Shown: in pieces, positions 1 through 64,000 of the stretch
Layout of the letters: every line of letters begins with the position of its first letter
Position numbering within the stretch: position 1 is the stretch's first letter
Virus record (IMG/VR): IMGVR_UViG_3300044613_003770
Span: 21,304 to 85,303 of that record
Length of the DNA: 64,000 nt
Reading direction: 5' to 3' (one strand)
From: a virus
The notes under the pieces: model-generated
Database searches by the model: none
Told to the model about the DNA's origin: nothing
Seen by the model: the letters and a program-made list of their open reading frames with translations, nothing else
Program-made: the position numbers and the translations under genes

Positions 1-112
1 GCTTTGCGATCTAACAATTAAAGGGAACAACTCTATGTATATGGCAACAGCCGCCCAACGCGCTGAAGCATTTCTAAAAACAATTAAGAAATGGAACTCT
101 AATAAAATATGA
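1..112 (+). CDS. 3' end of hypothetical phage protein (partial)
   Basis: Open frame ...ATAAQRAEAFLKTIKKWNSNKI ending in a TGA that overlaps the ATG at 109 (ATGA coupling). Confidence 0.6.
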   Translation, partial: LCDLTIKGNNSMYMATAAQRAEAFLKTIKKWNSNKI

Positions 113-303
113 TTATGACAACTGTACCCGATAAAAAAGATTTAAAAAGAATCGACAAATATGATTCTTTGACTCAACTTATGATTCTCAAAGATATTTG
201 TAATCGCATGTATATTGCACGAAACATTACAATGTCACAAGATTCTATAGTTGACAATTTAGAAAAACTTGATAGACTGTTCAGAGATGAAAATTACAAT
301 TGA
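109..303 (+). CDS. hypothetical protein
   Basis: ORF in a tightly packed co-directional run. Confidence 0.6.
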   Translation: MIMTTVPDKKDLKRIDKYDSLTQLMILKDICNRMYIARNITMSQDSIVDNLEKLDRLFRDENYN

Positions 304-592
304 ATTTGTGTCTGATCTTTCTGAAGCAGAAGTGCGTCAACTACTGTTTGATATCTATGAGCGAGTGCCAATCGCTGGTGAAGATCTTTCTTATTCAGCA
401 TTGCCAGATAAAATTACTCGCTATGTTAATGAAGCGCATCGTCTCTTTAAACTAGAAGAAGCGGTAACAGCATATATTGTTAACGAATGTAATAATGGAG
501 ACATTGGTGTTCAAGACCCGATTAACTTTTTGCTTGCATCTCATCGTATGCTGAGATATAATCTACACGATACTTGGAAAGAAGAATACTAA
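287..592 (+). CDS. hypothetical protein
   Basis: ORF; start probably MKITIEF. Confidence 0.6.
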   Translation: MKITIEFVSDLSEAEVRQLLFDIYERVPIAGEDLSYSALPDKITRYVNEAHRLFKLEEAVTAYIVNECNNGDIGVQDPINFLLASHRMLRYNLHDTWKEEY

Positions 593-593
593 T

Positions 594-1184
594 ATGATAA
601 TAGATACATATACAACTAATGTTTGGAGAGTCTTCAAACACCCGTCATTGCTGTTTAACAGCTTTTTTTGGTGGGATGTGAGATATAGAATATCTGCATT
701 TTTTAATCCACGTCAAAAGTGGTTGACAAAAACTATTCCAAATACATGGTGTGATAAGGTGTCACTCATTCCTCATTTGCTTTTTACGTGCCTCATTCAT
801 TATGTAGAAAAAGAAGAAGGGCTTAGTGATAATTATGATTATGCTGAAGATCTTGAAAAAGGATATATCTCGCAAGAGTATGTTGATAGTGTTAAAAACA
901 CTGATAATGAACTTCGTGAAGTTTATAATTATATTAAAACTGAACGTCCCGAACTTGAAAAACAACATGAGAATTCTTATCCAACACCAAGTTCAAAAGC
1001 AATCAATGATCTTTTCATTAAAGAGGAAGATGGCAATTGTACAATGAGAAGCTGTGAAGAGCTTTACGGTATGTCATATAAAGAAGCGTATGCTGAAACT
1101 CATCGTCTTGAAGCGCTAATTGAAGAAAAAGATATGTGGGCTATGAACACTATCGTCAAACACTATCAAAAAATGTGGACATGA
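594..1184 (+). CDS. hypothetical protein
   Basis: 196-aa ORF abutting its neighbours. Confidence 0.7.
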   Translation: MIIDTYTTNVWRVFKHPSLLFNSFFWWDVRYRISAFFNPRQKWLTKTIPNTWCDKVSLIPHLLFTCLIHYVEKEEGLSDNYDYAEDLEKGYISQEYVDSVKNTDNELREVYNYIKTERPELEKQHENSYPTPSSKAINDLFIKEEDGNCTMRSCEELYGMSYKEAYAETHRLEALIEEKDMWAMNTIVKHYQKMWT

Positions 1185-1789
1185 AAAACTACTTTGCAGA
1201 CAACAACTATGGCATTCGTTTTAAATCCAAAACAGAAGCGATTGAACAACTATGCTTAAAGGTTTTTGGAGCGACTCCTGTTTATGAATCGTCTCTTGAA
1301 GAATTAAAAACAGAAGAAATTGAACAGTTGTGTTTGAAAGTTTTTGAAGAAACTGTGTATGGATCATCTCTTGAAAACTTAAATAGAGAAACAGTGGAAA
1401 GCATGTATGCAAATGTAGTTTCTATAGCTTTAGAATGTGATCCAATTCCAGCAAAAGATCGTGCGGATGGTAAAATAGAACCACCGTGGGAAGTTTTTGC
1501 GCGAGTTAAACGTGAACGCGACATTTGGATAGCTGAAGCTGAACGCTGGAGAAAAAACACTGATCTTTATCACACTGTTTTAGGGCAACGCGACAGGCTG
1601 GCGGAGGCAATACGAAAACACAGAGATGAGCTTGAACTGACTTCTGGTGATTCTGTTGACAGGATTTTATGGAACGCCCTCACCGCTGTAAAAGAAAACC
1701 AAAAGACAGACAGTCAAAGTTGTCCAGAGTGTGATGTTTTGGCAAGTCATGGAGCTAATGATGGACCATGTGAAACACATAAGTTATGA
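1181..1789 (+). CDS. hypothetical mosaic protein with an internal duplication and a C-terminal segment shared with 6974..7537
   Basis: ATGA overlap; IEQLCLKVF...YxSSLE occurs twice; QRDRLAEAIRKHRDELELTSGDSVDRILWNAL is shared. Confidence 0.7.
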   Translation: MKNYFADNNYGIRFKSKTEAIEQLCLKVFGATPVYESSLEELKTEEIEQLCLKVFEETVYGSSLENLNRETVESMYANVVSIALECDPIPAKDRADGKIEPPWEVFARVKRERDIWIAEAERWRKNTDLYHTVLGQRDRLAEAIRKHRDELELTSGDSVDRILWNALTAVKENQKTDSQSCPECDVLASHGANDGPCETHKL

Positions 1790-2514
1790 AATATAAATCA
1801 GTAGAAGAACTAAAAGAACATATTCTAAGTGAAATAGAGGATGGTGATATATTTGAAGAGTATCTCTTTAAAAAATATCCTCGTTTGTTTCCAACTAATG
1901 AGAATGGGGAGTTATTGCCACAAAGTCAACGTTGTTGGAATGATTGTCCAATTGGATGGATGAGCATTATCGATTCATTGTTTGGGTGTATTGATGACTA
2001 TGTGTCTAATCATAAGCATACTGAAATTAATCCTAAGCAAAGACTTCGTCTAAAGTTTCGTCAACTATTTTGGAAGTATGTGAGAGATCCAATTTATAGA
2101 AAGTTCAATCCATATAGAGATTTTGAAAAGCGACTGCCCAAAGGCGCAAAGTTTGCTTCTCCAAGCAATGAAGAGAGAGAGAAAATTAACAAAACTTTTG
2201 CTGCATGTATTCGTAATATTGTAAGTACGATTGATAAAATTCTTTTTAATCGTCTAGATCTTTATATTGGAGTCTCTCCACCTGCTGTAACGATAGCTCA
2301 ATATAAAGAAAAGTTTGGCACTCTACGTGTCTATTATGATGGTGGCAATGATGTTGTAAAAGGTATGGTTCGTTATGCCGAACATCTTTCTTCACTTACT
2401 TGTCAAGATACAGGAAAGCGTGGACAACTATGCAAGCGTGGATCGTGGTATGCTACATTGTGTGATCAAGAAGCACAGAAAGAAGGTTATAAGCCTGTTG
2501 ATGAGGAACTTTAA
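1786..2514 (+). CDS. conserved phage hypothetical protein (QxKEKFGxLRxY family)
   Basis: QYKEKFGTLRVYY...AEHLSSLTCQDTG motif recurrent in phage proteins. Confidence 0.7.
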   Translation: MKYKSVEELKEHILSEIEDGDIFEEYLFKKYPRLFPTNENGELLPQSQRCWNDCPIGWMSIIDSLFGCIDDYVSNHKHTEINPKQRLRLKFRQLFWKYVRDPIYRKFNPYRDFEKRLPKGAKFASPSNEEREKINKTFAACIRNIVSTIDKILFNRLDLYIGVSPPAVTIAQYKEKFGTLRVYYDGGNDVVKGMVRYAEHLSSLTCQDTGKRGQLCKRGSWYATLCDQEAQKEGYKPVDEEL

Positions 2515-2563
2515 TATAATCATAGTATGAACACTACTAAGATCGATATCGCAAAACTATCAA

Positions 2564-2785
2564 ATGACACCAATAGTAACAATTAGAACTAATCTCGATA
2601 GTTGTTGCTATGAGATGATCTTAGACACATCGAACCCAACAACGCAGATTGGTGATGGGCAACGATTCACGCAACGCACTCACTTTACAACGTTCGATGG
2701 CAATCAGAAGAAGCAATTAGTTTTTTTGTTTAGAGAAATGGCTAATTTGATCGAAAAAGAATGGGAAGAAAGAACTTTAATATAA
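2564..2785 (+). CDS. hypothetical protein (start uncertain, possible frameshift from ATG 2527)
   Basis: ORF; upstream TATAAT-N6-ATG at 2527 is in a different frame. Confidence 0.55.
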   Translation: MTPIVTIRTNLDSCCYEMILDTSNPTTQIGDGQRFTQRTHFTTFDGNQKKQLVFLFREMANLIEKEWEERTLI

Positions 2786-2791
2786 TAAAGT

Positions 2792-3463
2792 ATGAGCAAA
2801 CCAATTTACATAGTAGGAGATATCCATGGTAAATGGGATCAATTATTTTTGAAAATAAAAGCATCAGAGATTCGTAACTTCACACTGATTGGTGTGGGCG
2901 ATTTGGGTATTGGATTTAAACTTGACAAACAACAATCTCGTCAGTTTGACTATATCAATAGTTTTTTTGGTGGCAAGGGCATTGACTTTATTGGCATTCG
3001 TGGCAATCATGATGATCCATCTTATTTTGATGGAAGAGTAAGCATGAGTAATTTTAAACTATTGCCCGATTATACTTATCTAACGCTAAACGACAAAAAG
3101 TTTGGTTTTGTTGGTGGTGCAGTTAGCATTGATCGTCGTATGCGAACACAAGGTATCTCATACTGGAAAGATGAAAAGTTTGTTTTAGATCATTCAAAAA
3201 TTGAGCGTTGTGATGTACTTATCACCCATAGCGCCCCATCGTGGAATGGTCCGTGTGATAAATCGGGTATTGGTTCTTGGTGTGATCGTGATGCTACTCT
3301 TTGGGATGAGTGTGTACAAGAACGCAAAGAACATGATATACTTTTAAAACTATGCGGGGCGAGCCGCCACTTCGCAGGGCATTTTCATTGTTGTTTTTCA
3401 GTTGACTTTGATGGATGTGCGAGTACAATATTAGACGAACTAGAAATCAAAGAAATAAGATGA
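2792..3463 (+). CDS. calcineurin-like metallophosphoesterase
   Basis: GDIHG, GDLG, GNHD, THS and GHFH motifs in canonical order. Confidence 0.9.
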   Translation: MSKPIYIVGDIHGKWDQLFLKIKASEIRNFTLIGVGDLGIGFKLDKQQSRQFDYINSFFGGKGIDFIGIRGNHDDPSYFDGRVSMSNFKLLPDYTYLTLNDKKFGFVGGAVSIDRRMRTQGISYWKDEKFVLDHSKIERCDVLITHSAPSWNGPCDKSGIGSWCDRDATLWDECVQERKEHDILLKLCGASRHFAGHFHCCFSVDFDGCASTILDELEIKEIR

Positions 3464-3762
3464 ACAAACAACTTACTATTGAAGAACTAAACAAAATTTT
3501 AGATTCATATATTGCTTTGAAAAAAGTAATGGACAAAGCGCATGATGCGGGGTTTATGGATATTAATAGTTCATTTTACAATACTGTTTGGAAAGCATTT
3601 GAAGATACAGTAGATATTATTGATCCAGAAAGTTGGATTATGTGGTATATCTATGACAATGATATGGGAGAAAGAGGTATGCAGGTAAAAATTGCCGATA
3701 AAGAATTTTCTGTTAAAAACAGAAGAGATTTGCTGGAAGTTATGAACTCTTATTATGATTAA
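3460..3762 (+). CDS. hypothetical protein
   Basis: ATGA overlap with the upstream gene. Confidence 0.65.
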   Translation: MNKQLTIEELNKILDSYIALKKVMDKAHDAGFMDINSSFYNTVWKAFEDTVDIIDPESWIMWYIYDNDMGERGMQVKIADKEFSVKNRRDLLEVMNSYYD

Positions 3763-3952
3763 AAATACTATTATTATTATTCTATTGATTATTCATACTT
3801 TCTTATGTATGATGGCAGGTTTTTATGCTGGCGTTGATAATACAGAAAGAAAAGCGTATGAAAATGGTCATATGACTATTGAAAGAGTAGGTGATAAAAG
3901 AAATTACCGTTGGATAGAAACTCATAAATTAGGATACGATTATGATGAGTGA
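3755..3952 (+). CDS. small membrane-anchored protein
   Basis: hydrophobic N-terminus. Confidence 0.6.
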   Translation: MIKNTIIIILLIIHTFLCMMAGFYAGVDNTERKAYENGHMTIERVGDKRNYRWIETHKLGYDYDE

Positions 3953-4057
3953 AATAAATATTATTTTATACACTGCTTCAATGGTAATTTTTGGAATTGT
4001 TGCACTTATTCTTTTTGATAAATATGATGATGAATAAAAATTAAATTATAAAAATAT

Positions 4058-4312
4058 ATGAATGGTAAATTTTTTAAATGTGACTGCGGACATGGTGGAC
4101 TTTATGTAAGTCATGATCCAGATTTTGGAACTGAATTCGCTCATTTTCAGTATGATATTTCCATTGGTTTTATCTTTAGAATTAAACAAGCGTGGTTGAC
4201 TCTGCGGGGCAAACCTTATACTGATATGACCATTCTCAGCGATCAAGAACTGGCAAATCTCGTTGATCACTTGGCAGAAATTCAAAACCTTAAATATAAA
4301 AAAGATTATTAA
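4058..4312 (+). CDS. hypothetical protein
   Basis: ORF with N-terminal CDCG. Confidence 0.65.
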   Translation: MNGKFFKCDCGHGGLYVSHDPDFGTEFAHFQYDISIGFIFRIKQAWLTLRGKPYTDMTILSDQELANLVDHLAEIQNLKYKKDY

Positions 4313-4313
4313 T

Positions 4314-4523
4314 ATGATATACTCCCAAAAAGAACCAATTAAAATAACAATTGAAGGTGGTTTTCGTCCAGATAAAACTATTCAGTTGACACTTTGTCCA
4401 GATGCTGATATAAATGATTGGATTGAAACATTTAAAACAATTTTAATTCACCAATCTTTCAGCGAAACAACTATCAAGGAGCTTTTTGAAGAACCAGATT
4501 ACAATGAATCATATGAGCTTTAA
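4314..4523 (+). CDS. hypothetical protein
   Basis: ORF, start MIYSQK. Confidence 0.6.
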   Translation: MIYSQKEPIKITIEGGFRPDKTIQLTLCPDADINDWIETFKTILIHQSFSETTIKELFEEPDYNESYEL

Positions 4524-4683
4524 GAATAAAAAAGAAGCAATTACTTTTCTTGAATCATTTGAGGTTTTTGTTTCAGATGAAAACGACATTCTCCTGCCGA
4601 AGAAAAAACTTTTTGATGATGAGGTGCATAATGCAATTGATTATTTGATTGATGAGTGTGATTTTGGAATTAAATATATATGA
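4513..4683 (+). CDS. hypothetical protein
   Basis: short ORF overlapping both neighbours. Confidence 0.55.
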   Translation: MSFKNKKEAITFLESFEVFVSDENDILLPKKKLFDDEVHNAIDYLIDECDFGIKYI

Positions 4684-4889
4684 AAGTAAAAGAGTTAATC
4701 GAAAAACTTCAGAGATATGACTCTGAACAAATGGTTGTTATTCGTGGATATGAGGGAGGAGTAGATGCGTGTTCTTGTTGTAAGGAAGAGCATATAAAGT
4801 TAGGCGTAAATAGCGAATGGTACTATGGTAATCATGAAATTGCCAATGATGGAGAAGATTTTGATTGCAAAGCGGTTTTGATTGGATAG
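4680..4889 (+). CDS. hypothetical phage protein (MKVKELIEKL...VVxxGYEGG type)
   Basis: ATGA overlap; common small phage protein pattern. Confidence 0.65.
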   Translation: MKVKELIEKLQRYDSEQMVVIRGYEGGVDACSCCKEEHIKLGVNSEWYYGNHEIANDGEDFDCKAVLIG

Positions 4890-4898
4890 AATTTTGCC

Positions 4899-5438
4899 AT
4901 GAACATATTCTGCGTAGACAAAAGTCCTGTAATCGCTGCACAACAAATGTGCGATAAACATATTGTCAAGATGATCTTGGAATCATCTCAGATGTTGGCT
5001 AACTGTTTTAGTTTGTCTCGTCTTGCTCAATCAGATTGTCCTCGTACTGCCAAGGGTACACCTCGTCTTCATGCTTACTCCAAGCATCCTTGCACACTAT
5101 GGGCAATGAAAACATCAGAGAATATGCAATGGCTCATTGATCATGCTCTTGCGATGCTAGAAGAAAAAATTTATCGTTACGGTTCTGGACATTTCTGCAA
5201 AGATTTTTTGGAGTGGTGTGACGCTCACATGGCAGAATCAAATGTTTCTTCTGGTTCTCTTACGGAATTTGCTATTGCAATCTCACCAGAACAAAAATGC
5301 CGCAAACATCCAAACTTTGATTCTCTTTCTCCAGTAGAAAAATATCGTTTATATTATATCTACGATAAGGCAGATTTCTGCACATGGAAAAAAAGATCTG
5401 CACCAGAATGGTTTCGCCTTGACTTGATTCAGAATTAG
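4899..5438 (+). CDS. pyrimidine-dimer DNA glycosylase / endonuclease V-like protein
   Basis: MNIFxxD...AAQxxCDKHIVKMILESxQML...HPCTLW...YRxYYxxDK pattern of phage DenV-like proteins. Confidence 0.7.
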   Translation: MNIFCVDKSPVIAAQQMCDKHIVKMILESSQMLANCFSLSRLAQSDCPRTAKGTPRLHAYSKHPCTLWAMKTSENMQWLIDHALAMLEEKIYRYGSGHFCKDFLEWCDAHMAESNVSSGSLTEFAIAISPEQKCRKHPNFDSLSPVEKYRLYYIYDKADFCTWKKRSAPEWFRLDLIQN

Positions 5439-5447
5439 TGACATGCT

Positions 5448-6032
5448 TTGATCATGACAACGCTAATTGACCCCAAAAACATCACCAACTTCAATCGCAG
5501 TGACGCAGAACTCCAAGCATTTTGGCTTTTCGGAATGTTTGTTGCAGGAAAGAATAGTGATCATGCCAGCAAGTGCCTTGCTCGTCTATTAAATAAAGAT
5601 GTCCTTCCATTTGAATACCTACAAAACCTTGGTGAAATCGGCATTCATAATGCTCTCGTTGCTTCTCGCATTGGTCAGTATAACAGACTCTCCAAAGCTA
5701 TTTTGGATTCTCTCAATCTTGATTTGCGTAATTGCTCTTTGGAAGATCTTTTGCAAGTTCGTGGTGTTGGACCGAAAACTGCTCGTTTCTTTTTGTTGCA
5801 TACTAGACAGGATTGTGAGTGTGCCGTACTTGATACTCATATTCTTGCTTGGATGCGTGATAACGGTGTCGAAGACGCTCCAGAAAGCACACCTCAAAAT
5901 CAAAAAGTTTATCAACAACTAGAAAAACAATTTTTGTTTTTGGCTAAACATAATTTCCCACAAATGAGCGTGGCACAAATTGATCTTATGATTTGGATGA
6001 AGCAAAGTGGTAGACTCCAAGACGAAATTTAA
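5448..6032 (+). CDS. HhH-GPD-superfamily DNA glycosylase/AP lyase (8-oxoguanine glycosylase-like)
   Basis: HhH motif LLQVRGVGPKTARFFL with catalytic Lys, followed by AVLDTHIL with catalytic Asp; C-terminal DLxIW. Confidence 0.8.
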   Translation: MIMTTLIDPKNITNFNRSDAELQAFWLFGMFVAGKNSDHASKCLARLLNKDVLPFEYLQNLGEIGIHNALVASRIGQYNRLSKAILDSLNLDLRNCSLEDLLQVRGVGPKTARFFLLHTRQDCECAVLDTHILAWMRDNGVEDAPESTPQNQKVYQQLEKQFLFLAKHNFPQMSVAQIDLMIWMKQSGRLQDEI

Positions 6033-6042
6033 TTCATAAAAA

Positions 6043-6429
6043 ATGAAAATCAGAATTGACAACATTGGCGCACAACCTCCGACTTATATTGGTAAGTCTC
6101 CAGAAGATGTAGACAAAAGAGTTGTTATTGTTAAGTTCTTCCCTAATCCTAAATATGGTAAATTGCAGGAATATATTGATGATGGTTGGAATGATATTGG
6201 AGATCGCATCATAAAAGATATGTGTAGCATTCACAAGAACTGCTTTGAAGGCAAAGAGAATAATATAGTGATTGCTGATCTTACCTATAGCACTAAAGAG
6301 GAAGACACATTCTTAGAGACTGTAGGTGAGCGAGTGCTACAGCTATCACTAGAAGATCGTGAAACTTTCTTTGAGGTCTATGCTCTTGCGGCAAAGAAAC
6401 TAGCTAAACAACATAAAACAGATGAGTAA
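6043..6429 (+). CDS. hypothetical protein
   Basis: ORF. Confidence 0.65.
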   Translation: MKIRIDNIGAQPPTYIGKSPEDVDKRVVIVKFFPNPKYGKLQEYIDDGWNDIGDRIIKDMCSIHKNCFEGKENNIVIADLTYSTKEEDTFLETVGERVLQLSLEDRETFFEVYALAAKKLAKQHKTDE

Positions 6430-6622
6430 ACAATATAGAATTGTAGAACGCATAGCTATTCCAACTGCTAGAATATACTATGCAATTCAAGTAAAGTTTC
6501 TTTGGTTTTGGGTCACAGAGTATCATTATGGAATTTGGGCGACAGCGGAAGCCGCAGAAGATATGGTTATGAAACTGATGAAAAATCCAAACAGAGTAGT
6601 AAAAACATTTTCTTATGAGTGA
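6422..6622 (+). CDS. hypothetical protein (YRIV...YxIQxKFLWFW type)
   Basis: ORF; similar pattern in 7749..8009. Confidence 0.65.
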   Translation: MSKQYRIVERIAIPTARIYYAIQVKFLWFWVTEYHYGIWATAEAAEDMVMKLMKNPNRVVKTFSYE

Positions 6623-6738
6623 TATGTGGATAGCAATAATAGTTTTAGCATCTCTGGCAACATTTGCAGTATGTTATATTATTTATAAAGCTAGTGATGA
6701 AGATTTTTGGTATTAACGAACACCAATATAATAAGAGT

Positions 6739-6945
6739 ATGAAACAAGACAAAGTTACCAAATTTACTGTCACTTGGAAATCTCCTATGCAAAGTGAACG
6801 AAAGACAGTTATGTTCCGCAAGCAGAGTGATGCAGAAGAGTTCTACAAAGAGAAGCACTACGAAAACAAATCACCTGCTTTGTACATCACAGAGTTAATA
6901 ACCAGTACTCGATTGCTGAAACTCAATACAACTGTTCAATCCTAA
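6739..6945 (+). CDS. hypothetical protein
   Basis: TATAAT-N6-ATG start at 6739. Confidence 0.6.
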   Translation: MKQDKVTKFTVTWKSPMQSERKTVMFRKQSDAEEFYKEKHYENKSPALYITELITSTRLLKLNTTVQS

Positions 6946-6973
6946 TATAAAAAAACTAAAATAGAATAAAATT

Positions 6974-7537
6974 ATGAGTGAAACACCAGAAACAGATGCA
7001 GCTCAAATCTTTTTAGGGTTTAACCCCGATGAAGGTGACTATTTTGTGCCAGCAGAAATTGCTAGTGAGTTAGAACGCCAGCGCAACGAGACAAGTCACA
7101 ATCTCGCTTCAATTGTCGCCGCAATTCTCAAGCGGGATGGTCGAGACGTTTTCGACATGTCGGCAACCGACCGCCTTGCAGAGCTTCATGCCGCAGAGCG
7201 TCAGCGCAACGAAGCAGTTGACAACTATGAAACTGCCGTGCTACGTGAACATCGTATGCAGGAGCAACGCGATGAAGCATTAAGCGATTTGAAAATTACT
7301 CAAGAAGCATGGATACAAGCCAAGGTAGAAAGAGTAGAAGCATTACGTGAACGCGATGAAGCAAGAGAGACTGCTGAAAGGTATCGTTTAGAGGCGAATG
7401 CTATGATGATGCAACGCGACAGGCTGGCTGAGGCAATACGAAAACACAGAGATGAGCTTGAACTAACGTCTGGTGATTCTGTTGACAGGATTTTATGGAA
7501 CGCACTCGCTGCCGTGAAAGGAGAAAAAAATGAGTGA
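6974..7537 (+). CDS. coiled-coil hypothetical protein (MSETPETDA...LERQRNE repeat type)
   Basis: repeated (E/Q)R(N/D)EA units; shares its C-terminus with 1181..1789. Confidence 0.75.
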   Translation: MSETPETDAAQIFLGFNPDEGDYFVPAEIASELERQRNETSHNLASIVAAILKRDGRDVFDMSATDRLAELHAAERQRNEAVDNYETAVLREHRMQEQRDEALSDLKITQEAWIQAKVERVEALRERDEARETAERYRLEANAMMMQRDRLAEAIRKHRDELELTSGDSVDRILWNALAAVKGEKNE

Positions 7538-7727
7538 TACTAAAAAAACTGAAAAGAGAATCAAATACCTCGAAAAGAAACTTGCTTCATATAAAGAACT
7601 CTTTGAAGAAAGTAAAGTAATAATTAATAAACAAAGAATGGATGTTATTCGTGAACGAGCTTGGCGAATAAGTTTTCGGAAACTGATGCAGGAGGCAGTT
7701 GAAGATGATGATTTTCAACATCTTTAA
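7530..7727 (+). CDS. hypothetical protein
   Basis: ORF overlapping the upstream gene. Confidence 0.6.
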   Translation: MSDTKKTEKRIKYLEKKLASYKELFEESKVIINKQRMDVIRERAWRISFRKLMQEAVEDDDFQHL

Positions 7728-7748
7728 AAATATTAATATAACAAAATT

Positions 7749-8009
7749 ATGCCAAACTTTAGAATTGTAAAAGAATATCGCAATAGAAACTCTAAATTAA
7801 GTAAATATAAATTTTACATTCAAAAAAAATGGCTTTTTGGGTGGAATGATGTTGTTCCTTATGATATTGATTCTGAGTTTTATGGCAGGGGATTGAGTTG
7901 GGATACTTTTGAAGAGGCACTTGAAATTTATCGTGAAATTGAAGAAGTTCTCAAAATCCAAAGAAAAAAAACAGAAGTTGTTTGGCCTTCACCTCGCCGC
8001 GAATTTTAA
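7749..8009 (+). CDS. hypothetical protein
   Basis: ORF; TATAAC-N6-ATG. Confidence 0.65.
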   Translation: MPNFRIVKEYRNRNSKLSKYKFYIQKKWLFGWNDVVPYDIDSEFYGRGLSWDTFEEALEIYREIEEVLKIQRKKTEVVWPSPRREF

Positions 8010-8026
8010 ATTAATTTAATACTAGA

Positions 8027-8203
8027 ATGACTAAAGAAGAATTCCTTTTTCAGCTTTATGAAATTGCCGATTATCCAGAAAATTGGCTTGACAAACCCAA
8101 TGTTGTATTCAATAATCAGTACCCGCGAGACATGATGGAAACACCAGATGGTCTTGCTAAACTTAAAGAAATGATTGAATTCCTAAAAAAAGAAACATTT
8201 TAA
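8027..8203 (+). CDS. 58-aa protein resembling the Xre/MbcA/ParS antitoxin C-terminal toxin-binding domain (DUF2384-like)
   Basis: Manual translation MTKEEFLFQLYEIADYPENWLDKPNVVFNNQYPRDMMETPDGLAKLKEMIEFLKKETF; WLxxPNxxFxxxxPxxxxxTxxG pattern; not in the ORF track. Confidence 0.55.
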   Translation: MTKEEFLFQLYEIADYPENWLDKPNVVFNNQYPRDMMETPDGLAKLKEMIEFLKKETF

Positions 8204-8257
8204 TTATAAATAGACAAATTTTATTCTTGGGGTAAAGATAATGTGTAAATATTTTTG

Positions 8258-11200
8258 ATGGAATATAAGATACAAACCTTTATTTTTAATGAAAAAAATC
8301 AAACAGAAAAAACTTTAAAACTTGAAAAACAAATCAATGAAATTTTTCTTGTTTCTAATGAAGAACAAAAATTATTAAAACAGTTTGATTCTTTCAAAGA
8401 TAATATAAAAAAATATGAATTATTCGTAATTAATAGTGATTCAGAAAATAGATTTGATCATTGGATCAATATTGGCGAAGATACGCATTTTAATGACCGC
8501 TTTTTTAAAGCGGTTGATTTGTTTGATGGGGATGTGTTTTTTTATATTGATTGTGATTCAATTTGTAATGATTGGACAAATTTAATAAAAAATTTAGAAA
8601 AATTTCATAAACAAAATAATTGTGGTATCTATTCTCCGAATATAATACCAACACAATATCATTCTTCAAAAAATGATATAAAAGAATTTTTAATAAATTC
8701 AAATACTCAAATCGTATCAACAATAGATAAAAATTGTTGGTCTGCGGATAAAACAATAATAGATGAATTCGACAAATATTGCAGACCCTTTTTAAGGGAA
8801 AACAAACATGGAATATGTATAAATTTACTATTGTCATCAATATCTCATTTTAAAAATAAACCAGTTATAAGAGATTATAATTTTACAGTAAATTCTAATG
8901 TTGATTTAAATTCTAACACATCTATTTTGGGTACTCTTTATATTAATGAGTTAGATACAAGAATACAAAATATATTTTTAGCAACAACTAAAATAAAGGA
9001 AGTGTCATTTGATTTTAAACAAAATTTTCTAGATGAAATAGGTATGTATCAGTTTGATAAAACTCAAATAAATACACCAGTTTATTGCATTAATCTTAAA
9101 AGGGCAAAAGAACGTAAAAAATATATTACCGAAGAATGGATTATTAAAAGAAATGTTCCAGTGACTTTTTTTGAAGGCATAGATTGTGAAGATATTGATG
9201 AATCAAACTATGATCAAATACCAGAACCTTTTAGACAGAATTTAATTAATGCTAATGCAAATAAATATCAACGTTCAAATTTAGGTTTTGACCACGATGA
9301 ATTAAAAATGGGTGAAATTTGTTGTTCGATATCTCACTGTTTGCTTCTAAAAGAATTAATAAATCTTGGTGTTGATGAAGCAATAATAATAGAAGATGAT
9401 GCAGAACCTTTATTCGAAAATATAACTGATTTATATAGAAGAATAAATAAATTCAAAATCGATATGAATGGTATTAATGTAATGCTGCTTCATGAACCAA
9501 GAAAATCTGATTTTTCAATAAATGAAGATAGACAAGATTTCTGTATTCCAAATGATCTTATATATTGTACACAATGCATTTATTACACAAGACAGGGTAT
9601 GATAGATTGCTATGAACACGCATCTAAATTAATTTTACCAATGGATTGGACTTGGGTTTTTGGATTTATTGAAAACAAACAGATAGGTTTAATAAAAAAT
9701 CCAATCACTGAACACAACATAATGACAACATATGTTAATTCAGATAATCAGTATAGATTATATATTCATAAAAATAAATGTATAATAGATGAAAGATTTA
9801 AAAAATTTAGAAAAAAGTATGATAAAAAAAAGCATCCTTTTTATAATGAAGGATTATTTTTAGAAGAATATTTCTATAATTTCTATCAAAAAAATAAAAA
9901 TAAATTTGACGAGATTGGCTATACTTATTTACCTATTTTTTGGACTGACACTTATTTATTAAATTCAGATAACAATCAAAAGATATATAAATTAGATGAA
10001 TCTTTAAGAAATTTTAGAAAAATAAATCCATCAGAGAAATATTTTGTTGTTTGTCAACACGATGATGCCCCAAGAGAATCATTACCAAGTAATACTGTTT
10101 TATTTTGTGCAGGAGGTAATATAAAAAATTCGATACCAATACCATTAATATCTGAAGCAAAAATAGAAAATGAAATCACATATGAAAAAGACATTTTTTG
10201 TAGTTTTGTTGGGTCGATTACACACCCATGTAGAGATAAAATATATGAAATATTTTCAGAAAGAGGTGATTATAGAATAATTACTAAAAAATGGTCCAAA
10301 GAAATAAGCGATAAAGAAAAAAATTTATTTATAAATATTACTAAAAGAAGTAAATATACATTATGTCCACGTGGTTATGGACCTACTAGTTGGAGATTGT
10401 ATGAAGCAATGCAGCTTGGATCAGTTCCTGTATACATATACGATGAACCGCATTTACCTTATAAAGATCAAATAGATTGGGAAAAGATATGCGTTATGAT
10501 TCACATAAATGATATACAAAATATAGATAAAATTTTAAAATCTATACCAGATCATGTATATAATGAAATGATAACAAATATACAAAAGATATATCCACTC
10601 TATTTTAATTTAGAATACATGTGTCAGTATATTTTAAATAATTTAACATCAAACAATACCTTAAACAACATTCAGATTAATGATTTTATAGATCCTCAAA
10701 CAGATCCTCAAATAGATGCTTTTATTTTTAATTGGAAAGGTCAATTACAAAAAACATTAAAAACAGAATCAGAACTATGTAAGATATTTGATAAAGTTAC
10801 TGTAATAAATAGTGATGATGGTAATAAATTTGATCATTGGATCAATATTGGTGAGGATGCATATTTCAGTGCGCAATTTTTAAAAGCATTAGAATTATTC
10901 GATGGAGATATACTTTTTCATGTACAAGGGGATGTTACATATGATAACTGGTCGTCAATCATAGAAGATGCTAAATTATATTATAAAAAATATAAATATG
11001 GTATTTATTCGCCCAATGTTGATTACACTCATTGGGATTCTACAAGAGTTGATATTGATTCATTTGGAGAAATGGATAATGAAAAATTGAAATTAGTTTC
11101 AATGACAGATTGTAGTTGTTGGTTTATTAATAAAGAAATCATAAATGAATACAAAATAAAATATTCGGATAGTTTCAAAAAAAATAAATATGGTTTTGGA

Positions 11201-12334
11201 GCTGATTTAATTAATTGTGCAATTTCTTTTAAAAAGAATATGCCAGTTCTTAGAGATTATAAATATACAGTAGATCATCCAGAATCAACCAATTATTCTT
11301 CTAAAGATGCAAGAATAATGCTAGAAGAATACATCGAAACTATTAAAGATGAAGAATTAAAATTTTTAATTAAAAAAATTAGAAATTGTGAAATTTATGA
11401 ACTCAAGGGTTATTTAAATTCGAATATAAAGTATAGTGAAATCATTAATAGCCATGTCGGAGATCATTACAATGGGTGGGCCTATATTATTAATAAATTA
11501 AAATCTAACATAAATCTAGACGACGATGGAATAATTTTAGATGGATTTGCCGACAATTGTTTATGGGAAAAAGAAAAAAAAACAATACAAAAACCTTGGA
11601 TCGGAATAGTCCACGCTTGCGAAATAAGTCCCACTGATAAAAATCAAACATGCATAGATGCATTTATTAATAATAATTGGTTCATACAAAGCTCACCATT
11701 TTGTATCGCTTTGATTACATTATCGAGTCATCACGCAAAAATTTTACAAAAAAAAGTAAATGTGCCAGTATTTAATACTACTCATCCAAAAGAAACTAGT
11801 CAAACATTTGATATTGATTCATATTTTGAAAACCCATCGATAATGCATAGTGGATTTTTTAATAGAAATTATTCAAATCTTGCTAGATTTAAAACATCGA
11901 TTCAAAAAAATATAAATATTAATAAAATTTGGTATATTGAATCAATGAATGATTGTTTTAAATTAAATGATGTTGATGGTAATGATATAAATTCATTATG
12001 TATTAATAATGTTTTTTTAAATGATGAAGATTATATTAAAAATTTATGTAAAAACATTGGATTTTGTTATTTTTATGATGCTGCAGCAAATAATTCAGTT
12101 TTAGAGCACATCATGAGTAATACTCCAATTATTGCTAATAAAATACCTTCTACAATAGAATATCTTGGCGAAGAGTATCCTATGTTTTATGAAAATATAA
12201 AAGATAATCCAGATAAATATTTACTTGATAGAAAATATATTCAAAAAGTATCTGATTATTTAAAAAATAGGTCAAATAATGATATATTTAAAATAAATCA
12301 TTTTATAAATTTCATGAGAACATTAAAAATTTAA
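8258..12334 (+). CDS. multi-domain glycosyltransferase (duplicated GT-A-like domain + GT25 + exostosin/GT47 + C-terminal GT-B-like)
   Basis: GT25: VYCINLKRAKERK, GEICCSISH, IIEDDA; GT47: FCSFVGS, SKYTLCPRGYGPTSWRLYEAMQLGSVPV; VINSD..N.FDHWINIGED domain occurs twice; C-terminal AANNSVLEHIMSNTPI. Confidence 0.85.
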   Translation: MEYKIQTFIFNEKNQTEKTLKLEKQINEIFLVSNEEQKLLKQFDSFKDNIKKYELFVINSDSENRFDHWINIGEDTHFNDRFFKAVDLFDGDVFFYIDCDSICNDWTNLIKNLEKFHKQNNCGIYSPNIIPTQYHSSKNDIKEFLINSNTQIVSTIDKNCWSADKTIIDEFDKYCRPFLRENKHGICINLLLSSISHFKNKPVIRDYNFTVNSNVDLNSNTSILGTLYINELDTRIQNIFLATTKIKEVSFDFKQNFLDEIGMYQFDKTQINTPVYCINLKRAKERKKYITEEWIIKRNVPVTFFEGIDCEDIDESNYDQIPEPFRQNLINANANKYQRSNLGFDHDELKMGEICCSISHCLLLKELINLGVDEAIIIEDDAEPLFENITDLYRRINKFKIDMNGINVMLLHEPRKSDFSINEDRQDFCIPNDLIYCTQCIYYTRQGMIDCYEHASKLILPMDWTWVFGFIENKQIGLIKNPITEHNIMTTYVNSDNQYRLYIHKNKCIIDERFKKFRKKYDKKKHPFYNEGLFLEEYFYNFYQKNKNKFDEIGYTYLPIFWTDTYLLNSDNNQKIYKLDESLRNFRKINPSEKYFVVCQHDDAPRESLPSNTVLFCAGGNIKNSIPIPLISEAKIENEITYEKDIFCSFVGSITHPCRDKIYEIFSERGDYRIITKKWSKEISDKEKNLFINITKRSKYTLCPRGYGPTSWRLYEAMQLGSVPVYIYDEPHLPYKDQIDWEKICVMIHINDIQNIDKILKSIPDHVYNEMITNIQKIYPLYFNLEYMCQYILNNLTSNNTLNNIQINDFIDPQTDPQIDAFIFNWKGQLQKTLKTESELCKIFDKVTVINSDDGNKFDHWINIGEDAYFSAQFLKALELFDGDILFHVQGDVTYDNWSSIIEDAKLYYKKYKYGIYSPNVDYTHWDSTRVDIDSFGEMDNEKLKLVSMTDCSCWFINKEIINEYKIKYSDSFKKNKYGFGADLINCAISFKKNMPVLRDYKYTVDHPESTNYSSKDARIMLEEYIETIKDEELKFLIKKIRNCEIYELKGYLNSNIKYSEIINSHVGDHYNGWAYIINKLKSNINLDDDGIILDGFADNCLWEKEKKTIQKPWIGIVHACEISPTDKNQTCIDAFINNNWFIQSSPFCIALITLSSHHAKILQKKVNVPVFNTTHPKETSQTFDIDSYFENPSIMHSGFFNRNYSNLARFKTSIQKNININKIWYIESMNDCFKLNDVDGNDINSLCINNVFLNDEDYIKNLCKNIGFCYFYDAAANNSVLEHIMSNTPIIANKIPSTIEYLGEEYPMFYENIKDNPDKYLLDRKYIQKVSDYLKNRSNNDIFKINHFINFMRTLKI

Positions 12335-12339
12335 TAATT

Positions 12340-13005
12340 ATGACTATTTATGTTGCTTATTCAAAATCGCATGAAGTATTTAAACCATGGTTTGAATCAA
12401 TATATAAAATTTATCCAGAGATAAATATCAAATATTTTATTTTAGATCAAAAATGTCAAACTGGTGAATTTAGAGAGCGAGGATGGGGCGAAGCGACTCG
12501 CCAAAAATTAAAAAAAATGTTAGAAGCATTTAATGACCCACTGAATAAAGATGAATATTTTATATTTAGTGATATAGATATACAATTTTTTAATAAATTC
12601 GATGAAATAATTGAAAATTTATTGCAGGATAATGATTTTTTATTTCAAAACGATCATGCTGCAGGTTTATGCACAGGATTTTTTGTGGCTAAAAAAAATA
12701 GAAAAGTAAAAAAAATCCTTAAAAATGCGATTAAATATTTTGAATTAGGAGATCAACCTTCAATACAAGAAGCTTTGCGTAGAAATCCAAAAGTTAAATA
12801 TAAATTATTACCAGATGAATTTTTTACTATAGGGTTATATTGCGGGAAAACACCTTGGAAATCAGAACAAGAAAGAAAAATTTTTAATTTTAAAATACCA
12901 GATAACATTATCATGCATCATGCAAATTGGACTAATGGAATTAAAAATAAATTAAGATTATTAAGTTTAATTAAATATTCATACGAAAAAATAAATCATG
13001 AATAA
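12340..13005 (+). CDS. nucleotide-diphospho-sugar transferase (GT77-like)
   Basis: FSDIDIQFF DxD motif, FQND, LCTGFF, DQ, HHANW...K. Confidence 0.8.
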   Translation: MTIYVAYSKSHEVFKPWFESIYKIYPEINIKYFILDQKCQTGEFRERGWGEATRQKLKKMLEAFNDPLNKDEYFIFSDIDIQFFNKFDEIIENLLQDNDFLFQNDHAAGLCTGFFVAKKNRKVKKILKNAIKYFELGDQPSIQEALRRNPKVKYKLLPDEFFTIGLYCGKTPWKSEQERKIFNFKIPDNIIMHHANWTNGIKNKLRLLSLIKYSYEKINHE

Positions 13006-13045
13006 ATATGAAAATTTTATTTATGGTTTATAATGAAAAAATATC

Positions 13046-13079
13046 TTGACATTGGGTAAATTTATGGTAATTTCGTCTC
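13046..13079 (+). promoter_or_regulatory. sigma70-type leaderless promoter
   Basis: TTGACA-N16-TAATTT-N6-ATG(13080). Confidence 0.7.
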
Positions 13080-13247
13080 ATGAAAGAGAAAGACGAACTT
13101 TTAAAACTTATACAAATTTGGACTGGTCGAGAAGAAGCTTCGGCAAAAGTTTTTCTTGGATTTATTAGTTTTATTTGTGTTTTATTGGTTGTTTCTGGTT
13201 TTTTTATAATTTGCGAGGTTGCTGAATTTATTTTTAATCTTTTTTAA
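13080..13247 (+). CDS. small membrane protein (55 aa)
   Basis: manual ORF with a long hydrophobic C-terminal half, directly after the promoter. Confidence 0.6.
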   Translation: MKEKDELLKLIQIWTGREEASAKVFLGFISFICVLLVVSGFFIICEVAEFIFNLF

Positions 13248-13248
13248 T

Positions 13249-13515
13249 ATGAAAGAGTTCCCCAATGGATTTGCTTCGTGGCAAGAGACTCATTATGAAG
13301 TCGTTGCCGCTATTACTAACGAAATTGCTGACGATCTTAATAGCGAATTTCGTGAAGATTTAGTTCATAAAACCTTGAGAGAGAATGGCCATGGTGGTCT
13401 TTACGAACTTGCTGAAGAACTCACCGATGAATTTGAATTACTCAATAAAGATCGTGAGTGGGATGGTGAATTTTTTGACGAGATAGAAAGATTTTTGGAT
13501 GAAAAGTTCAAATGA
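13249..13515 (+). CDS. acidic hypothetical protein
   Basis: ORF, start MKEFPNGF. Confidence 0.7.
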   Translation: MKEFPNGFASWQETHYEVVAAITNEIADDLNSEFREDLVHKTLRENGHGGLYELAEELTDEFELLNKDREWDGEFFDEIERFLDEKFK

Positions 13516-13648
13516 AGATTTAATTAATGCTTTAAAAGAAGCTGCAGATAGAATTAAAGAACTTGAAAAAGAAAAACAAGAACTATACTGCAAGGTTCGT
13601 GAGCTTGAAATGTCTTTAGATGATTTAAGAGCGGCAATTATTAGATGA
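13499..13648 (+). CDS. small coiled-coil protein (49 aa)
   Basis: manual ORF with EAADRIKELE; fills the gap. Confidence 0.5.
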   Translation: MKSSNEDLINALKEAADRIKELEKEKQELYCKVRELEMSLDDLRAAIIR

Positions 13649-13649
13649 T

Positions 13650-13859
13650 ATGAAAATGAAACCTAATAAATTTGTTTGTATTATTAGTTCACCATTTGAA
13701 CATACTATAAAGACCGCTGATAGTTTTGCAAGTTTTCCTAAATGGGTCAAAGACTACATTAAAAAACAACATAATAAAGGAGAATGGATTCTATTTAAGG
13801 CGGGTGATGATGGTAAAATTCATCGTTGCTATTCAAATGGAAGAAAAATATTGACTTAG
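13650..13859 (+). CDS. hypothetical protein
   Basis: ORF; stop overlaps the next promoter. Confidence 0.55.
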   Translation: MKMKPNKFVCIISSPFEHTIKTADSFASFPKWVKDYIKKQHNKGEWILFKAGDDGKIHRCYSNGRKILT

Positions 13860-13884
13860 AACCTAATATAGCTAAGATTAACTC
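13851..13884 (+). promoter_or_regulatory. sigma70-type leaderless promoter
   Basis: TTGACT-N16-TAAGAT-N6-ATG(13885). Confidence 0.7.
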
Positions 13885-14163
13885 ATGAAGTTGCTCACCG
13901 AATATAGTAAACACAAATATGACTTCACAATCAAACACAGAGAAGGAGACATTGCAATCGCATATGGAAAACATCGAATCCATGAGCATGACAATTGGGA
14001 AGTTATCCGCATCCGCAGTCACAATGGACTCCAGATGGGAGACAACTTCGTTCCTCCCGCCGAATTTGGACCTTCAGATCGGGAATGGGGTGTGCATGGA
14101 TTCACAGCACTAAATGAAGCACACGCTTTCGACATTTTTAATAAATTAAAATCCAACCAATAA
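13885..14163 (+). CDS. hypothetical protein
   Basis: ORF after a promoter. Confidence 0.7.
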   Translation: MKLLTEYSKHKYDFTIKHREGDIAIAYGKHRIHEHDNWEVIRIRSHNGLQMGDNFVPPAEFGPSDREWGVHGFTALNEAHAFDIFNKLKSNQ

Positions 14164-14167
14164 TATT

Positions 14168-14644
14168 ATGGGCCTCGACATGTACTTGTTCAAAACAAAG
14201 AAAACTAATCATTCGGTTAAAGAGTTGAATGCTCTTGATAGATATGACCTCAGTCCAGATGACGAGGATATTAAAGAGTTTTTGCCGCTTTATGAGTCTA
14301 AATATGAGGATGGTCGTTATTCTATTTTTAAAGAAATCTCATATTGGCGCAAATTTAATGCTCTTCATAGTTGGTTTGTGACTAATGTTCAAATCGGGGT
14401 AGATGATTGTGGCTCATATGAAGTGTCGCAAGATCATATTGATGATTTACTTTTAACCCTTGAAAATACTTTGGCGTATAGAGACCCAACTGATATGATG
14501 CCTGTTAGCGGATTCTTTTTTGGTAGTACAATAGTTGATGAGTATTATTGGCAAAATATGGAAGATACCTACGATAAGATTTATAATATCTCAACAACCT
14601 TTGATTGGGAGAAAGAGAGATTGTTTTATATGTCTAGTTGGTAG
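14168..14644 (+). CDS. conserved phage protein (MGLDMY...YWRKxNxxHxWF family)
   Basis: MGLDMYL, YWRKFNALHSWF, GFFFG, YxSSW. Confidence 0.8.
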   Translation: MGLDMYLFKTKKTNHSVKELNALDRYDLSPDDEDIKEFLPLYESKYEDGRYSIFKEISYWRKFNALHSWFVTNVQIGVDDCGSYEVSQDHIDDLLLTLENTLAYRDPTDMMPVSGFFFGSTIVDEYYWQNMEDTYDKIYNISTTFDWEKERLFYMSSW

Positions 14645-14719
14645 TTTTTATAAAAAATACATACTTATTTAATATAATATTGTAAGCTTTTGGGTCATCA
14701 ATTAGCTATGTAAATAAAA

Positions 14720-15379
14720 ATGGAACAGTTTTTACCATATTTGTTGGGTGGTGGGGGATGGGTAAATCATTTAATTTTTTATCGTATACCTAAAAATGCA
14801 AGCACTTCAATTTTTAATCATTTAGAGGCTTGGAATTTGCTTAAAAAATATGAAAAACTATTTCAACAGAATGCTGATAAAAGATTATATAGAAATTGGT
14901 TTGATGCCACACATGCTAAACCAGACGAGGCTTATAGAGTATTTAAAAGAGATTTAGAAAACTATTTTTCTTTCTGCGTAGTAAGGAATCCTTGGGATAG
15001 AGCAGTTTCTATATACCATTTTGCCGAAAAAGAAAAACTATATAAACTATATGGATTTAGTAAGGGTATTGAATTCACGGAATACTGCAAAATACTCCTA
15101 GAATACAAGGATGATCCATATTTTATAGCCACAAATAAACAGGTGGACTGGTTAAAAGGGTATTGCCCCCCAAAAGAAATACTCAGATTCGAAAATTTGA
15201 ATGAAGATTTCTCAAATATGCTCAAAAACTACAATATTACCCACATTAGCGACAAATTACCTCACCTCAATAGTACAAAGCATTCAAATTATAGGGATTA
15301 TTATGACTCAGAAACTAAAAAGATAATTGCTAATGTTTTTGAGGAGGATATAGATACATTAAAATATACTTTTGATTAA
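14720..15379 (+). CDS. sulfotransferase family 2 (carbohydrate sulfotransferase-like)
   Basis: 5'-PAPS loop RIPKNASTSI, 3'-PAPS motif FCVVRNPWDRAVS, RFENLNEDF, EDIxxLxY. Confidence 0.85.
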   Translation: MEQFLPYLLGGGGWVNHLIFYRIPKNASTSIFNHLEAWNLLKKYEKLFQQNADKRLYRNWFDATHAKPDEAYRVFKRDLENYFSFCVVRNPWDRAVSIYHFAEKEKLYKLYGFSKGIEFTEYCKILLEYKDDPYFIATNKQVDWLKGYCPPKEILRFENLNEDFSNMLKNYNITHISDKLPHLNSTKHSNYRDYYDSETKKIIANVFEEDIDTLKYTFD

Positions 15380-15681
15380 GATTTTGGAGCAAGTAGATGT
15401 TTATTCTGCAACACCCAAGGGATTACTAAACTTTCCACACATCTAACATAAGCTTCTTCATCATTGTTTTCCATATAAGCAATACCAGTTAATCTGAATA
15501 TCATATGGGTGATCTCATGAACTAATGTTTGAAAAAAGAATTCGGGGCTTTTAGTCGTTGCTTCTGTTCTAATTTTAATGGTTAAAAAATCAGAATCGCA
15601 TTCTCCCCACGCTTCAAGATCATCCTCATAAATTATTTGTACTTTTCTTCCAATAATATCTAAGGATTTTGGTAGGTTCAT
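15376..15681 (-). CDS. small HExxH metallopeptidase-like protein
   Basis: TLVHEITH motif; GTGTAA 8 nt upstream. Confidence 0.7.
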   Translation of the reverse strand: MNLPKSLDIIGRKVQIIYEDDLEAWGECDSDFLTIKIRTEATTKSPEFFFQTLVHEITHMIFRLTGIAYMENNDEEAYVRCVESLVIPWVLQNKHLLAPKS

Positions 15682-16157
15682 ACAATATATTACACCCTAA
15701 AATATAATTACAAATGGATTTAAGGAAAAATAATTTGTTTTGATATATAAATTGTCAATTAGGATATATAAAATAAGGAGAATGCCATGCCAATACAATA
15801 ATATTGTAAACTATAATTAAAATGGTAGAAAAACACCCCAAAATACACCCAAATACATTGGTTTTTTAGTGGATATTTTTACCCATTTTACTGATGGTTT
15901 CAACGCCCCTCCGAGACCAACCAAAATACCCTACAACCTAGATAAACACTAGGAAAATAGACCAACACATACCACCCACATATATAAGATAATACATAGA
16001 GTATAATAAGAGAAATAACAGAAACAAAACAATAGAAAAAACAAAATGATAAATAATGGGATGTGGATTCCCGTATTTAAAAATCTTTTTAATTCAAAAA
16101 TGTCAAATTTTTCAAAAAAACCCTTGTTTTATAGAGTATTTCTGTTATAGTACTATC

Positions 16158-16394
16158 ATGAAGTTTGCGTTATTTAGCTTGTCTGTGTGGGTATTTGCGC
16201 TGATCGCATCCCCAATCGTTGCCCTGTTCATGGCTTTAGTTACATTTTTTTCTTCTTTTTTTGGGTTCTTTAGGGGCATATCTGTAGGTCTAGATAGAAT
16301 AAAATCAAAAGAAACTGAGCCAAATAAAGCAGATGTAGTTGACATATGGGATAAGCATATCAATAGAATGAAAAACAAACAAAATAACAACTAA
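16158..16394 (+). CDS. membrane protein
   Basis: hydrophobic N-terminal half; TTGTTT-N16-TATAGT-N6-ATG. Confidence 0.65.
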   Translation: MKFALFSLSVWVFALIASPIVALFMALVTFFSSFFGFFRGISVGLDRIKSKETEPNKADVVDIWDKHINRMKNKQNNN

Positions 16395-16758
16395 TTTAAA
16401 AACGAAAAATAGCCCAATATAAAAGAGGGCTTGCGAAATAATGCTTTTTATTATGTCTTGCTTTTAGTTTAGTTTTTAGTTTGGTGCTCTTAGCGCGATC
16501 TCTATGATCCGTTTACTCAGGGTTTCCACCTGTTCTTTGAGCCTAACTGTGAACTGCTAATTGCTTAATAACAAATAAACATTAGTATGTAGTTTGGTTT
16601 TTATTATTCTGAAAACCTAATCAGTAACAATATATATTACACAAACTGCGAACGATTTTCCACTAAATAAATAAAAAAAATATGTAGCCAAACGGCAACA
16701 ATTATTAATTGTGGTCGAACTGCGACATTTTTAACTGCAAATAAATAAATCCTAAATA

Positions 16759-16944
16759 ATGAAAGATCTTTATTCAAATAAACAACGTATGATTTTGGTG
16801 CTTTTATATCTAGTATCATTCTTTTTATTCTGCGTTTCCGTGGATTGCATATCAGCACCAGAGGACATTCCACTGTCCCAAAAACTTATTTGTTTTTATT
16901 CGGTATGGTTGATTGGGCGTTTGAGTAATTTTAAATTATTTTAA
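16759..16944 (+). CDS. putative small membrane protein
   Basis: two hydrophobic stretches. Confidence 0.4.
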   Translation: MKDLYSNKQRMILVLLYLVSFFLFCVSVDCISAPEDIPLSQKLICFYSVWLIGRLSNFKLF

Positions 16945-17021
16945 ATACTTTTCGGATACTCTCATTTAATCTCACGGTTTTATTTGTTTTTTCAGCACCG
17001 ATTTTTTTTGATAAAAAAGTG

Positions 17022-17055
17022 TTGACTCGTGTTCTGATTGTTGTATACTACCCCC
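17022..17055 (+). promoter_or_regulatory. sigma70-type leaderless promoter
   Basis: TTGACT-N16-TATACT-N6-ATG(17056), A/T tracts upstream. Confidence 0.75.
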
Positions 17056-17298
17056 ATGCAAACGCAAACAAAACAAAGAGGTCGTCCCAAAGGTAGCAAC
17101 TCATTCGTTAAGCTGAAGCTTAGTGATTTGATTTCTATCGTTGGGGCCGATGGTGTCGTGCCTGTATCTAAAGTATTCTTGCGCGAAAAAAATATTGACA
17201 TCGTGGAGAATGTCTCTAAAATCAGACTCGCCGCCGCAGAAGAACCTGTAGCACCAGAAGAGAAGATTGAATTCGCAATCACCTCGTTTGAAGACTAA
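17056..17298 (+). CDS. small protein with AT-hook-like RGRPKGS motif
   Basis: KQRGRPKGS N-terminus; co-transcribed with the RuvB-like gene. Confidence 0.7.
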   Translation: MQTQTKQRGRPKGSNSFVKLKLSDLISIVGADGVVPVSKVFLREKNIDIVENVSKIRLAAAEEPVAPEEKIEFAITSFED

Positions 17299-17318
17299 CC
17301 CCAACTAAACTAAACAAA

Positions 17319-18218
17319 ATGTTTGACTCCCTCATTGGTCAAGACCACATTAAAAAACAACTTCAGTTCTATGCCGAGTCCCACAAGGCAACTGGAGTCA
17401 GTCCATTCCTTATGTTCAATGGAGCAAAGGGTTTGGGTAAGACAGAATTCGCAAAGCAGTATGCCAAGCAACTGAAGAAACCATTGCTTGAGATTAACTG
17501 CTCTACGATTAAGAACAATGCCCAATTCTTTGAGCAGATCTTCATGCCTGTTATCATGGATAACGAATTGACGATTTTGTTTGATGAGGCTCACGCATTG
17601 CCCAAGGATCTTGTTATGGCATTCCTTACGGTATTCAATGTGGAGAGCGCAAAATCCAAACGCTTTGAATGGCGCGAGAATACATTTGAATTCAACTTCG
17701 AAAAGCAAACTTATATCTTTGCGACTACTGAGTTGGACAAACTATTCCCTCCGTTTAAGGATCGCCTTACTATCATTGACTTCAAACCATATGAAGCAAA
17801 TGAGTTGGGTAGTATCCTCAAGGGTCGTTTGGATTGGGTGAACTTCCAAGACAACATCGTAGATGACATTTCCAGGACTCTTCGTGGCAATGCTCGTAGT
17901 GCAGTTAAACGCGCAAAAGAAATTGAGATGTACTGCGAGAGCAGGAACACCAAGAACTTCGGCACAAAACAGTGGAAAGAATTGTGCGATCTAGTTGGTA
18001 TCAAGGCTTATGGTCTTACCAATACCGAGATTGAGATTCTTCATACTCTCAAGAGTCGCGGCGACTGCACATTGGGAATGTTGAGTGCGGCAACTGGTTT
18101 GTCAAGGACTGCTATTCAACGAGACGCAGAAACTTATTTGCTTCGTAAAGCCTTGATCAAAATCGAGGGTACAAGAAAGATCACGCCAGAGGGGACAAAA
18201 ATACTGGCGAGTGTATGA
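17319..18218 (+). CDS. ruvB: RuvB-like Holliday junction branch migration AAA+ ATPase
   Basis: FDxxIGQ N-terminus, Walker A GAKGLGKT, Walker B LFDEAH, ATT sensor, PFKDR arginine finger, RGNAR, C-terminal winged helix ExYL...GTRKIT. Confidence 0.8.
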   Translation: MFDSLIGQDHIKKQLQFYAESHKATGVSPFLMFNGAKGLGKTEFAKQYAKQLKKPLLEINCSTIKNNAQFFEQIFMPVIMDNELTILFDEAHALPKDLVMAFLTVFNVESAKSKRFEWRENTFEFNFEKQTYIFATTELDKLFPPFKDRLTIIDFKPYEANELGSILKGRLDWVNFQDNIVDDISRTLRGNARSAVKRAKEIEMYCESRNTKNFGTKQWKELCDLVGIKAYGLTNTEIEILHTLKSRGDCTLGMLSAATGLSRTAIQRDAETYLLRKALIKIEGTRKITPEGTKILASV

Positions 18219-18258
18219 GGGGGAAGGGGAGGGGAATTTTTTCCCCTCCCCAACTTTT
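18219..18258 (+). terminator. putative terminator hairpin
   Basis: GGGGAGGGGAA-TTTT-TTCCCCTCCCC directly after the ruvB stop. Confidence 0.55.
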
Positions 18259-18298
18259 CCTGTTGACAATCTCCACAAAACTGCTAACTTTCTCGCAC

Positions 18299-18709
18299 AT
18301 GAATCCCCTACAATACATCGTATCAACCAACGGTCTTGGCATCGCAATCGGCATCTGCGGCGACAAGCAACTCGCACTTCAAGATGCCACACTCGCTGAA
18401 AATATCTATGGATCAAATCATAATGACTCTTTGTTTAACCATTTGCTTTACATGCCTAGCCTTGAGGCATTCAAGAAGTTTCTAATCGTTAAAGAATATT
18501 TCTGTGTTTGGGATGAACACTTTTCCCGAAACAAGGGTACAGGTACTCGCACCAAGGGTAATGTAATGCAATTCACCCGCCGCGCAATCAAACGCGCAAG
18601 ACTTATTATGGATTCTCAAGTTACCTATGAGAACTTCATGCAAAAAATCAGTAACCGCAACCAAGAGTACATGCTTGGCGCACATCAAGATGAACAAGAA
18701 GAAGAGTAA
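18299..18709 (+). CDS. hypothetical protein
   Basis: TTGACA(18263)-N16-TAACTT-N8-ATG. Confidence 0.7.
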   Translation: MNPLQYIVSTNGLGIAIGICGDKQLALQDATLAENIYGSNHNDSLFNHLLYMPSLEAFKKFLIVKEYFCVWDEHFSRNKGTGTRTKGNVMQFTRRAIKRARLIMDSQVTYENFMQKISNRNQEYMLGAHQDEQEEE

Positions 18710-18722
18710 TATAAAAGAATAT

Positions 18723-18929
18723 ATGAAAATACTTGCACCAAACTTTGAAGACATGGAATCTGTTCTTGATTCCTGTGGTCATGAACTAATTAATGAAGTT
18801 AATATTGCTTATGAAAAACTTGGCAAAGATAATCTTTGGGAGTTGACAGATAAGTTCCTAGAGTTTCAACGTCTCCTTCGTCAACAAATTAAAGAGCTTC
18901 ACCCAGACCACAACTTTCAAAACTTCTAA
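18723..18929 (+). CDS. hypothetical protein
   Basis: ORF, start MKILAP. Confidence 0.6.
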   Translation: MKILAPNFEDMESVLDSCGHELINEVNIAYEKLGKDNLWELTDKFLEFQRLLRQQIKELHPDHNFQNF

Positions 18930-18936
18930 TAATTTT

Positions 18937-19011
18937 GGGCTGTTAGTTAAGTGGATATAACAAGAAACTTCTAATTTTTAGTCGATGGTTCGATTCCATC
19001 ACGGCCTACCA
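18937..19011 (+). tRNA. tRNA-Arg (anticodon UCU)
   Basis: Acceptor GGGCTGT/ACGGCCT, D-arm GTTA/TAAC, anticodon arm AGAAA-CT-TCT-AA-TTTTT, T-arm GATGG-TTCGATT-CCATC, encoded CCA. Confidence 0.92.
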
Positions 19012-19032
19012 ATCTAATAATAAATAAATAAT

Positions 19033-19284
19033 ATGTTTACATTCCTTCAACCAAAAAGACAAGTAGTCATTGAGCATAATATCACCTCAAATATTGATGG
19101 CGAGAGATTCGCGCCAGTAGTTATTGATGGAAGTTATTGGGGCGCAGATTTTGACACCTTCAATGGCGACACTCTTATCCATGATGATGGTGAGTACGGC
19201 AAGATCCCTGTCACTTTCCACCAGACATTCTTAACTACCCGCATGACAGACGAACAACTTCTCCGTAAATACAGAAACATATGA
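19033..19284 (+). CDS. hypothetical protein
   Basis: ORF. Confidence 0.6.
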   Translation: MFTFLQPKRQVVIEHNITSNIDGERFAPVVIDGSYWGADFDTFNGDTLIHDDGEYGKIPVTFHQTFLTTRMTDEQLLRKYRNI

Positions 19285-19508
19285 AACTAATCGTAACAGA
19301 AGAAGATCTCATCCTTGATACCGAACAAGGAACTTACACAATAAAACGCGCCCATGAAGAAGATGAGTGGCATTCAATTACTGAATTTGTTGATTTAAAT
19401 TTTTTCTACGATTCATATGATGATAAATACCATGCCGCAATCTATCTTGTTTTAGAAGGACAAACCCAAACAGATACAGGGTGTGAGATCGAAGTAGAAT
19501 TCACATAA
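19281..19508 (+). CDS. acidic hypothetical protein
   Basis: ATGA overlap. Confidence 0.6.
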   Translation: MKLIVTEEDLILDTEQGTYTIKRAHEEDEWHSITEFVDLNFFYDSYDDKYHAAIYLVLEGQTQTDTGCEIEVEFT

Positions 19509-19512
19509 TGTG

Positions 19513-19594
19513 AAATAATAAACTGCCAAATAATAAAAGGCTAAATAACAAAATAGCAAATAATAAAATAGCAAATAATAAAACGCTTAATAAA
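19513..19594. repeat. about 15-bp tandem repeat (GCAAATAATAAAATA-like, about 5 copies) at the convergence point
   Basis: read directly from sequence. Confidence 0.75.
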
Positions 19595-19626
19595 CCCGTG
19601 GAATTCGACGGGTTAAAGGGGGTCGG

Positions 19627-19671
19627 AACTTACGTTGCGGCGACCCCTACGGGGTCCAATCGCTGTAAGTT
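19627..19671 (-). repeat. 45-bp dyad element, copy 1 (inverted relative to the others)
   Basis: AACTTAC-gttgcggc-GACCCC-TAC-GGGGTC-caatcgct-GTAAGTT. Confidence 0.95.
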
Positions 19672-19698
19672 TTGGATTCAAGGTCGCAATTTGCGACC

Positions 19699-19893
19699 TT
19701 ATTTGATTTCGTAGCGATCAACAATCTCAAGCGTTTCCGTATCAAGATGGACAACAAAACCCTCTCTCCCTTTTTCAAGTGCGCGTTCTTCCGTCTCCCT
19801 GTCAAGATTTGTTTCTTTCCAGCTTGGAGGCAAACCCTTTGAGTGGACAATGATGCGGGATTGATTAAGGAAGTCTAGTTGGTATGCTCTCAT
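19699..19893 (-). CDS. hypothetical protein
   Basis: ATGA-coupled to the upstream small gene. Confidence 0.6.
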   Translation of the reverse strand: MRAYQLDFLNQSRIIVHSKGLPPSWKETNLDRETEERALEKGREGFVVHLDTETLEIVDRYEIK

Positions 19894-20036
19894 ATTTCTT
19901 TTTTTATTTCTTTTTTTATTTCTTTTTTACCATCGCTGCGCACTCGTTTATTCTGAACGCGCTTCCAGTATTTGCGTAAGTGCTTCCACCATTGAACGGT
20001 TGGAACACTTCCTTTGCTTTTTGCTGAACTACTCAT
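19890..20036 (-). CDS. small basic protein (48 aa, WWKHLR motif)
   Basis: manual ORF MSSSAKSKGSVPTVQWWKHLRKYWKR...(KKEI)3; coupled to neighbours at both ends. Confidence 0.65.
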   Translation of the reverse strand: MSSSAKSKGSVPTVQWWKHLRKYWKRVQNKRVRSDGKKEIKKEIKKEI

Positions 20037-20407
20037 TATTTTTGTGCGAGGATTTGTCTGCCTACGATGACAGCATATTTTGCTTTGTCAATGCTTTTGT
20101 TTGAAACGACTTCGTAGAACTTCCCGATGTCTCGATACGGGTTGTAAGAAACCCACATCCTTGGTTGCAGCTTTGTGCTTTCACCAAGTAAGACAAGATC
20201 ACCCTCAACAAACGCATGGACATTTTTCTTTCTTTCGCGCAGGACTCTTTGACGACCTGCTTCTGATACTTTAAAGGTGACATTCTCAAGAGTGACTTTG
20301 CTGGCGTGAAGCCAAACACGCCAGCCCTTTGGAGTTTTTTCTTGGACGGAGAGTTGTTTTCTGTGGAGGTTAAAGTAAAGCCTAACTTTTTTGTTGGTAG
20401 TTTTCAT
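20036..20407 (-). CDS. conserved phage hypothetical protein
   Basis: YFNLH, FKVSEAGRQRVLRERKKNVHAFV, YNPY; own promoter TTGACA-N16-TAGACT near 20483-20510. Confidence 0.8.
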   Translation of the reverse strand: MKTTNKKVRLYFNLHRKQLSVQEKTPKGWRVWLHASKVTLENVTFKVSEAGRQRVLRERKKNVHAFVEGDLVLLGESTKLQPRMWVSYNPYRDIGKFYEVVSNKSIDKAKYAVIVGRQILAQK

Positions 20408-20539
20408 GGGGATGGAGTTGCCGCTCTTATCGGGCGAGCGGCGAGCCGTCTGTCGATATTCTTTGTACTTTTACTTGAGAGAAGTCTAGCAGGGAGAGTA
20501 GATATGTCAACTATTTTTTATTCTTTTTTTTGAATTAAA

Positions 20540-20584
20540 AACTTACACTCATCGGACCCCGTAGGGGTCGCCGCGATGTAAGTT
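20540..20584 (+). repeat. 45-bp dyad element, copy 2
   Basis: AACTTAC-actcatcg-GACCCC-GTA-GGGGTC-gccgcgat-GTAAGTT. Confidence 0.95.
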
Positions 20585-20606
20585 TCCTCACATGCGGCAA
20601 CCTATG

Positions 20607-20810
20607 TCACCAGAGATCGTGTTCGTCAATTAGCTGTTCCGTTCTGTCTACAAACTCTTGAATCAAACCCATAGGAATTTCAAACTTGGTAAGGACATAA
20701 CCATCAAAAACAAGATGCAATGCCACATCGACAATTTTCTTTTCTTCGATTGTTGCATGGACTAGGTAAAGCCCGTATTCAGTTTCGAGAGTAGTTCGAA
20801 AAATTTTCAT
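20607..20810 (-). CDS. hypothetical protein
   Basis: start MKIFRT; TTGACA-N16-TAGCTT upstream. Confidence 0.65.
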   Translation of the reverse strand: MKIFRTTLETEYGLYLVHATIEEKKIVDVALHLVFDGYVLTKFEIPMGLIQEFVDRTEQLIDEHDLW

Positions 20811-20868
20811 CGCTTGCGACAAGCTATCACAAAGAAGACGGCTGTCAAGATTAAAAGAAGTTCGATGT

Positions 20869-21567
20869 TCATGCTGGCTCCAAAACAAAACCCGTTTCAT
20901 CTTTTTTGGCAAGACCTTTTTCTTTAAGCCCGACGATTTTTCCCTTGCCATCGAGAAAGCGGAGATCGGTATCGTCTCCGTCTACCACATCAAAGCCCTT
21001 GAAACTTTGCGGCAAAGACTTGCGGAAAACCATTGCGACATTGCCACCGCTTGCAAGAAAAGCCTCGGCAATGTTTCCATTCGATTCAGAGCGAGAAAAG
21101 GTCAGGTGATAGTTTTTCGGCATCTCACCAGCGAGAAAAGCAGTCATGCGGTCGGGACTTTTCGTGTAGTCGTAAAACTGCACACTTGGGAAAGTAGCGA
21201 AAACATTTAGGCCGTTGCGTTTGATTTTCTCCCATGGCAAGTCACTTGTGAGGTTTAAGCGGAAGCAAGGTGTCATGCCTTTTTTTTCGGCAGACTTCAT
21301 TGACTTTGCAATTTCTTTCCAAAGGTTGGCGAGGAAAGACTGCTTGTCGGTAAAAAACAAACGAGTCTTTGCGATTCGTGCGCGTTGGACGGAAGACATT
21401 GCCCCACGCCCTGCGGTGTTGAGACAAGCGGCGGCGCAACCTTTGCTTGCGTCTTTGCATACATTAAACCCCGAAAGGTTAGCGGGTGCAAGGTGCAAAC
21501 CGTAGGTGATAAAACCCTTCTTCTCTCCCTTGCGCGTCTTGGCGTTTCCTGTGTTGAGTAGTGACAT
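20869..21567 (-). CDS. Gp88-family protein (Cys-cluster, radical-SAM-like)
   Basis: NVCxxASxGCxxACL, RLNxTSD, FYDYTK, NYHLTFS, DGDxTDLRFLD; TTGCCA-N16-TATGCT-N6-ATG. Confidence 0.75.
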   Translation of the reverse strand: MSLLNTGNAKTRKGEKKGFITYGLHLAPANLSGFNVCKDASKGCAAACLNTAGRGAMSSVQRARIAKTRLFFTDKQSFLANLWKEIAKSMKSAEKKGMTPCFRLNLTSDLPWEKIKRNGLNVFATFPSVQFYDYTKSPDRMTAFLAGEMPKNYHLTFSRSESNGNIAEAFLASGGNVAMVFRKSLPQSFKGFDVVDGDDTDLRFLDGKGKIVGLKEKGLAKKDETGFVLEPA

Positions 21568-21675
21568 GGCCAAAGCATAGCATTTGAGGCGAGCATGGCA
21601 AGAGATTTTCTTACAATTTTTTTTCCGATAAATAGTGTTTTTTTCTTGACAAGCCATAAGCCATTCATGCTTAGA

Positions 21676-21720
21676 AACTTACGCCAATCGGACCCCTTCG
21701 GGGTCGCCGCGATGTAAGTT
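21676..21720 (+). repeat. 45-bp dyad element, copy 3
   Basis: AACTTAC-gccaatcg-GACCCC-TTC-GGGGTC-gccgcgat-GTAAGTT. Confidence 0.95.
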
Positions 21721-21732
21721 TTTCCTGTAGAC

Positions 21733-21763
21733 AAAAAAACCCCCGCCCTTTCGGGCGAGGGTT
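21733..21763 (-). terminator. rho-independent terminator
   Basis: AACCCTCGCCC-GAAA-GGGCGGGGGTT followed by a T run on the - strand. Confidence 0.8.
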
Positions 21764-21777
21764 CGTTTGCTTTACGC

Positions 21778-22572
21778 TTACGCTCCAACGACGACGAGCG
21801 TTTCCATTTCCTCCCCCGCATCAGCGGGATCGATTTCGGCCTCGATGGTCGGGCGATGCCCAGCGATGCGGTCAAAGACCGATTGAGCAGTCATCGTGCG
21901 AAACGGCAACTTGGACAGATCACCGCCCTTGAGGTTTTCGGTGATGGAGTTGTAAAGCGTCCAGAGTGTGCCACCCTTGAACTCGTCATGGCGAGGGTTG
22001 CGAAACTCTTGCACGGCGGCGTAAATGTCACGGGCGGGAAACGCTTTGACATCCACAAGGTCGATCAGCAAGTCAGCGGCACGATCACGGGAAATTTCGG
22101 TTTCCTTGTAAAGCTCGATGCGCTTGCCCATGTCGGCCCAATGCGAGACAACGCGAGCGACTGCATCGGAGAGAACGCGAGGAAGGTCAGCGATGATGTT
22201 CGTGGTGTGGCGGCGAGCCAACTTGATGTCGGAAGAGAAGCAAAGATTCTCGCAAACCATCATGCGATTCCCCACGCAAATGCTTGCGGCAAAGGACTTG
22301 TCGTGTGCGTTGCGTAGACCAAGCACGATTTGACGATCAGAACCAGTGATGTCCGCGCCCTTGAGAGCAAACCCGCCAAAGTAGCGTTGACCGCCACGGG
22401 CGAGCGAATGTTCTTCCAGCGACACTTCAAGCCCTGCGCGTCCGATTGCCTCACGAGTCATTTCGACAAGCGAGAAATGCGGGATGGGTTGGAAGCGGTC
22501 AGCGGCTTCGGGAGTCTCAACGCCCATGAGTTGCTCGGCGTTCACTTTGTTTTTTGCGATGATCAGTGACAT
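21778..22572 (-). CDS. DUF932-family protein
   Basis: PIPH, LGLRNAHDKS, G..VCENL.F, RRHT, TLWTLYN..TE. Confidence 0.75.
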   Translation of the reverse strand: MSLIIAKNKVNAEQLMGVETPEAADRFQPIPHFSLVEMTREAIGRAGLEVSLEEHSLARGGQRYFGGFALKGADITGSDRQIVLGLRNAHDKSFAASICVGNRMMVCENLCFSSDIKLARRHTTNIIADLPRVLSDAVARVVSHWADMGKRIELYKETEISRDRAADLLIDLVDVKAFPARDIYAAVQEFRNPRHDEFKGGTLWTLYNSITENLKGGDLSKLPFRTMTAQSVFDRIAGHRPTIEAEIDPADAGEEMETLVVVGA

Positions 22573-22738
22573 ATTGTTTTTTTCTATTGGTTGGAGTTGG
22601 ATGCGCCATCAGCGGCGACAAGGACAAGGTAGCAAAACCAGCGAGTTTGTCCACACATTTTTCATTGTTTTTGTGTTTTTGTTTTTTGAGCCAGGTGTGC
22701 TTTTTTGCTTGACATGGCATAAGTGATTGAGGATCAAA

Positions 22739-22783
22739 AACTTACACCCCCAAGACCCCTTCGGGGTCCGAACCATGTAAGTT
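22739..22783 (+). repeat. 45-bp dyad element, copy 4 (diverged spacers, same lengths)
   Basis: AACTTAC-acccccaa-GACCCC-TTC-GGGGTC-cgaaccat-GTAAGTT. Confidence 0.95.
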
Positions 22784-22835
22784 TTTTAGGCATAAGTTAG
22801 GAAGGGATCGCACTTTGCGACCCCTTCCCGTTATG

Positions 22836-23150
22836 TCAACCCACCCTTGCGAAACTTCTGATTGGATGATCGCCAACTACCTGTGGCACAAAGTCAATCG
22901 TCGGAGAGTCACCGAATTTGTTTTTGTAAGCTCGGAGAAAGGCTGTCAAGTCGCAATCTTCTTCAAGGTAGAAGTTTGATTTGTCTTGGTAGCTGTAGTG
23001 GCTTAACTTTACGCCAAGAGCTTCGACTTCCCGCTTTGGCACTTCAAGCCATCCATGACCTGCGTCAGTATGGAGCTTGAGGATGAGTGTCTTTTGTGGT
23101 TCGCTTTCGAGGTAGCCAACGCCGCCTCCTTCAAGATGCAATGATTTCAT
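22836..23150 (-). CDS. conserved phage hypothetical protein (HxDxGHGWL...YLEEDCD family)
   Basis: HTDAGHGWLEV, SxYSY, YLEEDCD; followed by a hairpin at about 22799-22829. Confidence 0.75.
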   Translation of the reverse strand: MKSLHLEGGGVGYLESEPQKTLILKLHTDAGHGWLEVPKREVEALGVKLSHYSYQDKSNFYLEEDCDLTAFLRAYKNKFGDSPTIDFVPQVVGDHPIRSFARVG

Positions 23151-23285
23151 GTGTGTTAGGTTGAATGAGTTTGATGAGGTAGTCAATTACTTTTTGCGGC
23201 TGCTCATTAAAAAGAGGATGAGAGCCATTCCGATTATCCATGCGATATGCAATGTGTCCATTATGAATGATAAAAACAAGATGTT

Positions 23286-23597
23286 TCATTGTTTGGAATG
23301 TTTGGTGTGAAAACCCACAAAGTCTTCTGCGAGGTTATTGATTAGTTCTTCTACAAAAGCAAAAGGGCTGGCATCGTCCATCGGGTTCAATTCAAACTTG
23401 GAGATTGCTTCCCAAACTTCGATTTGTTTTTGGTCTTCTTGTTGATTGTCTACGCTGTATTCATCAGCGAGCAAAGCAAGAGCGAGCCTTTCGGCACTCC
23501 AATCTTGCGGCCATTTAGAAAGGAAATGACCTGCGGCGATTAGGTATGCTTCGGCGTGAATGGGATTGTTGGTGTCTATGTGAATGTAGTCTTGCAT
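23286..23597 (-). CDS. hypothetical protein
   Basis: TTGACA-N17-TAACCT-N6-ATG. Confidence 0.7.
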   Translation of the reverse strand: MQDYIHIDTNNPIHAEAYLIAAGHFLSKWPQDWSAERLALALLADEYSVDNQQEDQKQIEVWEAISKFELNPMDDASPFAFVEELINNLAEDFVGFHTKHSKQ

Positions 23598-23606
23598 GGC
23601 TGTAGG

Positions 23607-23813
23607 TTAGTCGTTGGCGTGATGATTGTCAAGAATAAGTTGAAGTTCATCGCGGAGTTCTTCCTCGACTTCACTTTCGCCGCCAGAATATGCTTCCGCA
23701 AGCTCTAATGCTTGTTGGGCAATGTCTTTGAGCTGTTCAATTGTGTTTAGTAGTTCTTCGATTGTGGTCATGTCGATATGTGGGCAACAATTGTGGTTTG
23801 GTTTGTCTGTCAT
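23607..23813 (-). CDS. acidic hypothetical protein
   Basis: start MTDKPN; 3' end contains the next promoter. Confidence 0.6.
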   Translation of the reverse strand: MTDKPNHNCCPHIDMTTIEELLNTIEQLKDIAQQALELAEAYSGGESEVEEELRDELQLILDNHHAND

Positions 23814-23826
23814 GTTGTTTTGTTGG

Positions 23827-24168
23827 TTAGTTTGTTGGGATGAATCTACGGGCGTGAATGTTAAGATTGGAACACCATTTTTTCCAGTTTTTGCCATGAA
23901 AGTCATTGCGGCCATTTTTCTTGTGTGTGCCAAAGAATTTTGTTCTTTCGGTTATGTCAAGAGCGTGTGCGAGTTCATGCAAGAAAACTTCAGAAAACAA
24001 ATGGAAGTTTTGTAGGATTTGATTTGAAAGCTCAATTCTTTTTTCCTCTATACGATAGCAACCCAATCTTCTTTTTGTGTTTGTCCAAAGGACTGGAATG
24101 TGGGTCATGTTATGCTGACGCAAGGTCAAGCGGATGTATTGTTCGGCTTCTTGGTGAGTGATTTTCAT
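23827..24168 (-). CDS. SprT-like zinc metalloprotease domain protein
   Basis: RLGxY, IELS, LHELAHA, HGxxWK. Confidence 0.8.
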   Translation of the reverse strand: MKITHQEAEQYIRLTLRQHNMTHIPVLWTNTKRRLGCYRIEEKRIELSNQILQNFHLFSEVFLHELAHALDITERTKFFGTHKKNGRNDFHGKNWKKWCSNLNIHARRFIPTN

Positions 24169-24212
24169 GCGGGGAAAGTTTGGGGGCTTTCGCCCCCTAT
24201 GTCAACTATTTT

Positions 24213-24695
24213 TTAGACATCAGCAGGAATTTCTTCGTCCTCGTCGTATTCGACAAAGCTAAAGTTTTCTTTTGCAAACTCTATGACATCAGCATCATCG
24301 ACTTGGTTGTCGTCAATTTGACCTTCGGAGATGATAGCAGTCCCAGCAAACCAGCAACCGCCCTCAAAGTAGTCGAGCGTAAATTGATCGTTTGGAAACA
24401 TTTCAGACAGAGCGGCAATCGCTTGAAGTGGTGGACTCCAAGCAGTCATGAATGGAGCTTGAAAGTCGCAATCTTCAGAGATGAGTTGATCAGCAACTTC
24501 GCGTTGCTCTTGTTCACTCAAGTCCCATTTAGTTCCCCAGTTTTCAAGTCTCCAATTATACCATCCATTGCCCTCAAGCAATTCTGGTGGTGTGGGTTTG
24601 ATTTTCTCAAAAGAAAGACCATTTTCTTTTAGATAGCTTTCCAATTCTGGAGAGCAATCCATGACCGACAATTTATTTTCGTTCCAGTTAGGCAT
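24213..24695 (-). CDS. DUF1281/YubB-like (Api92 ferredoxin-like domain) protein
   Basis: MPNWxxN, WYxWRxxNWGTKWD, FxTAWSPP; TTGACT-N17-TACATT-N6-ATG. Confidence 0.8.
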   Translation of the reverse strand: MPNWNENKLSVMDCSPELESYLKENGLSFEKIKPTPPELLEGNGWYNWRLENWGTKWDLSEQEQREVADQLISEDCDFQAPFMTAWSPPLQAIAALSEMFPNDQFTLDYFEGGCWFAGTAIISEGQIDDNQVDDADVIEFAKENFSFVEYDEDEEIPADV

Positions 24696-24722
24696 GGCGG
24701 CAATGTAGGTTAGTGGTTGGGG

Positions 24723-24896
24723 TTAGTCAAGATTTTTTATTAGTGTGTGGGAGTATCTCAAGACATCTCCACAATCATCACAAGGTTCTCCGTTGTCTTG
24801 ATAAAAGTCAGGAGAGACATGGACTTCTTCATTTGTTTCATCATTGATCCAAACATGAAGAACATTTTCATCGTTTATTTTGATCCAATCAGACAT
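24723..24896 (-). CDS. small hypothetical protein (57 aa, PCDDCG)
   Basis: manual ORF; TTGACT-N17-CATACT-N6-ATG. Confidence 0.65.
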   Translation of the reverse strand: MSDWIKINDENVLHVWINDETNEEVHVSPDFYQDNGEPCDDCGDVLRYSHTLIKNLD

Positions 24897-24927
24897 GGCT
24901 TTAGTATGTGTTATTTTTTGGGGTTAG

Positions 24928-25179
24928 TCAATAGGTTTTTGCAAGTAAAACAAGAGGCTTCAATGTGATTGGCTTTTCAGCAACATAAAAGAAAAAACCA
25001 TATTCCAAAACCTCAATGTCGCCATCGACTTCGGCAAGTGAAACATAGTCATCGCCATGATTGTCGGCAACGAATGGGCCTTCATCATCATGCCCGATAA
25101 AGTAAAGCGTATCGTTTAGATCGACAGCATAAGCGTCACTGAGTGCTTCGTGTAGTTGTTCAAGTGTGGTTGTTTGCAT
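24928..25179 (-). CDS. acidic hypothetical protein
   Basis: TTGACT-N16-CATACT-N6-ATG. Confidence 0.7.
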   Translation of the reverse strand: MQTTTLEQLHEALSDAYAVDLNDTLYFIGHDDEGPFVADNHGDDYVSLAEVDGDIEVLEYGFFFYVAEKPITLKPLVLLAKTY

Positions 25180-25205
25180 GGCAGTAGTATGTGTTATTTT
25201 CGGGG

Positions 25206-25346
25206 TTAGTCAACAAGAAATCTGCGCTTCCATTGTGATTCTTGCACCTGCTTATCAAGCCAAGATTGTTGTTCAAAGATGCGCGATCCGTAAATTGATT
25301 TGCGGTCGCGTGTGAATAGTGACAGGATGTGGTTGATGATTTGCAT
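25206..25346 (-). CDS. small hypothetical protein (46 aa)
   Basis: manual ORF MQIINHILSLF...RRFLVD; TTGACA-N16-TAAGTT-N6-ATG. Confidence 0.6.
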   Translation of the reverse strand: MQIINHILSLFTRDRKSIYGSRIFEQQSWLDKQVQESQWKRRFLVD

Positions 25347-25510
25347 GGGGGAAACTTAACACAAAGACGCGAGGTGTCAAATTTTATTTTCAGAATAAAC
25401 TGCAATTTTCTTCTTGACAAATCAACACTAGCAAATAGCAAAATAGTAAATAGCAAATCAGTTAATAGCTAATAGACTACAGGCGCGGCTGTAAGTCATT
25501 GAGGATTAAA

Positions 25511-25555
25511 AACTTACACCAATCGGACCCCGTAGGGGTCGCCGCGATGTAAGTT
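25511..25555 (+). repeat. 45-bp dyad element, copy 5
   Basis: AACTTAC-accaatcg-GACCCC-GTA-GGGGTC-gccgcgat-GTAAGTT. Confidence 0.95.
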
Positions 25556-25576
25556 CTTGGCGACCAATGGGTTATG

Positions 25577-25855
25577 TTATTCCTCGTCGCAATCCTCAAT
25601 CGTATCCGATTGCGACACTTCGGGATTGAACGGGCAAGCTTCCAAGACTCCCCAGCATTCTTTCCCTTGGAAGGTGAAGGATACACCCCACACAACCCAA
25701 TTGTATTGCAACTCATCGACAATCTCGCGAAATTGCAGATCGTCAACCTTGCTTGTTGCTATCCTTTGGGGAATGGCAGTGAGGGCGGCGGCTTCCGCGA
25801 GAGCGGCGGCGTATTCTTCGGGCGAAACTTCGGAGGCGAGGTAGGTGATGGACAT
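25577..25855 (-). CDS. acidic hypothetical protein (single-gene module)
   Basis: TTGCGT-N16-TAACTT-N6-ATG; N-terminus paralogous to 27250..27387. Confidence 0.7.
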   Translation of the reverse strand: MSITYLASEVSPEEYAAALAEAAALTAIPQRIATSKVDDLQFREIVDELQYNWVVWGVSFTFQGKECWGVLEACPFNPEVSQSDTIEDCDEE

Positions 25856-25953
25856 GGGAATAAGTTAATCGATTTTAAGAGAAACGCAACAAAAAAGTCA
25901 TTTTTTATTTTTTTTATTTTTACTTGACAAATTGTAACTTATTCATTTTCAAA

Positions 25954-25998
25954 AACTTACACCTATCGGACCCCGTAGGGGTCGCGGCGGTGTAAGTT
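25954..25998 (+). repeat. 45-bp dyad element, copy 6
   Basis: AACTTAC-acctatcg-GACCCC-GTA-GGGGTC-gcggcggt-GTAAGTT. Confidence 0.95.
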
Positions 25999-26065
25999 AT
26001 TCATTTTCAAGCGGTTATGATCGCGCCCCCACCACAGAGGCGCGATCTTTTATCCACCCACAAAA

Positions 26066-26230
26066 TTATTCTTGCAATGCGTTTTTGAAGCACCCTGCCC
26101 AAGTCAACGCGAGGCAAAGCCAAAAAACAATAAAGTTTAGATCGTGTGGCACAATGTCATACACTCTCACAATCGAAAAAATTGCAATGTGTAAAGAAGA
26201 AAAGAAAAGACAAAGAGCGGCAGATTTCAT
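26066..26230 (-). CDS. small 2-TM membrane protein (54 aa)
   Basis: manual ORF with two hydrophobic segments. Confidence 0.5.
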   Translation of the reverse strand: MKSAALCLFFSSLHIAIFSIVRVYDIVPHDLNFIVFWLCLALTWAGCFKNALQE

Positions 26231-26291
26231 TTTTTTTTATTTTTAAGGTTGAAAGGTTGGGCCTTTTAGTGTGATGCCCAGCACCGATTTT

Positions 26292-26573
26292 TTATTGAGC
26301 GGCAAAGGTCTTTTCGATTTTCCCGCATTTGAAATGGCGGACGGCTTCGGGTTTGAAGCTGAACCAGCCTTGATTGTTTCGATTGATTGCAGAGAAGTAT
26401 CCAGCCGCCTTCAATCCATCAGTTCCAGCAGAGCCAGTTCCTTTGATCAAACCAATGTATTTGTCCTTGGCGTTGATTTGACGAATCGTGCCATCCTTCT
26501 TTTCAAAGGTGATCGAAAAGAATTTTCCTTTCGTGGCGGCGATCAGTTGTGCGATTTCGTTTTGTGTGGTCAT
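26292..26573 (-). CDS. SH3/Sm-like beta-barrel protein (WYL_2-like)
   Basis: FFSITFEKKDGTIR...GWFSF pattern. Confidence 0.65.
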   Translation of the reverse strand: MTTQNEIAQLIAATKGKFFSITFEKKDGTIRQINAKDKYIGLIKGTGSAGTDGLKAAGYFSAINRNNQGWFSFKPEAVRHFKCGKIEKTFAAQ

Positions 26574-26584
26574 GTTTTTGTTGG

Positions 26585-26719
26585 TTATTGTTTTGAGATC
26601 ATTTCCCGTTCCATCTCGTCGATTTCTTCGGGGGTCATGGTATCCTCGATTTCATGCGCGGCATGGAACATGGCGAGCAATTCAAGGGAATCAGCGTGGG
26701 CGAGTTGGTCAATGGACAT
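26585..26719 (-). CDS. small acidic protein (44 aa)
   Basis: manual ORF; TTGCTA-N16-TAACTT-N6-ATG. Confidence 0.6.
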   Translation of the reverse strand: MSIDQLAHADSLELLAMFHAAHEIEDTMTPEEIDEMEREMISKQ

Positions 26720-26760
26720 GAGAGAAAGTTAGTTGATTTTGAAAGAATAGCAAGAAAAAA

Positions 26761-26955
26761 TTAACCGATTTTCAAATTTTCAACTCGGCTAGATGCAACG
26801 GTATTGACATCGCCGCAGTATGGGTCGCGGTAAATGATGATGAACGCGCCGTCGAGAGTGTCGCGGTCGGTGACGCTTCCCGTCAAATTCATTCCGCAGT
26901 AGGTGAATTCAACAAGGGTATTTAAGCGGGGGCGGGTGGTGGTCGTGTTGGACAT
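26761..26955 (-). CDS. hypothetical protein, paralog of 28152..28346
   Basis: TTGCGT-N16-TAACTT-N6-ATG; GSVTDRxTLDG shared. Confidence 0.75.
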   Translation of the reverse strand: MSNTTTTRPRLNTLVEFTYCGMNLTGSVTDRDTLDGAFIIIYRDPYCGDVNTVASSRVENLKIG

Positions 26956-27100
26956 GTAAGAAAGTTATCACAACTAACTCGAAACGCAACAAAAAAAACA
27001 AAAATCTTTTTCGCCCAGTTGCAATTTTTTTCTTGACAAATAGAATGGGGGGGCTATTGGGGGGGCTGAAGGGAAGATTCATAACTCATTGAAAATCAAA

Positions 27101-27145
27101 AACTTACACCCATCGGACCCCTTCGGGGTCGCCGCGATGTAAGTT
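27101..27145 (+). repeat. 45-bp dyad element, copy 7
   Basis: AACTTAC-acccatcg-GACCCC-TTC-GGGGTC-gccgcgat-GTAAGTT. Confidence 0.95.
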
Positions 27146-27249
27146 TCACGGCAACCCCTCACCACTACATTTGCGCCGATATTATGGCAACCACAAGCCA
27201 AATCGCGGCATTTATTCCAATCAAAATTCCAAGTATTTCTTTCATGTTT

Positions 27250-27387
27250 TTATCCTTCCTTTTCGATGTGTTCAAGATACTCCGCGAACGCGAGTTCGGC
27301 GGCTTCCGCGAGGACGGCATCACGCTCCTCGATGGAAATTTCACTGGCAAAGTAGGTGGCGGCGGCGGTAGTGAGGTCGTTGGACAT
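27250..27387 (-). CDS. small acidic protein (45 aa)
   Basis: manual ORF MSNDLTTAAATYFASEISIEERDAVLAEAAEL...; TTGCGT-N16-TAACTT-N6-ATG. Confidence 0.65.
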   Translation of the reverse strand: MSNDLTTAAATYFASEISIEERDAVLAEAAELAFAEYLEHIEKEG

Positions 27388-27493
27388 GCAAGAAAGTTAG
27401 CATGGGATTCAGATAACGCAACAAAAAAGTGTTTTTTATTTATTTTTTTTTGTGTGTTTTTTCTTTACTTTTTGCAATTCGTTGAGCGTAAGA

Positions 27494-27538
27494 AACTTAC
27501 AGCTATCGGACCCCGTAGGGGTCGCGGCGGTGTAAGTT
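27494..27538 (+). repeat. 45-bp dyad element, copy 8
   Basis: AACTTAC-agctatcg-GACCCC-GTA-GGGGTC-gcggcggt-GTAAGTT. Confidence 0.95.
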
Positions 27539-27661
27539 TTTGATTTCCAATGACTTACAACGGCAGCGGCAATGTAGTTATGCTATGCACTATGTGCCAT
27601 ACTACTACAAGCGTAGTAGTAAAGCACACAGCGTTTGCAATGATGTCTTGTAGTTCTTCAC

Positions 27662-27889
27662 TCATACAGACAAGTCGCAGTCTTCTTCTAGAAATTCCAT
27701 TGCGGCTTCTTGTGCGTAGTCAAGTAGCTCACTCATGGGAGTCATGCTGTCTGCTTCTTCTATCATCTCTTCCAATGTGTCCACGTGATCACATAGAAGA
27801 GCGGTATCAGGTAGATCATCGAGTGACAAGCCTGTGATGGCGTAGACTTGTGCGTTGATCATCTTTCGTGCTTTGTTTCGTGCGCTCAT
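27662..27889 (-). CDS. acidic hypothetical protein (GLSLDDLPD motif)
   Basis: ORF. Confidence 0.7.
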   Translation of the reverse strand: MSARNKARKMINAQVYAITGLSLDDLPDTALLCDHVDTLEEMIEEADSMTPMSELLDYAQEAAMEFLEEDCDLSV

Positions 27890-27951
27890 GGTGTGTGTGT
27901 TGTTATTGGTTGATTGGTGTAGTGTCTTTCATATTATTATGCTTGTGTGTG

Positions 27952-28131
27952 TTAGTTATGCTTAACATAGGATTGAAGATGTGCAAGCGCATACATAGTC
28001 GCGCCAAAGGTTAAAAAACATATAGCGTCGAACACTTCGCTTCGTCCTCCGTAGATACAGAAGGCGCAAAGGCTAAAGACAGGCGACATGGTGATGATGG
28101 CAGAGCCAAGGATTGTGATGATGTGTTTCAT
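27952..28131 (-). CDS. small membrane protein (59 aa)
   Basis: manual ORF with two hydrophobic segments. Confidence 0.5.
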   Translation of the reverse strand: MKHIITILGSAIITMSPVFSLCAFCIYGGRSEVFDAICFLTFGATMYALAHLQSYVKHN

Positions 28132-28151
28132 TTTTTTTCTATGTGTTATGT

Positions 28152-28346
28152 TTACCAGACTTTGATGATTTCAATTTGATTCGAACCGATAAAAGCGATG
28201 TCGTTGCAAAGATCGCGATAGATGATGACAAAGCCGCCGTCGAGCGTGTTCCTATCGGTGACGCTACCGCAGAAGCGACGACCTTCATAGCGAAAGTCTA
28301 CAGTAGAGTTAATGCGTGGGCGGGTGGTGGTAGTTGTGTTGGACAT
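28152..28346 (-). CDS. hypothetical protein, paralog of 26761..26955
   Basis: TTGTGT-N16-TAACTT-N6-ATG. Confidence 0.75.
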   Translation of the reverse strand: MSNTTTTTRPRINSTVDFRYEGRRFCGSVTDRNTLDGGFVIIYRDLCNDIAFIGSNQIEIIKVW

Positions 28347-28458
28347 GGGAGAAAGTTAGCAGATGAGAGAGGGAACACAAGAAAAAAATCATTTATTTTT
28401 TTTTACGAAACTGCAATTTTTTTCTTGACAAATAGATATGCGGGGGGGTTTGGGGGGG

Positions 28459-28646
28459 CGCAAATAGCAAATGAATAAATAGCAAATTATCAAATAGCAA
28501 ATAGCAAATGAATAAATAGTAAATAGATTAGCGATTGGGTAATGATTAGCGTGGCGGTAATCATTAGCGTGGCAGTCATGTATTCGCGTGGAATCCTTAG
28601 TGTGGAGGTAATCATTAGCGTGGAACAAATCATTAGCGTGGAACAT
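28459..28646. repeat. short repeat cluster: AAATAGC runs followed by about 5 copies of ATCATTAGCGTGG
   Basis: read directly from sequence. Confidence 0.75.
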
Positions 28647-28735
28647 AGGTTTCGGGGGTGGCGGTCGCGTAAGTTTTCGGGGTGGGTCTGGGCATAAGTT
28701 GGGCGGGGTGGTTTCCCACCCCGCCTTGCCTTGGG

Positions 28736-28933
28736 TCATGCCTTGCGCCACGAGCGCAAGACTTGCGCCGCATAGTCGCGGGGGACATTAAAACTCTTCC
28801 CGTCTTTGTAAATGCCCGCGCCATTGGGAGTCATGACATAGTTTCGGATCGTGAAGAGGTGGAAATTTCCACAAGGGGAAAAATGGGAGTTCGTGCGAAA
28901 ATTGCCTTTTCTGAGATAGCTTTTGATTTTCAT
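28736..28933 (-). CDS. small basic hypothetical protein
   Basis: ORF co-directional with the array. Confidence 0.55.
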   Translation of the reverse strand: MKIKSYLRKGNFRTNSHFSPCGNFHLFTIRNYVMTPNGAGIYKDGKSFNVPRDYAAQVLRSWRKA

Positions 28934-28988
28934 GAGTCTGATTTTTTAAGGTTGGCAGGGCCGCCCTTGCGGCCCTGCTTGTCGTGGT

Positions 28989-29333
28989 TTAGCCCTTGGC
29001 GATACCTTGCCAAGTGGCGCGGGTTGCGGTTTGTCCTTCAACCCTCCCAAGAGCGGCGGCCTTGCAAAGGGTCTGGAATTTTTCGACCGCTTTTTTTTCA
29101 GCGGCGGACATAAAGGAAAGGGCGGATTCCTTGTCAGCATTGGAAACACTCGCGCTTGCCTTCGTGGTGATTTCCTCGCCGACGATTTCCAGCGCAAGCG
29201 TGAAGCTGTAGGCGTGACCATCGGGACTTGCTCCCATAGCGAGAGCGATTTCGCCAATGGTGGATGTTCCTTTGATGGGAAGCGCGATCTTGCTCGCGCT
29301 GGGCTTCGTGGTGGTGGTGGTGGTGGTGGTCAT
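28989..29333 (-). CDS. hypothetical protein with poly-Thr N-terminus; first gene of the - strand block
   Basis: MTTTTTTTTKPSASK...; followed by a GC hairpin at about 28955-28978. Confidence 0.65.
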   Translation of the reverse strand: MTTTTTTTTKPSASKIALPIKGTSTIGEIALAMGASPDGHAYSFTLALEIVGEEITTKASASVSNADKESALSFMSAAEKKAVEKFQTLCKAAALGRVEGQTATRATWQGIAKG

Positions 29334-29621
29334 GTGATGGAGTCGCTCGCGGCGACAAAGGAAAGATGCCACAAGCGGGAAAAATTGAAAGATTTTTCTT
29401 CGATTTTCTGAAAAAAGTTTTTTCAACGAAATGCGAAATTTTCTTGACAGCCTCCCCCCATTTCTCGGAAAAATTGCAAACGAACATCGCAGCCATCGGG
29501 GGGGGGACACTTTTTTCAATCTCCCCTAAAAATTACAATATTAGTATTTTCGTTGGCCTCAAAAAAAATCCGCCACTTAATTTCAAAAAACCTAATAAAA
29601 TATTTAGTGTAATCATTAAGT

Positions 29622-30485
29622 ATGATATATAGAGATTTACCTATTTTTGTTGGCACAGCAAATCAAAATCCAAATACAATAAATAATAACTATTATTTGA
29701 TGGCATCTCAGGTATCTATAGATATGTCCGCTGGCGGTCAAGCCAAAAGAAAAATAAATCAATCAATAAATCAATCCGACCAATTTACTCATCCAAACCC
29801 TTTAGTTTGCAGAGTTAGCTTTCAATCTTATATACCAGGAAGTGATATAGAAGGATTTGTAATACCAGATTTATCATGGGCCGCGAAAATAATATTCACT
29901 CAGGCTACTGGAGATAATTATCATGCAATAAAAATTGGAGAAAGTATTTTTGATAAATGCTACTTAAGTAATTATACAGTAAGCATAGATCCTTTTAGAC
30001 CTGTCCAGCTTACAGCTGAGTTTATATGTAATGATCCACCGACTGGGTATGGCATATCAGAAAAAATCAATGGTGTAGATTCTTTCGTCGGTTCTATAAG
30101 TTTTGCTGATAATATTATTCATGGTCATACATGCAATGTAATTGGGGCTAATAATATAGTTAGTGAAATTCAATCCTCAATCAAATATCAAGTAACATGC
30201 AATAGAACGCCAGTATATGGCATTGGTTCAATTATGCCATCATCAATGATTTTAGATGAAATAGAAAGACAAATGGATATAAGTTCTACTGATATATCAT
30301 CAATAATTAATCAAGAAGGCGCGAAATTAACTTCTCCAGTTACTGTGGCGTTAAAACATAGCAACAGTTCAATTACTGCTTATTTAAATATGAATGCAGG
30401 ATCAAAAATATTGTCCCAAAAAATACAAATGCAAGAAGGAGATTCTTTGATGACTGAAGTATCAATTAAAGAGTTTTTAGTGTAA
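29622..30485 (+). CDS. putative virion protein (tail-tube-like fold)
   Basis: YLxxYxV and RxxVYxIGSxxP patterns shared with 57997, 59789 and 42966; GTGTAA upstream. Confidence 0.55.
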   Translation: MIYRDLPIFVGTANQNPNTINNNYYLMASQVSIDMSAGGQAKRKINQSINQSDQFTHPNPLVCRVSFQSYIPGSDIEGFVIPDLSWAAKIIFTQATGDNYHAIKIGESIFDKCYLSNYTVSIDPFRPVQLTAEFICNDPPTGYGISEKINGVDSFVGSISFADNIIHGHTCNVIGANNIVSEIQSSIKYQVTCNRTPVYGIGSIMPSSMILDEIERQMDISSTDISSIINQEGAKLTSPVTVALKHSNSSITAYLNMNAGSKILSQKIQMQEGDSLMTEVSIKEFLV

Positions 30486-30496
30486 ATAAATACAAC

Positions 30497-31213
30497 ATGG
30501 CTCGCAAGAAAAATGAGAGGGAGACGGGTTCATTGGAGATTCAACCAGCCTTTGAACGAACAATAAAATTCAAATCAAGAAAATTCAAATTCACACCAAA
30601 ACAAAAAATCTTTTTAGATATTTTACTTGATGAAGAAACAAAAATAATATTTTGCTCTGGGCCAGCAGGTTCTAGTAAAACTTATATGTCGCTTTATGGG
30701 TGTTTGCAGTTAATGCAAGCAGACCCCGAAAAAGATTTATTATATATCAGAAGTATTGCTGAAAGTGCAGATAAAGGATTAGGAGCGCTTCCTGGCGATA
30801 TAGCTGAAAAATTTGATCCATTTTTAATGCCCTTATATGATAAACTTGAAGAAATTATACATGAGGGTGATGCGGCGTTTTTAAAAGCAAATGGAAGAAT
30901 TGGCGCGGCTCCAATTAATTTTTTAAGAGGTGCAAGTTGGCAAAATAAATTGATTGTTGCTGATGAAGCTCAAAACTTCACTTTAAAAGAATTAACCACA
31001 TTGATTACTAGAATTGGAGAAAATACAAAAATAATTATCTGCGGCGACTTCATGCAAAGCGATATTATAAAAAGCGGCTTCGGCCATATGTTTAATTTAT
31101 TTGATGACGACGAATCATCAAGTAATGGTATACGTTCATTTAAATTTAATGAATCAGATATCGTAAGAAGTGAAATTTTAAAATTTATTATCGCCCGACT
31201 TAGTAAACAATAA
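30497..31213 (+). CDS. phoH: PhoH-family ATPase
   Basis: GPAGSSKT, LGALPG, FLRG, DEAQN, TRIGE, GDxxQSD, DIVRS. Confidence 0.92.
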   Translation: MARKKNERETGSLEIQPAFERTIKFKSRKFKFTPKQKIFLDILLDEETKIIFCSGPAGSSKTYMSLYGCLQLMQADPEKDLLYIRSIAESADKGLGALPGDIAEKFDPFLMPLYDKLEEIIHEGDAAFLKANGRIGAAPINFLRGASWQNKLIVADEAQNFTLKELTTLITRIGENTKIIICGDFMQSDIIKSGFGHMFNLFDDDESSSNGIRSFKFNESDIVRSEILKFIIARLSKQ

Positions 31214-31339
31214 AAGTGTAATTATATAAAACAGATAATCTTACGCTCAACTGCGAAAAGTTAATAAAAAATCAACAAGATGCACTGTTTTTGTCTTTAA
31301 AATTAGAAAAAAATAAAAAAATACTTATAAATAATAAGT

Positions 31340-31675
31340 ATGAATCACATATTTTGCTCTAACTGCGGGAACAAGATACAATATAATTTAGCAAAACCAA
31401 ACTTTTGTACAAAGTGTGGTAATTCACTATCGTCTCTAACCGCTTCGAGCCAAGTGGTTGAAAAAAAAGTTGTGCCAAAATTGGATATTGATCTTGAAGA
31501 AGATGAAACCGATATCGATGATATACCGAACTTAAGAAAAATCGCAGTTGAAATTGAAAATTTTTCTGAAAATTCATCGTTCACATTAGGAAATTTATTT
31601 GGCACTCCAACCCAAGCATTCAAAGGGCGTAAAAACCGTTCTGTAGATGAATTTATTGATGAAAAGAAAGCCTAA
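31340..31675 (+). CDS. zinc-ribbon protein
   Basis: FCSNCG...FCTKCG. Confidence 0.75.
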   Translation: MNHIFCSNCGNKIQYNLAKPNFCTKCGNSLSSLTASSQVVEKKVVPKLDIDLEEDETDIDDIPNLRKIAVEIENFSENSSFTLGNLFGTPTQAFKGRKNRSVDEFIDEKKA

Positions 31676-32360
31676 ATATAAATTTGAGGATTTTTCTGAA
31701 ATCATAGATTCTTCAATCAAAAGACAAAGAGCAAAATGGCAGTTAAATGCCATTAACTGGTTTGATTTTGATGATGTAGAACAGATAATTAAGGTCCATA
31801 TTCATAAAAAATGGCATATGTGGGATCAAGAACGCCCATTAGAGCCATGGATAGGTAGGATCATCTCTAATCAGATTAGAAATTTAATTAGAAATCATTA
31901 TGGTAATTATATAAAGCCATGTAATGGTTGTCAATTTAGTCTTGATGATGATAAATGCTCCATAACTGCAAGTAATTTGCAAGACTCACAATGCAAATTA
32001 TACGAAAAATGGGAAAGTCAAAAAAAAGCTGGATTAGAGCTTAAAACTACACTTTCTATAGAAAATCATATGAGCGAAGTTTGTTCTAAGCCAGATGATG
32101 ATTTTTGTTATGAATCTTCTGTAGAGAAATTAAATCAATATATGAAAAAAGAGCTAAATCCAATTCATTATAAAGCTTATAAGATGTTATTTTTCGAAGA
32201 TTGCAATGAAGAAGATGTGGCAAAATTTATGGGATACAAAACTAATGAAAAAAAACGAAAAGCTGGTTATCGCCAAGTCAAAAATCTTAAAAAAACATTT
32301 CAAGCCAAGGCCGAGGAAATAATTAAAAAATTTGATATCATTATTCATGAACCTAACTAA
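31659..32360 (+). CDS. sigma70/ECF-like phage sigma factor
   Basis: region 2-like DFDDVEQ...WDQERPLEPWIGRIISNQIRNLIR; region 4-like EEDVAKFMG. Confidence 0.65.
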   Translation: MKRKPKYKFEDFSEIIDSSIKRQRAKWQLNAINWFDFDDVEQIIKVHIHKKWHMWDQERPLEPWIGRIISNQIRNLIRNHYGNYIKPCNGCQFSLDDDKCSITASNLQDSQCKLYEKWESQKKAGLELKTTLSIENHMSEVCSKPDDDFCYESSVEKLNQYMKKELNPIHYKAYKMLFFEDCNEEDVAKFMGYKTNEKKRKAGYRQVKNLKKTFQAKAEEIIKKFDIIIHEPN

Positions 32361-33396
32361 AGAACAACAAGAATTTATCGCAAAAGAAGCAAAGAATAAT
32401 ACAAATTTAAATGAATTAACTCAAAAATGCTTTAATAACGATGATTTAGATGGTCGCTCCAAAGAAGGGCGGTTAGTTCGTCAATTTTTAATTGAAAATG
32501 AAATTAAATTTATTACAAGTCGTCGTCCAAAAAAAGATGAAATTAATTTTTCACAACAACAAAAAGATTTTATTATACAACAAGCGGAAGCTGGCTTATC
32601 TTCTTTAAAAATAGCTGAAATAATTTTTCCAGATAGAGATGTAAAGCCTTTAAGCAACGAACAAAGGAGTGTTTTAGAAGCAATTAAAGAAATAAATCCT
32701 GATTTTCTACCATCACAAGATTCTGGGGCATTAAATGATTATATAGCCCCAAAATCACCCCCAAGGATAGTTAAAAAGATTAATGATGCTACTGGGATGA
32801 ATTTAGATGAAGCAAAATTAAATAGACCAATGAAAATTTGTGTCGAAAGATTGGGTATTAATTTAAATAATTCTAGATTCGTTAAAATCGTCAATAACTA
32901 TCTATCAAAAAGCGATCGGGAGTTATTTGAACAAGAATTTATTCGTTTAACATGGGATAAGCCAGATTTAACTGCAGATGAAATTAATTTATATTTAAAT
33001 GTCTGCAAGGAAATCATTAATTTGGAAGTAATTAGCTGTCATTTGAATAAATTAAATGAAATGTTTGATATAGCTGATGATCAAAACGAAATGAGCGTTC
33101 GTTTATCAGAGATAATTAAAGCAAAAAGCAGCGAATACCATCAATGCGAAAATCGCATAGAAAATTTAACAAAAAAACTTCAAGGTGATAGAGCTGAAAG
33201 AATGAAAAGCAGACAAAAAGAAAATGCTTCGATTTTATCAATAGTTCAATTATTTCAAGAACAAGATGAAAGACAAAACATGGTTCGTATAGCAGAAATG
33301 CAAAAAGAATTAGTCAAAGAAGAGGCTAATCGTTTAGAAGGAATGTCTGAATGGAAAGCCAGGGTCTTAGGAATATATCAAGATGATGTCATTTAA
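32347..33396 (+). CDS. hypothetical protein (HTH-like repeats plus coiled coil; terminase small subunit candidate)
   Basis: two QQxxFI...A segments; position upstream of the terminase large subunit. Confidence 0.45.
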   Translation: MNLTKEQQEFIAKEAKNNTNLNELTQKCFNNDDLDGRSKEGRLVRQFLIENEIKFITSRRPKKDEINFSQQQKDFIIQQAEAGLSSLKIAEIIFPDRDVKPLSNEQRSVLEAIKEINPDFLPSQDSGALNDYIAPKSPPRIVKKINDATGMNLDEAKLNRPMKICVERLGINLNNSRFVKIVNNYLSKSDRELFEQEFIRLTWDKPDLTADEINLYLNVCKEIINLEVISCHLNKLNEMFDIADDQNEMSVRLSEIIKAKSSEYHQCENRIENLTKKLQGDRAERMKSRQKENASILSIVQLFQEQDERQNMVRIAEMQKELVKEEANRLEGMSEWKARVLGIYQDDVI

Positions 33397-34348
33397 ATGC
33401 AAAGAGTGTAATCAGGAATTTCCTGGTTTAAAAAACCTCCATACGCATATCAAAAAACATGATATGTTTCTTGGGGACTATTATGTAAAACATTTTCAAA
33501 GAAAAAATAAATTAACGGGCGAATTATTACCATTTAAAAATTATGATGATTATTTTGAAAAAGATTTCTCTCAACCAAAACAACTTCAAGAATGGTGTGA
33601 AAAAGCATCTTTTATGGATGTTAAAGAATATATTATCGAATTAATGGATAGGAGAATCAAGGCAAAGAATCTTAATTCAGGTTTAAGTTCTCTTGAGCTT
33701 TGGACTGCTGGTTTGCCTGATATTGACATGTATAAAAAATACTTTGGGAGTTATACTGATGCATGTAAAAAATGTTTAATCGAACCAATGTTTAATGGAA
33801 AATTACCCAAAGAGTTTTGGAATGATTATTCAAACATAAAAATTCTAATTGATACTAGAGAACAAAAACCATTATGGTTTAATAAATCAGAGATTTTAAA
33901 ATTAGATATAGGAGATTATGCTGTTTCTGGAGATAAATATGATTATACTTATGTAGACCGCAAATCTTTCAATGACTTCTGTGGTACAGTTACATCATCT
34001 TACAATAGATTTGTTAAAGAGTTGGAGAGGTGCAGGAGTTTAGGCTGTTATTTATTTATTGTTATAGAAGCACCCCTTCATAAGATGGATGAATACAACA
34101 AAAATAGTTATAAAAAATTCAACCTTAATTATGTTTTTCATAACATGAGGCAGCTACAAAGAGATTACAGCAATTGTTGTCAATTTGTCTTTAGTGGCTC
34201 TAGAGGTTTGAGTGCAGAATTAATACCAAAATTATTGATACTCGGAAAATCCTTATGGAAGACTGATATGCAGTATTTTTGGTCAAAAAGAATAGAAAAA
34301 TATGGCTTGGATAACAGGAGTACAAAAGAGGAGAAAAAGATTTCCTAA
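33386..34348 (+). CDS. C2H2 zinc finger + ERCC4 (XPF/Mus81-type) nuclease domain protein
   Basis: CKEC...HxHxxxH; ILIDTREQKP, LDIGDY, VDRKSxxDF, VIE. Confidence 0.8.
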   Translation: MSFKCKECNQEFPGLKNLHTHIKKHDMFLGDYYVKHFQRKNKLTGELLPFKNYDDYFEKDFSQPKQLQEWCEKASFMDVKEYIIELMDRRIKAKNLNSGLSSLELWTAGLPDIDMYKKYFGSYTDACKKCLIEPMFNGKLPKEFWNDYSNIKILIDTREQKPLWFNKSEILKLDIGDYAVSGDKYDYTYVDRKSFNDFCGTVTSSYNRFVKELERCRSLGCYLFIVIEAPLHKMDEYNKNSYKKFNLNYVFHNMRQLQRDYSNCCQFVFSGSRGLSAELIPKLLILGKSLWKTDMQYFWSKRIEKYGLDNRSTKEEKKIS

Positions 34349-36164
34349 AATTAATGAAGAATTGATGAATAAAGAAGGCTTCTTGGAAGATACAGAAGCT
34401 AAAATATTATTTTATAAATTTTTAAGAGAAAACCCATCATTTGCTTCAGAATTAATTACTGGAGTTAAATTATTTCCATTCCAACATATGTCAATTAAAG
34501 CTATGATGGAAACTGATTACTTTTTAGGCATATGGAGTCGTGGTATGAGTAAATCTTTCTCAACTGCAATTTTTGCAGTATTAGATGCCATTTTACACCA
34601 AGGCATTCATATAGGTATCATTAGTAAATCTTTTAGACAAGCTAAAATGATTTTTAGAAAAATAGAAGAAATTTCTCGCAGCCCAAAAGCTGTATTTCTA
34701 TCCCAAGCAATCACGAGGGTTTCCAAAAATAATGATGAATGGGTTATGGAAATTGGTCAAAGCAGAATAACGGCGCTGCCTTTGGGTGATGGCGAAAAAC
34801 TGCGCGGCTTCCGTTTCCAAAGAATGATTATTGATGAGCTTTTATTAATGCCAGAAAAAGTATTAAATGAGGTTATTATGCCGTTCTTGTCTGTTGTTGA
34901 GAATCCAACCGAAAGACAAGAAATACATGATCTTGAAACAAAAATGATTGCTCAAGGCAAAATGACAGAAGAAGATAGAAAACAATGGCCAAACAATAAA
35001 ATAATTGGATTATCTTCCGCATCTTATAAATTCGAATATTTATACAAGCTATATTCTCAATACGAATCATTGATTCTTAATCCTAACGATCAAGATGGCG
35101 CTCATAGAGTTATAATGCATTTTAGTTATGATTGCGCTCCAGAGCAATTATATGATCAAAATTTAATTAATCAATCTAAAGCTACAATGAGTCAATCTCA
35201 ATTTGATAGAGAATTTGGAGCTATGTTTACTGATGATAGTTCTGGTTACTTTAAAGTAAGCAAAATGGCGGCTTGTACTATAGCTGATGGAGAAGGTCAG
35301 TGCGTTGAGGTTATAGGCGATTCTAAGTCAGAATATATACTCGCAATAGACCCGTCTTGGTCTGAAAGTGAAAGCTCTGATGATTTTGCTATGATTTTAA
35401 TTAAATTAGATAAAGATAAACCCAAAGGTACTGTAGTTCATAGTTATGCAATGTCTGGAACAAATTTAAAAAGTCATATTATTTATTTACATTATTTATT
35501 AACTTATTTTAATATTGTGAGTATAGTTGCCGACTATAATGGCGGTGTTCAATTTATTAATTCATGCAATGAAAGCGATATATTTAAACAATATAATTTA
35601 AAGTTAGATGCTTTTGATGCAGATTTTGATAATATTCAAGAATACGATAAAAATCTTAGAGATGCAAGAAATCAATACAATTTGCAAAGCAAAAAAATAG
35701 TTTATTTAAGAAAACCAAGTTCTCAGTGGATTAGATACGCAAATGAATCTCTACAATCAGCATTCGATCATAAACGAATTTTATTTGCTGGAGCTGCTAT
35801 GGATGACAATTATAATATACAGCGCAAATCAAACATACCAATTAAAGAATTAAAATTTTTAAGAAACAATGAAGAAGAACAAGGTGTTTCAGCAAAAATG
35901 ATTGATTTTGTTGAACATCAAAAAGATATGATGGATCTTATTAAAGTTGAATGTGCTTTAATTCAAGTAACAACTACGGCGCAAGGTACACAAAGTTTTG
36001 ATCTGCCTCATAATTTAAAAAAACAAAGAGGAGCCGATAAAGCTAGAAAAGACTCTTATTCTGCTTTAGTATTAGGAAATTGGATGATACCAATTCATTT
36101 CGACATGATGAATCAGAAAGCTGAAAATATACAAACCACATTTACTCCAATGTTTATAAATTAA
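34302..36164 (+). CDS. terL: terminase large subunit
   Basis: Q-motif LFPFQ, Walker A SRGMSKS, LRGFRFQRMIIDE, nuclease LAIDPS and RKDSYSAL. Confidence 0.88.
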   Translation: MAWITGVQKRRKRFPKINEELMNKEGFLEDTEAKILFYKFLRENPSFASELITGVKLFPFQHMSIKAMMETDYFLGIWSRGMSKSFSTAIFAVLDAILHQGIHIGIISKSFRQAKMIFRKIEEISRSPKAVFLSQAITRVSKNNDEWVMEIGQSRITALPLGDGEKLRGFRFQRMIIDELLLMPEKVLNEVIMPFLSVVENPTERQEIHDLETKMIAQGKMTEEDRKQWPNNKIIGLSSASYKFEYLYKLYSQYESLILNPNDQDGAHRVIMHFSYDCAPEQLYDQNLINQSKATMSQSQFDREFGAMFTDDSSGYFKVSKMAACTIADGEGQCVEVIGDSKSEYILAIDPSWSESESSDDFAMILIKLDKDKPKGTVVHSYAMSGTNLKSHIIYLHYLLTYFNIVSIVADYNGGVQFINSCNESDIFKQYNLKLDAFDADFDNIQEYDKNLRDARNQYNLQSKKIVYLRKPSSQWIRYANESLQSAFDHKRILFAGAAMDDNYNIQRKSNIPIKELKFLRNNEEEQGVSAKMIDFVEHQKDMMDLIKVECALIQVTTTAQGTQSFDLPHNLKKQRGADKARKDSYSALVLGNWMIPIHFDMMNQKAENIQTTFTPMFIN

Positions 36165-36217
36165 CTTTTTTAAAGTTAAAGTTAACTTTTTAACTTTATT
36201 GTGTAATATATATAGTT

Positions 36218-38179
36218 ATGTCTAAAAGGTCTTATAACAAGAAATCTCAATATTGGGAAAAGTTTAATAAAATTAATAATACATTTATACAAGAATCTCA
36301 GGCAAGTTTTAATCCAAGTTTATCGGGAGATCCTTTTTATGTATCAGATGCTTCTTATTCTCGCGTTTCAAATACAAGCAACACAAATACTTCAAGAATT
36401 AATAGGTCAGCAGTATCTCCAACTATAGACAGGTACAGCAGCATAAGAGGAGGTCTTTTGCCATACAACTATGCGATGGATGGAGTTAATGTTAGAGAAG
36501 CTATTGAATTATGTCAAAAAGCATATGCTAATGTGGCTATTTTTAGAAACGCAATAGATATTATGTCTGAATTCGCAAATAGCGAAATATTTTTAGAAGG
36601 TGGCAATAAAAAAAGTAGAGATTTCTTTTATGAATGGTTTAAAAAAATTAATTTATGGAATTTAAAAGATCAATATTTTAGAGAATACTATAGAAGTGGT
36701 AATATTTTTATTTATAGAATAGACGGAAGATTTCAAACAGAAGATTTTATTAAATTAATTAATTCTATATCTCCTATAAGTAGTGCAACTAATAAAATAC
36801 CATTAAGGTATATAATTTTAAATCCATTTGATATAATAGCAAAAAGAAGTTCAACATTCGCTATAGGAGCTTACGAAAAGATACTCTCTGAATACGAAAT
36901 GTCTCGTTTGCAAAATCCTTCTACAGAGGAAGATCAAGCTATTTTTGATAGTTTGCCAAAAGATGTAAAAGAAAATATCAAAAAAGGCGCTTATTATACC
37001 GATGGATTAAAAATCGAACTAGATCCAAAAAAATTAGCTTATTCTTTTTATAAAAAACAAGACTATGAACCTTTTGCAATTCCATTTGGATATCCTGTTC
37101 TTGAAGACATAAATGCAAAACTTGAACTCAAAAAAATGGATCAAGCAATTACAAGGACAGTCGAAAATGTTATACTTTTAATCACAATGGGTGCAGATCC
37201 TGATAAAGGAGGTATTAATGCACAAAATTTGAATGCAATGCAGAGTTTATTTAAAAACGAAAGCGTGGGGAGAGTTCTTGTTTCGGATTATACAACAAAA
37301 GCTGATTTTATTATACCAGATTTAAATAAGGTTTTAGGACCAGAAAAATATAAGGTATTAAATGAAGATATTAAACAAGGACTTCAAAATATAGTCATTG
37401 GTGAGGAAAAATATAGTGCGACAGAAGTCAAAGCTCAAATTTTTGTAGATAGATTAAAAGAAGCAAGACAAGCGTTTTTAAGCGATTTCTTGCAAAAAGA
37501 AATTAAAAGAATATCAAATGATTTAGGTTTTAGATCTTATCCAACTGCAGTATTTAAAGATATTGACATGAGAGATGAAACCCAATTGATGAGAGCTTCT
37601 ACGAGATTAATGGAATTAGGTATTTTAACACCACAACAAGGCATGGAAATGTTTCATAATGGTAAATTCCCTAAGCCCGAAGAAATTGCTCCAGCTCAAT
37701 CAGTATTCATCAAAGAAAGAGAAGATGGTTATTACAATCCAATTGTTGGTGGTATTCCAATGATATCACCACCAGAAAGTAATACAAAAGATAAAAATAC
37801 TACTAATAAAGTTTCTGGAAGACCAGAAGGGACAACAGGCATACCATTAGCTAAAGCTCAATTTTCAAGAAAAAACATACAAGAAATTGTTGGAGAAATA
37901 GAGTTGATTAGGAGTTTTGCAAAACAAGAAATTAAAAAAAGTCTCAATATAAAGAAATTTAACAAGGAGCAAGAAAATATTTTAGATAAGTTGTGTGAAG
38001 CTGTAATTTGCTCTACATCAATAGAAAACTGGAAAGAAGAATTATCATCATGTATAAAAAACTTTGATAAAATAGAATCATTAGGTGTAAATAGCAATAT
38101 ATTAGAAATTGCTAGTATACATCAATTAGATATATATCCAGCAGCAATTTTATTCCATAGCACTCAAAATGAAAATTAA
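36218..38179 (+). CDS. portal protein
   Basis: 653 aa directly after terL and before the protease/capsid genes; inferred mostly from synteny. Confidence 0.7.
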   Translation: MSKRSYNKKSQYWEKFNKINNTFIQESQASFNPSLSGDPFYVSDASYSRVSNTSNTNTSRINRSAVSPTIDRYSSIRGGLLPYNYAMDGVNVREAIELCQKAYANVAIFRNAIDIMSEFANSEIFLEGGNKKSRDFFYEWFKKINLWNLKDQYFREYYRSGNIFIYRIDGRFQTEDFIKLINSISPISSATNKIPLRYIILNPFDIIAKRSSTFAIGAYEKILSEYEMSRLQNPSTEEDQAIFDSLPKDVKENIKKGAYYTDGLKIELDPKKLAYSFYKKQDYEPFAIPFGYPVLEDINAKLELKKMDQAITRTVENVILLITMGADPDKGGINAQNLNAMQSLFKNESVGRVLVSDYTTKADFIIPDLNKVLGPEKYKVLNEDIKQGLQNIVIGEEKYSATEVKAQIFVDRLKEARQAFLSDFLQKEIKRISNDLGFRSYPTAVFKDIDMRDETQLMRASTRLMELGILTPQQGMEMFHNGKFPKPEEIAPAQSVFIKEREDGYYNPIVGGIPMISPPESNTKDKNTTNKVSGRPEGTTGIPLAKAQFSRKNIQEIVGEIELIRSFAKQEIKKSLNIKKFNKEQENILDKLCEAVICSTSIENWKEELSSCIKNFDKIESLGVNSNILEIASIHQLDIYPAAILFHSTQNEN

Positions 38180-38555
38180 TCCACAAGATATACAAGTTCC
38201 TCTTGAAAAAATAGTTAGTTATACTAATGGTCAAGTAGAAGTTTCTCTCGCAAAAATGAGTGAGGAAAAATCAGAAAAATATAAGAAATTCATGGCTACT
38301 TGCATGAGCAATGATAAATCTTATGTTGATACCGAAGGCATGGATAAAGACAACGCTCAAAAAGCGTGTGCTATGTATTGGGACAAATCAAAAGGCAAAA
38401 TTGAAATCGAGATTGAAGAAGATGAGCCTGAAGATGTGGAAGAGAAAGAAGATATGGAAGAAGGAGACGCTTCTGGCCAATCAACAAAAATGCTTTCTAA
38501 AAAAAATGCATCCAAAGAAGTTTTCGATGGTGAGACTTTAAAAATTAATAAATAA
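38169..38555 (+). CDS. acidic hypothetical head-module protein
   Basis: ORF with FMxxCM...AxxxCxxxW. Confidence 0.65.
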   Translation: MKINPQDIQVPLEKIVSYTNGQVEVSLAKMSEEKSEKYKKFMATCMSNDKSYVDTEGMDKDNAQKACAMYWDKSKGKIEIEIEEDEPEDVEEKEDMEEGDASGQSTKMLSKKNASKEVFDGETLKINK

Positions 38556-38563
38556 ATTTATTA

Positions 38564-40096
38564 ATGAATTATAAATATACTACAATATTTGAAGCTCCTG
38601 TTCAAGCTTGCAAAATAAGTGATAACTCATTTATCTCAAAAGCTTCTTTAGATAATCTGCATTCTTTTGTTCCCAAAGATATAGATTTTGAACAAAATAT
38701 TGATTTAATTGGTGTAGCATTTAATGCTGCAGTTGTTAATAAGTTCAATAAAAATGGCGATGGCATGGATACAGATACAGCCATAACATTTACCAAAAAC
38801 TTTTTACATAAACCGACAAACATAGAACATAATAAAGAAAAAATTGTTGGACATATAGCCAGTGCTGGATTTAGCAAATATGGATCAAGTGAAATTTTAA
38901 CCCCAGAGGAAGTAGAGGGTAAAAACGATATGTTTAACATAGCTCTTGGTGCTGTTGTTTATCGTTCTGCAAATAAAGCTTTTGCTGATCTATTAGAAAG
39001 ATCTACAGATCCTAATGATCCATATTATCAAAAAATATCGACAAGCTGGGAAGTCGGATTCACTGATTATGTTTTAGCTTTAGGAAGTTCAGATTTAAAA
39101 GATGCTGAAATCATTTCGGATGAAAAAGCAATTGATAGTTTGAAAAAACATTTAAGAATTTATGGAGGAAGCGGTAAAACAGAAGATGGTAAAAATATTT
39201 ATCGTTTAATAACTGGTAAAATTTATCCTCTAGGAATTGGTTTTACAACTAACCCAGCTGCAGATGTAAAAGGAGTATTTAAACCTCAAGAAAATCAACC
39301 ATTAATAAAAATTAATGATAAAAGAGATAAAAATACTAATAAAATTTCACAAAGTGAAAATATTAATGTAAAAAATAAAAACAAATTCATTATGGATATC
39401 GAAACAATGATCTCAGAATTAAAAGATCTTCTTATAGAGAAAAAGTTTTCTGAAGAGGCTGTCGCTTCTATGACTACTACTTTTGCTGACGCAATCAGAC
39501 AAAAGGACGAGCAATATCGTCAAGATATTGAAGCCGTTAAGTTAGAAAAAGAGACAATCGCAAAAGAACACTCTGAACTTAAAGAGTCTGTAGAAACGCT
39601 TCATAACAAACTTACAGAAGCGCAAGAAAAAATAAATTCTTTTGAAGCTACGCAAAAAGCTGAACAAGCTATTGCTAGATTTAATGAAAGAATGGATCTC
39701 ATTGATCAAGAGTACTCTCTTGAAGATGAAGATCGTGAATTTCTTGCTCAAGAGCTTAAAACTCTTGATGTAAATGAAGAAGCTTTTGCTTCTTTTAAAG
39801 AAAAACTTTCTATTCTTTGGAAGGATAAAAATAAAGAAGCTAAGGCGGCTTTTGAGGCTCAAATTCAAGCTCGTATTGATGCCGAGGTCGAAAAACGCCT
39901 TTCAAAAGTTTCAACTGCATCATTGAGTGATCCAGAAGAATCCGATAAAGAGGTATCTACAGAAGAAATTCTTGATAATGTAGAGACATCTGAAGCGGGA
40001 ATCGCTAATTCAAACGAAACAGCATCGAGAGACTCGATCTCTCTTCGTGATAAATTTGCTGCAGCTTTTAATCGTGAAAATATAACAATATCTTAA
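38564..40096 (+). CDS. prohead protease fused to a coiled-coil scaffold
   Basis: NKNGD, PTNIEH, STSWE, GIGFTTNPAAD; acidic coiled-coil C-terminal half. Confidence 0.7.
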   Translation: MNYKYTTIFEAPVQACKISDNSFISKASLDNLHSFVPKDIDFEQNIDLIGVAFNAAVVNKFNKNGDGMDTDTAITFTKNFLHKPTNIEHNKEKIVGHIASAGFSKYGSSEILTPEEVEGKNDMFNIALGAVVYRSANKAFADLLERSTDPNDPYYQKISTSWEVGFTDYVLALGSSDLKDAEIISDEKAIDSLKKHLRIYGGSGKTEDGKNIYRLITGKIYPLGIGFTTNPAADVKGVFKPQENQPLIKINDKRDKNTNKISQSENINVKNKNKFIMDIETMISELKDLLIEKKFSEEAVASMTTTFADAIRQKDEQYRQDIEAVKLEKETIAKEHSELKESVETLHNKLTEAQEKINSFEATQKAEQAIARFNERMDLIDQEYSLEDEDREFLAQELKTLDVNEEAFASFKEKLSILWKDKNKEAKAAFEAQIQARIDAEVEKRLSKVSTASLSDPEESDKEVSTEEILDNVETSEAGIANSNETASRDSISLRDKFAAAFNRENITIS

Positions 40097-40119
40097 TAAC
40101 AACAAACTAAACTAAAATT

Positions 40120-40740
40120 ATGGCACTTCGTATTTTACCATTCAGACAATATGACGAAAATGATGTAATTAACATGTTCGCTCTTGGCGATGCATATGTT
40201 AATGAATCAACAACGGGAAGTTCATTTGGTGACGCTGGCGTTTTTGTCGCTGTTGATGCAGCAGACTTTAATGCAGATCCAGTCACCTATGGAACGGATT
40301 CTTATCTTGGCAAAACAGATTATCCATTTGTTGGAGCTAATCAATACCCAAGTGTTTCATTGAAAGTTAAGCCAGCAGTTAGCGGAACCGCTCTCCTTGG
40401 TCTTACCCTCCGTCAAACAGCTAAGTTCGACGAAAATGGAGAAAAGCTTCTCTATTATCCACAGAAGAAGGAAGAGCTTCAGTGCGTTCTTCCAGGACAA
40501 GCTGTTCCAGTTGCAACACGTGGGGTATTTACTATCACAGCAGGAGCTTACACAGGCGCTCTTACAGTTGGTGGCGGTATCAAGCTTACTACTGGTGTAG
40601 CAGCAAGTGGAAAAGTTGGCGCTTGTCCTGTAAATGATCCAGCTCGCGTTGGACTTGTTATCGGAACTGGCTCAAGATCAAGCGGAACCATTACCGATGC
40701 ACTTGCAGGAAACTATGCAGTTATCGCACTTGGCTTATAA
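40120..40740 (+). CDS. capsid decoration/cement protein
   Basis: Gly/Ala-rich, GQAVPVATRG; between scaffold and major capsid genes; high-expression codon style. Confidence 0.6.
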   Translation: MALRILPFRQYDENDVINMFALGDAYVNESTTGSSFGDAGVFVAVDAADFNADPVTYGTDSYLGKTDYPFVGANQYPSVSLKVKPAVSGTALLGLTLRQTAKFDENGEKLLYYPQKKEELQCVLPGQAVPVATRGVFTITAGAYTGALTVGGGIKLTTGVAASGKVGACPVNDPARVGLVIGTGSRSSGTITDALAGNYAVIALGL

Positions 40741-40769
40741 TTTAAAAAAAGAAAGAAAAAATATTTAAC

Positions 40770-41891
40770 ATGAAAATTACTTTAAAAAGAACTCCAGAAC
40801 AAGTTGAGTTAATTAAGGCTATGGCTTCAAAGAACCGTTCGGTTGCTTATGAAGCTCAAGTTGCATTAGCTGAATTTATCGGTCCAGTATTGGCTGAAGT
40901 TATTAATAACGCTCCAACACTTAGCAATTTATTCACAACACTTCAATTTAATGCTGATGACAATCCAAGTATCCCACTTGATCTTTATTACGACATTACT
41001 GATGAAGATTATATCCAAGTTTATAGCCAAGCAGTTGCTGGCGGTCTCCCACAGAATCAAGTTCTCCCAACTGCTTCTGAAATGAAGATTGCTACATATA
41101 CTCTTGATTCAGCTCTTAGCTTTGATAGACGTTATGCAGCAAAAAGCCGCATGGATGTAGTTAGCAAAACATTTACTCGCATGGCTCAAGAAATTCTTCT
41201 TAAGCAAGAGAAAACATCTGCTAATCTTATTTTAACGGCCCTCGCAAACGCAACAACAAATGGCAAAGATCACATCATTAATGCAGGAACAAGCGGAAGA
41301 TTCCTTCTTAATGACCTTAATAGACTTTTTACCCTCGCTAAAAGAATTAATACTTCATTCAGCAAAGGTACTCCAGTTAGCCGCTCAAGCCGTGGTTTAA
41401 CAGATCTTATTGTATCGCCAGAAGTTGTTCAAGAGCTTCGTGCAATGGCTTACAATCCAATCAATACCAAGGGTTCACCTGCTGGTGGAACACCTACAGA
41501 TGGTATTGCTGCTCCAGAAGACATGAGAACAGCTATTTATAATAGCGCTGGTATTCCTGAGTTTTATGGTGTTTCGATCATGGAAGCTAATGAGCTTGGA
41601 GTTGGTCAGAAATTTAATACAATCTTTGGTGCTGTTGCAGGTGCAGGTTCAACGACAGCTCAAACCTTTGATGTTTCAAAAGAAATCATCATTGGTCTTG
41701 ATCGTAGCCGTGAATCTCTTGTTCGTGCAGTTGCTGTTGATTCGGATAGCGGTTCGGAGTTCTCCCTTACTGCAGACGATCAGTACAGCATCCGCCAAAA
41801 TAAGATCGGTTATTTTGGTAGCCTTGAAGAAGGGCGCATGGTTCTCGATAACCGCGCTCTTGTTGGTGTCATCGCCACTGGTCTTGCTTAA
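40770..41891 (+). CDS. major capsid protein (HK97-like)
   Basis: 373 aa, synteny, TDLIVSPE, IGLD, GYFGSLEEG.MVLDNRAL; strong terminator follows. Confidence 0.78.
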   Translation: MKITLKRTPEQVELIKAMASKNRSVAYEAQVALAEFIGPVLAEVINNAPTLSNLFTTLQFNADDNPSIPLDLYYDITDEDYIQVYSQAVAGGLPQNQVLPTASEMKIATYTLDSALSFDRRYAAKSRMDVVSKTFTRMAQEILLKQEKTSANLILTALANATTNGKDHIINAGTSGRFLLNDLNRLFTLAKRINTSFSKGTPVSRSSRGLTDLIVSPEVVQELRAMAYNPINTKGSPAGGTPTDGIAAPEDMRTAIYNSAGIPEFYGVSIMEANELGVGQKFNTIFGAVAGAGSTTAQTFDVSKEIIIGLDRSRESLVRAVAVDSDSGSEFSLTADDQYSIRQNKIGYFGSLEEGRMVLDNRALVGVIATGLA

Positions 41892-41907
41892 TCAAGACAA
41901 TTAAATT

Positions 41908-41940
41908 AAGGGTCGCCCTTGAGGGGGCGACCCTTTTTTT
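41908..41940 (+). terminator. rho-independent terminator
   Basis: AAGGGTCGCCCT-TGAG-GGGGCGACCCTT followed by a T run. Confidence 0.88.
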
Positions 41941-41974
41941 GTTTAATTATTGTTAATATAATATATAATATATT

Positions 41975-42412
41975 ATGAGCAAAAAAGTTGCAAAAAAAAT
42001 GAAGGTATCCTACGGCATAGATAGCAATTCAAACAATCAAGGATTACTTGCTGAATTAGATTACATGAAATCTATTGGAGCCACAAATACAAAAGAATTT
42101 AAAGAAAAAACCAAAGAATTAGAGATTTTATTAGGGGTTAATACAATTAATCCTTTTGGCACTAATGAATTAGATATTTTTGAAGACGATTTAAAATCAA
42201 TGTCACTTTCTGATATGAGGAAATTAGCAGAAAAAATTGGGATCAACTCAATGCAAGATAGACCGACATTAAAAACAATATTAATTAATGAGTTTAAAGC
42301 TTCTAATAGAAATAATCGTCGTAATATAATGCCAAATTCAATCAATAGTGTGATATTAGATCCTAAAAATCCACTTCATGCTGAAGCCCTTAAAATTTTA
42401 GGAGATATTTAA
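41975..42412 (+). CDS. hypothetical protein
   Basis: ORF; possible SAP/Rho-N-like helix MSLSDMRKLAEKIGI. Confidence 0.65.
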   Translation: MSKKVAKKMKVSYGIDSNSNNQGLLAELDYMKSIGATNTKEFKEKTKELEILLGVNTINPFGTNELDIFEDDLKSMSLSDMRKLAEKIGINSMQDRPTLKTILINEFKASNRNNRRNIMPNSINSVILDPKNPLHAEALKILGDI

Positions 42413-42432
42413 TTTTAAGTGTAAAATAAGGC

Positions 42433-42900
42433 ATGAACGTAATTGAAAGTTTATCATTAAGCATCTTCCAAACTGAGTTTGATGGAGATACAGGCATTAT
42501 GCCGCGCTCTTATATTTCAGGATGGCTCAGTGAAAATATAGGTTCTTTAAATACATTATTAAATACATCTTATAGTGGAATTGATTCAAATATAGATTTA
42601 GAGGCTCAAGCTATATACAAAGAATTATACTTGGCTCACTATTATAGAAAACAATCTAGAAACGCATTAAGGGGAATTATAGATAGCTCTAATGGACAGA
42701 GTGATATTTTAAGCCTTAAAGATGGAGATAGCTCTGTTACGTTTACAAATAAAAATGAAGTTGCAAAAGTTTATAAAAGTATGGCTGATGACTCACAAAA
42801 CCGCTTGAATAAACTTGTATCTCAATACAATATATATCAATCAAAACCCCTTCAAGTTGGCGGCATAGAGGGAGAAATTTTTACAGGTTTAGTCTATTAA
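42433..42900 (+). CDS. putative head-tail adaptor
   Basis: synteny; SLKDGDSSVTF hairpin; GTGTAA upstream. Confidence 0.5.
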   Translation: MNVIESLSLSIFQTEFDGDTGIMPRSYISGWLSENIGSLNTLLNTSYSGIDSNIDLEAQAIYKELYLAHYYRKQSRNALRGIIDSSNGQSDILSLKDGDSSVTFTNKNEVAKVYKSMADDSQNRLNKLVSQYNIYQSKPLQVGGIEGEIFTGLVY

Positions 42901-42908
42901 AACTAAAT

Positions 42909-42938
42909 AAAAAACCCCGCTTTTGGCGGGGTTTTTTA
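42909..42938. terminator. bidirectional rho-independent terminator
   Basis: AAAAAACCCCGC-TTTTG-GCGGGGTTTTTT between convergent genes. Confidence 0.85.
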
Positions 42939-42965
42939 TATTGTATTTATTTAAAATGTTATATA

Positions 42966-44081
42966 TTAAACAAATGGTTGTGTGGTATTAGCGCCACTTA
43001 CAAATACACCATGAAGACCATCGTTAGGTCCACCAATTTGTGTTGAGAATGTAAGATCAACTGTTTTATTTGAACCAATGCTTGAGCTAAATGATTCGCT
43101 ATCGAGTTTACAACCTCTAAGAGTATAAATCATTTTATCTGAAGAACCATCTGGTCCTTTAAGAGTTAATGTAATATCTTTCTCTGATTGATCATTAAGT
43201 ATATCAGCTAAGTTAGTAGCTGTGATTTCATTAACGATAGCATTTATTGAAAGACTTGCTGTGACTGGGAAATCAACAGCTCTTGCGTATGGGAATTTTG
43301 TTCCAAGTCTTTGTAATGCTGAACGTGAAAGAGGAAGTGACAGAGAAGCGCTTTGAATGTGGATGGCTTCAGAGCTGCTTGATAAATCAGATAAACCTGT
43401 TCCATCAAAACTAGTAATATCTACAGTAACATCTCCAGGTCTAAGAGCTGAAATATTGGATGCTCCACTATTAGCTGGTTTTAATACAACAATACCGTTT
43501 TGATATAAAACAGCACCGTTTTGAGGGTCAATAGCTGGAGATTGAATACCGCTAATAGCTCCACTTATTGTTGAGAATGTTGTGTCTGAGTTGATATTGG
43601 CCCCTTCCATTGTAACAGAAACTGTTGGGAGACTACCAACAGCTAAATCTAATGTATAATCAGAAAGATATGCATTACCAATGCCAATTACAGAATCTAC
43701 ACTAGTTACTCCAGTAGCATCGTTACCTTCTGAAACAGTAGAGATATAAAAGTTTTTTCCAGAACTTGCAGTCATATGTCCAGAAGCGAAATTTCCTTCT
43801 GATTGTAATGGGCTTGTTTTTACATAAAAACCTAAAGCTCTTTCATTGTATCCATCAGTAAGATAATAACTAAAATCTAAACTTACTGTTGGTGGTTCAA
43901 GAACTAATGAGTCAATTCTAGCTAATTGACCGTATTGATTTATATCTTGACGACTAATCGAAAAGTTATAATTAGCGCTTTGTACGCGCTCAAGTTGTGT
44001 ATGCTTTCCCGATGCAGTAGAATTTAAATTCTCGCTGACATAAAGAGCTTCCGATTGATAAATTACTCTATTTCTTGCCAT
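42966..44081 (-). CDS. putative major tail tube protein
   Basis: RVQSANYNFSISRQDINQYGQ, beta-rich two-domain protein; high-expression codon style. Confidence 0.65.
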   Translation of the reverse strand: MARNRVIYQSEALYVSENLNSTASGKHTQLERVQSANYNFSISRQDINQYGQLARIDSLVLEPPTVSLDFSYYLTDGYNERALGFYVKTSPLQSEGNFASGHMTASSGKNFYISTVSEGNDATGVTSVDSVIGIGNAYLSDYTLDLAVGSLPTVSVTMEGANINSDTTFSTISGAISGIQSPAIDPQNGAVLYQNGIVVLKPANSGASNISALRPGDVTVDITSFDGTGLSDLSSSSEAIHIQSASLSLPLSRSALQRLGTKFPYARAVDFPVTASLSINAIVNEITATNLADILNDQSEKDITLTLKGPDGSSDKMIYTLRGCKLDSESFSSSIGSNKTVDLTFSTQIGGPNDGLHGVFVSGANTTQPFV

Positions 44082-44132
44082 AATGGTGGTTGTTTGTTTT
44101 ATTTACAGTTATTTTCGCTTTTTGTGAAAAAA

Positions 44133-44981
44133 TTATTGATGCCTATATCTATGTTGTTGTATCTCGAAATCTATAAAACCTACATATAAATCATTTGCTA
44201 ATGATTTTCTAGCTTTATCTGTTAATTTAGATGTTGAAGCGTTATTTATATAAAAATTTTGATTATCAAAGAATTGATTTTTTAATTCGTTATATGAATA
44301 AATACTATTTTTAAGATCGCCAATTTCATTAATTGGGTGAGATGACATTGGTATGGATGCAAATACTTCATTTCTTGAATCAGCGAATATAGAAAGAACT
44401 CCATCCAACTGAAAAGAGTTTTCAGCCAAAACTACAGCTTTAGCTCTAATAGTTGTTTCCTCCATTCCGCCAAAAGCAAAGCCTCTATTTTCTACACCTT
44501 CAGTAGATAAAAAAATAGCTGGAACTACTTGATCATACGGCATTATATAGCTTTGTTTAAAATTTAAATTTCTAGAATTTATTTCATATTTATTTTCAAC
44601 AATAATATCCTCCTCTGTTTCGTTTGAAAAATAAATATTAAAATCTTTAACAGAAAACGATCCAGTAACAGATGAATTTTTATTCACCCCAGAAATTAAT
44701 GCTCTTCCATTTTCAAAATCTAATGAAACTCCACTGCTTCTGCCTAAAAACGAATTATTTACATAAACTCCACTTGGGATTATCGCCCCAGTTATTGAAG
44801 AGTCATTTACCCATTGTTTATGTGAGCTTCCAAATACTTTATATCTAGAATCCAATCTATCGTCATCATAATAATAAAAAGTTCCAGTAGTATTTGTGTA
44901 TGCCTGACCTTTGGTTAATAAATAATTATCAAACCATAAAAATAAAGAATTGGTAAGTTTATGTTGGAATTGTTCAATCAT
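44133..44981 (-). CDS. putative tail terminator/neck protein
   Basis: synteny upstream of the tail tube gene; PAIF...FAFGG. Confidence 0.5.
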   Translation of the reverse strand: MIEQFQHKLTNSLFLWFDNYLLTKGQAYTNTTGTFYYYDDDRLDSRYKVFGSSHKQWVNDSSITGAIIPSGVYVNNSFLGRSSGVSLDFENGRALISGVNKNSSVTGSFSVKDFNIYFSNETEEDIIVENKYEINSRNLNFKQSYIMPYDQVVPAIFLSTEGVENRGFAFGGMEETTIRAKAVVLAENSFQLDGVLSIFADSRNEVFASIPMSSHPINEIGDLKNSIYSYNELKNQFFDNQNFYINNASTSKLTDKARKSLANDLYVGFIDFEIQQHRYRHQ

Positions 44982-45559
44982 TTTAACGACATGAATTGTG
45001 TTTTATATTTTTTAAGAATTGCTGATATATATGAAGTGTTTTTATATTTGCCAGACCTAATCTTTACACTTGATTGTAGTGCAGCGCCAGATCTACTTAA
45101 AGATGTATCATTTTTTATAAGATAGCCAAGCCCAGAAATACCTTGTTCTATTCCTTTTGCCCAGCTTCTGCCGCTCGCCCAAGGCATTGGAGTTACAGCA
45201 AAAATATCAGATGGTTCTGGGAAAGATACTGTAAATAGAGAGCCTATTTCTATATCTTTTACAAATCTTATTTCTATATTTTCTAGAATATCCAAAATAG
45301 GTCTTATTGGGTCATCGCTACTATCAAAACCTATAAATGCAAACAAATTAGATTGCCCACCCAAAGTCCCACTTATATTTGAACCGTTTGGACCAAGTTT
45401 TATTTCTTGGGTTATTAAATGATTGTTAAACTCTAATAAAAGTTGATTTTTTAAATCTTTAAATTTATTAAAGGCGATAGTCTCAAAGTCTTTTCTTAAT
45501 ACCTTGGGAGCTTGGCTATTTAATATCCTTTGAACGTCTGCAGGGAGTTTATTCATCAA
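44978..45559 (-). CDS. putative neck/tail completion protein
   Basis: synteny; ATGA overlap. Confidence 0.5.
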   Translation of the reverse strand: MMNKLPADVQRILNSQAPKVLRKDFETIAFNKFKDLKNQLLLEFNNHLITQEIKLGPNGSNISGTLGGQSNLFAFIGFDSSDDPIRPILDILENIEIRFVKDIEIGSLFTVSFPEPSDIFAVTPMPWASGRSWAKGIEQGISGLGYLIKNDTSLSRSGAALQSSVKIRSGKYKNTSYISAILKKYKTQFMSLK

Positions 45560-46016
45560 TTGGGGTTAAATAAAATGTATAAAATTGATTATATGTAAAG
45601 CCAGATGGATTGCCATCACTTTTTATAGCAAATCTTTTGCCGTCAAATTCTACTCTTCTGGCCTCTTTTAAAAAATCAAATCCATCGGCTGGAATTATTA
45701 TTTTTACAGATCCTTTTGGAAAAATTATTTTATTTTGGCTTCCATTATTATAAGAGCCTGCACTCTGTAGCAATTCTTCTTCAGAATTAAGATAATAGAC
45801 TCTAGCATTTATTGTTTTTGATACAAGTTCAAATTCTAGATTTGATTTTGAACCAGTATTTGTCTTATTATATATTGAATTATATTGAGGCGACGAAGCA
45901 ATTAATGTTTTTTTGTTGTTTTTATATACAGTAATTTGACGAGCAAAAGTACCATGTAATATATCAAATAAATTTGCTATATTTGTTTCTTTAGAAGAAT
46001 TTAAAAATCCTGGCAT
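45549..46016 (-). CDS. putative head-closure protein
   Basis: start MPGFL with GTGTAA 8 nt upstream; VEFDGKRFAI. Confidence 0.5.
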   Translation of the reverse strand: MPGFLNSSKETNIANLFDILHGTFARQITVYKNNKKTLIASSPQYNSIYNKTNTGSKSNLEFELVSKTINARVYYLNSEEELLQSAGSYNNGSQNKIIFPKGSVKIIIPADGFDFLKEARRVEFDGKRFAIKSDGNPSGFTYNQFYTFYLTPIDE

Positions 46017-46062
46017 ATTGATTTTTACACTTTTATTTTTATAATAAGATAAGGGACACGGC

Positions 46063-46350
46063 ATGAATGCTAAAAAAAATTTATCAGATAGATCTAATCA
46101 TGAATTAGCGTCATTTTTTAAAATGATGTTGATGATGGTGGAAGATATGAAGAAAGATCATGATTTTCATTATCAAAAATTATATGACAATATTCCTAAA
46201 GAATATCACGCTATAATAGATACTGCAAATCATTTTACAGAAGATAAAAAACTTTGGATTAGAAAAAGAATTTTAGATTATGGCAACGAATCTATTAGAA
46301 ATTTGCAATCTGAGATAAATAATTATAGTGTTAGCTTTATATTTAAATAA
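46063..46350 (+). CDS. hypothetical protein
   Basis: ORF with IRKRILDYGN. Confidence 0.7.
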   Translation: MNAKKNLSDRSNHELASFFKMMLMMVEDMKKDHDFHYQKLYDNIPKEYHAIIDTANHFTEDKKLWIRKRILDYGNESIRNLQSEINNYSVSFIFK

Positions 46351-46367
46351 TAAAAAAGGTAAAAGGT

Positions 46368-47123
46368 ATGAAATTCAAACAATTATATAAATTCACAATC
46401 GATAAAGAAGTAGAAAAAACTGTTCAGTCATCTAAAAAAGATAAAAAAACTGGAGAAGAGGTTATTACTAAGAAAAAAGTTACTGAAAAAGTTCCAGTAG
46501 AGATTAAAATTAAAAGACCCTCAAGGAGGGAGCTTGAGGAAGCTGAATTAGAATATTCAGTAGAAATGAGTAGATGCGTTAAAAGAGGTATTTTAACAAA
46601 AGCTATGTTAGCTAAAAAATATAGTGACACTGGTGGTATTTTTAGCGAAGAGGAGGCAAAAAATTATACAGTTCTTTATAAAAAACTACTAGACCTCCAG
46701 AATGAATACATCCGCTTGGACTCTGTAGATAAAAAAGATGAGAAGCAGGATATTAAATTTGAAAAAATAAAAGAAGACATAGCTGACACAAAAAGACAAA
46801 TCATTGAGATAGAATCTACATTTCAGTCGTTTTTTGATCATACGGCTGATGTAAAAGCTCAAAATAGACTTCTTTTGTGGTATGCTATTAATTTAACATA
46901 TATTCAAGATCAGGAAGAAGATGAACCATTGCCTTATTTTAATGGTGACGATTTCGAAGAAAAGTTAGAAAATTTTTATAAAAAAGAAGAATCTAATGAT
47001 GATTTTTATAGAGCTGTAGTTAAAAAAGCTTCAACAATAATCGCTTTTTGGTTCTTTAATCAAGCCTCACAACCAGAAGAGTTTGATGCGCTAATTGAAA
47101 AATTAGAAAAAGGACAGCTTTGA
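46368..47123 (+). CDS. putative tail assembly chaperone
   Basis: IKRPSRRE; position upstream of the tape measure gene. Confidence 0.5.
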   Translation: MKFKQLYKFTIDKEVEKTVQSSKKDKKTGEEVITKKKVTEKVPVEIKIKRPSRRELEEAELEYSVEMSRCVKRGILTKAMLAKKYSDTGGIFSEEEAKNYTVLYKKLLDLQNEYIRLDSVDKKDEKQDIKFEKIKEDIADTKRQIIEIESTFQSFFDHTADVKAQNRLLLWYAINLTYIQDQEEDEPLPYFNGDDFEEKLENFYKKEESNDDFYRAVVKKASTIIAFWFFNQASQPEEFDALIEKLEKGQL

Positions 47124-48097
47124 GCGAGGAATTATATATCTCTATAATAGGCGAGGTGTTTGATGGGTATACGGAATTTATTTATAATAATAAACCCGTA
47201 TACCTAAAACATTTTAATATTAGAGATCAAAGATGTATACATAAACACTATGAGAAATATAAATCTATAGCGATTTCAAAAGGTCTTGAAACAGAAGATC
47301 AATTATTAAAAAAAATTAAATCTGATGGTATATGGTCTGACGATGATGATTTAAAGATACATTCATTAGATTTAGAAATAAAAAATTTAAAACAAACTCA
47401 GTCTCAATTGTTTCTACCTTCACAAAAAGAATTAATGGGGGTTGATATTGCTAATAAAATTTCTGAACTTTTATTATTAAAAAGCAAAAAGAAGGAGATT
47501 ATTGGTAAAACGGCTGAAGATTATGCAGCAACAAGATCTAATGAAGAAATGTTGAGATATTTTCTTTTTGAGGACGAAGGATTTGAAAAAAATTTATTTA
47601 ATGAGGAAGAGTTTTCTGAAATAGAGGATTACGAATTAACTTTTTTAATTAATAAGCAAAATGAAATTGCAGAAAGATTATCAGAATTAAATTTACAAAA
47701 ATCTGTATTAAGACCGTTTTTTAGCATGTATATGTCGAGTTGTGAAAATCTTAATCATTTTTATGGCAAGCCTGTAATACAATTATCTATTTATCAATTA
47801 AAGACTGCGATATTTGCAAAAATGTTTTATAATATTTTTCAATATATCGAAGATATCCCAGATAATATTAAAGATGATCCTGAAAAACTTTTATCATATT
47901 CGGATTTGCAAAGAAATAAAGGGAAAAAGGGTCAAATGATTAAAGACGATTCCGCAGCTTCCGCTGTATTTGGAGCAACAAGCGAAGATATGAAATCAAT
48001 ATCTAAAAATACAAATACCGTATCATTGAAAGATGAGCTTGATAAAAATGGCGGCAAATTAAATATGGAACAAATGATGAAATTAGCAGGTTATTAA
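47120..48097 (+). CDS. putative second tail assembly chaperone
   Basis: TTGA overlap; PVIQLSIYQ, IPDNIKDDPEKL; directly before the tape measure gene. Confidence 0.5.
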   Translation: MSEELYISIIGEVFDGYTEFIYNNKPVYLKHFNIRDQRCIHKHYEKYKSIAISKGLETEDQLLKKIKSDGIWSDDDDLKIHSLDLEIKNLKQTQSQLFLPSQKELMGVDIANKISELLLLKSKKKEIIGKTAEDYAATRSNEEMLRYFLFEDEGFEKNLFNEEEFSEIEDYELTFLINKQNEIAERLSELNLQKSVLRPFFSMYMSSCENLNHFYGKPVIQLSIYQLKTAIFAKMFYNIFQYIEDIPDNIKDDPEKLLSYSDLQRNKGKKGQMIKDDSAASAVFGATSEDMKSISKNTNTVSLKDELDKNGGKLNMEQMMKLAGY

Positions 48098-48134
48098 TAT
48101 AAACTTTTGTGTAACTAATACAGAGGTTTAGGGT

Positions 48135-51100
48135 ATGCCAATTCAAATTCCAGTAACACAAACAGGTCTCGAAGCAAGTATTCAAGCAGCAGCGCAAAAA
48201 GCTGGGCGTAATTTAAAAATAGACTTAGGGTCTAACGCAAGAAGTATTAATGCTTTATCTCAGCCGTTAGGGAGGATTACTGGCCAAGCAGATGAGTTCA
48301 CTAAATCAATGGAAGCTGCTAATGCTCGCGTATTAGCATTCGGAGCCTCAGTTGGCGTTCTTAATTCGGTCATACAGGGATTTAAATCTTTAGTTACTAC
48401 AACAATTGAGGTTGAAAAATCATTAGCGGATATAAATAGCGTTTTACAAGGTTCAGGCGCACAGCTAAATAAATTTAAAAAAGATATTTTTGATGTAGCA
48501 AGAGAAACTGGTAATTCTTTTAAAACTGTATCAGAAGCGGCTTTGGAATTAAGTCGCCAAGGTTTACCAGCAAATGAAGTCGTTACAAGACTTAAAGATT
48601 CAATGATATTGGCTAGACTTTCTGGTCTCGATGCAGCACAATCTGTAGAGGGATTAACGGCGGCAGTTAACTCATTTTCAAAAGAAGGCTTAACATCGTC
48701 TCAAGTTTTAAATAAAATTTCTAACGCAGCTGCTAAATACGCTGTTTCTGAAAGAGATTTGATTGAAGGTTTTAAAAGATCTGCTTCAGTTGCACAACAG
48801 GCTGGCGTAAGCATTGATGAATTAGGCGGTATTATTACTGCGGTTCAACAAAAATCAGCTCGCGGTGGAGCCGTTATTGGCAACTCGTTTAAAACCATTT
48901 TTACAAGAATACAGAGACCAGAAAGCTTAAAATTATTAGAAGAAATTGGTGTTAAGGTTTTAGATTTAAAGGGTAATGTAGTTCCAGCTACAAAACTACT
49001 TGAGGGTTTAGCTTCAAAAATTTCTGGTCTTAATGATGTTGAGGTTGCAAGTATTACTGAAAAAATTGGCGGCGGATTTCAAATCGCTCCATTACTGTCT
49101 GCGTTAGATGATTATAGTAGCAAGGCTTCAGTTGCGCGTGGAGCGACTGAAGCTTTTTTAAATGCTGGTACTGAAGCTTATCAAAGAAATGCAGCGTTGA
49201 ATCAAACAATGGCGGCTGCAATTAATGAAGCGTCAGTTAATTTAAAAGAATTTGCAAACACCTTGGGCGAAATTGGCGTGACGAAAGGTTTAAGTAATGT
49301 TTTGTCGTTTTTTAATACTTTTATTTCAGATGTTCAGGATCTTTTAGAAGGCGAGGGATTGGGTTCTAAATTCGCTAGATCAATCGTTGAGGGTATAGGA
49401 AATGTTTTATCTGGTCCTGGTTTGGCTATATTTGGTGGCATAATATTAAAACTAACGACAGATTTAGTTAAGTTCGGAACGCAAAGTTTAAAAACATTTT
49501 TTAATATCGGCAGTGCGGCAAAAGAAATAAATACATTACAAGGCTCCATAGCTAGTACTCTATTAAGAAACAAAGATATACAAGCTCAAATATTAGCTTT
49601 AGAAGGAAATAGGGCTGCGCAAGCTAGATTTTTTACTACAGCTTTAAATGAGCAGTATTCCACTATGCAGAAAATGCAAAATATTGCCGCTTCAATAGCT
49701 CCTGCAGTTTATGGAGGAACAGTTTCAAGTAAAAAAAGTAGCGGTAAAAACGCTGCGGGTGGTTATATGCCAGCCATCTCTCAGGAATCGCGTGATATTA
49801 GTCGTGGAGTTGGTGGAGCAAGAGGTGGCGATAGGCCAGTAGTAATTCCAAATTTTGCATTTGGTGGTGGCAAAAAAGGAACGATGGTCGCTCATACTGG
49901 TGAATATATTGTTCCTAATTTTGCAGGAGGTGGTTCAGCTATCTTTAATAGAGATATGGTTAGATCAATGGGTCTTCCAGCTGGTGCTAAAAAGATTGGT
50001 GCTGCTGGAGGATTTATACCAAATTTTGCTGAATGGTATAATCGTGATACTACAAAAGTAAAAACTTCAACATCAATGCCTACTACCGCTGGGGATTGGA
50101 TAAAGGTTAGATCTAGTTCTGAAAGTATTAGAAAATACTCAGAGAATGTGGATCAATATAAAGTTCGTGATACTGATTTTTATTTATTTCCAGATGGAAC
50201 AGGTTCCCGTGGAAATACTGTTAGAGATACTTTAGGGAGAAATAAATCTAGAGCTGTTGAAAAAGCAGAAGAAGAACAAGAAAAAGTTAATAAAGCTGGA
50301 TCTTTCACTTTAAACGCTGATCAATTAGGTGGTATCGGTTTAATCTCACCAAGATTTGGTAAAAGTGGTGTAGGTTCAGTTGATACAAAAATGACAGCGG
50401 GTGAAGTTGCGTTTTTTAATCAAAATGAAAAATCATTTCCAATTGATAAAAATAAATACATAAAATTATTAGGAATAAAAACAGCTAACACACCAAGTGG
50501 AAGAAGTTTCCAACAATTACAAGGGGATGTGAGTGAATTATTTGCTGGTGGAGTTGTTGATCTTGCTTATAGATTATATGGTGGGACTTTTGATCCAGCA
50601 AGTGGTGGAGAATTTACTCAAAAATTAAGAGCTTTATCTCCAGATAAAAAACAACAATTAATACCAGCCGCCGCACAAGGTGATTTATTTGAAGCTGCTG
50701 GAAAAGTGGCTTTAGGTAGTATTCAAAATTTAGAATCATTATTTAATCAATCAGACCAAAATAGACCATTTGATTTTAATAATAGAGCTGCGATGCAGAA
50801 AATGTTTGGTTTTGATGTTGGAAAAGGTGAAGCTAAAAGAGGTGGAGAAGGAGACTCTTTGGCTGCTTTTTTAGGCACAAAACAAGTTAAAGGTATTATT
50901 ACAAAAGTATTTAATGATCCAGAGTATTCTCCGAAAGCGTTAGATGCTTTAAAAGCTCAAGGAGCTTTTAGTATAGAGATGCAAAGACAGAAAAAAGAAA
51001 AAGAAATCTCTAATGCTATAAGTGGTTTCGTTCCTAACTTTGCTTCATATCCATATAAATTATCTACGCTTGCTCCAACTGAAAAAGAAGGACAAAGATC

Positions 51101-54100
51101 TTACTCAAAATGGGAAAAATGGAATCAACTTTCAGGCGAAGAAAAGAAAAACACACCATATAAAAGTAAGGTCATAAATAATCCTTATGCTATTAAGCAA
51201 TTCAATCAAGGATTACGTTTAAATCCTAATGTAGAAAAAGATGATAAAGTTGATTCACTTGGATTTAGGGTGACAAAAGTACCTATTTATGACGAAAAAT
51301 TAAAAGAAGAAATCATAAATAAAAAAAATTCTAAAGAAGCGGGTAGAAGATTTGAAAAGTTGGCGCTTGAATTTTTAAAATATAATGATGGTTCTGAATT
51401 TTTATATAACAGAGATAAAAGTTCTGTAGATGGATTTAAATTTAAGGGGAATAAAAATATAGATTTATTAGAAGTTAAAGCTGGTGAATGGAATGCTTCA
51501 GAAGTTCAAAATAAATTTGGTAGATTTGTGCCAGAGAACATCAACCTATCTGGCTCATCTTTGATAAAAGAAGAATTAAATAAACTTTTTACAGAAGGTG
51601 TTCCAAGAGAACAAGATGTAATTAAATTAAATAATACATTAGCTATTCCAGATATAGAAGGATATAGTGGGAAAATTAAAGCTGGTGGTAAAGCAGATCC
51701 AAATAAAAAACAAAAAGATTTTTATGATGCCTTTTCAGTATCTCAATTATCTCAAGCTCAAAATGCAAAACTTAAAAAGGGTTCAATGGGTTATATCCCT
51801 AATTTCGTAAACCAAAAATACGTAATGGATACTCTTGCTAGAATAAAAGCTGGCACAAGCGGCTTTTCAAAACAAGAACAAGAAACATTTTTAAATAAAT
51901 TTGGCGCAAAATCTACTGGAAGAAAAATTTCTCTTAGAGAAGTTTATGATAAATTAGACGGTGATATCGGTATCTCAGCATTGATTGATAAAGCTTATGT
52001 GGCAGCTGGACCGACAGCCTCAAATGAAGATGTTTATAGAGTATTTGAAAAACAAATTAAAGCAAATCCATATGCACTAAGAGGTCTTGTAAGCAAAAAA
52101 GGTTTTATTCCAAACTTCGCAGATCCACTTAAAGAAGCTATTGGTCGCGAAATATCCGCTGGTGTTCCAGCTTCACAAATTTATGTAGACCAAAATTCAT
52201 CATTAAAGAACTCCATGAATCCAATGGGATTAATGGTTGCTAATCGTCGTGATGAACCAGCTGGTGGTATACAAGGAATTAATCGCGCAAGAAAAGAAGG
52301 CGCTAATCCAATGTTGTATGGCGCGGCTGATGGATTTATTCCTAATTATGCTCCACAACTTGGAGAGGCAACAAGGTCTGATATGGGTAGAACCAGAATT
52401 AGTGATCAAGCAATAACTGATTTTAATAATTCCTTAAAAGGGGTTTCTGATCAACTAAGAAAAGGATCTATATCTTTTGCTGATGCTAATTTGAAAGTTG
52501 ATCAATTGGCTAAATCTACTGGATCGACACAAGCACAAGTCATGAAACTTGGAGCCGTTGGTCAGGGTTTAATTACAGCATACAACAATGAACTTCAAGC
52601 TAGAAATCAAAAAGCTAAAGAATTAAAAGAACAGAGAGCGGGTAGAAGCACAGAAACTGCAGGTTCTAAAGGATCAAGAGACATGCTTGGCACTATTTTT
52701 GCAGTACAGGCTGGATTATCATTATTAACTGGCGCGACTAATGACTCCACTAATGCTTTAGTAAGATATACCAATGTTATTTCAAATTCATTAGGAAATA
52801 TCACAACCGCTGCTTTTGCGGCAAGCGCATTTAAAGATATGGCCACAACAGGCAAGGGGCTTGTTGGGGTATTTGGAAAATTAGGAGTTGCTGGCGCAGC
52901 CGTTGGTGCTGCATTTGCATTATTTGAAGGCGGCAAACAGCTTTATTATGAATATTCAGGAGCCAATAAAAGAGCATCGGATGCCGCTAATATTTTAGCT
53001 TCATCTGCAGAAAAGGCGGCAGTTAGATTAGAAAATTTAAATCCAGAATCTAAAGAGAGTATTAATAAAACAGTTGAGGATATTATTAAAAAACTTAATA
53101 TCCAAGTGAGTGAACCAGAACTCCCAAAATTAAAAGAAGCAATAACAACTGGATTACTTGGCACTTCAAGAACTAATGTTGAAGGTATACTTAGGGAAAA
53201 TCTCACACCTAGTAAATTACAAAAAAAAGAAATAGATACTTCTGAACCATCCCTAATGGATGCATTAAGAGCTGGAGCTGCATCTTCGCCTGGTACTATG
53301 GTTCCAAATGTTAAATATAAATACACTACAGAGGAAGCATTGACTGGAGACCCATTAAAAGCAATAGCAGCTTTGGCTGAACAAGGTGTTTCTGGGCAGG
53401 GTGCAACTTTAATGGGGCCATTCTTATCTCTCGTAAAAGAAGCAAAAAATGCAGAGGAACTTTCTTCGTTTTTGGCTAATCCAAAATTAAATGAAAAAAT
53501 TAATGAAAACTTAAAAAATATAGATACAAAAAGTTTATTTGATTTGACAGATATAAATAAAACTTTTGAGCAAGTGTCAATACTTAATAACAGTAAGGAT
53601 TTTGCTAAAACATTTGAGGCTATGGAAGGTAAAACATCCCTTGTGAGTAGCTTAAAAGAACAAGAAGCATCTATTGCAATAATTTATGAGTTTGTAAAAT
53701 TAATACAAGCCGCAAGAGAAGAAACAGAAAAAAATGCTACCATAGAAACGGCAAAACAAGAACAAGCTTTATCGAGAGCATTACAAGATTCTCTTAAAAA
53801 ATCAGTCTTAGAGAGGCCAACAAAAACGATGCAACAAGCTGGTTCTCTTTTAGAGTCATCTTTAGAAATATCTAACAAACAAAAATTACTGCAAATTACT
53901 GGAGATCTGTCTATTTCTGAAGATTTAAGAAAACAAAAATTAGAAGAAGTCAATCATCAATATGAAATTTCTAAAATTGGATTACAAAACCAATTAAAAT
54001 TAATAAAACAATTAGATTCTTCTTTAGAAAAAATATCCTCTGGAGATATTTTAGGTTTTGGTTCAAACTCTGAACAAGCAGCTAAACAAGCAAAAGCTTT

Positions 54101-57100
54101 TATTGAAAAATTTACTTCAGATCCAAATAATCAAAACGCTCTTGAAGGTTTATTGGCGGGTAATAAAAATCAAAATTTTATTAATCAATTAAGATCTCAA
54201 GTCCAAACAGGAGCTAATTTATTTAATACACCAGGAAAACAAGATGAGCTTATAAGAATAATAAAAGAATATTATGAATTAACACAGGATATCACTCTTG
54301 AAGAGAAAACACAAATAAACAATAAGCAAAAACTTTTTGAAGCATCTCAAAAAGAGCTTTCTATAGAAAAACAGCGTCAAAATCTTATTGAAAAAGGTAA
54401 CTTATATATAAAAACCGCGCAGAGCAGATTAACTGGCAGAATAGAAGATATTTCAAATGAATCACAATTAAATGAAGCTAGAAAAAATCTTGAAATAAAA
54501 AGATTTGAAAAAACTGGCAAAACTGTAGATCCACGCGAAAACGAAAGAATAATTGAATCTATCAATGAAAAATATTTTAAATTACAACAAGATTTAAATG
54601 ATCAAAAGGCTGAAGCAGAAATAAAACTCGAAATAACAAGAGGTCTAAAAATAGATGACAACATAACTTCTTTAGGCGCAAACACAACAGCAATTGGAAG
54701 TGTTCAAGATGCATTGATTAATAATGTACTACCAGTATTAAATACTTTGCCAAAAAACATGGCGGAACAATTAAAGAATGCTGTGTTAGGTTTAAATAAC
54801 GGCGGTCAACCTGTTCCTCAAACAGCGCAGACAACAAGCGGAGTAAGTGGTACTATTGGAATGCCATATAGAGCAAATACAAGTAGCGGCGATGTTAAAT
54901 CTTTATTGGATTTAGTGAGTAAAGAAATTAGCTCAGATCCTAAATACCTTGCTGCTGTTTATGGAAATGTAATGAAAGAATCTGGTGGTAAACCAATCAC
55001 AGAAGCTTCTGATTATTCTAATACAGATAATAAAAGAATAAGATCAATTTTTGGTGATAGGGTTAACTGGATGACAGATGAAGACTTATCCGAGCTTAAA
55101 AAAGATCCTATGTTTTTGGGAAAAATGTATGGTCCAAAATATCAAATAGGTAAAAATCTTGGTAATAAAAGCGAGGAAGAAGGTTTTAACTATAGGGGAC
55201 GTGGATATGTTCAGATAACTGGTAGAAAGGCTTATGAAGAAGCTGGAAAGGCTATTGGTAAAGACTTACTACGTGATCCAGACTTAGCTGCACATCCAGA
55301 AATTGCAAAACAAATTGCTGTTTGGCAGTTAAGAGATAGAAAAGATCAATTTACTGGAGGCGGTTTCAATAAATTATTACTAGAAGGTGATCAATCTAAA
55401 ATTAATAAAGCTGTAACTAGTCAATTCGCTGGTCAATCAGCTAATAGAGGATACTTAGGCGATTTATTAAAAATAGTTGATAATTTTGCTGATAAATTTT
55501 TAAAAGGTTCGACTGATCTGGGAGGTTCTTTAGATAATACGAGTAAAAACTTTTTACAGGCTTCTGGTTATCTTGAAGAAACATCTTCTACAGCACAGAC
55601 GAATATTGATAATCTTAGATTAGAGTTAGCTGGTAAAGATAGAAATAAAGCGCCTAATCAAGATCTTCAAGATAAAATTAGGCGTATAGTTGCTGAAACA
55701 TATGGACCTAGTGCAATAGCTACAATTTATAGCGGCATGGGTTATACCCCAGGCGGATCAAGAAGACATGAACCCCAAGAAGGTGGAAAAGCTGCGGATA
55801 TATATGTTGAAATAGATGGAAAAAAAGTTACAGGCGAGGAATTAGCTAAACTTGGAGCAAGGTGGGTTACTGGTGGATATGGTAGTGCTGGTTATGGAAT
55901 GGACTATCAAGGCATTAAAGGTAGTGGAATTCATTTAGATACTTTTACCAAAGATCAGTTGAAATCAGGAGAGGGATTAAGCTGGGGGTATGGTGGACAA
56001 ACAGGTTCTATGTTGAAAAATCTAATAAGTAGAATGGGAGGCGAACCAGGTGTTAGCGCTTCAGCGTTAGCTAATCAAACATTATCTCAAACAAATCCAA
56101 TATATCAGGCTGGAGAAAGAATTTCGGGAATTTCAGATTCAACCGCAAGAACTGAATCCGCGCTAGAAGAGGCAAAAAAATTGGTTGATAGAACTGGGAA
56201 AAGCGACGAGGAGATAAAGAAAAAAATCAATGAAATAGCCAACCAAATTATTGCAGCTAGTGATGCTATCATATCAAAGGGTAAAACCAAAACAACGGCT
56301 GACGCATTAAATCAACTTAGTAAACAAAATACAAAGTTAGAAGCACAACCAGGTACATTTGCTAGTGGATTTACTACTGGAATGGAGAATATAAATAAAG
56401 AAATAGCAGGTTTCTCCGAACAAATAGGCGAAAAAGTGCCAGCACTATTTGCCGATAATATGGCAAAGGCAATGGAAGATGCTATATTAAATGGTGAAGA
56501 CTTAGAAACATCTTTAAGAAGTGCGGCAACAGCGTTTTTAACAGAAATAAATAGATCTAACTTTAAGAATTTAGCCAATATATTTACTAGTGGATTACAG
56601 CAAGCTGGTAGTTCAATATTTAGCTTATTTACTCAAAGAGCTTCTGGTGGACCAATTACTGGTGGTTCTGGAACAAAAGACGATGTGCCAGCATTATTAA
56701 TGGGCGGCGAGTTTGTTATGAATAAAAAATCCGTATCTAAATACGGCATGAATTTCATGAACCAGTTAAATAATGGAAATCTTCCAAAATTTGCAAAAGG
56801 TGGTTCTGTAGAAGAGATATCTGATATAAGTAAAATAGGAAAACAAACCATTTTTTCTGGTAAAGTTGGATCAGAAATTGTAGGGCAATATGATGAGGGT
56901 AAAGCGCCAAGGCAAGTTGCTACTGGTGGAGGGTTTTATTCTCCAGGTATGTATGGATCTGGGTCTATAATAGGAAAAGCGGATTTGTTAGCTTTTGCTA
57001 CGCAGTCACAAACCTCTGGAGCAAAAGATGTAATTATGAATGAAGATAAATTAGCATATGCTAGTTTAGAGCCAGAAAGCGCTAGATTGACCGTAAGCGG

Positions 57101-57995
57101 AAGAATGAATAGCCCTGAGTTTCAAGCCGTTCAGAAAGATAAAGAAGAGGCATTTAATTTGTATCTTCAACAACTAAATCAAGAACAAGCGCTCAAAGAA
57201 AAAGAAAAAGCCGAAAAAAAGGCATTCAGAAAAGCATGGCAAACAGCTTTATGGACTACCGTAGCAAGTTCCGTTATTTCAGCGATTGCTAAACCAGCTA
57301 TGGCTGGTTTTCAAGCTGGCATGGGACAAGCGGCATCACAGAATTTAACTGGCTTCCAAGCATTAGGTTCTGGATTTAAGGGGATTTGGTCTGGTGGCAA
57401 TTTTGCTGGCACACAGATTGGAGGCTTGTCGAATTTCTTTTCTGGCAATAATCAGTTAGCTAATATAGGAACAGTATCTCAACTATCATCTTTATATCAA
57501 AGTAATCCAAATTCAAATTTAGGTAAATTACTAGCTTCAAATTCTAGTAATTATATTAGTGGGATTTCAATACCAAAAGCTATTCCAGTAAATAGAGCTA
57601 CAGGAGGTTTAATACCTAATACGTCTGGTACTGATACAACTCAAGCAATGTTAAGTGGTGGAGAGTTTATTATGAATAGGGCTGCAACTCAAAATATAGG
57701 TGTTGGAGCTTTACAATCATTAAATGCTGGCGGTAGACAGAATTCTACTGAAAGCGCTGATAAAATTGTTTCTAAATTAGATGAATTAATTGCAGCTATT
57801 AAAGAAAATATGAGTGGCAATATTTCTGTAAACGTGAATTCTAATGCGGCTTCTGAAAAAGAAACGGCTGATAGTTCAAGTAGTGGTAATAATTCAGAAT
57901 CAAATAATATGTTGAAGAAAAAAATCAAAGCCGCTGTTATGGAAGTAATTCAACAAGAAAAAAGATTAGGGGGTTCGTTAAGATTTACTCAATAA
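48135..57995 (+). CDS. tape measure protein with inserted nuclease-like, GH19 lysozyme-like and M15-like peptidase domains
   Basis: TP901-type core (ELSRQG, GGAVIGNSFKTIFTRI), G(F/Y)xPNF repeats, YRGRGYVQITGR, DVPALLMGGEFV. Confidence 0.88.
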   Translation: MPIQIPVTQTGLEASIQAAAQKAGRNLKIDLGSNARSINALSQPLGRITGQADEFTKSMEAANARVLAFGASVGVLNSVIQGFKSLVTTTIEVEKSLADINSVLQGSGAQLNKFKKDIFDVARETGNSFKTVSEAALELSRQGLPANEVVTRLKDSMILARLSGLDAAQSVEGLTAAVNSFSKEGLTSSQVLNKISNAAAKYAVSERDLIEGFKRSASVAQQAGVSIDELGGIITAVQQKSARGGAVIGNSFKTIFTRIQRPESLKLLEEIGVKVLDLKGNVVPATKLLEGLASKISGLNDVEVASITEKIGGGFQIAPLLSALDDYSSKASVARGATEAFLNAGTEAYQRNAALNQTMAAAINEASVNLKEFANTLGEIGVTKGLSNVLSFFNTFISDVQDLLEGEGLGSKFARSIVEGIGNVLSGPGLAIFGGIILKLTTDLVKFGTQSLKTFFNIGSAAKEINTLQGSIASTLLRNKDIQAQILALEGNRAAQARFFTTALNEQYSTMQKMQNIAASIAPAVYGGTVSSKKSSGKNAAGGYMPAISQESRDISRGVGGARGGDRPVVIPNFAFGGGKKGTMVAHTGEYIVPNFAGGGSAIFNRDMVRSMGLPAGAKKIGAAGGFIPNFAEWYNRDTTKVKTSTSMPTTAGDWIKVRSSSESIRKYSENVDQYKVRDTDFYLFPDGTGSRGNTVRDTLGRNKSRAVEKAEEEQEKVNKAGSFTLNADQLGGIGLISPRFGKSGVGSVDTKMTAGEVAFFNQNEKSFPIDKNKYIKLLGIKTANTPSGRSFQQLQGDVSELFAGGVVDLAYRLYGGTFDPASGGEFTQKLRALSPDKKQQLIPAAAQGDLFEAAGKVALGSIQNLESLFNQSDQNRPFDFNNRAAMQKMFGFDVGKGEAKRGGEGDSLAAFLGTKQVKGIITKVFNDPEYSPKALDALKAQGAFSIEMQRQKKEKEISNAISGFVPNFASYPYKLSTLAPTEKEGQRSYSKWEKWNQLSGEEKKNTPYKSKVINNPYAIKQFNQGLRLNPNVEKDDKVDSLGFRVTKVPIYDEKLKEEIINKKNSKEAGRRFEKLALEFLKYNDGSEFLYNRDKSSVDGFKFKGNKNIDLLEVKAGEWNASEVQNKFGRFVPENINLSGSSLIKEELNKLFTEGVPREQDVIKLNNTLAIPDIEGYSGKIKAGGKADPNKKQKDFYDAFSVSQLSQAQNAKLKKGSMGYIPNFVNQKYVMDTLARIKAGTSGFSKQEQETFLNKFGAKSTGRKISLREVYDKLDGDIGISALIDKAYVAAGPTASNEDVYRVFEKQIKANPYALRGLVSKKGFIPNFADPLKEAIGREISAGVPASQIYVDQNSSLKNSMNPMGLMVANRRDEPAGGIQGINRARKEGANPMLYGAADGFIPNYAPQLGEATRSDMGRTRISDQAITDFNNSLKGVSDQLRKGSISFADANLKVDQLAKSTGSTQAQVMKLGAVGQGLITAYNNELQARNQKAKELKEQRAGRSTETAGSKGSRDMLGTIFAVQAGLSLLTGATNDSTNALVRYTNVISNSLGNITTAAFAASAFKDMATTGKGLVGVFGKLGVAGAAVGAAFALFEGGKQLYYEYSGANKRASDAANILASSAEKAAVRLENLNPESKESINKTVEDIIKKLNIQVSEPELPKLKEAITTGLLGTSRTNVEGILRENLTPSKLQKKEIDTSEPSLMDALRAGAASSPGTMVPNVKYKYTTEEALTGDPLKAIAALAEQGVSGQGATLMGPFLSLVKEAKNAEELSSFLANPKLNEKINENLKNIDTKSLFDLTDINKTFEQVSILNNSKDFAKTFEAMEGKTSLVSSLKEQEASIAIIYEFVKLIQAAREETEKNATIETAKQEQALSRALQDSLKKSVLERPTKTMQQAGSLLESSLEISNKQKLLQITGDLSISEDLRKQKLEEVNHQYEISKIGLQNQLKLIKQLDSSLEKISSGDILGFGSNSEQAAKQAKAFIEKFTSDPNNQNALEGLLAGNKNQNFINQLRSQVQTGANLFNTPGKQDELIRIIKEYYELTQDITLEEKTQINNKQKLFEASQKELSIEKQRQNLIEKGNLYIKTAQSRLTGRIEDISNESQLNEARKNLEIKRFEKTGKTVDPRENERIIESINEKYFKLQQDLNDQKAEAEIKLEITRGLKIDDNITSLGANTTAIGSVQDALINNVLPVLNTLPKNMAEQLKNAVLGLNNGGQPVPQTAQTTSGVSGTIGMPYRANTSSGDVKSLLDLVSKEISSDPKYLAAVYGNVMKESGGKPITEASDYSNTDNKRIRSIFGDRVNWMTDEDLSELKKDPMFLGKMYGPKYQIGKNLGNKSEEEGFNYRGRGYVQITGRKAYEEAGKAIGKDLLRDPDLAAHPEIAKQIAVWQLRDRKDQFTGGGFNKLLLEGDQSKINKAVTSQFAGQSANRGYLGDLLKIVDNFADKFLKGSTDLGGSLDNTSKNFLQASGYLEETSSTAQTNIDNLRLELAGKDRNKAPNQDLQDKIRRIVAETYGPSAIATIYSGMGYTPGGSRRHEPQEGGKAADIYVEIDGKKVTGEELAKLGARWVTGGYGSAGYGMDYQGIKGSGIHLDTFTKDQLKSGEGLSWGYGGQTGSMLKNLISRMGGEPGVSASALANQTLSQTNPIYQAGERISGISDSTARTESALEEAKKLVDRTGKSDEEIKKKINEIANQIIAASDAIISKGKTKTTADALNQLSKQNTKLEAQPGTFASGFTTGMENINKEIAGFSEQIGEKVPALFADNMAKAMEDAILNGEDLETSLRSAATAFLTEINRSNFKNLANIFTSGLQQAGSSIFSLFTQRASGGPITGGSGTKDDVPALLMGGEFVMNKKSVSKYGMNFMNQLNNGNLPKFAKGGSVEEISDISKIGKQTIFSGKVGSEIVGQYDEGKAPRQVATGGGFYSPGMYGSGSIIGKADLLAFATQSQTSGAKDVIMNEDKLAYASLEPESARLTVSGRMNSPEFQAVQKDKEEAFNLYLQQLNQEQALKEKEKAEKKAFRKAWQTALWTTVASSVISAIAKPAMAGFQAGMGQAASQNLTGFQALGSGFKGIWSGGNFAGTQIGGLSNFFSGNNQLANIGTVSQLSSLYQSNPNSNLGKLLASNSSNYISGISIPKAIPVNRATGGLIPNTSGTDTTQAMLSGGEFIMNRAATQNIGVGALQSLNAGGRQNSTESADKIVSKLDELIAAIKENMSGNISVNVNSNAASEKETADSSSSGNNSESNNMLKKKIKAAVMEVIQQEKRLGGSLRFTQ

Positions 57996-57996
57996 T

Positions 57997-58782
57997 ATGT
58001 TTGGTGGTAAATTAAATCATGAATCTGAATTTTATATTTCTGGACAAAAATTGTCTGGTATAGAATCTGTTGATATTTCATATTCCCAACAAAATAGTAT
58101 TATCAAACCAATAGGATATTCAAAAGGTTTGTCATTGGTTAATGGCGAGCCACAAAAAAGTTTATCATTAACTAGAAATTTGCTTTACCAAGATCCAATT
58201 TTAAATTATACAGGAGACCTGGTAATGGATGGAAGCATAAACTATGGACAGTATTGTTATGGTTTCAAAATGGGTTATTTAACCGAATATATTGTTAATT
58301 GTGCGATTGGTTCAGTTCCAAGAGTTTCGGTTAATGCTGTTATCTTGGATGAATTAACATCTAGTTCTAATTCAGCTGGACATATACAACATCCAAACAT
58401 ATATATACCAAATCAAGGTTCAATATCAATGACTTGTGATAATTCGTCAACCAATAGAGTAATTGGTTTTGATTATTCTATAAAATGTAATAGAAAATCA
58501 TTTTTTACAATAGGTTCCGAGTTACCAAAACAGGTTATATTGATGCCTCCATTAGAGTATACAGCTGCCGTTCAAATAGAAATAGATGAAGCTTTTTTGC
58601 AAGATTCTCATAATTATTTATATGATAGGGAAAATAAAATAATATCTTTTTCAATAAGAGGCAGAAATCAAGAGTTATTACAAAATTTAACCCTGCCAAA
58701 AGCTTCTTTAATATCAGAACAAATTAACGCATCATCAGATGGTTTATTGAGATTAACTTTAAATTATATTGGGCATTCATGA
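57997..58782 (+). CDS. putative tail tip / tube-like protein
   Basis: directly after the tape measure gene; similarity to 29622..30485. Confidence 0.55.
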   Translation: MFGGKLNHESEFYISGQKLSGIESVDISYSQQNSIIKPIGYSKGLSLVNGEPQKSLSLTRNLLYQDPILNYTGDLVMDGSINYGQYCYGFKMGYLTEYIVNCAIGSVPRVSVNAVILDELTSSSNSAGHIQHPNIYIPNQGSISMTCDNSSTNRVIGFDYSIKCNRKSFFTIGSELPKQVILMPPLEYTAAVQIEIDEAFLQDSHNYLYDRENKIISFSIRGRNQELLQNLTLPKASLISEQINASSDGLLRLTLNYIGHS

Positions 58783-59789
58783 GTGAAGATCTTTTTTACA
58801 ATAGGGATAGAAATATTGCTGGAGTCGTGGCTCCAACAAATTTATCTAGTTTAAATTTGACTCCAGTGTATGGATCAAAAGCTTCGTTTTCTAGTAATTT
58901 GTATACTTATGAAACTAATGACTTAGTATATAATATTATACCATTATCAATTAATAGCTTGAGAGCTTCTTTTGATATGAAATATATTGTAAATGAAACT
59001 AATGCCACTAGATTGGCTAATTTTTTCGAAAGCAAGTTGGGAAGTGTGCAATTTTCTTTCACCCCAGATAATAATAATATTTATAGACAGATTTCTGGAT
59101 TTTCAACTGAATACTCAATAAGTCATTTAAATAATAATCATTACGAGTTCAATGTAAATATAATAGCTGATCAAGCTCCTACGCTTTTAAATTGGAAGTA
59201 TATGACTTTTTTAAATTATAATTACTCCACTATAGAAAATGGTTCAATTTGGAATCAAAATTTAATACAATGGAATGCAGATATAAGAACTTGGGATTAT
59301 GGCCATTACAGTAAATACGATATAATTTACTACCCAACGAATGAAAATAAATTAAATAATTTCTATTATTGTAGCGAAGATCACGTTAGTTCTCAAGACA
59401 CGTCTCCAGCGGGGGATAATTCAAAATGGACTCAAGAGTTCTTTTTTGAGCCAGATATTGGTTTTCAAAATAATGTGACTATTAACTCAAGTAAATTAGA
59501 ATTTAAAAATTCACATCCATTAAGAATAAAAACAAAAAATAACATAACACCATTGGTGATTAATTATAAATTCAGCAATATAACAGATAAACAACTTAGA
59601 TCAATGCTTCATTTTTTAGAGAATAAGGCTGGATATAGAAGATTTAGACATCAAGTTCCTTCTGTATATAATAGACCAAAGGTATTTATATGCAGTGAAT
59701 GGTCACATACTTGGAATTACTTTAATAGTCATGATTTAGAAGTTAAATTAACGGAAGATCCATTAGGAGTCATACCAAAAAATTCATAA
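58779..59789 (+). CDS. minor tail protein (duplicated gpM/distal-tail-like domain)
   Basis: FFESKLGxxxFxFTP and HFLENKAGxxxF repeats. Confidence 0.6.
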   Translation: MSEDLFYNRDRNIAGVVAPTNLSSLNLTPVYGSKASFSSNLYTYETNDLVYNIIPLSINSLRASFDMKYIVNETNATRLANFFESKLGSVQFSFTPDNNNIYRQISGFSTEYSISHLNNNHYEFNVNIIADQAPTLLNWKYMTFLNYNYSTIENGSIWNQNLIQWNADIRTWDYGHYSKYDIIYYPTNENKLNNFYYCSEDHVSSQDTSPAGDNSKWTQEFFFEPDIGFQNNVTINSSKLEFKNSHPLRIKTKNNITPLVINYKFSNITDKQLRSMLHFLENKAGYRRFRHQVPSVYNRPKVFICSEWSHTWNYFNSHDLEVKLTEDPLGVIPKNS

Positions 59790-60991
59790 TGAAAAAGGAA
59801 ATATTAAAAAGTAATGCTGCATTTGTTGTGATTGGAGAATCTCCATCATGGAAGAGCACACCAGAAGTTGGTAGATTGTTTGCTTTGGTTCAAAATTGTG
59901 ATATAAATTTTAACGTAGAAAGACAGACTTTAAAACAATTAGGATCAAAAAAATATATAGTTAATAATATAACTAGATCACCAAATATTGATTTAAATTT
60001 AAGTTATTATTTTAGTCCATATATTAATAATGAATTATTAATGGGATTTAATGGTTATGATGAAATTGATAGACCAGCTTTTGAAAACATACATCAAAAA
60101 AATCATAATTTTTATATTGTTGTCAATAATAAAGATGGAGAAAATGCGCTAGATGAAATAAAATTAGATAACCCTCAAAATATTAACTATAACGATTTTA
60201 TTTTGTTATCTTTCGGTGATTGTTATTTAAATAGATACTCTTTAGGTTTTTCTTTGGGACAAGTACCAATTGTTTCGACATCTTTTAAGTGTTCAAATTC
60301 TCAATTTGAATCACGAGTTTCGGGCATCAGCTCTCCATCTCAACATCCATTAAAAGGTAATAGTAGTTATTTAGATATTAATGAATTATATCATCAGTTA
60401 TCATGTGGGAATATACGTGGAGATATAGAAGGAAGAAATGAGTACAACCCTCCAGTAGTTGTTCCTCACAATAGTCAATTTATTTTACAAAACCTACAAG
60501 TAGCTTCAATTCCTTTGGCTAAAGAAGATAAACCAATTCTACAAAATTTCTCAATAGATATAAATTTTGATAGGGTTGATTTATATGGATTGGGGAGTAA
60601 TCAACCTTATGATAGAAAATTGCAATACCCAATAACAGCCGAAATAAATTTATCATCCTTGGTTTCTGGATTTAATGTTGGATTTTTAAATAAAATAGAA
60701 GAAACCGAAATGGGTTATGATTTAGATTTATCTTTTTCATCAAACAATGCTAATGCTACTGGTTGGTATAAATTTAAAAATGCAAAACTAAATAATTTTA
60801 ATTACTCAATGCAAATCAACGATATCATGAAATTTAATGCATCGTTTTCTGTGGAAATAGATGATGAAAATGGTTTTTCTATTCATAGAAGAACTAGAAA
60901 GGTTACTACATTTGCTGATAAAATTTGTTTATGGAATAATACAACAATAAATTGGAACGAGCCAAATGATCCAAATCCATGTGAATGTTAA
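59789..60991 (+). CDS. tail-tube paralog
   Basis: aligns by eye with 42966..44081 (VQxxxxxFxxxRQxxxQxG, LxxSYY, YLxxYxL, LGSxxPYxRxxxxPxTA). Confidence 0.65.
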   Translation: MKKEILKSNAAFVVIGESPSWKSTPEVGRLFALVQNCDINFNVERQTLKQLGSKKYIVNNITRSPNIDLNLSYYFSPYINNELLMGFNGYDEIDRPAFENIHQKNHNFYIVVNNKDGENALDEIKLDNPQNINYNDFILLSFGDCYLNRYSLGFSLGQVPIVSTSFKCSNSQFESRVSGISSPSQHPLKGNSSYLDINELYHQLSCGNIRGDIEGRNEYNPPVVVPHNSQFILQNLQVASIPLAKEDKPILQNFSIDINFDRVDLYGLGSNQPYDRKLQYPITAEINLSSLVSGFNVGFLNKIEETEMGYDLDLSFSSNNANATGWYKFKNAKLNNFNYSMQINDIMKFNASFSVEIDDENGFSIHRRTRKVTTFADKICLWNNTTINWNEPNDPNPCEC

Positions 60992-61055
60992 TAATCTGAT
61001 CGTTTTTTCTAAATTAGCAAAAAAAAATATAAAAAAATGTGTAACTAAATGAGGT

Positions 61056-64000
61056 ATGAGTAATTTGGGTCCACAGCAAATAGCATCTAGTTATCAAAGA
61101 GTCTTGAATATTAGTGATAACGGAATAATCACTTTAGGTAATGACGGTTCCGTAAATTGGCAACTAAATGATATTGCAAGGCTTTCGACGGTTAACACGG
61201 CTACTGGTCAAATAAATAATAATTTAGCTACTACAGGATCTAATATTACTTTTAATTTAAATTCCACTGGTACTAATTTAGTAAATAGATTAAATAATAC
61301 TGGCACGAATTTAATGACTGTTATTAACAATAATTATGAATATTTAAATTCTAGTATTTCAACTAATTATTTTAATTCAACTCAATACGCAAATAATATT
61401 AGTGGTGTATTGAATAATAGATTACATGCCACTGGAAATAATTTAATTAATCTTGTCAATCTTGTCAACTCAGACTTAAAAGGGGATATATATTCATTAT
61501 TAGACAGCGTAAATACAACTAATACTAATTTAAGTACCACTGGCGCTACAATAATTGGTAGGTTAAATACTACAGGCGCTAATTTACAGACAAATATTAA
61601 TAATTTATCTGGAAGTCTAAACGCAACTGGTAACAGCCTTACGTCTTTAAATTCTACAACTAGTGGAGTTTTAAGCAATAGGTTGGATACCACTGGGTCG
61701 TTTTTAAGAGGTGAAGTTAATCAGTTATACACGAATCTGAATAACACAGGCGTTAATTTAACTTCTTTAAACTTGGCGACAAGCGGAGTTTTAAGCGCTA
61801 GGTTAAATGTTACTGGAAGCGTCTTACAGGGTCAATTAGATAATTTGGGTTCTACTCATGCTGGTTTTGGATTATATGGATATAATCAGGTTTTAGGAGA
61901 TGATAAACAATTAAATGTTGGTGAAGGTTATGGTATAACAGTAAGTCCAGATATAGTTTCAATTAATTTAGCACAGACCGTAGACATTAATAACCCACAA
62001 ACAATAAAATCTACAAAAACTTTTGAAAAATCTGCAAATTTTATTAGTGGGGCGTCTTTTTATGAAACTGTAACTTTTGACAAAAGACCAACTTTAAGTG
62101 GAACTGGATTTTTATTAATTGGAGAAGCTTTAGAGCATCCAGATGGAGTTTTTGTCACAGGTACTCAGACCATAGGTGGACAAAAGAATTTTACATTAAT
62201 TCCAAAAGTCAATGATGCAAATGTTGTTTTAACAACTGGTAATCAAGAAATAACTGGACTTAAAACATTTTTAACAAATCCTTATTTTAGTGGTTATAAA
62301 ATATTATCGGAATATGATAACGTTTTATATAAAACTGGGGATCATACTATTTCTGGCTACATACAATTTGATCAAAGACCAAGTGTAAATGGTACTGGCG
62401 TTTATTTGCATGGAGAAATTCCAGAACCAGCTAATACAGTATTTACAACTGGAGATCAAGTTATTAATGGTACTAAATTATTTAATCAAAATATTTTAGT
62501 CGGCATTGCTCATCCAGTTTTAGTAACTGGAGTTCAATTAATTTCTGGAGAAAAAACTTTTAAAGATAATTTAACTGCTTTAACGAGTATAACTTCTACT
62601 GGTAAAATTTTCTTTGGAACTGGTAATCAACCTAGTGGATTTTTCTCATCAATTGGTGGTGGTAGTGGTAATACAGCAAATGGTAATTATTCTTTTATTG
62701 GTGGAGGCGTAAATAATAGAGCAACTGGAGATCTTTCTTTTGTTGGCGGTGGGAGCGGCAACTACGTAGTTAATAAATATGCTTCTATTGTTGGTGGAGA
62801 AAATAATATTTCAATAGGAACTGGTGCTTTTATCGGTGTTGGTGTTAATAATATTACCTCTGGAGATAGAACATCTATATTAGGAGGGAGTGGCAATAGA
62901 GCGAATGGAGAATATTCTATAGTTGTTGGTGGATCATCTAATATTGCTAATAGTAAATATTCCATAGTTGTTGGTGGAAGCAATAATATAAATACAGGGA
63001 TACATTCCATCAATGTTGGAGGTATTAATAATTTTATAACTGGAGAATATTCAGTAATAGTCGGAGGAGCTAATAATAGAAATACTGGTGATTATAATGT
63101 TATTGTCGGCGGCGATGGTAATATTGTTACTGGTGAATATTCTACTATAGCTGGTGGTTCTTTAAATAGAGCTTCTGGTATTTCTAATTCAATAGGCGGT
63201 GGAGCTTCAAACAGAATAATGAATGTTGACGGCTCCACAATTGCTGGCGGTAGAAATAATACCATTGATCAAGATTTTGGATTTATTGGTGGTGGTGATG
63301 CAAATAGAATAGAGAATTTTTCTGATTATGCTACTGTTGGTGGTGGACAATTTAATGAAATAGATGGTACTTATAGTGCAATTTTAGGTGGATATGAAAA
63401 TCAAATCACTGGAGAATATGCCGTCATAGGAGGCGGTAATAAAAATGTTGCTGGATCAGATTATGATTTAGTAGGGGGCGGTTCAAGAAATTTTGCTACA
63501 GGTAAGTACACTTCAATAGTTGGTGGTCAAAATAATAATATAACTGGATTTTGGGGATCTATTGGAGGAGGATTTAATAATAAAATTACTGGAAATTATT
63601 CTAGTATTGATGGCGGTTCGTCAAACTTTATCACGGGCGTTGCTTCTGCAGTTGGCGGAGGATTAGACAACGAAGTCACTGGCGACTACTCAACTGTTGG
63701 CGCTGGCAGAATCAACTCTATCGTTGGCTCTAACGCAACAATTGCTGGAGGTTACTGGAATCGCGTATCTGGTGAGTCATCGGTTATCGGCGGTGGATCG
63801 CTTAACTTCTCGACAGGAATCGCAACCACAATTGCTGGCGGTACTGGCAACCAAGTGACTGGTAGCTACTCTGCTGTTGGCGGTGGTTCGTCAAACTTTA
63901 TCACGGGCGCTGCTTCTGCAGTTGGCGGAGGATTAGACAACGAAGTCACTGGCGACTACTCAACTGTTGGCGCTGGCAGAATCAACTCTATCGTTGGCTC
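61056..64000 (+). CDS. long tail fibre / adhesin with 15-aa GGxxN repeats (runs off the window)
   Basis: MSNLGPQQ start with GTGTAA upstream; LNxTG coiled repeats, TGxQxIxGxKxF repeats, then SxIGGGxxN repeats; no stop seen. Confidence 0.8.
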   Translation, partial: MSNLGPQQIASSYQRVLNISDNGIITLGNDGSVNWQLNDIARLSTVNTATGQINNNLATTGSNITFNLNSTGTNLVNRLNNTGTNLMTVINNNYEYLNSSISTNYFNSTQYANNISGVLNNRLHATGNNLINLVNLVNSDLKGDIYSLLDSVNTTNTNLSTTGATIIGRLNTTGANLQTNINNLSGSLNATGNSLTSLNSTTSGVLSNRLDTTGSFLRGEVNQLYTNLNNTGVNLTSLNLATSGVLSARLNVTGSVLQGQLDNLGSTHAGFGLYGYNQVLGDDKQLNVGEGYGITVSPDIVSINLAQTVDINNPQTIKSTKTFEKSANFISGASFYETVTFDKRPTLSGTGFLLIGEALEHPDGVFVTGTQTIGGQKNFTLIPKVNDANVVLTTGNQEITGLKTFLTNPYFSGYKILSEYDNVLYKTGDHTISGYIQFDQRPSVNGTGVYLHGEIPEPANTVFTTGDQVINGTKLFNQNILVGIAHPVLVTGVQLISGEKTFKDNLTALTSITSTGKIFFGTGNQPSGFFSSIGGGSGNTANGNYSFIGGGVNNRATGDLSFVGGGSGNYVVNKYASIVGGENNISIGTGAFIGVGVNNITSGDRTSILGGSGNRANGEYSIVVGGSSNIANSKYSIVVGGSNNINTGIHSINVGGINNFITGEYSVIVGGANNRNTGDYNVIVGGDGNIVTGEYSTIAGGSLNRASGISNSIGGGASNRIMNVDGSTIAGGRNNTIDQDFGFIGGGDANRIENFSDYATVGGGQFNEIDGTYSAILGGYENQITGEYAVIGGGNKNVAGSDYDLVGGGSRNFATGKYTSIVGGQNNNITGFWGSIGGGFNNKITGNYSSIDGGSSNFITGVASAVGGGLDNEVTGDYSTVGAGRINSIVGSNATIAGGYWNRVSGESSVIGGGSLNFSTGIATTIAGGTGNQVTGSYSAVGGGSSNFITGAASAVGGGLDNEVTGDYSTVGAGRINSIVG

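What the first reader, a model, noticed from the sequence alone, without database searches (positions are those of the whole stretch)
19627..27538. Cassette-like array of small-gene modules delimited by eight strictly spaced 45-bp dyads
Seen: eight copies of AACTTAC-N8-GACCCC-N3-GGGGTC-N8-GTAAGTT at 19627 (inverted), 20540, 21676, 22739, 25511, 25954, 27101 and 27494. Arms and the 8/3/8 spacing are invariant while spacer sequences drift (both are replaced in copy 4). Each interval (about 0.4-2.8 kb) holds one or a few - strand genes with their own promoter. At copies 3, 4 and 6 the dyad sits between a terminator-like hairpin and the next promoter, so it is probably untranscribed and acts as DNA. 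The single inverted copy closes the array exactly where transcription converges with the + strand block. Inference: this is a phage gene-shuffling platform (integron- or pdif-like, but with a site I do not recognise) for early host-takeover or anti-defence genes. Alternatives are an array of binding sites that organises early DNA or paces its entry, or an analogue of the T4-type PeSL promoter stem-loop cassettes. No recombinase is visible in this window.
Basis: partly seen in the sequence, partly recalled or inferred. Interest (0 to 1): 0.92.

Follow-up and report, generated by a model that had tools for sequence, protein, structure and literature searches.

The report
Repeated hairpin boundaries between phage early-gene modules
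An uncultured freshwater phage separates its small early-type gene units with copies of one strictly conserved palindromic element, which most likely marks the end of each transcript and gives related phages matching sequence at which to swap gene modules, much like the known PeSL cassettes of T4-type phages.

Summary
Eight exact copies of the 45-bp dyad lie at the stated coordinates (0 expected by chance), and a ninth half copy lies at 28655-28675. The dyad is the core of a larger element. In relatives it is a ~95-bp composite palindrome, found in at least 14 IMG/VR contigs of lake phages and in none of 185,579 prokaryote genomes. It lies at the 3' end of each transcription unit, often 12-36 nt after a stop codon, so it is transcribed. 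The next unit's sigma-70-like, nearly leaderless promoter follows 100-170 nt downstream. G-U wobbles favour pairing on the mRNA-sense strand. A sister lineage with the same genes has ordinary terminators in this place. Gene content and order differ between relatives. Three of four mapped junctions lie in or at the element and one lies at a start codon, so exchange looks homologous, not site-specific. No integrase, resolvase or Y1 transposase was found in the 85-kb record, which is 68% complete. Best reading (0.45): a transcript-end hairpin paired with a promoter, a PeSL-like cassette. The invariant GACCCC/GGGGTC core and the G-N-A loop found on either strand remain unexplained and suggest an unknown sequence-specific factor. 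Only first-reader notes on this same stretch existed earlier in the scan.

The parts
19627..19671 (+). Dyad copy 1. It is inverted relative to the others and lies where + strand and - strand transcription converge.
   Evidence: It lies between a + strand hairpin (19596-19617) and the hairpin at 19680-19700.
20540..20584 (-). Dyad copy 2. It starts 22 nt after the stop of gene 20607-20951.
21676..21720 (-). Dyad copy 3. It follows the canonical terminator after the DUF932 gene.
21737..21764 (-). Canonical intrinsic terminator: a 12-bp stem followed by a T-run. It resembles the terminators of sister lineage L010.
22739..22783 (-). Dyad copy 4, with both spacers replaced. A hairpin without a T-run lies upstream at 22800-22828.
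25511..25555 (-). Dyad copy 5. It starts 21 nt after the stop of gene 25577-25855. A recombination junction against L008 lies inside it.
25954..25998 (-). Dyad copy 6. Homology with L008 ends 8 nt after its 3' edge. A hairpin lies upstream at 26019-26047.
27101..27145 (-). Dyad copy 7. It starts 19 nt after a stop codon.
27494..27538 (-). Dyad copy 8. It ends the unit that runs from 28346 down to 27662.
28655..28675 (-). Degenerate left-half copy (left arm, spacer, core half with 1 mismatch), after the hairpin at 28702-28725.
25486..25510 (-). Example of the conserved downstream flank, a small palindrome of the type TTTRAnnnTCAAT followed by GAnTTAY. Similar flanks lie at 22714-22738, 25929-25953, 27076-27100 and 27469-27493.
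25413..25419 (-). TGTCAAG motif followed by an A-run, lying between the element and the promoter. Other copies are at 21645, 22708, 25923, 27032, 28424 and 29443.
25862..25889 (-). Promoter-like TTGCGT-N16-TAACTT, 6 nt before the ATG of gene 25577-25855, giving a nearly leaderless mRNA. Same layout at 26962-26989 and 27394-27421.
   Evidence: read directly from the sequence. Function is inferred.
20483..20510 (-). Promoter-like TTGACA-N16-TAGACT of the unit that holds the L5 gp82-like gene.
19699..29519 (-). Block of about 27 small - strand genes with higher G+C (42-47%). It includes L5 gp82-like (20036-20407), GP88 (20869-21657), DUF932 (21778-22572), SprT-like (23827-24168) and Api92-like (24213-24695) genes. 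Most of the rest are ORFans.

Best explanation
The 45-bp dyad is the core of a composite palindrome of 45 to about 95 nt. It is transcribed at the 3' end of every early-type transcription unit and folds on the mRNA-sense strand. It acts as the unit's boundary: a terminator or 3'-end protecting hairpin. In the window's lineage it is helped by the U-run after the outer arm, and in lineage A by a U-run after the core. Together with the conserved TGTCAAG/A-tract and the sigma-70-like, nearly leaderless promoter 100-170 nt downstream, it forms a repeated terminator-plus-promoter cassette. Because the same sequence recurs 8-11 times per genome and is shared between phage lineages, it is the preferred substrate for homologous recombination, which deletes, duplicates, replaces and reorders gene modules. 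This works like the PeSL cassettes of T4-type phages. Shown: position, orientation, conservation, strand bias, module flux and junction positions. Inferred: termination or 3'-end formation itself, early timing, and the homologous nature of the exchange.
For: 1. Position at 3' ends. Stop-to-dyad distance is 19-22 nt at copies 2, 5 and 7 and 12-36 nt in lineage B. The first unit has no element upstream. The last unit has one downstream, or two in tandem in L013 and L014, with no promoter or gene after it.
2. The distance to the next promoter varies. Dyad to TGTCAAG is 24-91 nt, so the element is not phase-locked to the promoter.
3. Sister lineage L010/L016 has the same genes and promoter layout but no dyad. 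There, canonical terminators occupy the unit ends.
4. Strand bias. Counting majority states per pair and lineage, G-U against A-C is 17:1 for the three-hairpin fold and 11:3 for the long hairpin. As cells the counts are 254:109 and 235:96. This goes against the base skew, because the sense strand is A+C-rich.
5. Mean RNA folding energy of the 45-mer, sense versus antisense: -22.0/-17.7, -26.7/-22.5 and -20.8/-18.5 kcal/mol in lineages A, B and C, and about equal in the window's lineage.
6. The 95-nt form folds as RNA to -44.8 kcal/mol (z -7.3).
7. A U-run follows the outer arm in 5 of 7 window copies and follows the core in lineage A.
8. The inverted copy 1 faces the converging + strand block. 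An inverted copy in L098 appears to sit likewise where + strand ORFs end, but the facing - strand ORF was not checked.
9. Module flux. L013 and L014 differ by indels of exactly one repeat unit. One window module is replaced in L008, with both junctions at dyads. Gene order is permuted between lineages while orientation is kept. The window's DUF932 module with its terminator is closer to L010 (86%) than to L013 (74%).
10. PeSLs are defined as a stem-loop terminator plus an early promoter that mediate such shuffling by homologous recombination (PMC2839356, PMC4122927).
Against: 1. Lineages B and C have no U-run after either stem.
2. Copy 3 follows a strong canonical terminator and so would rarely be transcribed.
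3. A purely structural hairpin should show compensated stem changes. Instead the 6-bp core never varies in 66 distinct copies from four lineages, and an arms-only search found no core variant.
4. Outer arms vary without compensation: GAGTTAC..GTAAGTC 9 times and ..GTAAGTG 8 times.
5. Overall pairing barely exceeds column shuffles, 79.2% against 77.4%, and pairs with double changes are 16 against 15.7.
6. The loop is always G-W-A or its complement, on either strand in equal numbers: 20/16/16/15. This looks like a DNA hairpin or cruciform feature (N4 promoters, PMC4496689) rather than an RNA one.
7. No transcript ends were observed. The runs available were contigs only.
Confidence: 0.45

Rival explanations
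1. The element is a double-stranded DNA site, or a protein-stabilised cruciform, for a dedicated sequence-specific protein. A dimer would read the GACCCC-N3-GGGGTC core, with further contacts on the ACTTAC/GTAAGT and GTTGA/TCAAC half-sites. Binding would block or regulate transcription between units, as a roadblock or shut-off operator. This would be comparable to the stoperators of Cluster A mycobacteriophages or the invariant 7-3-7 palindromes of Cluster O.
For: The core is invariant while spacers are lineage-specific. Arm variants are uncompensated, as expected for degenerate half-sites. The central triplet occurs in both orientations, exactly as reported for the Cluster O repeat, whose authors proposed dimeric regulators (PMC4351075). 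Double changes between lineages keep the symmetry at three pairs. Sister lineage L010 has another repeated palindrome downstream of a true terminator, where it can hardly act as RNA. The element is absent from prokaryote genomes, so any reader of it is probably phage-encoded.
Against: The G-U over A-C bias on the sense strand is not expected for a symmetric duplex site. No DNA-binding domain was detected in the array's small proteins. The sites lie at unit ends rather than at promoters, and their distance to promoters varies. Stoperators are asymmetric 13-mers bound by an immunity repressor (PMC9283540, from its abstract; the 13-bp length is from my own knowledge), and no such repressor is seen here.
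Confidence: 0.25
2. The element is an RNA processing or decay signal in read-through early transcripts. It would be an RNase III-type substrate (two stems around an internal loop, like the sites between T7 early genes) or the target of a phage endoribonuclease that times early mRNA decay.
For: The element is transcribed, and in lineage B no other terminator lies between units. The long, near-continuous helix with an 8x8 or 4x4 internal loop has the size of an RNase III substrate. Sense-strand bias. The resemblance to T7 sites is from my own knowledge and was not tested.
Against: Downstream genes are leaderless with their own promoters, so processing is not needed to express them. Loops differ between copies (GAA against UUC). 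No cleavage data exist. There is no Rfam match.
Confidence: 0.12
3. The dyads are sites of a site-specific or structure-specific recombination system that excises and inserts promoter-gene cassettes, an integron-like platform with a new kind of site.
For: Three of four junctions lie in or at the element. Gene order is permuted with orientation kept. Tandem 96-bp copies occur. The C-GNA-G triloop favours hairpin extrusion. A RuvB-like ATPase and an ERCC4 nuclease are encoded nearby. The record is only 68% complete, so a recombinase could be missing.
Against: One junction lies at a start codon. Junction positions within the element differ. No hit to Phage_integrase, Resolvase or Y1_Tnp. The arms do not fit the attC R''/R' consensus. 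Units have their own promoters. The site sequence is conserved instead of variable. Homologous exchange between 45-95-bp repeats explains all observed events.
Confidence: 0.07
4. The core hairpin is an N4-type DNA hairpin promoter for a virion RNA polymerase.
For: A 6-bp stem, a 3-nt loop and a C-GNA-G closing motif are the features needed for N4 promoter extrusion (PMC4496689).
Against: The GNA loop lies on the template strand in only about half of the copies. Every unit has its own sigma-70-like promoter next to its ATG. Terminal copies have no gene downstream. The only giant ORF is a tape measure protein.
Confidence: 0.02

Closest known systems
PeSL (promoter-early stem-loop) cassettes of T4-type phages (PMC2839356, PMC4122927)
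   Same: A repeated composite of a stem-loop at the end of one small gene and a strong early promoter for the next. It is concentrated in a plastic region of ORFans. Indels, replacements and reshuffling between relatives have junctions in the repeated motif and also near the promoter or start codon.
   Different: No sequence relation, and a different phage group (a large lake phage with a 3286-aa tape measure protein). The hairpin part is a much larger composite palindrome with an invariant core and lies 100-170 nt from the promoter. Neither terminator activity nor mini-circles have been shown here.
17-bp palindromic repeat of Cluster O mycobacteriophages, TGTTCGG-N3-CCGAACA (PMC4351075)
   Same: A short inverted repeat with a 3-bp centre. 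The arms are invariant over more than 30 copies. The central triplet occurs in both orientations. The repeat is mostly intergenic in one long early-type operon block. Recombination between copies has made indels. It is absent from host genomes, and its function is unknown.
   Different: Different sequence. Here the 6-3-6 core is nested inside outer arms and flanking palindromes. It lies at every unit end rather than being scattered, and never inside genes.
Intrinsic (factor-independent) terminators
   Same: A G+C-rich hairpin just after stop codons, in sense orientation. A U-run follows in two lineages. The position is the same as that of true terminators in the sister lineage.
   Different: The sequence is invariant instead of merely structured. 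There are large internal loops. Two lineages have no U-run. One copy lies behind a genuine terminator.
Integron attC sites and cassette arrays
   Same: Imperfect palindromes that punctuate a one-way array of small genes whose content and order vary.
   Different: No integrase, attI or common promoter. Each unit has its own promoter. The site sequence is conserved rather than the structure alone. The arms do not fit the RYYYAAC/GTTRRRY consensus. Junctions are not at one fixed point.
REP/BIME extragenic palindromes of bacteria
   Same: Repeated imperfect palindromes at the 3' ends of genes, sometimes combined with IHF-like sites, with roles in mRNA 3'-end protection and weak termination (from my own knowledge).
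   Different: This element is phage-borne, has few copies and a different sequence, and no RAYT/Y1 transposase was found.

Membership tests
Integron cassette array (attC) | An adjacent IntI tyrosine recombinase with attI and a common promoter | tested here: not met
   PF00589 gave no match in the 85-kb record, while the controls rang in 14 of 14 genomes. The record is only 68% complete, so absence is not proven.
Integron cassette array (attC) | Sites with RYYYAAC ... GTTRRRY ends, in which the structure is conserved but the sequence is variable | tested here: not met
   The arms are AACTTAC ... GTAAGTT, and the second base A is not Y. The sequence, not only the structure, is conserved, and the core is invariant.
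Integron cassette array (attC) | Mostly promoterless cassettes | tested here: not met
   Every unit carries a -35/-10-like promoter 6-9 nt before its ATG.
Integron cassette array (attC) | Crossover at one fixed position of the site | tested here: not met
   Junctions lie inside the element (A1), at a start codon (A2), 8 nt after the 3' edge, and inside the dyad.
PeSL cassettes (T4-type) | A composite of a stem-loop and a sigma-70-like early promoter, repeated between small non-essential genes | tested here: met
   Layout of all copies in the window, L013, L014 and L101.
PeSL cassettes (T4-type) | Indels and replacements between close relatives bounded by the motifs | tested here: met
PeSL cassettes (T4-type) | The stem-loop is an effective terminator | not testable with these tools
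   Only indirect evidence: position, U-runs in two lineages and strand bias.
PeSL cassettes (T4-type) | Mini-circles formed by exchange between neighbouring motifs | tested here: inconclusive
   Only Logan contigs could be laid. They break at the repeats, and the joints seen are short-sided.
PeSL cassettes (T4-type) | Belongs to T4-like myoviruses and shares the PeSL sequence | tested here: not met
   No nucleotide match in 50,697 phage records. The closest large terminase matches are about 27% identical, to Firmicutes phages.
Intrinsic terminator | A stable G+C-rich hairpin directly followed by a U-tract on the transcribed strand | tested here: inconclusive
   Met in the window's lineage (U-run after the outer arm in 5 of 7 copies) and in lineage A (U-run after the core). 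Not met in lineages B and C.
Stoperator (Cluster A mycobacteriophages) | An asymmetric 13-bp site bound by the immunity repressor, oriented with transcription | tested here: not met
   The element is a 45-95-bp palindrome and no repressor was detected. The stoperator description comes from the abstract of PMC9283540; the 13-bp length is from my own knowledge.
N4-type hairpin promoter | A hairpin with a C-GNA-G loop on the template strand, a start about 11 nt from the loop, and a virion RNA polymerase | tested here: not met
   The loop is on either strand in equal numbers. The giant ORF is a tape measure protein. Each unit has its own sigma-70-like promoter.
REP/BIME with RAYT | An associated Y1 (HUH) transposase | tested here: not met
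   PF01797 gave no match. The record is incomplete.
Any Rfam RNA family | A covariance-model match | tested here: not met
   Only the tRNA-Arg matched. Nothing matched at the dyads at E up to 1.

The most novel reading that the evidence does not exclude
The composite palindrome is the site of a new structure-specific recombination system: a phage 'integron without an integrase'. The hairpins or cruciforms extruded at the C-GNA-G core would be cut and rejoined by a phage enzyme. This enzyme could be one still unseen in the missing third of the genome, or the RuvB-like/ERCC4 pair. The result would be to move promoter-gene cassettes within and between phage genomes.
Probability: 0.07. Interest if true: 0.9.

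Novelty: new variant of a known kind. Interest (0 to 1): 0.55.

Why it matters
If the main reading holds, the PeSL principle is not limited to T4-like phages. That principle is that conserved terminator-promoter boundaries double as recombination handles for shuffling accessory early genes. It would then have arisen independently, with an unrelated and far more elaborate sequence, in a family of large freshwater phages. The array is a ready-made catalogue of exchangeable early genes, most of them ORFans and likely host-takeover or anti-defence candidates. The invariant core, with its lineage-specific spacers and its loop on either strand, points to a still unidentified sequence-specific reader. 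The element-free sister lineage offers a natural control for doing so.

Tried and rejected
- Nucleotide search of the array against 50,697 phage records gave no match.
- Rfam gave nothing at the dyads.
- A pattern scan of 185,579 prokaryote genomes gave 0 hits.
- A literature search for the four core 15-mers gave 0 papers.
- Reads: only Logan contigs were available. They end at the dyads because the dyads are repeats. The few joints were short-sided or 'between: not known'. The one RNA run covered only gene interiors at 90-95% likeness. Nothing can be said about transcript ends, circles or expression.
- Covariation tests of two folds barely exceeded shuffles, so they neither prove nor disprove a structure.
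- Pfam on about 27 array proteins gave five families and no DNA-binding or recombinase domain.
- TTGACA read on the + strand as an antisense promoter was rejected, because no -10 box lies at the right spacing.
- TGTCAA read as a -35 box was rejected, because only one copy has a -10 box 17 nt away.
- Phase-locking of TGTCAAG to the start codon was not convincing. Distances range from 55 to 142 nt in the window and cluster at 95-99 nt in lineages A and B.
- Host: the closest GP88 homologues in genomes lie on MAG contigs labelled Saccharibacteria (139 kb) and Flavobacteriaceae, which are probably mis-binned phage contigs. This is only a weak hint. The host remains unknown, so arguments from host-specific terminator or promoter rules were not used.

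Full report
**1. The observation**

The pattern AACTTAC-N8-GACCCC-N3-GGGGTC-N8-GTAAGTT occurs eight times without mismatch at the stated coordinates. None occurred in 100 shuffles, and allowing three mismatches added nothing. The window is bases 21304-85303 of an 85.3-kb IMG/VR virus record estimated to be 68% complete. The rest of the record holds no copy. A half-site search found a ninth, degenerate left half at 28655-28675 on the - strand (0.04 expected).

**2. The setting**

The phage is large and tailed.
- It has a 3286-aa tape measure protein, a large terminase, a portal, PhoH, ThyX, a sigma-like gene, a RuvB-like ATPase and an ERCC4 nuclease.
- It has no close cultured relative.
- It occurs in lake and freshwater metagenomes of many studies.
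- Most of the genome has 25-37% G+C, but the block 18-30 kb has 40-47%.

That block holds about 27 small genes on the - strand. Among them are homologues of mycobacteriophage L5 gp82 and GP88, a DUF932 protein, a SprT-like protein and an Api92-like protein. The rest are ORFans. I infer from gene content and promoter type that these are early genes. This was not shown.

**3. Anatomy of a unit, read on the - strand**

The order of parts is as follows.
- Stop codon.
- 19-123 nt of spacer.
- The dyad.
- A small flanking palindrome of the type TTTGAnnnTCAAT followed by GAnTTAY.
- In most units, TGTCAAG with an A-run.
- A -35/-10-like promoter (for example TTGCGT-N16-TAACTT) ending 6 nt before the ATG, with no Shine-Dalgarno sequence.

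At copies 2, 5 and 7 the dyad begins 19-22 nt after the stop codon with nothing in between, so RNA polymerase must enter it. Only copy 3 is preceded by a canonical terminator. The first unit, which runs from 29519, has no dyad upstream, while the last unit has one downstream. So dyads go with unit ends, not unit starts.

**4. The family**

Two scans of IMG/VR found the element in at least 14 further contigs, three of them 133-147 kb long. A scan of 185,579 prokaryote genomes found none. I collected 66 distinct copies from four lineages, named here as follows.
- W: the window, L005-L009.
- A: L013-L015 and others.
- B: L092, L101, L103.
- C: L098, L099.

In lineage A the element is a ~95-bp composite. 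From 5' to 3' it consists of CATAAGTY, the small palindrome GTTGAnnnTCAAC, the 45-bp dyad, GTTGAnnnTCAAC again, and GGTTTACG. It sometimes occurs in two or three tandem copies with a 96-bp period, notably at the end of the array. The layout is the same everywhere: element, then GTTAGA-type motifs, TGTCAAG and an A-run, then TTGACA-N17-TAnnnT about 9 nt before the ATG. The ATG lies 145-170 nt after the dyad. In lineage B the stop-to-dyad gap is only 12-36 nt.

**5. What is and is not conserved**

- The core GACCCC/GGGGTC never varies. A search by the arms alone over 1.36 Mb of loci found 74 distinct 45-mers with a perfect core and none with 1-5 core mismatches, so this result is not circular.
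- The loop is always TAC, GAA, TTC or GTA (20/16/16/15 in gene-sense orientation). That is G-W-A on one strand or the other, without preference.
- The N8 spacers are lineage-specific.
- The outer arms vary without compensation.
- Between lineages, three pairs show double changes that keep the symmetry.
- Overall, pairing (79%) hardly exceeds column shuffles (77%), and the number of covarying pairs does not exceed shuffles at all.

**6. RNA or DNA?**

Several lines favour a sense-strand fold, hence RNA.
- Non-Watson-Crick positions are mostly G-U on the sense strand, which would be A-C mismatches on the other strand. By majority state per pair and lineage the ratio is 17:1 for the three-hairpin fold and 11:3 for the long hairpin. 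As cells it is 254:109 and 235:96. The sense strand is A+C-rich, so base composition would predict the opposite.
- The 45-mers fold better in sense in lineages A, B and C and equally in W.
- The 95-nt form gives a ~40-bp RNA helix of -44.8 kcal/mol.
- The position directly after stop codons, the terminal tandem copies without a downstream gene, and the inverted copy facing the converging block all tie the element to the direction of transcription. A copy in L098 looks similar, but the ORF facing it was not verified.
- Sister lineage L010/L016 has the same genes, the same TGTCAAG motif and the same promoter type but no dyad. There, canonical terminators (hairpin plus T-run, 7 copies) stand at the unit ends, followed by a different repeated palindrome, AATCTAACAG-N9/10-CTGTTAGATT, in 12 copies.

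Other lines count against a plain terminator.
- A U-run follows the outer arm in W and the core in A, but neither in B or C.
- The core sequence is invariant.
- The loop rule recalls the C-GNA-G requirement for extrusion of the N4 promoter DNA hairpins (PMC4496689).

I therefore keep a DNA-level protein site as the main rival. I note that some sequence-specific reader is likely under either view.

**7. Is it a recombination platform?**

Gene content and order do differ between relatives.
- L013 and L014 differ by two indels of exactly one repeat unit, by replaced modules and by a tandem triplication of the element.
- The window and L008 differ by one replaced module and one extra dyad.
- The window, lineage A and L010 carry shared genes in permuted order but in the same orientation.
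- The window's DUF932 module, terminator included, is closer to L010 than to lineage A.

Four junctions were mapped.
- One lies inside the element (alignment A1).
- One lies at the start codon, after a shared promoter and 5' leader, outside the element (A2).
- Two belong to the window/L008 replacement. One is 8 nt after the 3' edge of copy 6 and one is inside copy 5.

So the element is the favoured junction but not the only one, and the crossover point is not fixed. No integrase, resolvase or Y1 transposase family matches the record. This pattern is what homologous exchange between the longest shared stretches would give. It is also what was shown for PeSLs, where crossovers also fell near the -10 box and the ribosome-binding site (PMC2839356). 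Copies within one genome resemble each other more than their counterparts in the other genome. For example, the flank loops are AAA in L014 and CGC in L013. This indicates gene conversion.

**8. Comparison with known systems**

In function the element is closest to PeSL cassettes. In form the core is closest to the invariant 7-3-7 palindrome of Cluster O mycobacteriophages. That repeat also has a central triplet in both orientations and recombination between copies, and its function is unknown (PMC4351075). The element is not a member of either family by sequence or phage group. It fails the defining tests for integron attC arrays, stoperators, N4 promoters and REP/RAYT elements (see the membership table).

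**9. Verdict**

It is not supported as a site-specific system. The claim that the dyad is untranscribed is wrong for most copies. Best reading: a transcribed unit-end hairpin coupled to a promoter, serving as a recombination handle (0.45). Rivals are a DNA-binding site (0.25), an RNA processing signal (0.12), a site-specific platform (0.07) and an N4-like promoter (0.02). The invariant core and the loop rule remain unexplained.

Noticed in passing
window 28460-28641: The stretch between the half dyad and the next promoter holds about 6.6 copies of an 18-bp repeat (core CCACGCTAATGATT). These are followed by about nine heptad repeats of the type TTTGCTA on the - strand. The layout looks like iterons, so this could be a replication origin or a regulator array. 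The listed ORF 28389-28751 (120 aa, GTG start) runs across it and is probably not a gene.
   Followed up: partly
window 19513-19583, 25429-25475, 28460-28526; L013 about 9180-9260: The same heptad (TAGCAAA on the + strand) recurs in short tandem arrays at three places in the window. It also occurs downstream of one element in lineage A. Its function is unknown.
   Followed up: no
window 18000-30000 against the rest: The early-type block has 40-47% G+C, while the rest of the genome has 25-37%. Related arrays in other contigs have 41-47%. The block looks like a compositionally distinct, exchangeable compartment.
   Followed up: partly
L010 1600-11200 (IMGVR_UViG_3300017780_006957) and L016: The sister lineage lacks the dyad. 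It has 12 copies of another palindrome, AATCTAACAG-N9/10-CTGTTAGATT, plus scattered CTGTTAGA-type motifs. Each copy lies just after a canonical terminator and before TGTCAAG and the promoter. GTTAGA motifs also occur after the dyad element in lineage A.
   Followed up: partly
window 21645, 22708, 25413, 25923, 27032, 28424, 29443 (+ strand CTTGACA): TGTCAAG followed by an A-run is conserved upstream of the promoters in all lineages, including the dyad-free one. It lies 55-142 nt before the ATG in the window and often 95-99 nt before it in lineages A and B. It could be a factor site or an UP-like element.
   Followed up: partly
window 17319-18218 and 33383-34348: There is a RuvB-like AAA ATPase (RuvB_N and RuvB_C domains) with no RuvA or RuvC seen. 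An ERCC4-type nuclease with an N-terminal C2H2 zinc finger lies next to the large terminase. Both act on branched DNA in other systems. No link to the dyads was shown.
   Followed up: partly
window 48135-57995: A 3286-aa tape measure protein with a chitinase/lysozyme-like domain near residue 2350. This implies an unusually long tail.
   Followed up: no
window 8000-15400: A very A+T-rich stretch (24-27% G+C). It holds a 1359-aa ORF with a glycosyltransferase-like segment, a nucleotide-sugar transferase and a sulfotransferase. This looks like a surface-sugar modification module.
   Followed up: no
window 31647-32360: An ORF with a weak match to sigma-70 region 2. It could be a phage sigma factor for later genes.
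   Followed up: no
L014 13755-13991; L013 13725-13865; L014 17293-17433: The whole ~96-bp element occurs as tandem doublets or a triplet. The doublets lie at the very end of the arrays, with no gene downstream.
   Followed up: partly
L113 (CAZDRR010000001.1, 139 kb), L114, L116: The closest GP88 homologues in 'genomes' lie on MAG contigs labelled Saccharibacteria and Flavobacteriaceae/Flavobacterium. The 139-kb contig has the size of this phage family and may be a mis-binned phage. This is only a weak hint to the host.
   Followed up: no
window 25577-25855 and 27250-27387: These two small genes share their first codons and upstream promoter region, so whole promoter-gene units have been duplicated within the array.
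   Followed up: partly

Follow-up and report, generated by a model that had tools for sequence, protein, structure and literature searches.

Phage accessory islands show the fastest turnover of host-takeover and anti-defence genes, and cassette exchange is poorly understood outside the T4 group. Within that group, promoter-early stem-loop (PeSL) cassettes have been described in T4-type phages (Arbiol et al., 2010, PMC2839356; Comeau et al., 2014, PMC4122927). Recombination at integron attC sites uses a folded single strand of conserved shape, with extrahelical bases and an unpaired central spacer giving strand choice (PMC6393395), and d(GCGNAGC) mini-hairpins are found at the early promoters of phage N4 and at G4/ssiA priming sites (PMC13037366; PMC4496689). 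The locus described here, from the IMG/VR siphovirus record IMGVR_UViG_3300044613_003770, shares features with each of these systems. It also resembles REP/BIME and MITE-like repeats (RIP elements, with an IHF site, and Correia elements), which are intergenic, ~100 bp long, palindromic and prone to concerted evolution.

We analysed a 64,000-nt stretch of this record (record positions 21,304–85,303; hereafter the window). The core dyad follows the pattern AACTTAC-N8-GACCCC-N3-GGGGTC-N8-GTAAGTT and is 45 nt long. All eight copies claimed in the initial annotation were recovered (Table 1), and a search of the whole 85-kb record found no copies beyond these eight. The pattern AACTTAC-N(10-40)-GTAAGTT gave 8 matches against 0.02 expected, a number reached in 0 of 100 shuffles. 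All eight copies lay within one GC-rich island of ~10 kb containing small minus-strand genes, which the elements split into 7–8 modules. Most genes of the island have their own TTGnnn-16/17-TAnnnT promoter, ending 6–13 nt before the ATG. In two complete relatives (G001 and G002), every copy (9–10 per genome) was likewise found in one ~10-kb island. The sole giant ORF in the window encodes a tape-measure protein.

Table 1. Positions of the core dyads, two flank palindromes and the island in the window.
Feature	Position	Strand	Remarks
Core dyad copy 1	19627–19671	+	Inverted relative to copies 2–8; at island end, facing converging plus-strand genes
Core dyad copy 2	20540–20584	-	23 nt past the stop of gene 20607–20951
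Core dyad copy 3	21676–21720	-	Between the DUF932 gene terminator (21737–21764) and the GP88 gene's leaderless promoter (21574–21601)
Core dyad copy 4	22739–22783	-	Spacers ATGGTTCG/TTGGGGGT
Core dyad copy 5	25511–25555	-	Downstream boundary of a cassette slot variable among relatives
Core dyad copy 6	25954–25998	-	Upstream boundary of the same variable slot as copy 5
Core dyad copy 7	27101–27145	-	Pattern match
Core dyad copy 8	27494–27538	-	Pattern match
Downstream 27-nt flank palindrome (gene direction)	27474–27500	-	Arm shared with core 8
Upstream 27-nt flank palindrome (gene direction)	27532–27558	-	Arm shared with core 8
GC-rich small-gene island	19690–29520	-	42–47% GC against ~30%; ~25 genes

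The core dyads were found to be the centres of ~100-bp palindromic elements, larger than first described, in which two 27-nt palindromes (GTAAGT-TTGA-nnn-TCAA-ACTTAC) flank a 31-bp GC-rich dyad and have arms in common with it. The downstream flank runs from core_start-20 to core_start+6 in copies 3–8, and the upstream flank is also discernible at copies 5 (25549–25575) and 6 (25992–26018). The element always lies past a gene end and ahead of the next promoter, at a distance of ~30 to 150 nt from the latter; at copy 2, a TTGACA-16-TAGACT promoter is present 32 nt downstream on the minus strand. For about half of the copies, the predicted transcription start falls 40 to 200 nt past the loop. Orientation is uniform in loci oriented by a structural gene, and the inverted copy 1 of the window follows the converging strand. 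The plus strand of copy 1 agrees with the minus strand of copies 2–8 at 11 of the 16 spacer positions; in the opposite comparison, 4 of the 16 agree. A classical terminator hairpin (19680–19700) follows this copy.

Comparison with relatives indicated that the function of the element most likely resembles that of PeSL cassettes in T4-type phages. As in those cassettes, an intergenic stem-loop with a G/C-run stem is repeated, together with host-type promoters, in a hyperplastic region, between its small accessory genes, and the repeats are where indels or replacements distinguish close relatives. Cassettes have been exchanged, acquired or lost among relatives at or close to elements, and the copies place ~100 bp of common sequence, directly oriented, between cargo genes that are unrelated. 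The window has 392 nt in the slot flanked by copies 5 and 6, as against 935 nt in the relative L027 and 1096 nt in L007, with identity breaking at the element edges. Homology-block ends fell inside element zones in 135 of 446 cases against 55.8 expected, and in 62 of 266 after duplicates were collapsed. Exchange points were variable, as homology-driven recombination predicts, with four clean junctions (a small sample) dispersed between -31 and +44 relative to the loop. Left and right spacer combinations were reticulate among copies, and one four-gamete quartet was found. Counting against the PeSL-like reading, about 70–77% of homology-block ends lay outside elements, and in one population variant the joint (25895 to 26768) was between promoter repeats and not between dyads. 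A recombination protein, a RecA-like gene product, was detected in one relative only (G001), which counts against the same reading. The system also differs from PeSL in its carrier, a siphovirus-like lake phage instead of a T4-type myovirus; in the far greater size of the element, a composite of two 27-bp palindromes and a 31-bp dyad; in its invariant inner stem and strict GWA/TWC loop; and in the lack of a fixed distance to the promoter.

Our best explanation, which we put forward tentatively, is that the element is a PeSL-like module-boundary repeat whose centre is prone to form hairpins; it would serve as a junction for recombination and probably insulate as well. The elements part promoter-bearing modules in an accessory, probably early, island of an uncultured freshwater siphovirus clade. 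The centre would fold transiently, during replication or under supercoiling, and this folding may provoke template switching or breaks, which would in turn give rise to loop flips, a preferred exchange point and the homogenisation of copies within a lineage. The element may also fence adjacent transcription units from each other, a reading in keeping with its constant orientation relative to transcription and its place between a gene end and the next promoter.

We then compared 108 distinct cores from ~30 related lake-phage contigs; some comparisons used a set of 81 copies. The inner stem GACCCC/GGGGTC showed no variation in the 108 cores, and the adjacent spacers varied. This invariance is greater than homology-driven exchange alone requires, which counts against the PeSL-like reading, and suggests a sequence-specific reader. 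The loop rule given in the initial annotation (GTA/TAC or GAA/TTC) was true for all eight window copies and extends to 139 of 139 distinct cores, in which the loop was GAA, GTA or the complement (GWA/TWC); the triplet had been left free in the searches. CCCC-GAA/GTA-GGGG, and with it the C-GNA-G mini-hairpin motif, was present on one strand or the other in every core. Sense-strand loops were TTC (38), TAC (26), GTA (22) and GAA (22), with no strand preference, and the loop flips independently of the oriented spacers, both orientations occurring against fixed spacers. The junction element of this clade is sharply defined and has three properties that are unusual and testable: a 15-bp centre that does not vary, a strict mini-hairpin loop rule regardless of strand, and replacement of the core lineage by lineage while the flank palindromes persist.

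The loop rule could mean that the DNA is read as structure, the centre extruding as a hairpin or cruciform nucleated by the C-GWA-G mini-hairpin, on which a structure-specific factor such as a primase, resolvase, nuclease or polymerase would act, a possibility that we consider unlikely. The extra stability that the initial annotation ascribed to the C-GNA-G triloop is documented: only GNA triloops closed by C-G form this DNA mini-hairpin, which is known from priming sites and N4 promoters (PMC13037366). The lack of strand preference is as predicted by cruciform folding of both strands, AT-rich flanks surround the core, and the central hairpins of sister lineages (GGCGCGG/CCGCGCC and GCGGGG/CCCCGC) differ in a compensatory manner. 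However, the middle base of the loop is only A or T, and since GCA and GGA triloops are at least as stable as GTA (PMC13037366), stability alone does not account for this rule. A 6-bp GC stem is also a poor spontaneous extruder, and no candidate reader protein was found. The core shares the C-GNA-G triloop on a short GC stem with d(GCGNAGC) mini-hairpins, but here GNA can be on the one strand or the other, its N is restricted to A and T, the spacing to a start site is not fixed, and sigma-70-type promoters are found at the genes. An N4-type hairpin promoter, with its GNA-type triloop on the template strand and read by a virion RNA polymerase, did not fit because GNA lies on either strand, the distance to the gene varies, the promoters are of the sigma-70 type, and the giant ORF of the window is the tape-measure gene. 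If the centre is read as folded DNA, hairpin biology would be linked to modular phage evolution; if not, the elements would be well-characterised PeSL-like boundaries outside myoviruses, and an aid to delimiting cassettes in the annotation of metagenomic phages.

The pairing between spacers that had been proposed for the window also bears on a folded centre. Its details were borne out, with ATCG/CGAT in copies 2, 3, 5 and 7, a CGGT wobble in copies 6 and 8, and the double change ATTG/CAAC (C-G to T-A) in copy 1, where the terminal A-T pair is also altered to A.C on the plus strand. The spacers of copy 4 are ATGGTTCG and TTGGGGGT, and the pairing is therefore lost, as claimed. In folding with DNA parameters, the bulged fold had minimum energy on both strands of copy 3 and on the plus strand of copies 2, 5 and 7, with energies of -11.5 to -12.5 kcal/mol and z-scores of -3 to -4.6. 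In copy 2 the open internal-loop centroid was only ~1.4 kcal/mol worse than this fold, and other pairings were preferred in copies 6 and 8. The bulged helix is, however, not conserved in relatives, since ATCG/CGAT pairs in 52.5% of cells among the 81 copies and 50.7% among the 108 cores, and the compensatory change of copy 1 does not generalise to them. The covariation check suggested in the initial annotation returned none in any stem of the GACCCC lineage, in the inner stem because it is invariant, and RNAalifold retained the inner stem alone. In the outer stem, a C.C or G.G mismatch was seen in 25 of the 97 cores with common arm types, as against 10 that were compensated.

Sister lineages retain the flank palindromes, with the core swapped for another GC hairpin or decayed, and the occurrence of the same architecture with other palindromes indicates concerted evolution. 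In the L039/L040 form, the element measures 27+23+27 = 77 bp; the GACCCC-GWA-GGGGTC core with shared arms is specific to this clade of lake phages. Retention of the flanks where the core is replaced or decayed is consistent with docking on duplex DNA, in which the 27-bp palindromes, and possibly the GACCCC dyad, would bind proteins that act as dimers or bend DNA, for example host IHF or a phage regulator. The outcome would be either a boundary formed of nucleoprotein or a site upstream of the cassette promoters that activates or silences them; both the docking and this outcome seem improbable to us. Primary sequence is conserved without covariation and the element arms vary independently, as expected for this reading, and at four fixed element positions 26–48 of the 81 copies had matches of at least 8/9 to the IHF consensus WATCAANNNNTTR, 6–18 of them perfect. 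Yet perfect matches numbered 10 in the window, no more than the 11.4 expected, and only two of them were at elements. The phages carry no HU/IHF gene; the range of element-promoter distances is unlike that of an operator; and a symmetric dimer leaves unexplained a loop that is always G..A or T..C, never a symmetric pair. As intergenic ~100-bp palindromes that may carry IHF-like sites and evolve in concert, the elements are like REP/BIME and MITE-like repeats. Unlike these, they are confined to one phage island and absent from the bacterial genomes searched, no RAYT or transposase accompanies them, and in a presence/absence case the whole regulatory region was replaced, with no clean insertion and target duplication.

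In phage T7, early genes are separated by RNase III sites. The element might similarly act at the RNA level as a sense-strand signal between early genes, serving as a terminator, an RNase III-type processing site or a 3'-end stabiliser, which we regard as quite unlikely. Its orientation tracks transcription, inverted copy 1 included, and in the lineage of the window a run of 3–5 U follows the hairpin on the sense strand. The downstream flank helix has sense-strand G.U in 130 cells against A.C in 9, but this excess arises from a few lineage-wide variants, and the bias is reversed in the upstream flank (41 against 72). The U-run is lacking in types B and C, and many cassettes have a separate classical terminator, often before the element. 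These two features, together with a simple terminator scan that did not flag the elements, count against any putative insulator or terminator role. Sense loops mix GAA, GUA, UUC and UAC, for which there is no RNA rationale, the element had no match in Rfam, and the consensus fold of RNAalifold, limited to the inner stem, adds to the case against an RNA signal.

The initial annotation had likened the element to an attC site, and the two do have in common co-oriented imperfect dyads between cassettes and asymmetric, unpaired central spacers. A recombinase-free phage analogue of the integron, in which extruded C-GWA-G centres would be processed by a structure- or sequence-specific factor, and breaks or template switches would drive clade-wide capture and shuffling of cassettes, appears to us quite unlikely. 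A site-specific recombination site proper, whether integron-like, IS200/IS605-like or REP/RAYT-like, is close to refuted: although co-oriented imperfect dyads with asymmetric, unpaired spacers form an array between small genes, and some relatives have empty tandem units with a 96-nt period, Phage_integrase, Y1_Tnp and Resolvase were unmatched in the two complete genomes (9–10 copies each; controls positive), R-box-like ends are not conserved, cassettes are self-promoted, junction points are scattered, and a search of 185,579 prokaryotic species genomes found no dyad copies save one unrelated Phaeodactylibacter locus. PF00589 (IntI-type tyrosine recombinase) had no match in G000 or in the complete G001 and G002, with 14 of 14 controls positive; the serine recombinase (Resolvase) had none in the two complete relatives, again with positive controls. 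PF01797 (Y1 HUH transposase) had no match in G000–G003, on which ground an IS200/IS605 or REP/RAYT hairpin was rejected. The attC identity was given up on the absence of IntI from the genomes searched, the unconserved R boxes, the bulge helix pairing in about half of cells, the self-promoted cassettes, and the scattered junctions with no fixed crossover point; the loop, too, is without the strand bias of attC.

The R''/R' boxes of attC sites have the consensus RYYYAAC ... GTTRRRY, and the AAC...GTT bounds of the dyads had been taken as an attC-like sign. These bounds proved to be lineage-specific: the outer arms end in AAC...GTT only in the lineage of the window, where T-runs and not purines follow GTT, and in GAC...GTC or CAC...GTG in other lineages.

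The eight dyads of the initial annotation were recovered exactly at the positions in the table (8 vs 0.02 expected), with no other copies in the record, and their spacers and loops matched its description. Copy 1, at the end of the island and facing converging plus-strand genes, has the opposite orientation: what copies 2-8 carry on the minus strand, it carries on the plus strand. When viral contigs were scanned with both spacers and the loop left free, 27 loci were found on ~15 contigs, each of which carried an array of elements. Islands were then retrieved through the adjacent structural gene by protein alignment, and further scans added two complete genomes (G001 and G002) and metagenome contigs, giving 108 oriented cores, all distinct, or 139 distinct ones when flanks are included. 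According to the sample records of the matching DNA, all element-bearing phages came from lake or freshwater samples. The inner motif was present in 10 copies in G001 (133.8 kb) and 9 in G002 (146.9 kb), each set within one ~10-kb island. Where the structural gene gave the orientation of a locus, the island lay upstream of that gene and all copies shared one orientation; the terminal copy of G002 has spacers too symmetric to give its orientation.

No host or prophage copy of the element was found in 185,579 prokaryotic species genomes, where the sole match, in Phaeodactylibacter, was an unrelated single-copy locus in which the loop is ATT, and a permissive E-value search of 19000-30000 against Rfam returned no family. 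The Phaeodactylibacter hairpin (TTAC-N8-GACCCC-ATT-GGGGTC-N8-GTAA; genomes L065-L068 and L111) is conserved as a single copy in four assemblies, and is unrelated to the phage element as judged by its differing loop and arms.

Comparison of the cores showed that the inner stem GACCCC/GGGGTC is invariant. All 139 distinct cores had GAA, GTA, TTC or TAC as the loop, so that the GNA triloop on one or other strand, proposed from the window, holds throughout the family; in the raw list, the lone exception was a bacterial-type locus unrelated to the element. Each lineage had all four loops, which also occurred against identical spacers, and the sense-strand counts (TTC 38, TAC 26, GTA 22, GAA 22) indicated no strand preference. 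The spacers are asymmetric and lineage-specific. In gene direction, the window's lineage has ATCGCGGC/CGATNGGT, a second lineage ATCGACGC/GTTTTGGC and a third AGCGTTGG/CTCTCGGC; a fourth shows several forms.

These data bear on the attC-like bulged hairpin suggested earlier. The bulged fold was the minimum-energy structure (DNA parameters) for several copies, but its margin over an open internal loop was slight, and other pairings were preferred in copies 6 and 8. Since the spacers are lineage-specific, the ATCG/CGAT helix is confined to the window's lineage; family-wide, it paired in 52.5% (81 copies) and 50.7% (108 cores) of cells, which does not exceed in-register pairing at 52.2%. The AAC...GTT ends, which had been likened to those of attC, are not a family-wide feature because the outermost pair, A-T in the window's lineage, is mostly G-C elsewhere. 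The initial interpretation is thus supported in part: the centre is indeed hairpin-prone, but the resemblance to attC fails and relatives do not keep the bulged fold.

Variation in the outer arms is confined to one position, with ACTTAC/GTAAGT in 62 cores, a change in a single arm (C.C or G.G mismatch) in 25 and compensated changes in both arms in 10, a pattern that lends at most weak support to pairing. Each side of the core carries a 27-nt palindrome, GTAAGT-nn-TTGA-nnn-TCAA-nn-ACTTAC, whose inner arm doubles as the core's outer arm, and GTAAGT therefore has two possible partners, one across the core and the other the distal ACTTAC. In the window, the downstream flank (in gene direction) is present at copies 3-8 and the other flank at copies 5, 6 and 8. 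Given these competing helices, RNAalifold (81 copies) returned only the invariant inner stem. Covariation was weak both for the bulged fold, which exceeded shuffles only in double-changed cell counts and score, and for the three-hairpin structure, for which the score comparison with shuffles gave 52 of 500. The flank helices paired in 71-89% (downstream flank, 82-89%), with no covariation beyond shuffles. An excess of G.U over A.C on the sense strand of the downstream flank (130 vs 9) was rejected as evidence of RNA structure, as it was offset by a reversal in the upstream flank (41 vs 72) and was due to a few lineage-wide variants. The IHF consensus WATCAANNNNTTR was matched at 8/9 positions or more at four fixed flank places, in 26-48 of 81 copies; perfect matches were not enriched in the whole window, and no phage-encoded HU/IHF, RecT or YqaJ was found.

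The loop rule is the strongest argument for a role of the centre as folded DNA. C-GNA-G is documented as a DNA mini-hairpin of extra stability (PMC13037366), and a symmetric dimer binding duplex DNA would have no need of G..A on one strand with T..C opposite. The strand indifference of the loop fits a process acting on both strands, for example cruciform formation or a template switch in one direction or the other. A purely structural reading is, however, at odds with the lack of any covariation in the GACCCC lineage, with the mismatched outer arms and with the restriction of the middle loop base to A or T.

Related phages without the GACCCC core carry analogous arrays in the same place. Two such loci, L039 and L040, keep both flank palindromes around a 23-nt core, which is usually GGCGCGG-GGG-CCGCGCC and otherwise has another self-complementary stem (GCGGGG/CCCCGC) or is decayed. 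In L043 and L047, arms of TCTAACAGATTTTTAT enclose a G-rich, asymmetric centre, and in L049 arms of TTTTACGC enclose one that occurs in both orientations. The architecture, AT-rich palindromic arms with a GC-rich centre between cassettes, therefore predates any single sequence, and comparison of the arrays indicates that homogenisation of the element has run separately in each lineage.

We then considered the position of the elements relative to genes. Every element follows a gene end, often behind a separate classical terminator hairpin, and precedes an A/T-rich stretch and then a predicted TTGnnn-16/17-TAnnnT promoter, ~30 to 150 nt away. The predicted promoters end 6-13 nt, or more, upstream of the ATG, with leaderless geometry at several starts. 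As there are 8 elements for ~25 genes, they bound modules and not single genes. The elements were not flagged as intrinsic terminators in a consensus scan. An antisense CTTGACA box adjoins many copies, including sister-lineage elements with other palindromes; a backward promoter firing from it into the core was rejected, a canonical -10 at 16-18 nt being present in only ~9 of 76 copies. Phased 15-nt units upstream of minus-strand promoters resemble phased A/T tracts and could form curved DNA.

Features of the window and of related loci (L, loci found in searches; G001, complete genome of a relative)
Feature	Locus	Position	Remarks
45-nt dyads, copies 1-8 (starts)	window	19627, 20540, 21676, 22739, 25511, 25954, 27101, 27494	copy 1 inverted
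Classical terminator hairpins	window	19680-19700; 21737-21764	after copy 1; before copy 3
CTTGACA boxes	window	21648-21654, 22709-22715, 25922-25928, 27031-27037	antisense to island genes, T-run before box; also L008, L019, L039, L043
Phased 15-nt tandem units	window	19491-19595, 25416-25484, 28460-28498	AAATAATAAAANNGC / GCAAATAGCAAAATAG type; first by copy 1, second by copy 5
Plus-strand G7 and G6-7 runs	window	27045-27070, 28436-28460	GGGGGGGCTATTGGGGGGG, GCGGGGGGGTTTGGGGGG; adjoin repeated TTTCTTGACAAATAG boxes; conserved in L027, L010, L031
Compact intergenic region	window	24169-24212	TTGACA promoter spacer holds GC hairpin GGGGGCGAAAGCCCCC after previous gene
Tandem elements	L025	2802-3038	2 or 3 elements in each tandem
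Tandem elements	L022	4771-4911
Tandem elements	L038	1240-1380
Tandem elements	G001	64148-64258
Terminase	window	34302-36164
Tape-measure protein	window	48135-57995	3286 aa; chitinase-class-I-like segment
Multi-domain glycosyltransferase	window	8255-12334	1359 aa; GT25 + GT47/exostosin

Comparison of relatives pointed to exchange at the elements. Copies 5 and 6 enclose a slot with a different insert in the window (392 nt), L027 (935 nt) and L007 (1096 nt), and identity ends at the element edges. Ends of homology blocks (blocks of at least 200 nt, three groups of relatives) fell within 50 nt of an element in 135 of 446 cases vs 55.8 expected (2.4x), or in 62 of 266 vs an expected share of ~12.5% when duplicates were collapsed, these counts not being independent. 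Four clean one-sided junctions lay at different points, -31 to +44 from the loop, and one left/right spacer quartet passed the four-gamete test. In a population variant from the metagenome of one lake, the junction lay between two promoter repeats and not two dyads. To judge from the excess of block ends and the scatter of junctions, the elements are preferred junctions but not the sole ones, and have no fixed crossover point.

Elements also occur in tandem with an exact 96-nt period and no gene between them, which suggests duplication or unequal exchange, because simple direct-repeat deletion would leave a single copy. The sole presence/absence case lies at L027 2269, equivalent to the compact intergenic region of the window, where L027 has a full boundary element and another promoter; here the whole regulatory region was replaced with no target duplication, and MITE-type insertion was rejected.

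Repeated loops with G/C stems and host-type promoters, known as PeSLs, lie between accessory genes of T4-type phages, and relatives of these phages differ by exchanges at PeSLs (PMC2839356, PMC4122927). Among published systems, the element described here is most like these PeSL cassettes, and we tentatively regard it as a boundary-and-exchange element, a reading to which we give slightly less than even odds. It differs from a PeSL in its composite palindrome, invariant centre and loop rule. Kinship with attC/integron, IS200/IS605 or REP elements is excluded by the lack of a recombinase or transposase and of R boxes, the non-conserved bulges, the scattered junctions and the presence of promoters in the cassettes themselves; searches of the two complete array-bearing genomes, with positive controls, detected neither a tyrosine or serine recombinase nor a Y1 transposase. 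An N4-type promoter was rejected, as the GNA loop may lie on either strand and the genes carry promoters of sigma-70 type.

The IMG/VR record that contains the window is 85.3 kb long and an estimated 68% complete. A terminase search gave no cultured relative, and hence neither host nor literature, the best match being only 27% identical, to Bacillus and Clostridium phages. In four sequencing runs, all available as contigs, the RNA run contained only short gene-body pieces (90-95% identity), and the assemblies of DNA break at the repeats. The island (~19.6-29.5 kb) has 42-47% G+C vs ~30% genome-wide and is packed with small genes on the minus strand. The family matches among these are GP88, DUF932, L5 gp82-like, DUF1281_C/Api92-like, SprT-like and a weak WYL_2, the remaining genes having none. 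Outside the island, the window encodes siphovirus-type proteins, namely the terminase and the tape-measure protein, as well as the large glycosyltransferase listed in the table.
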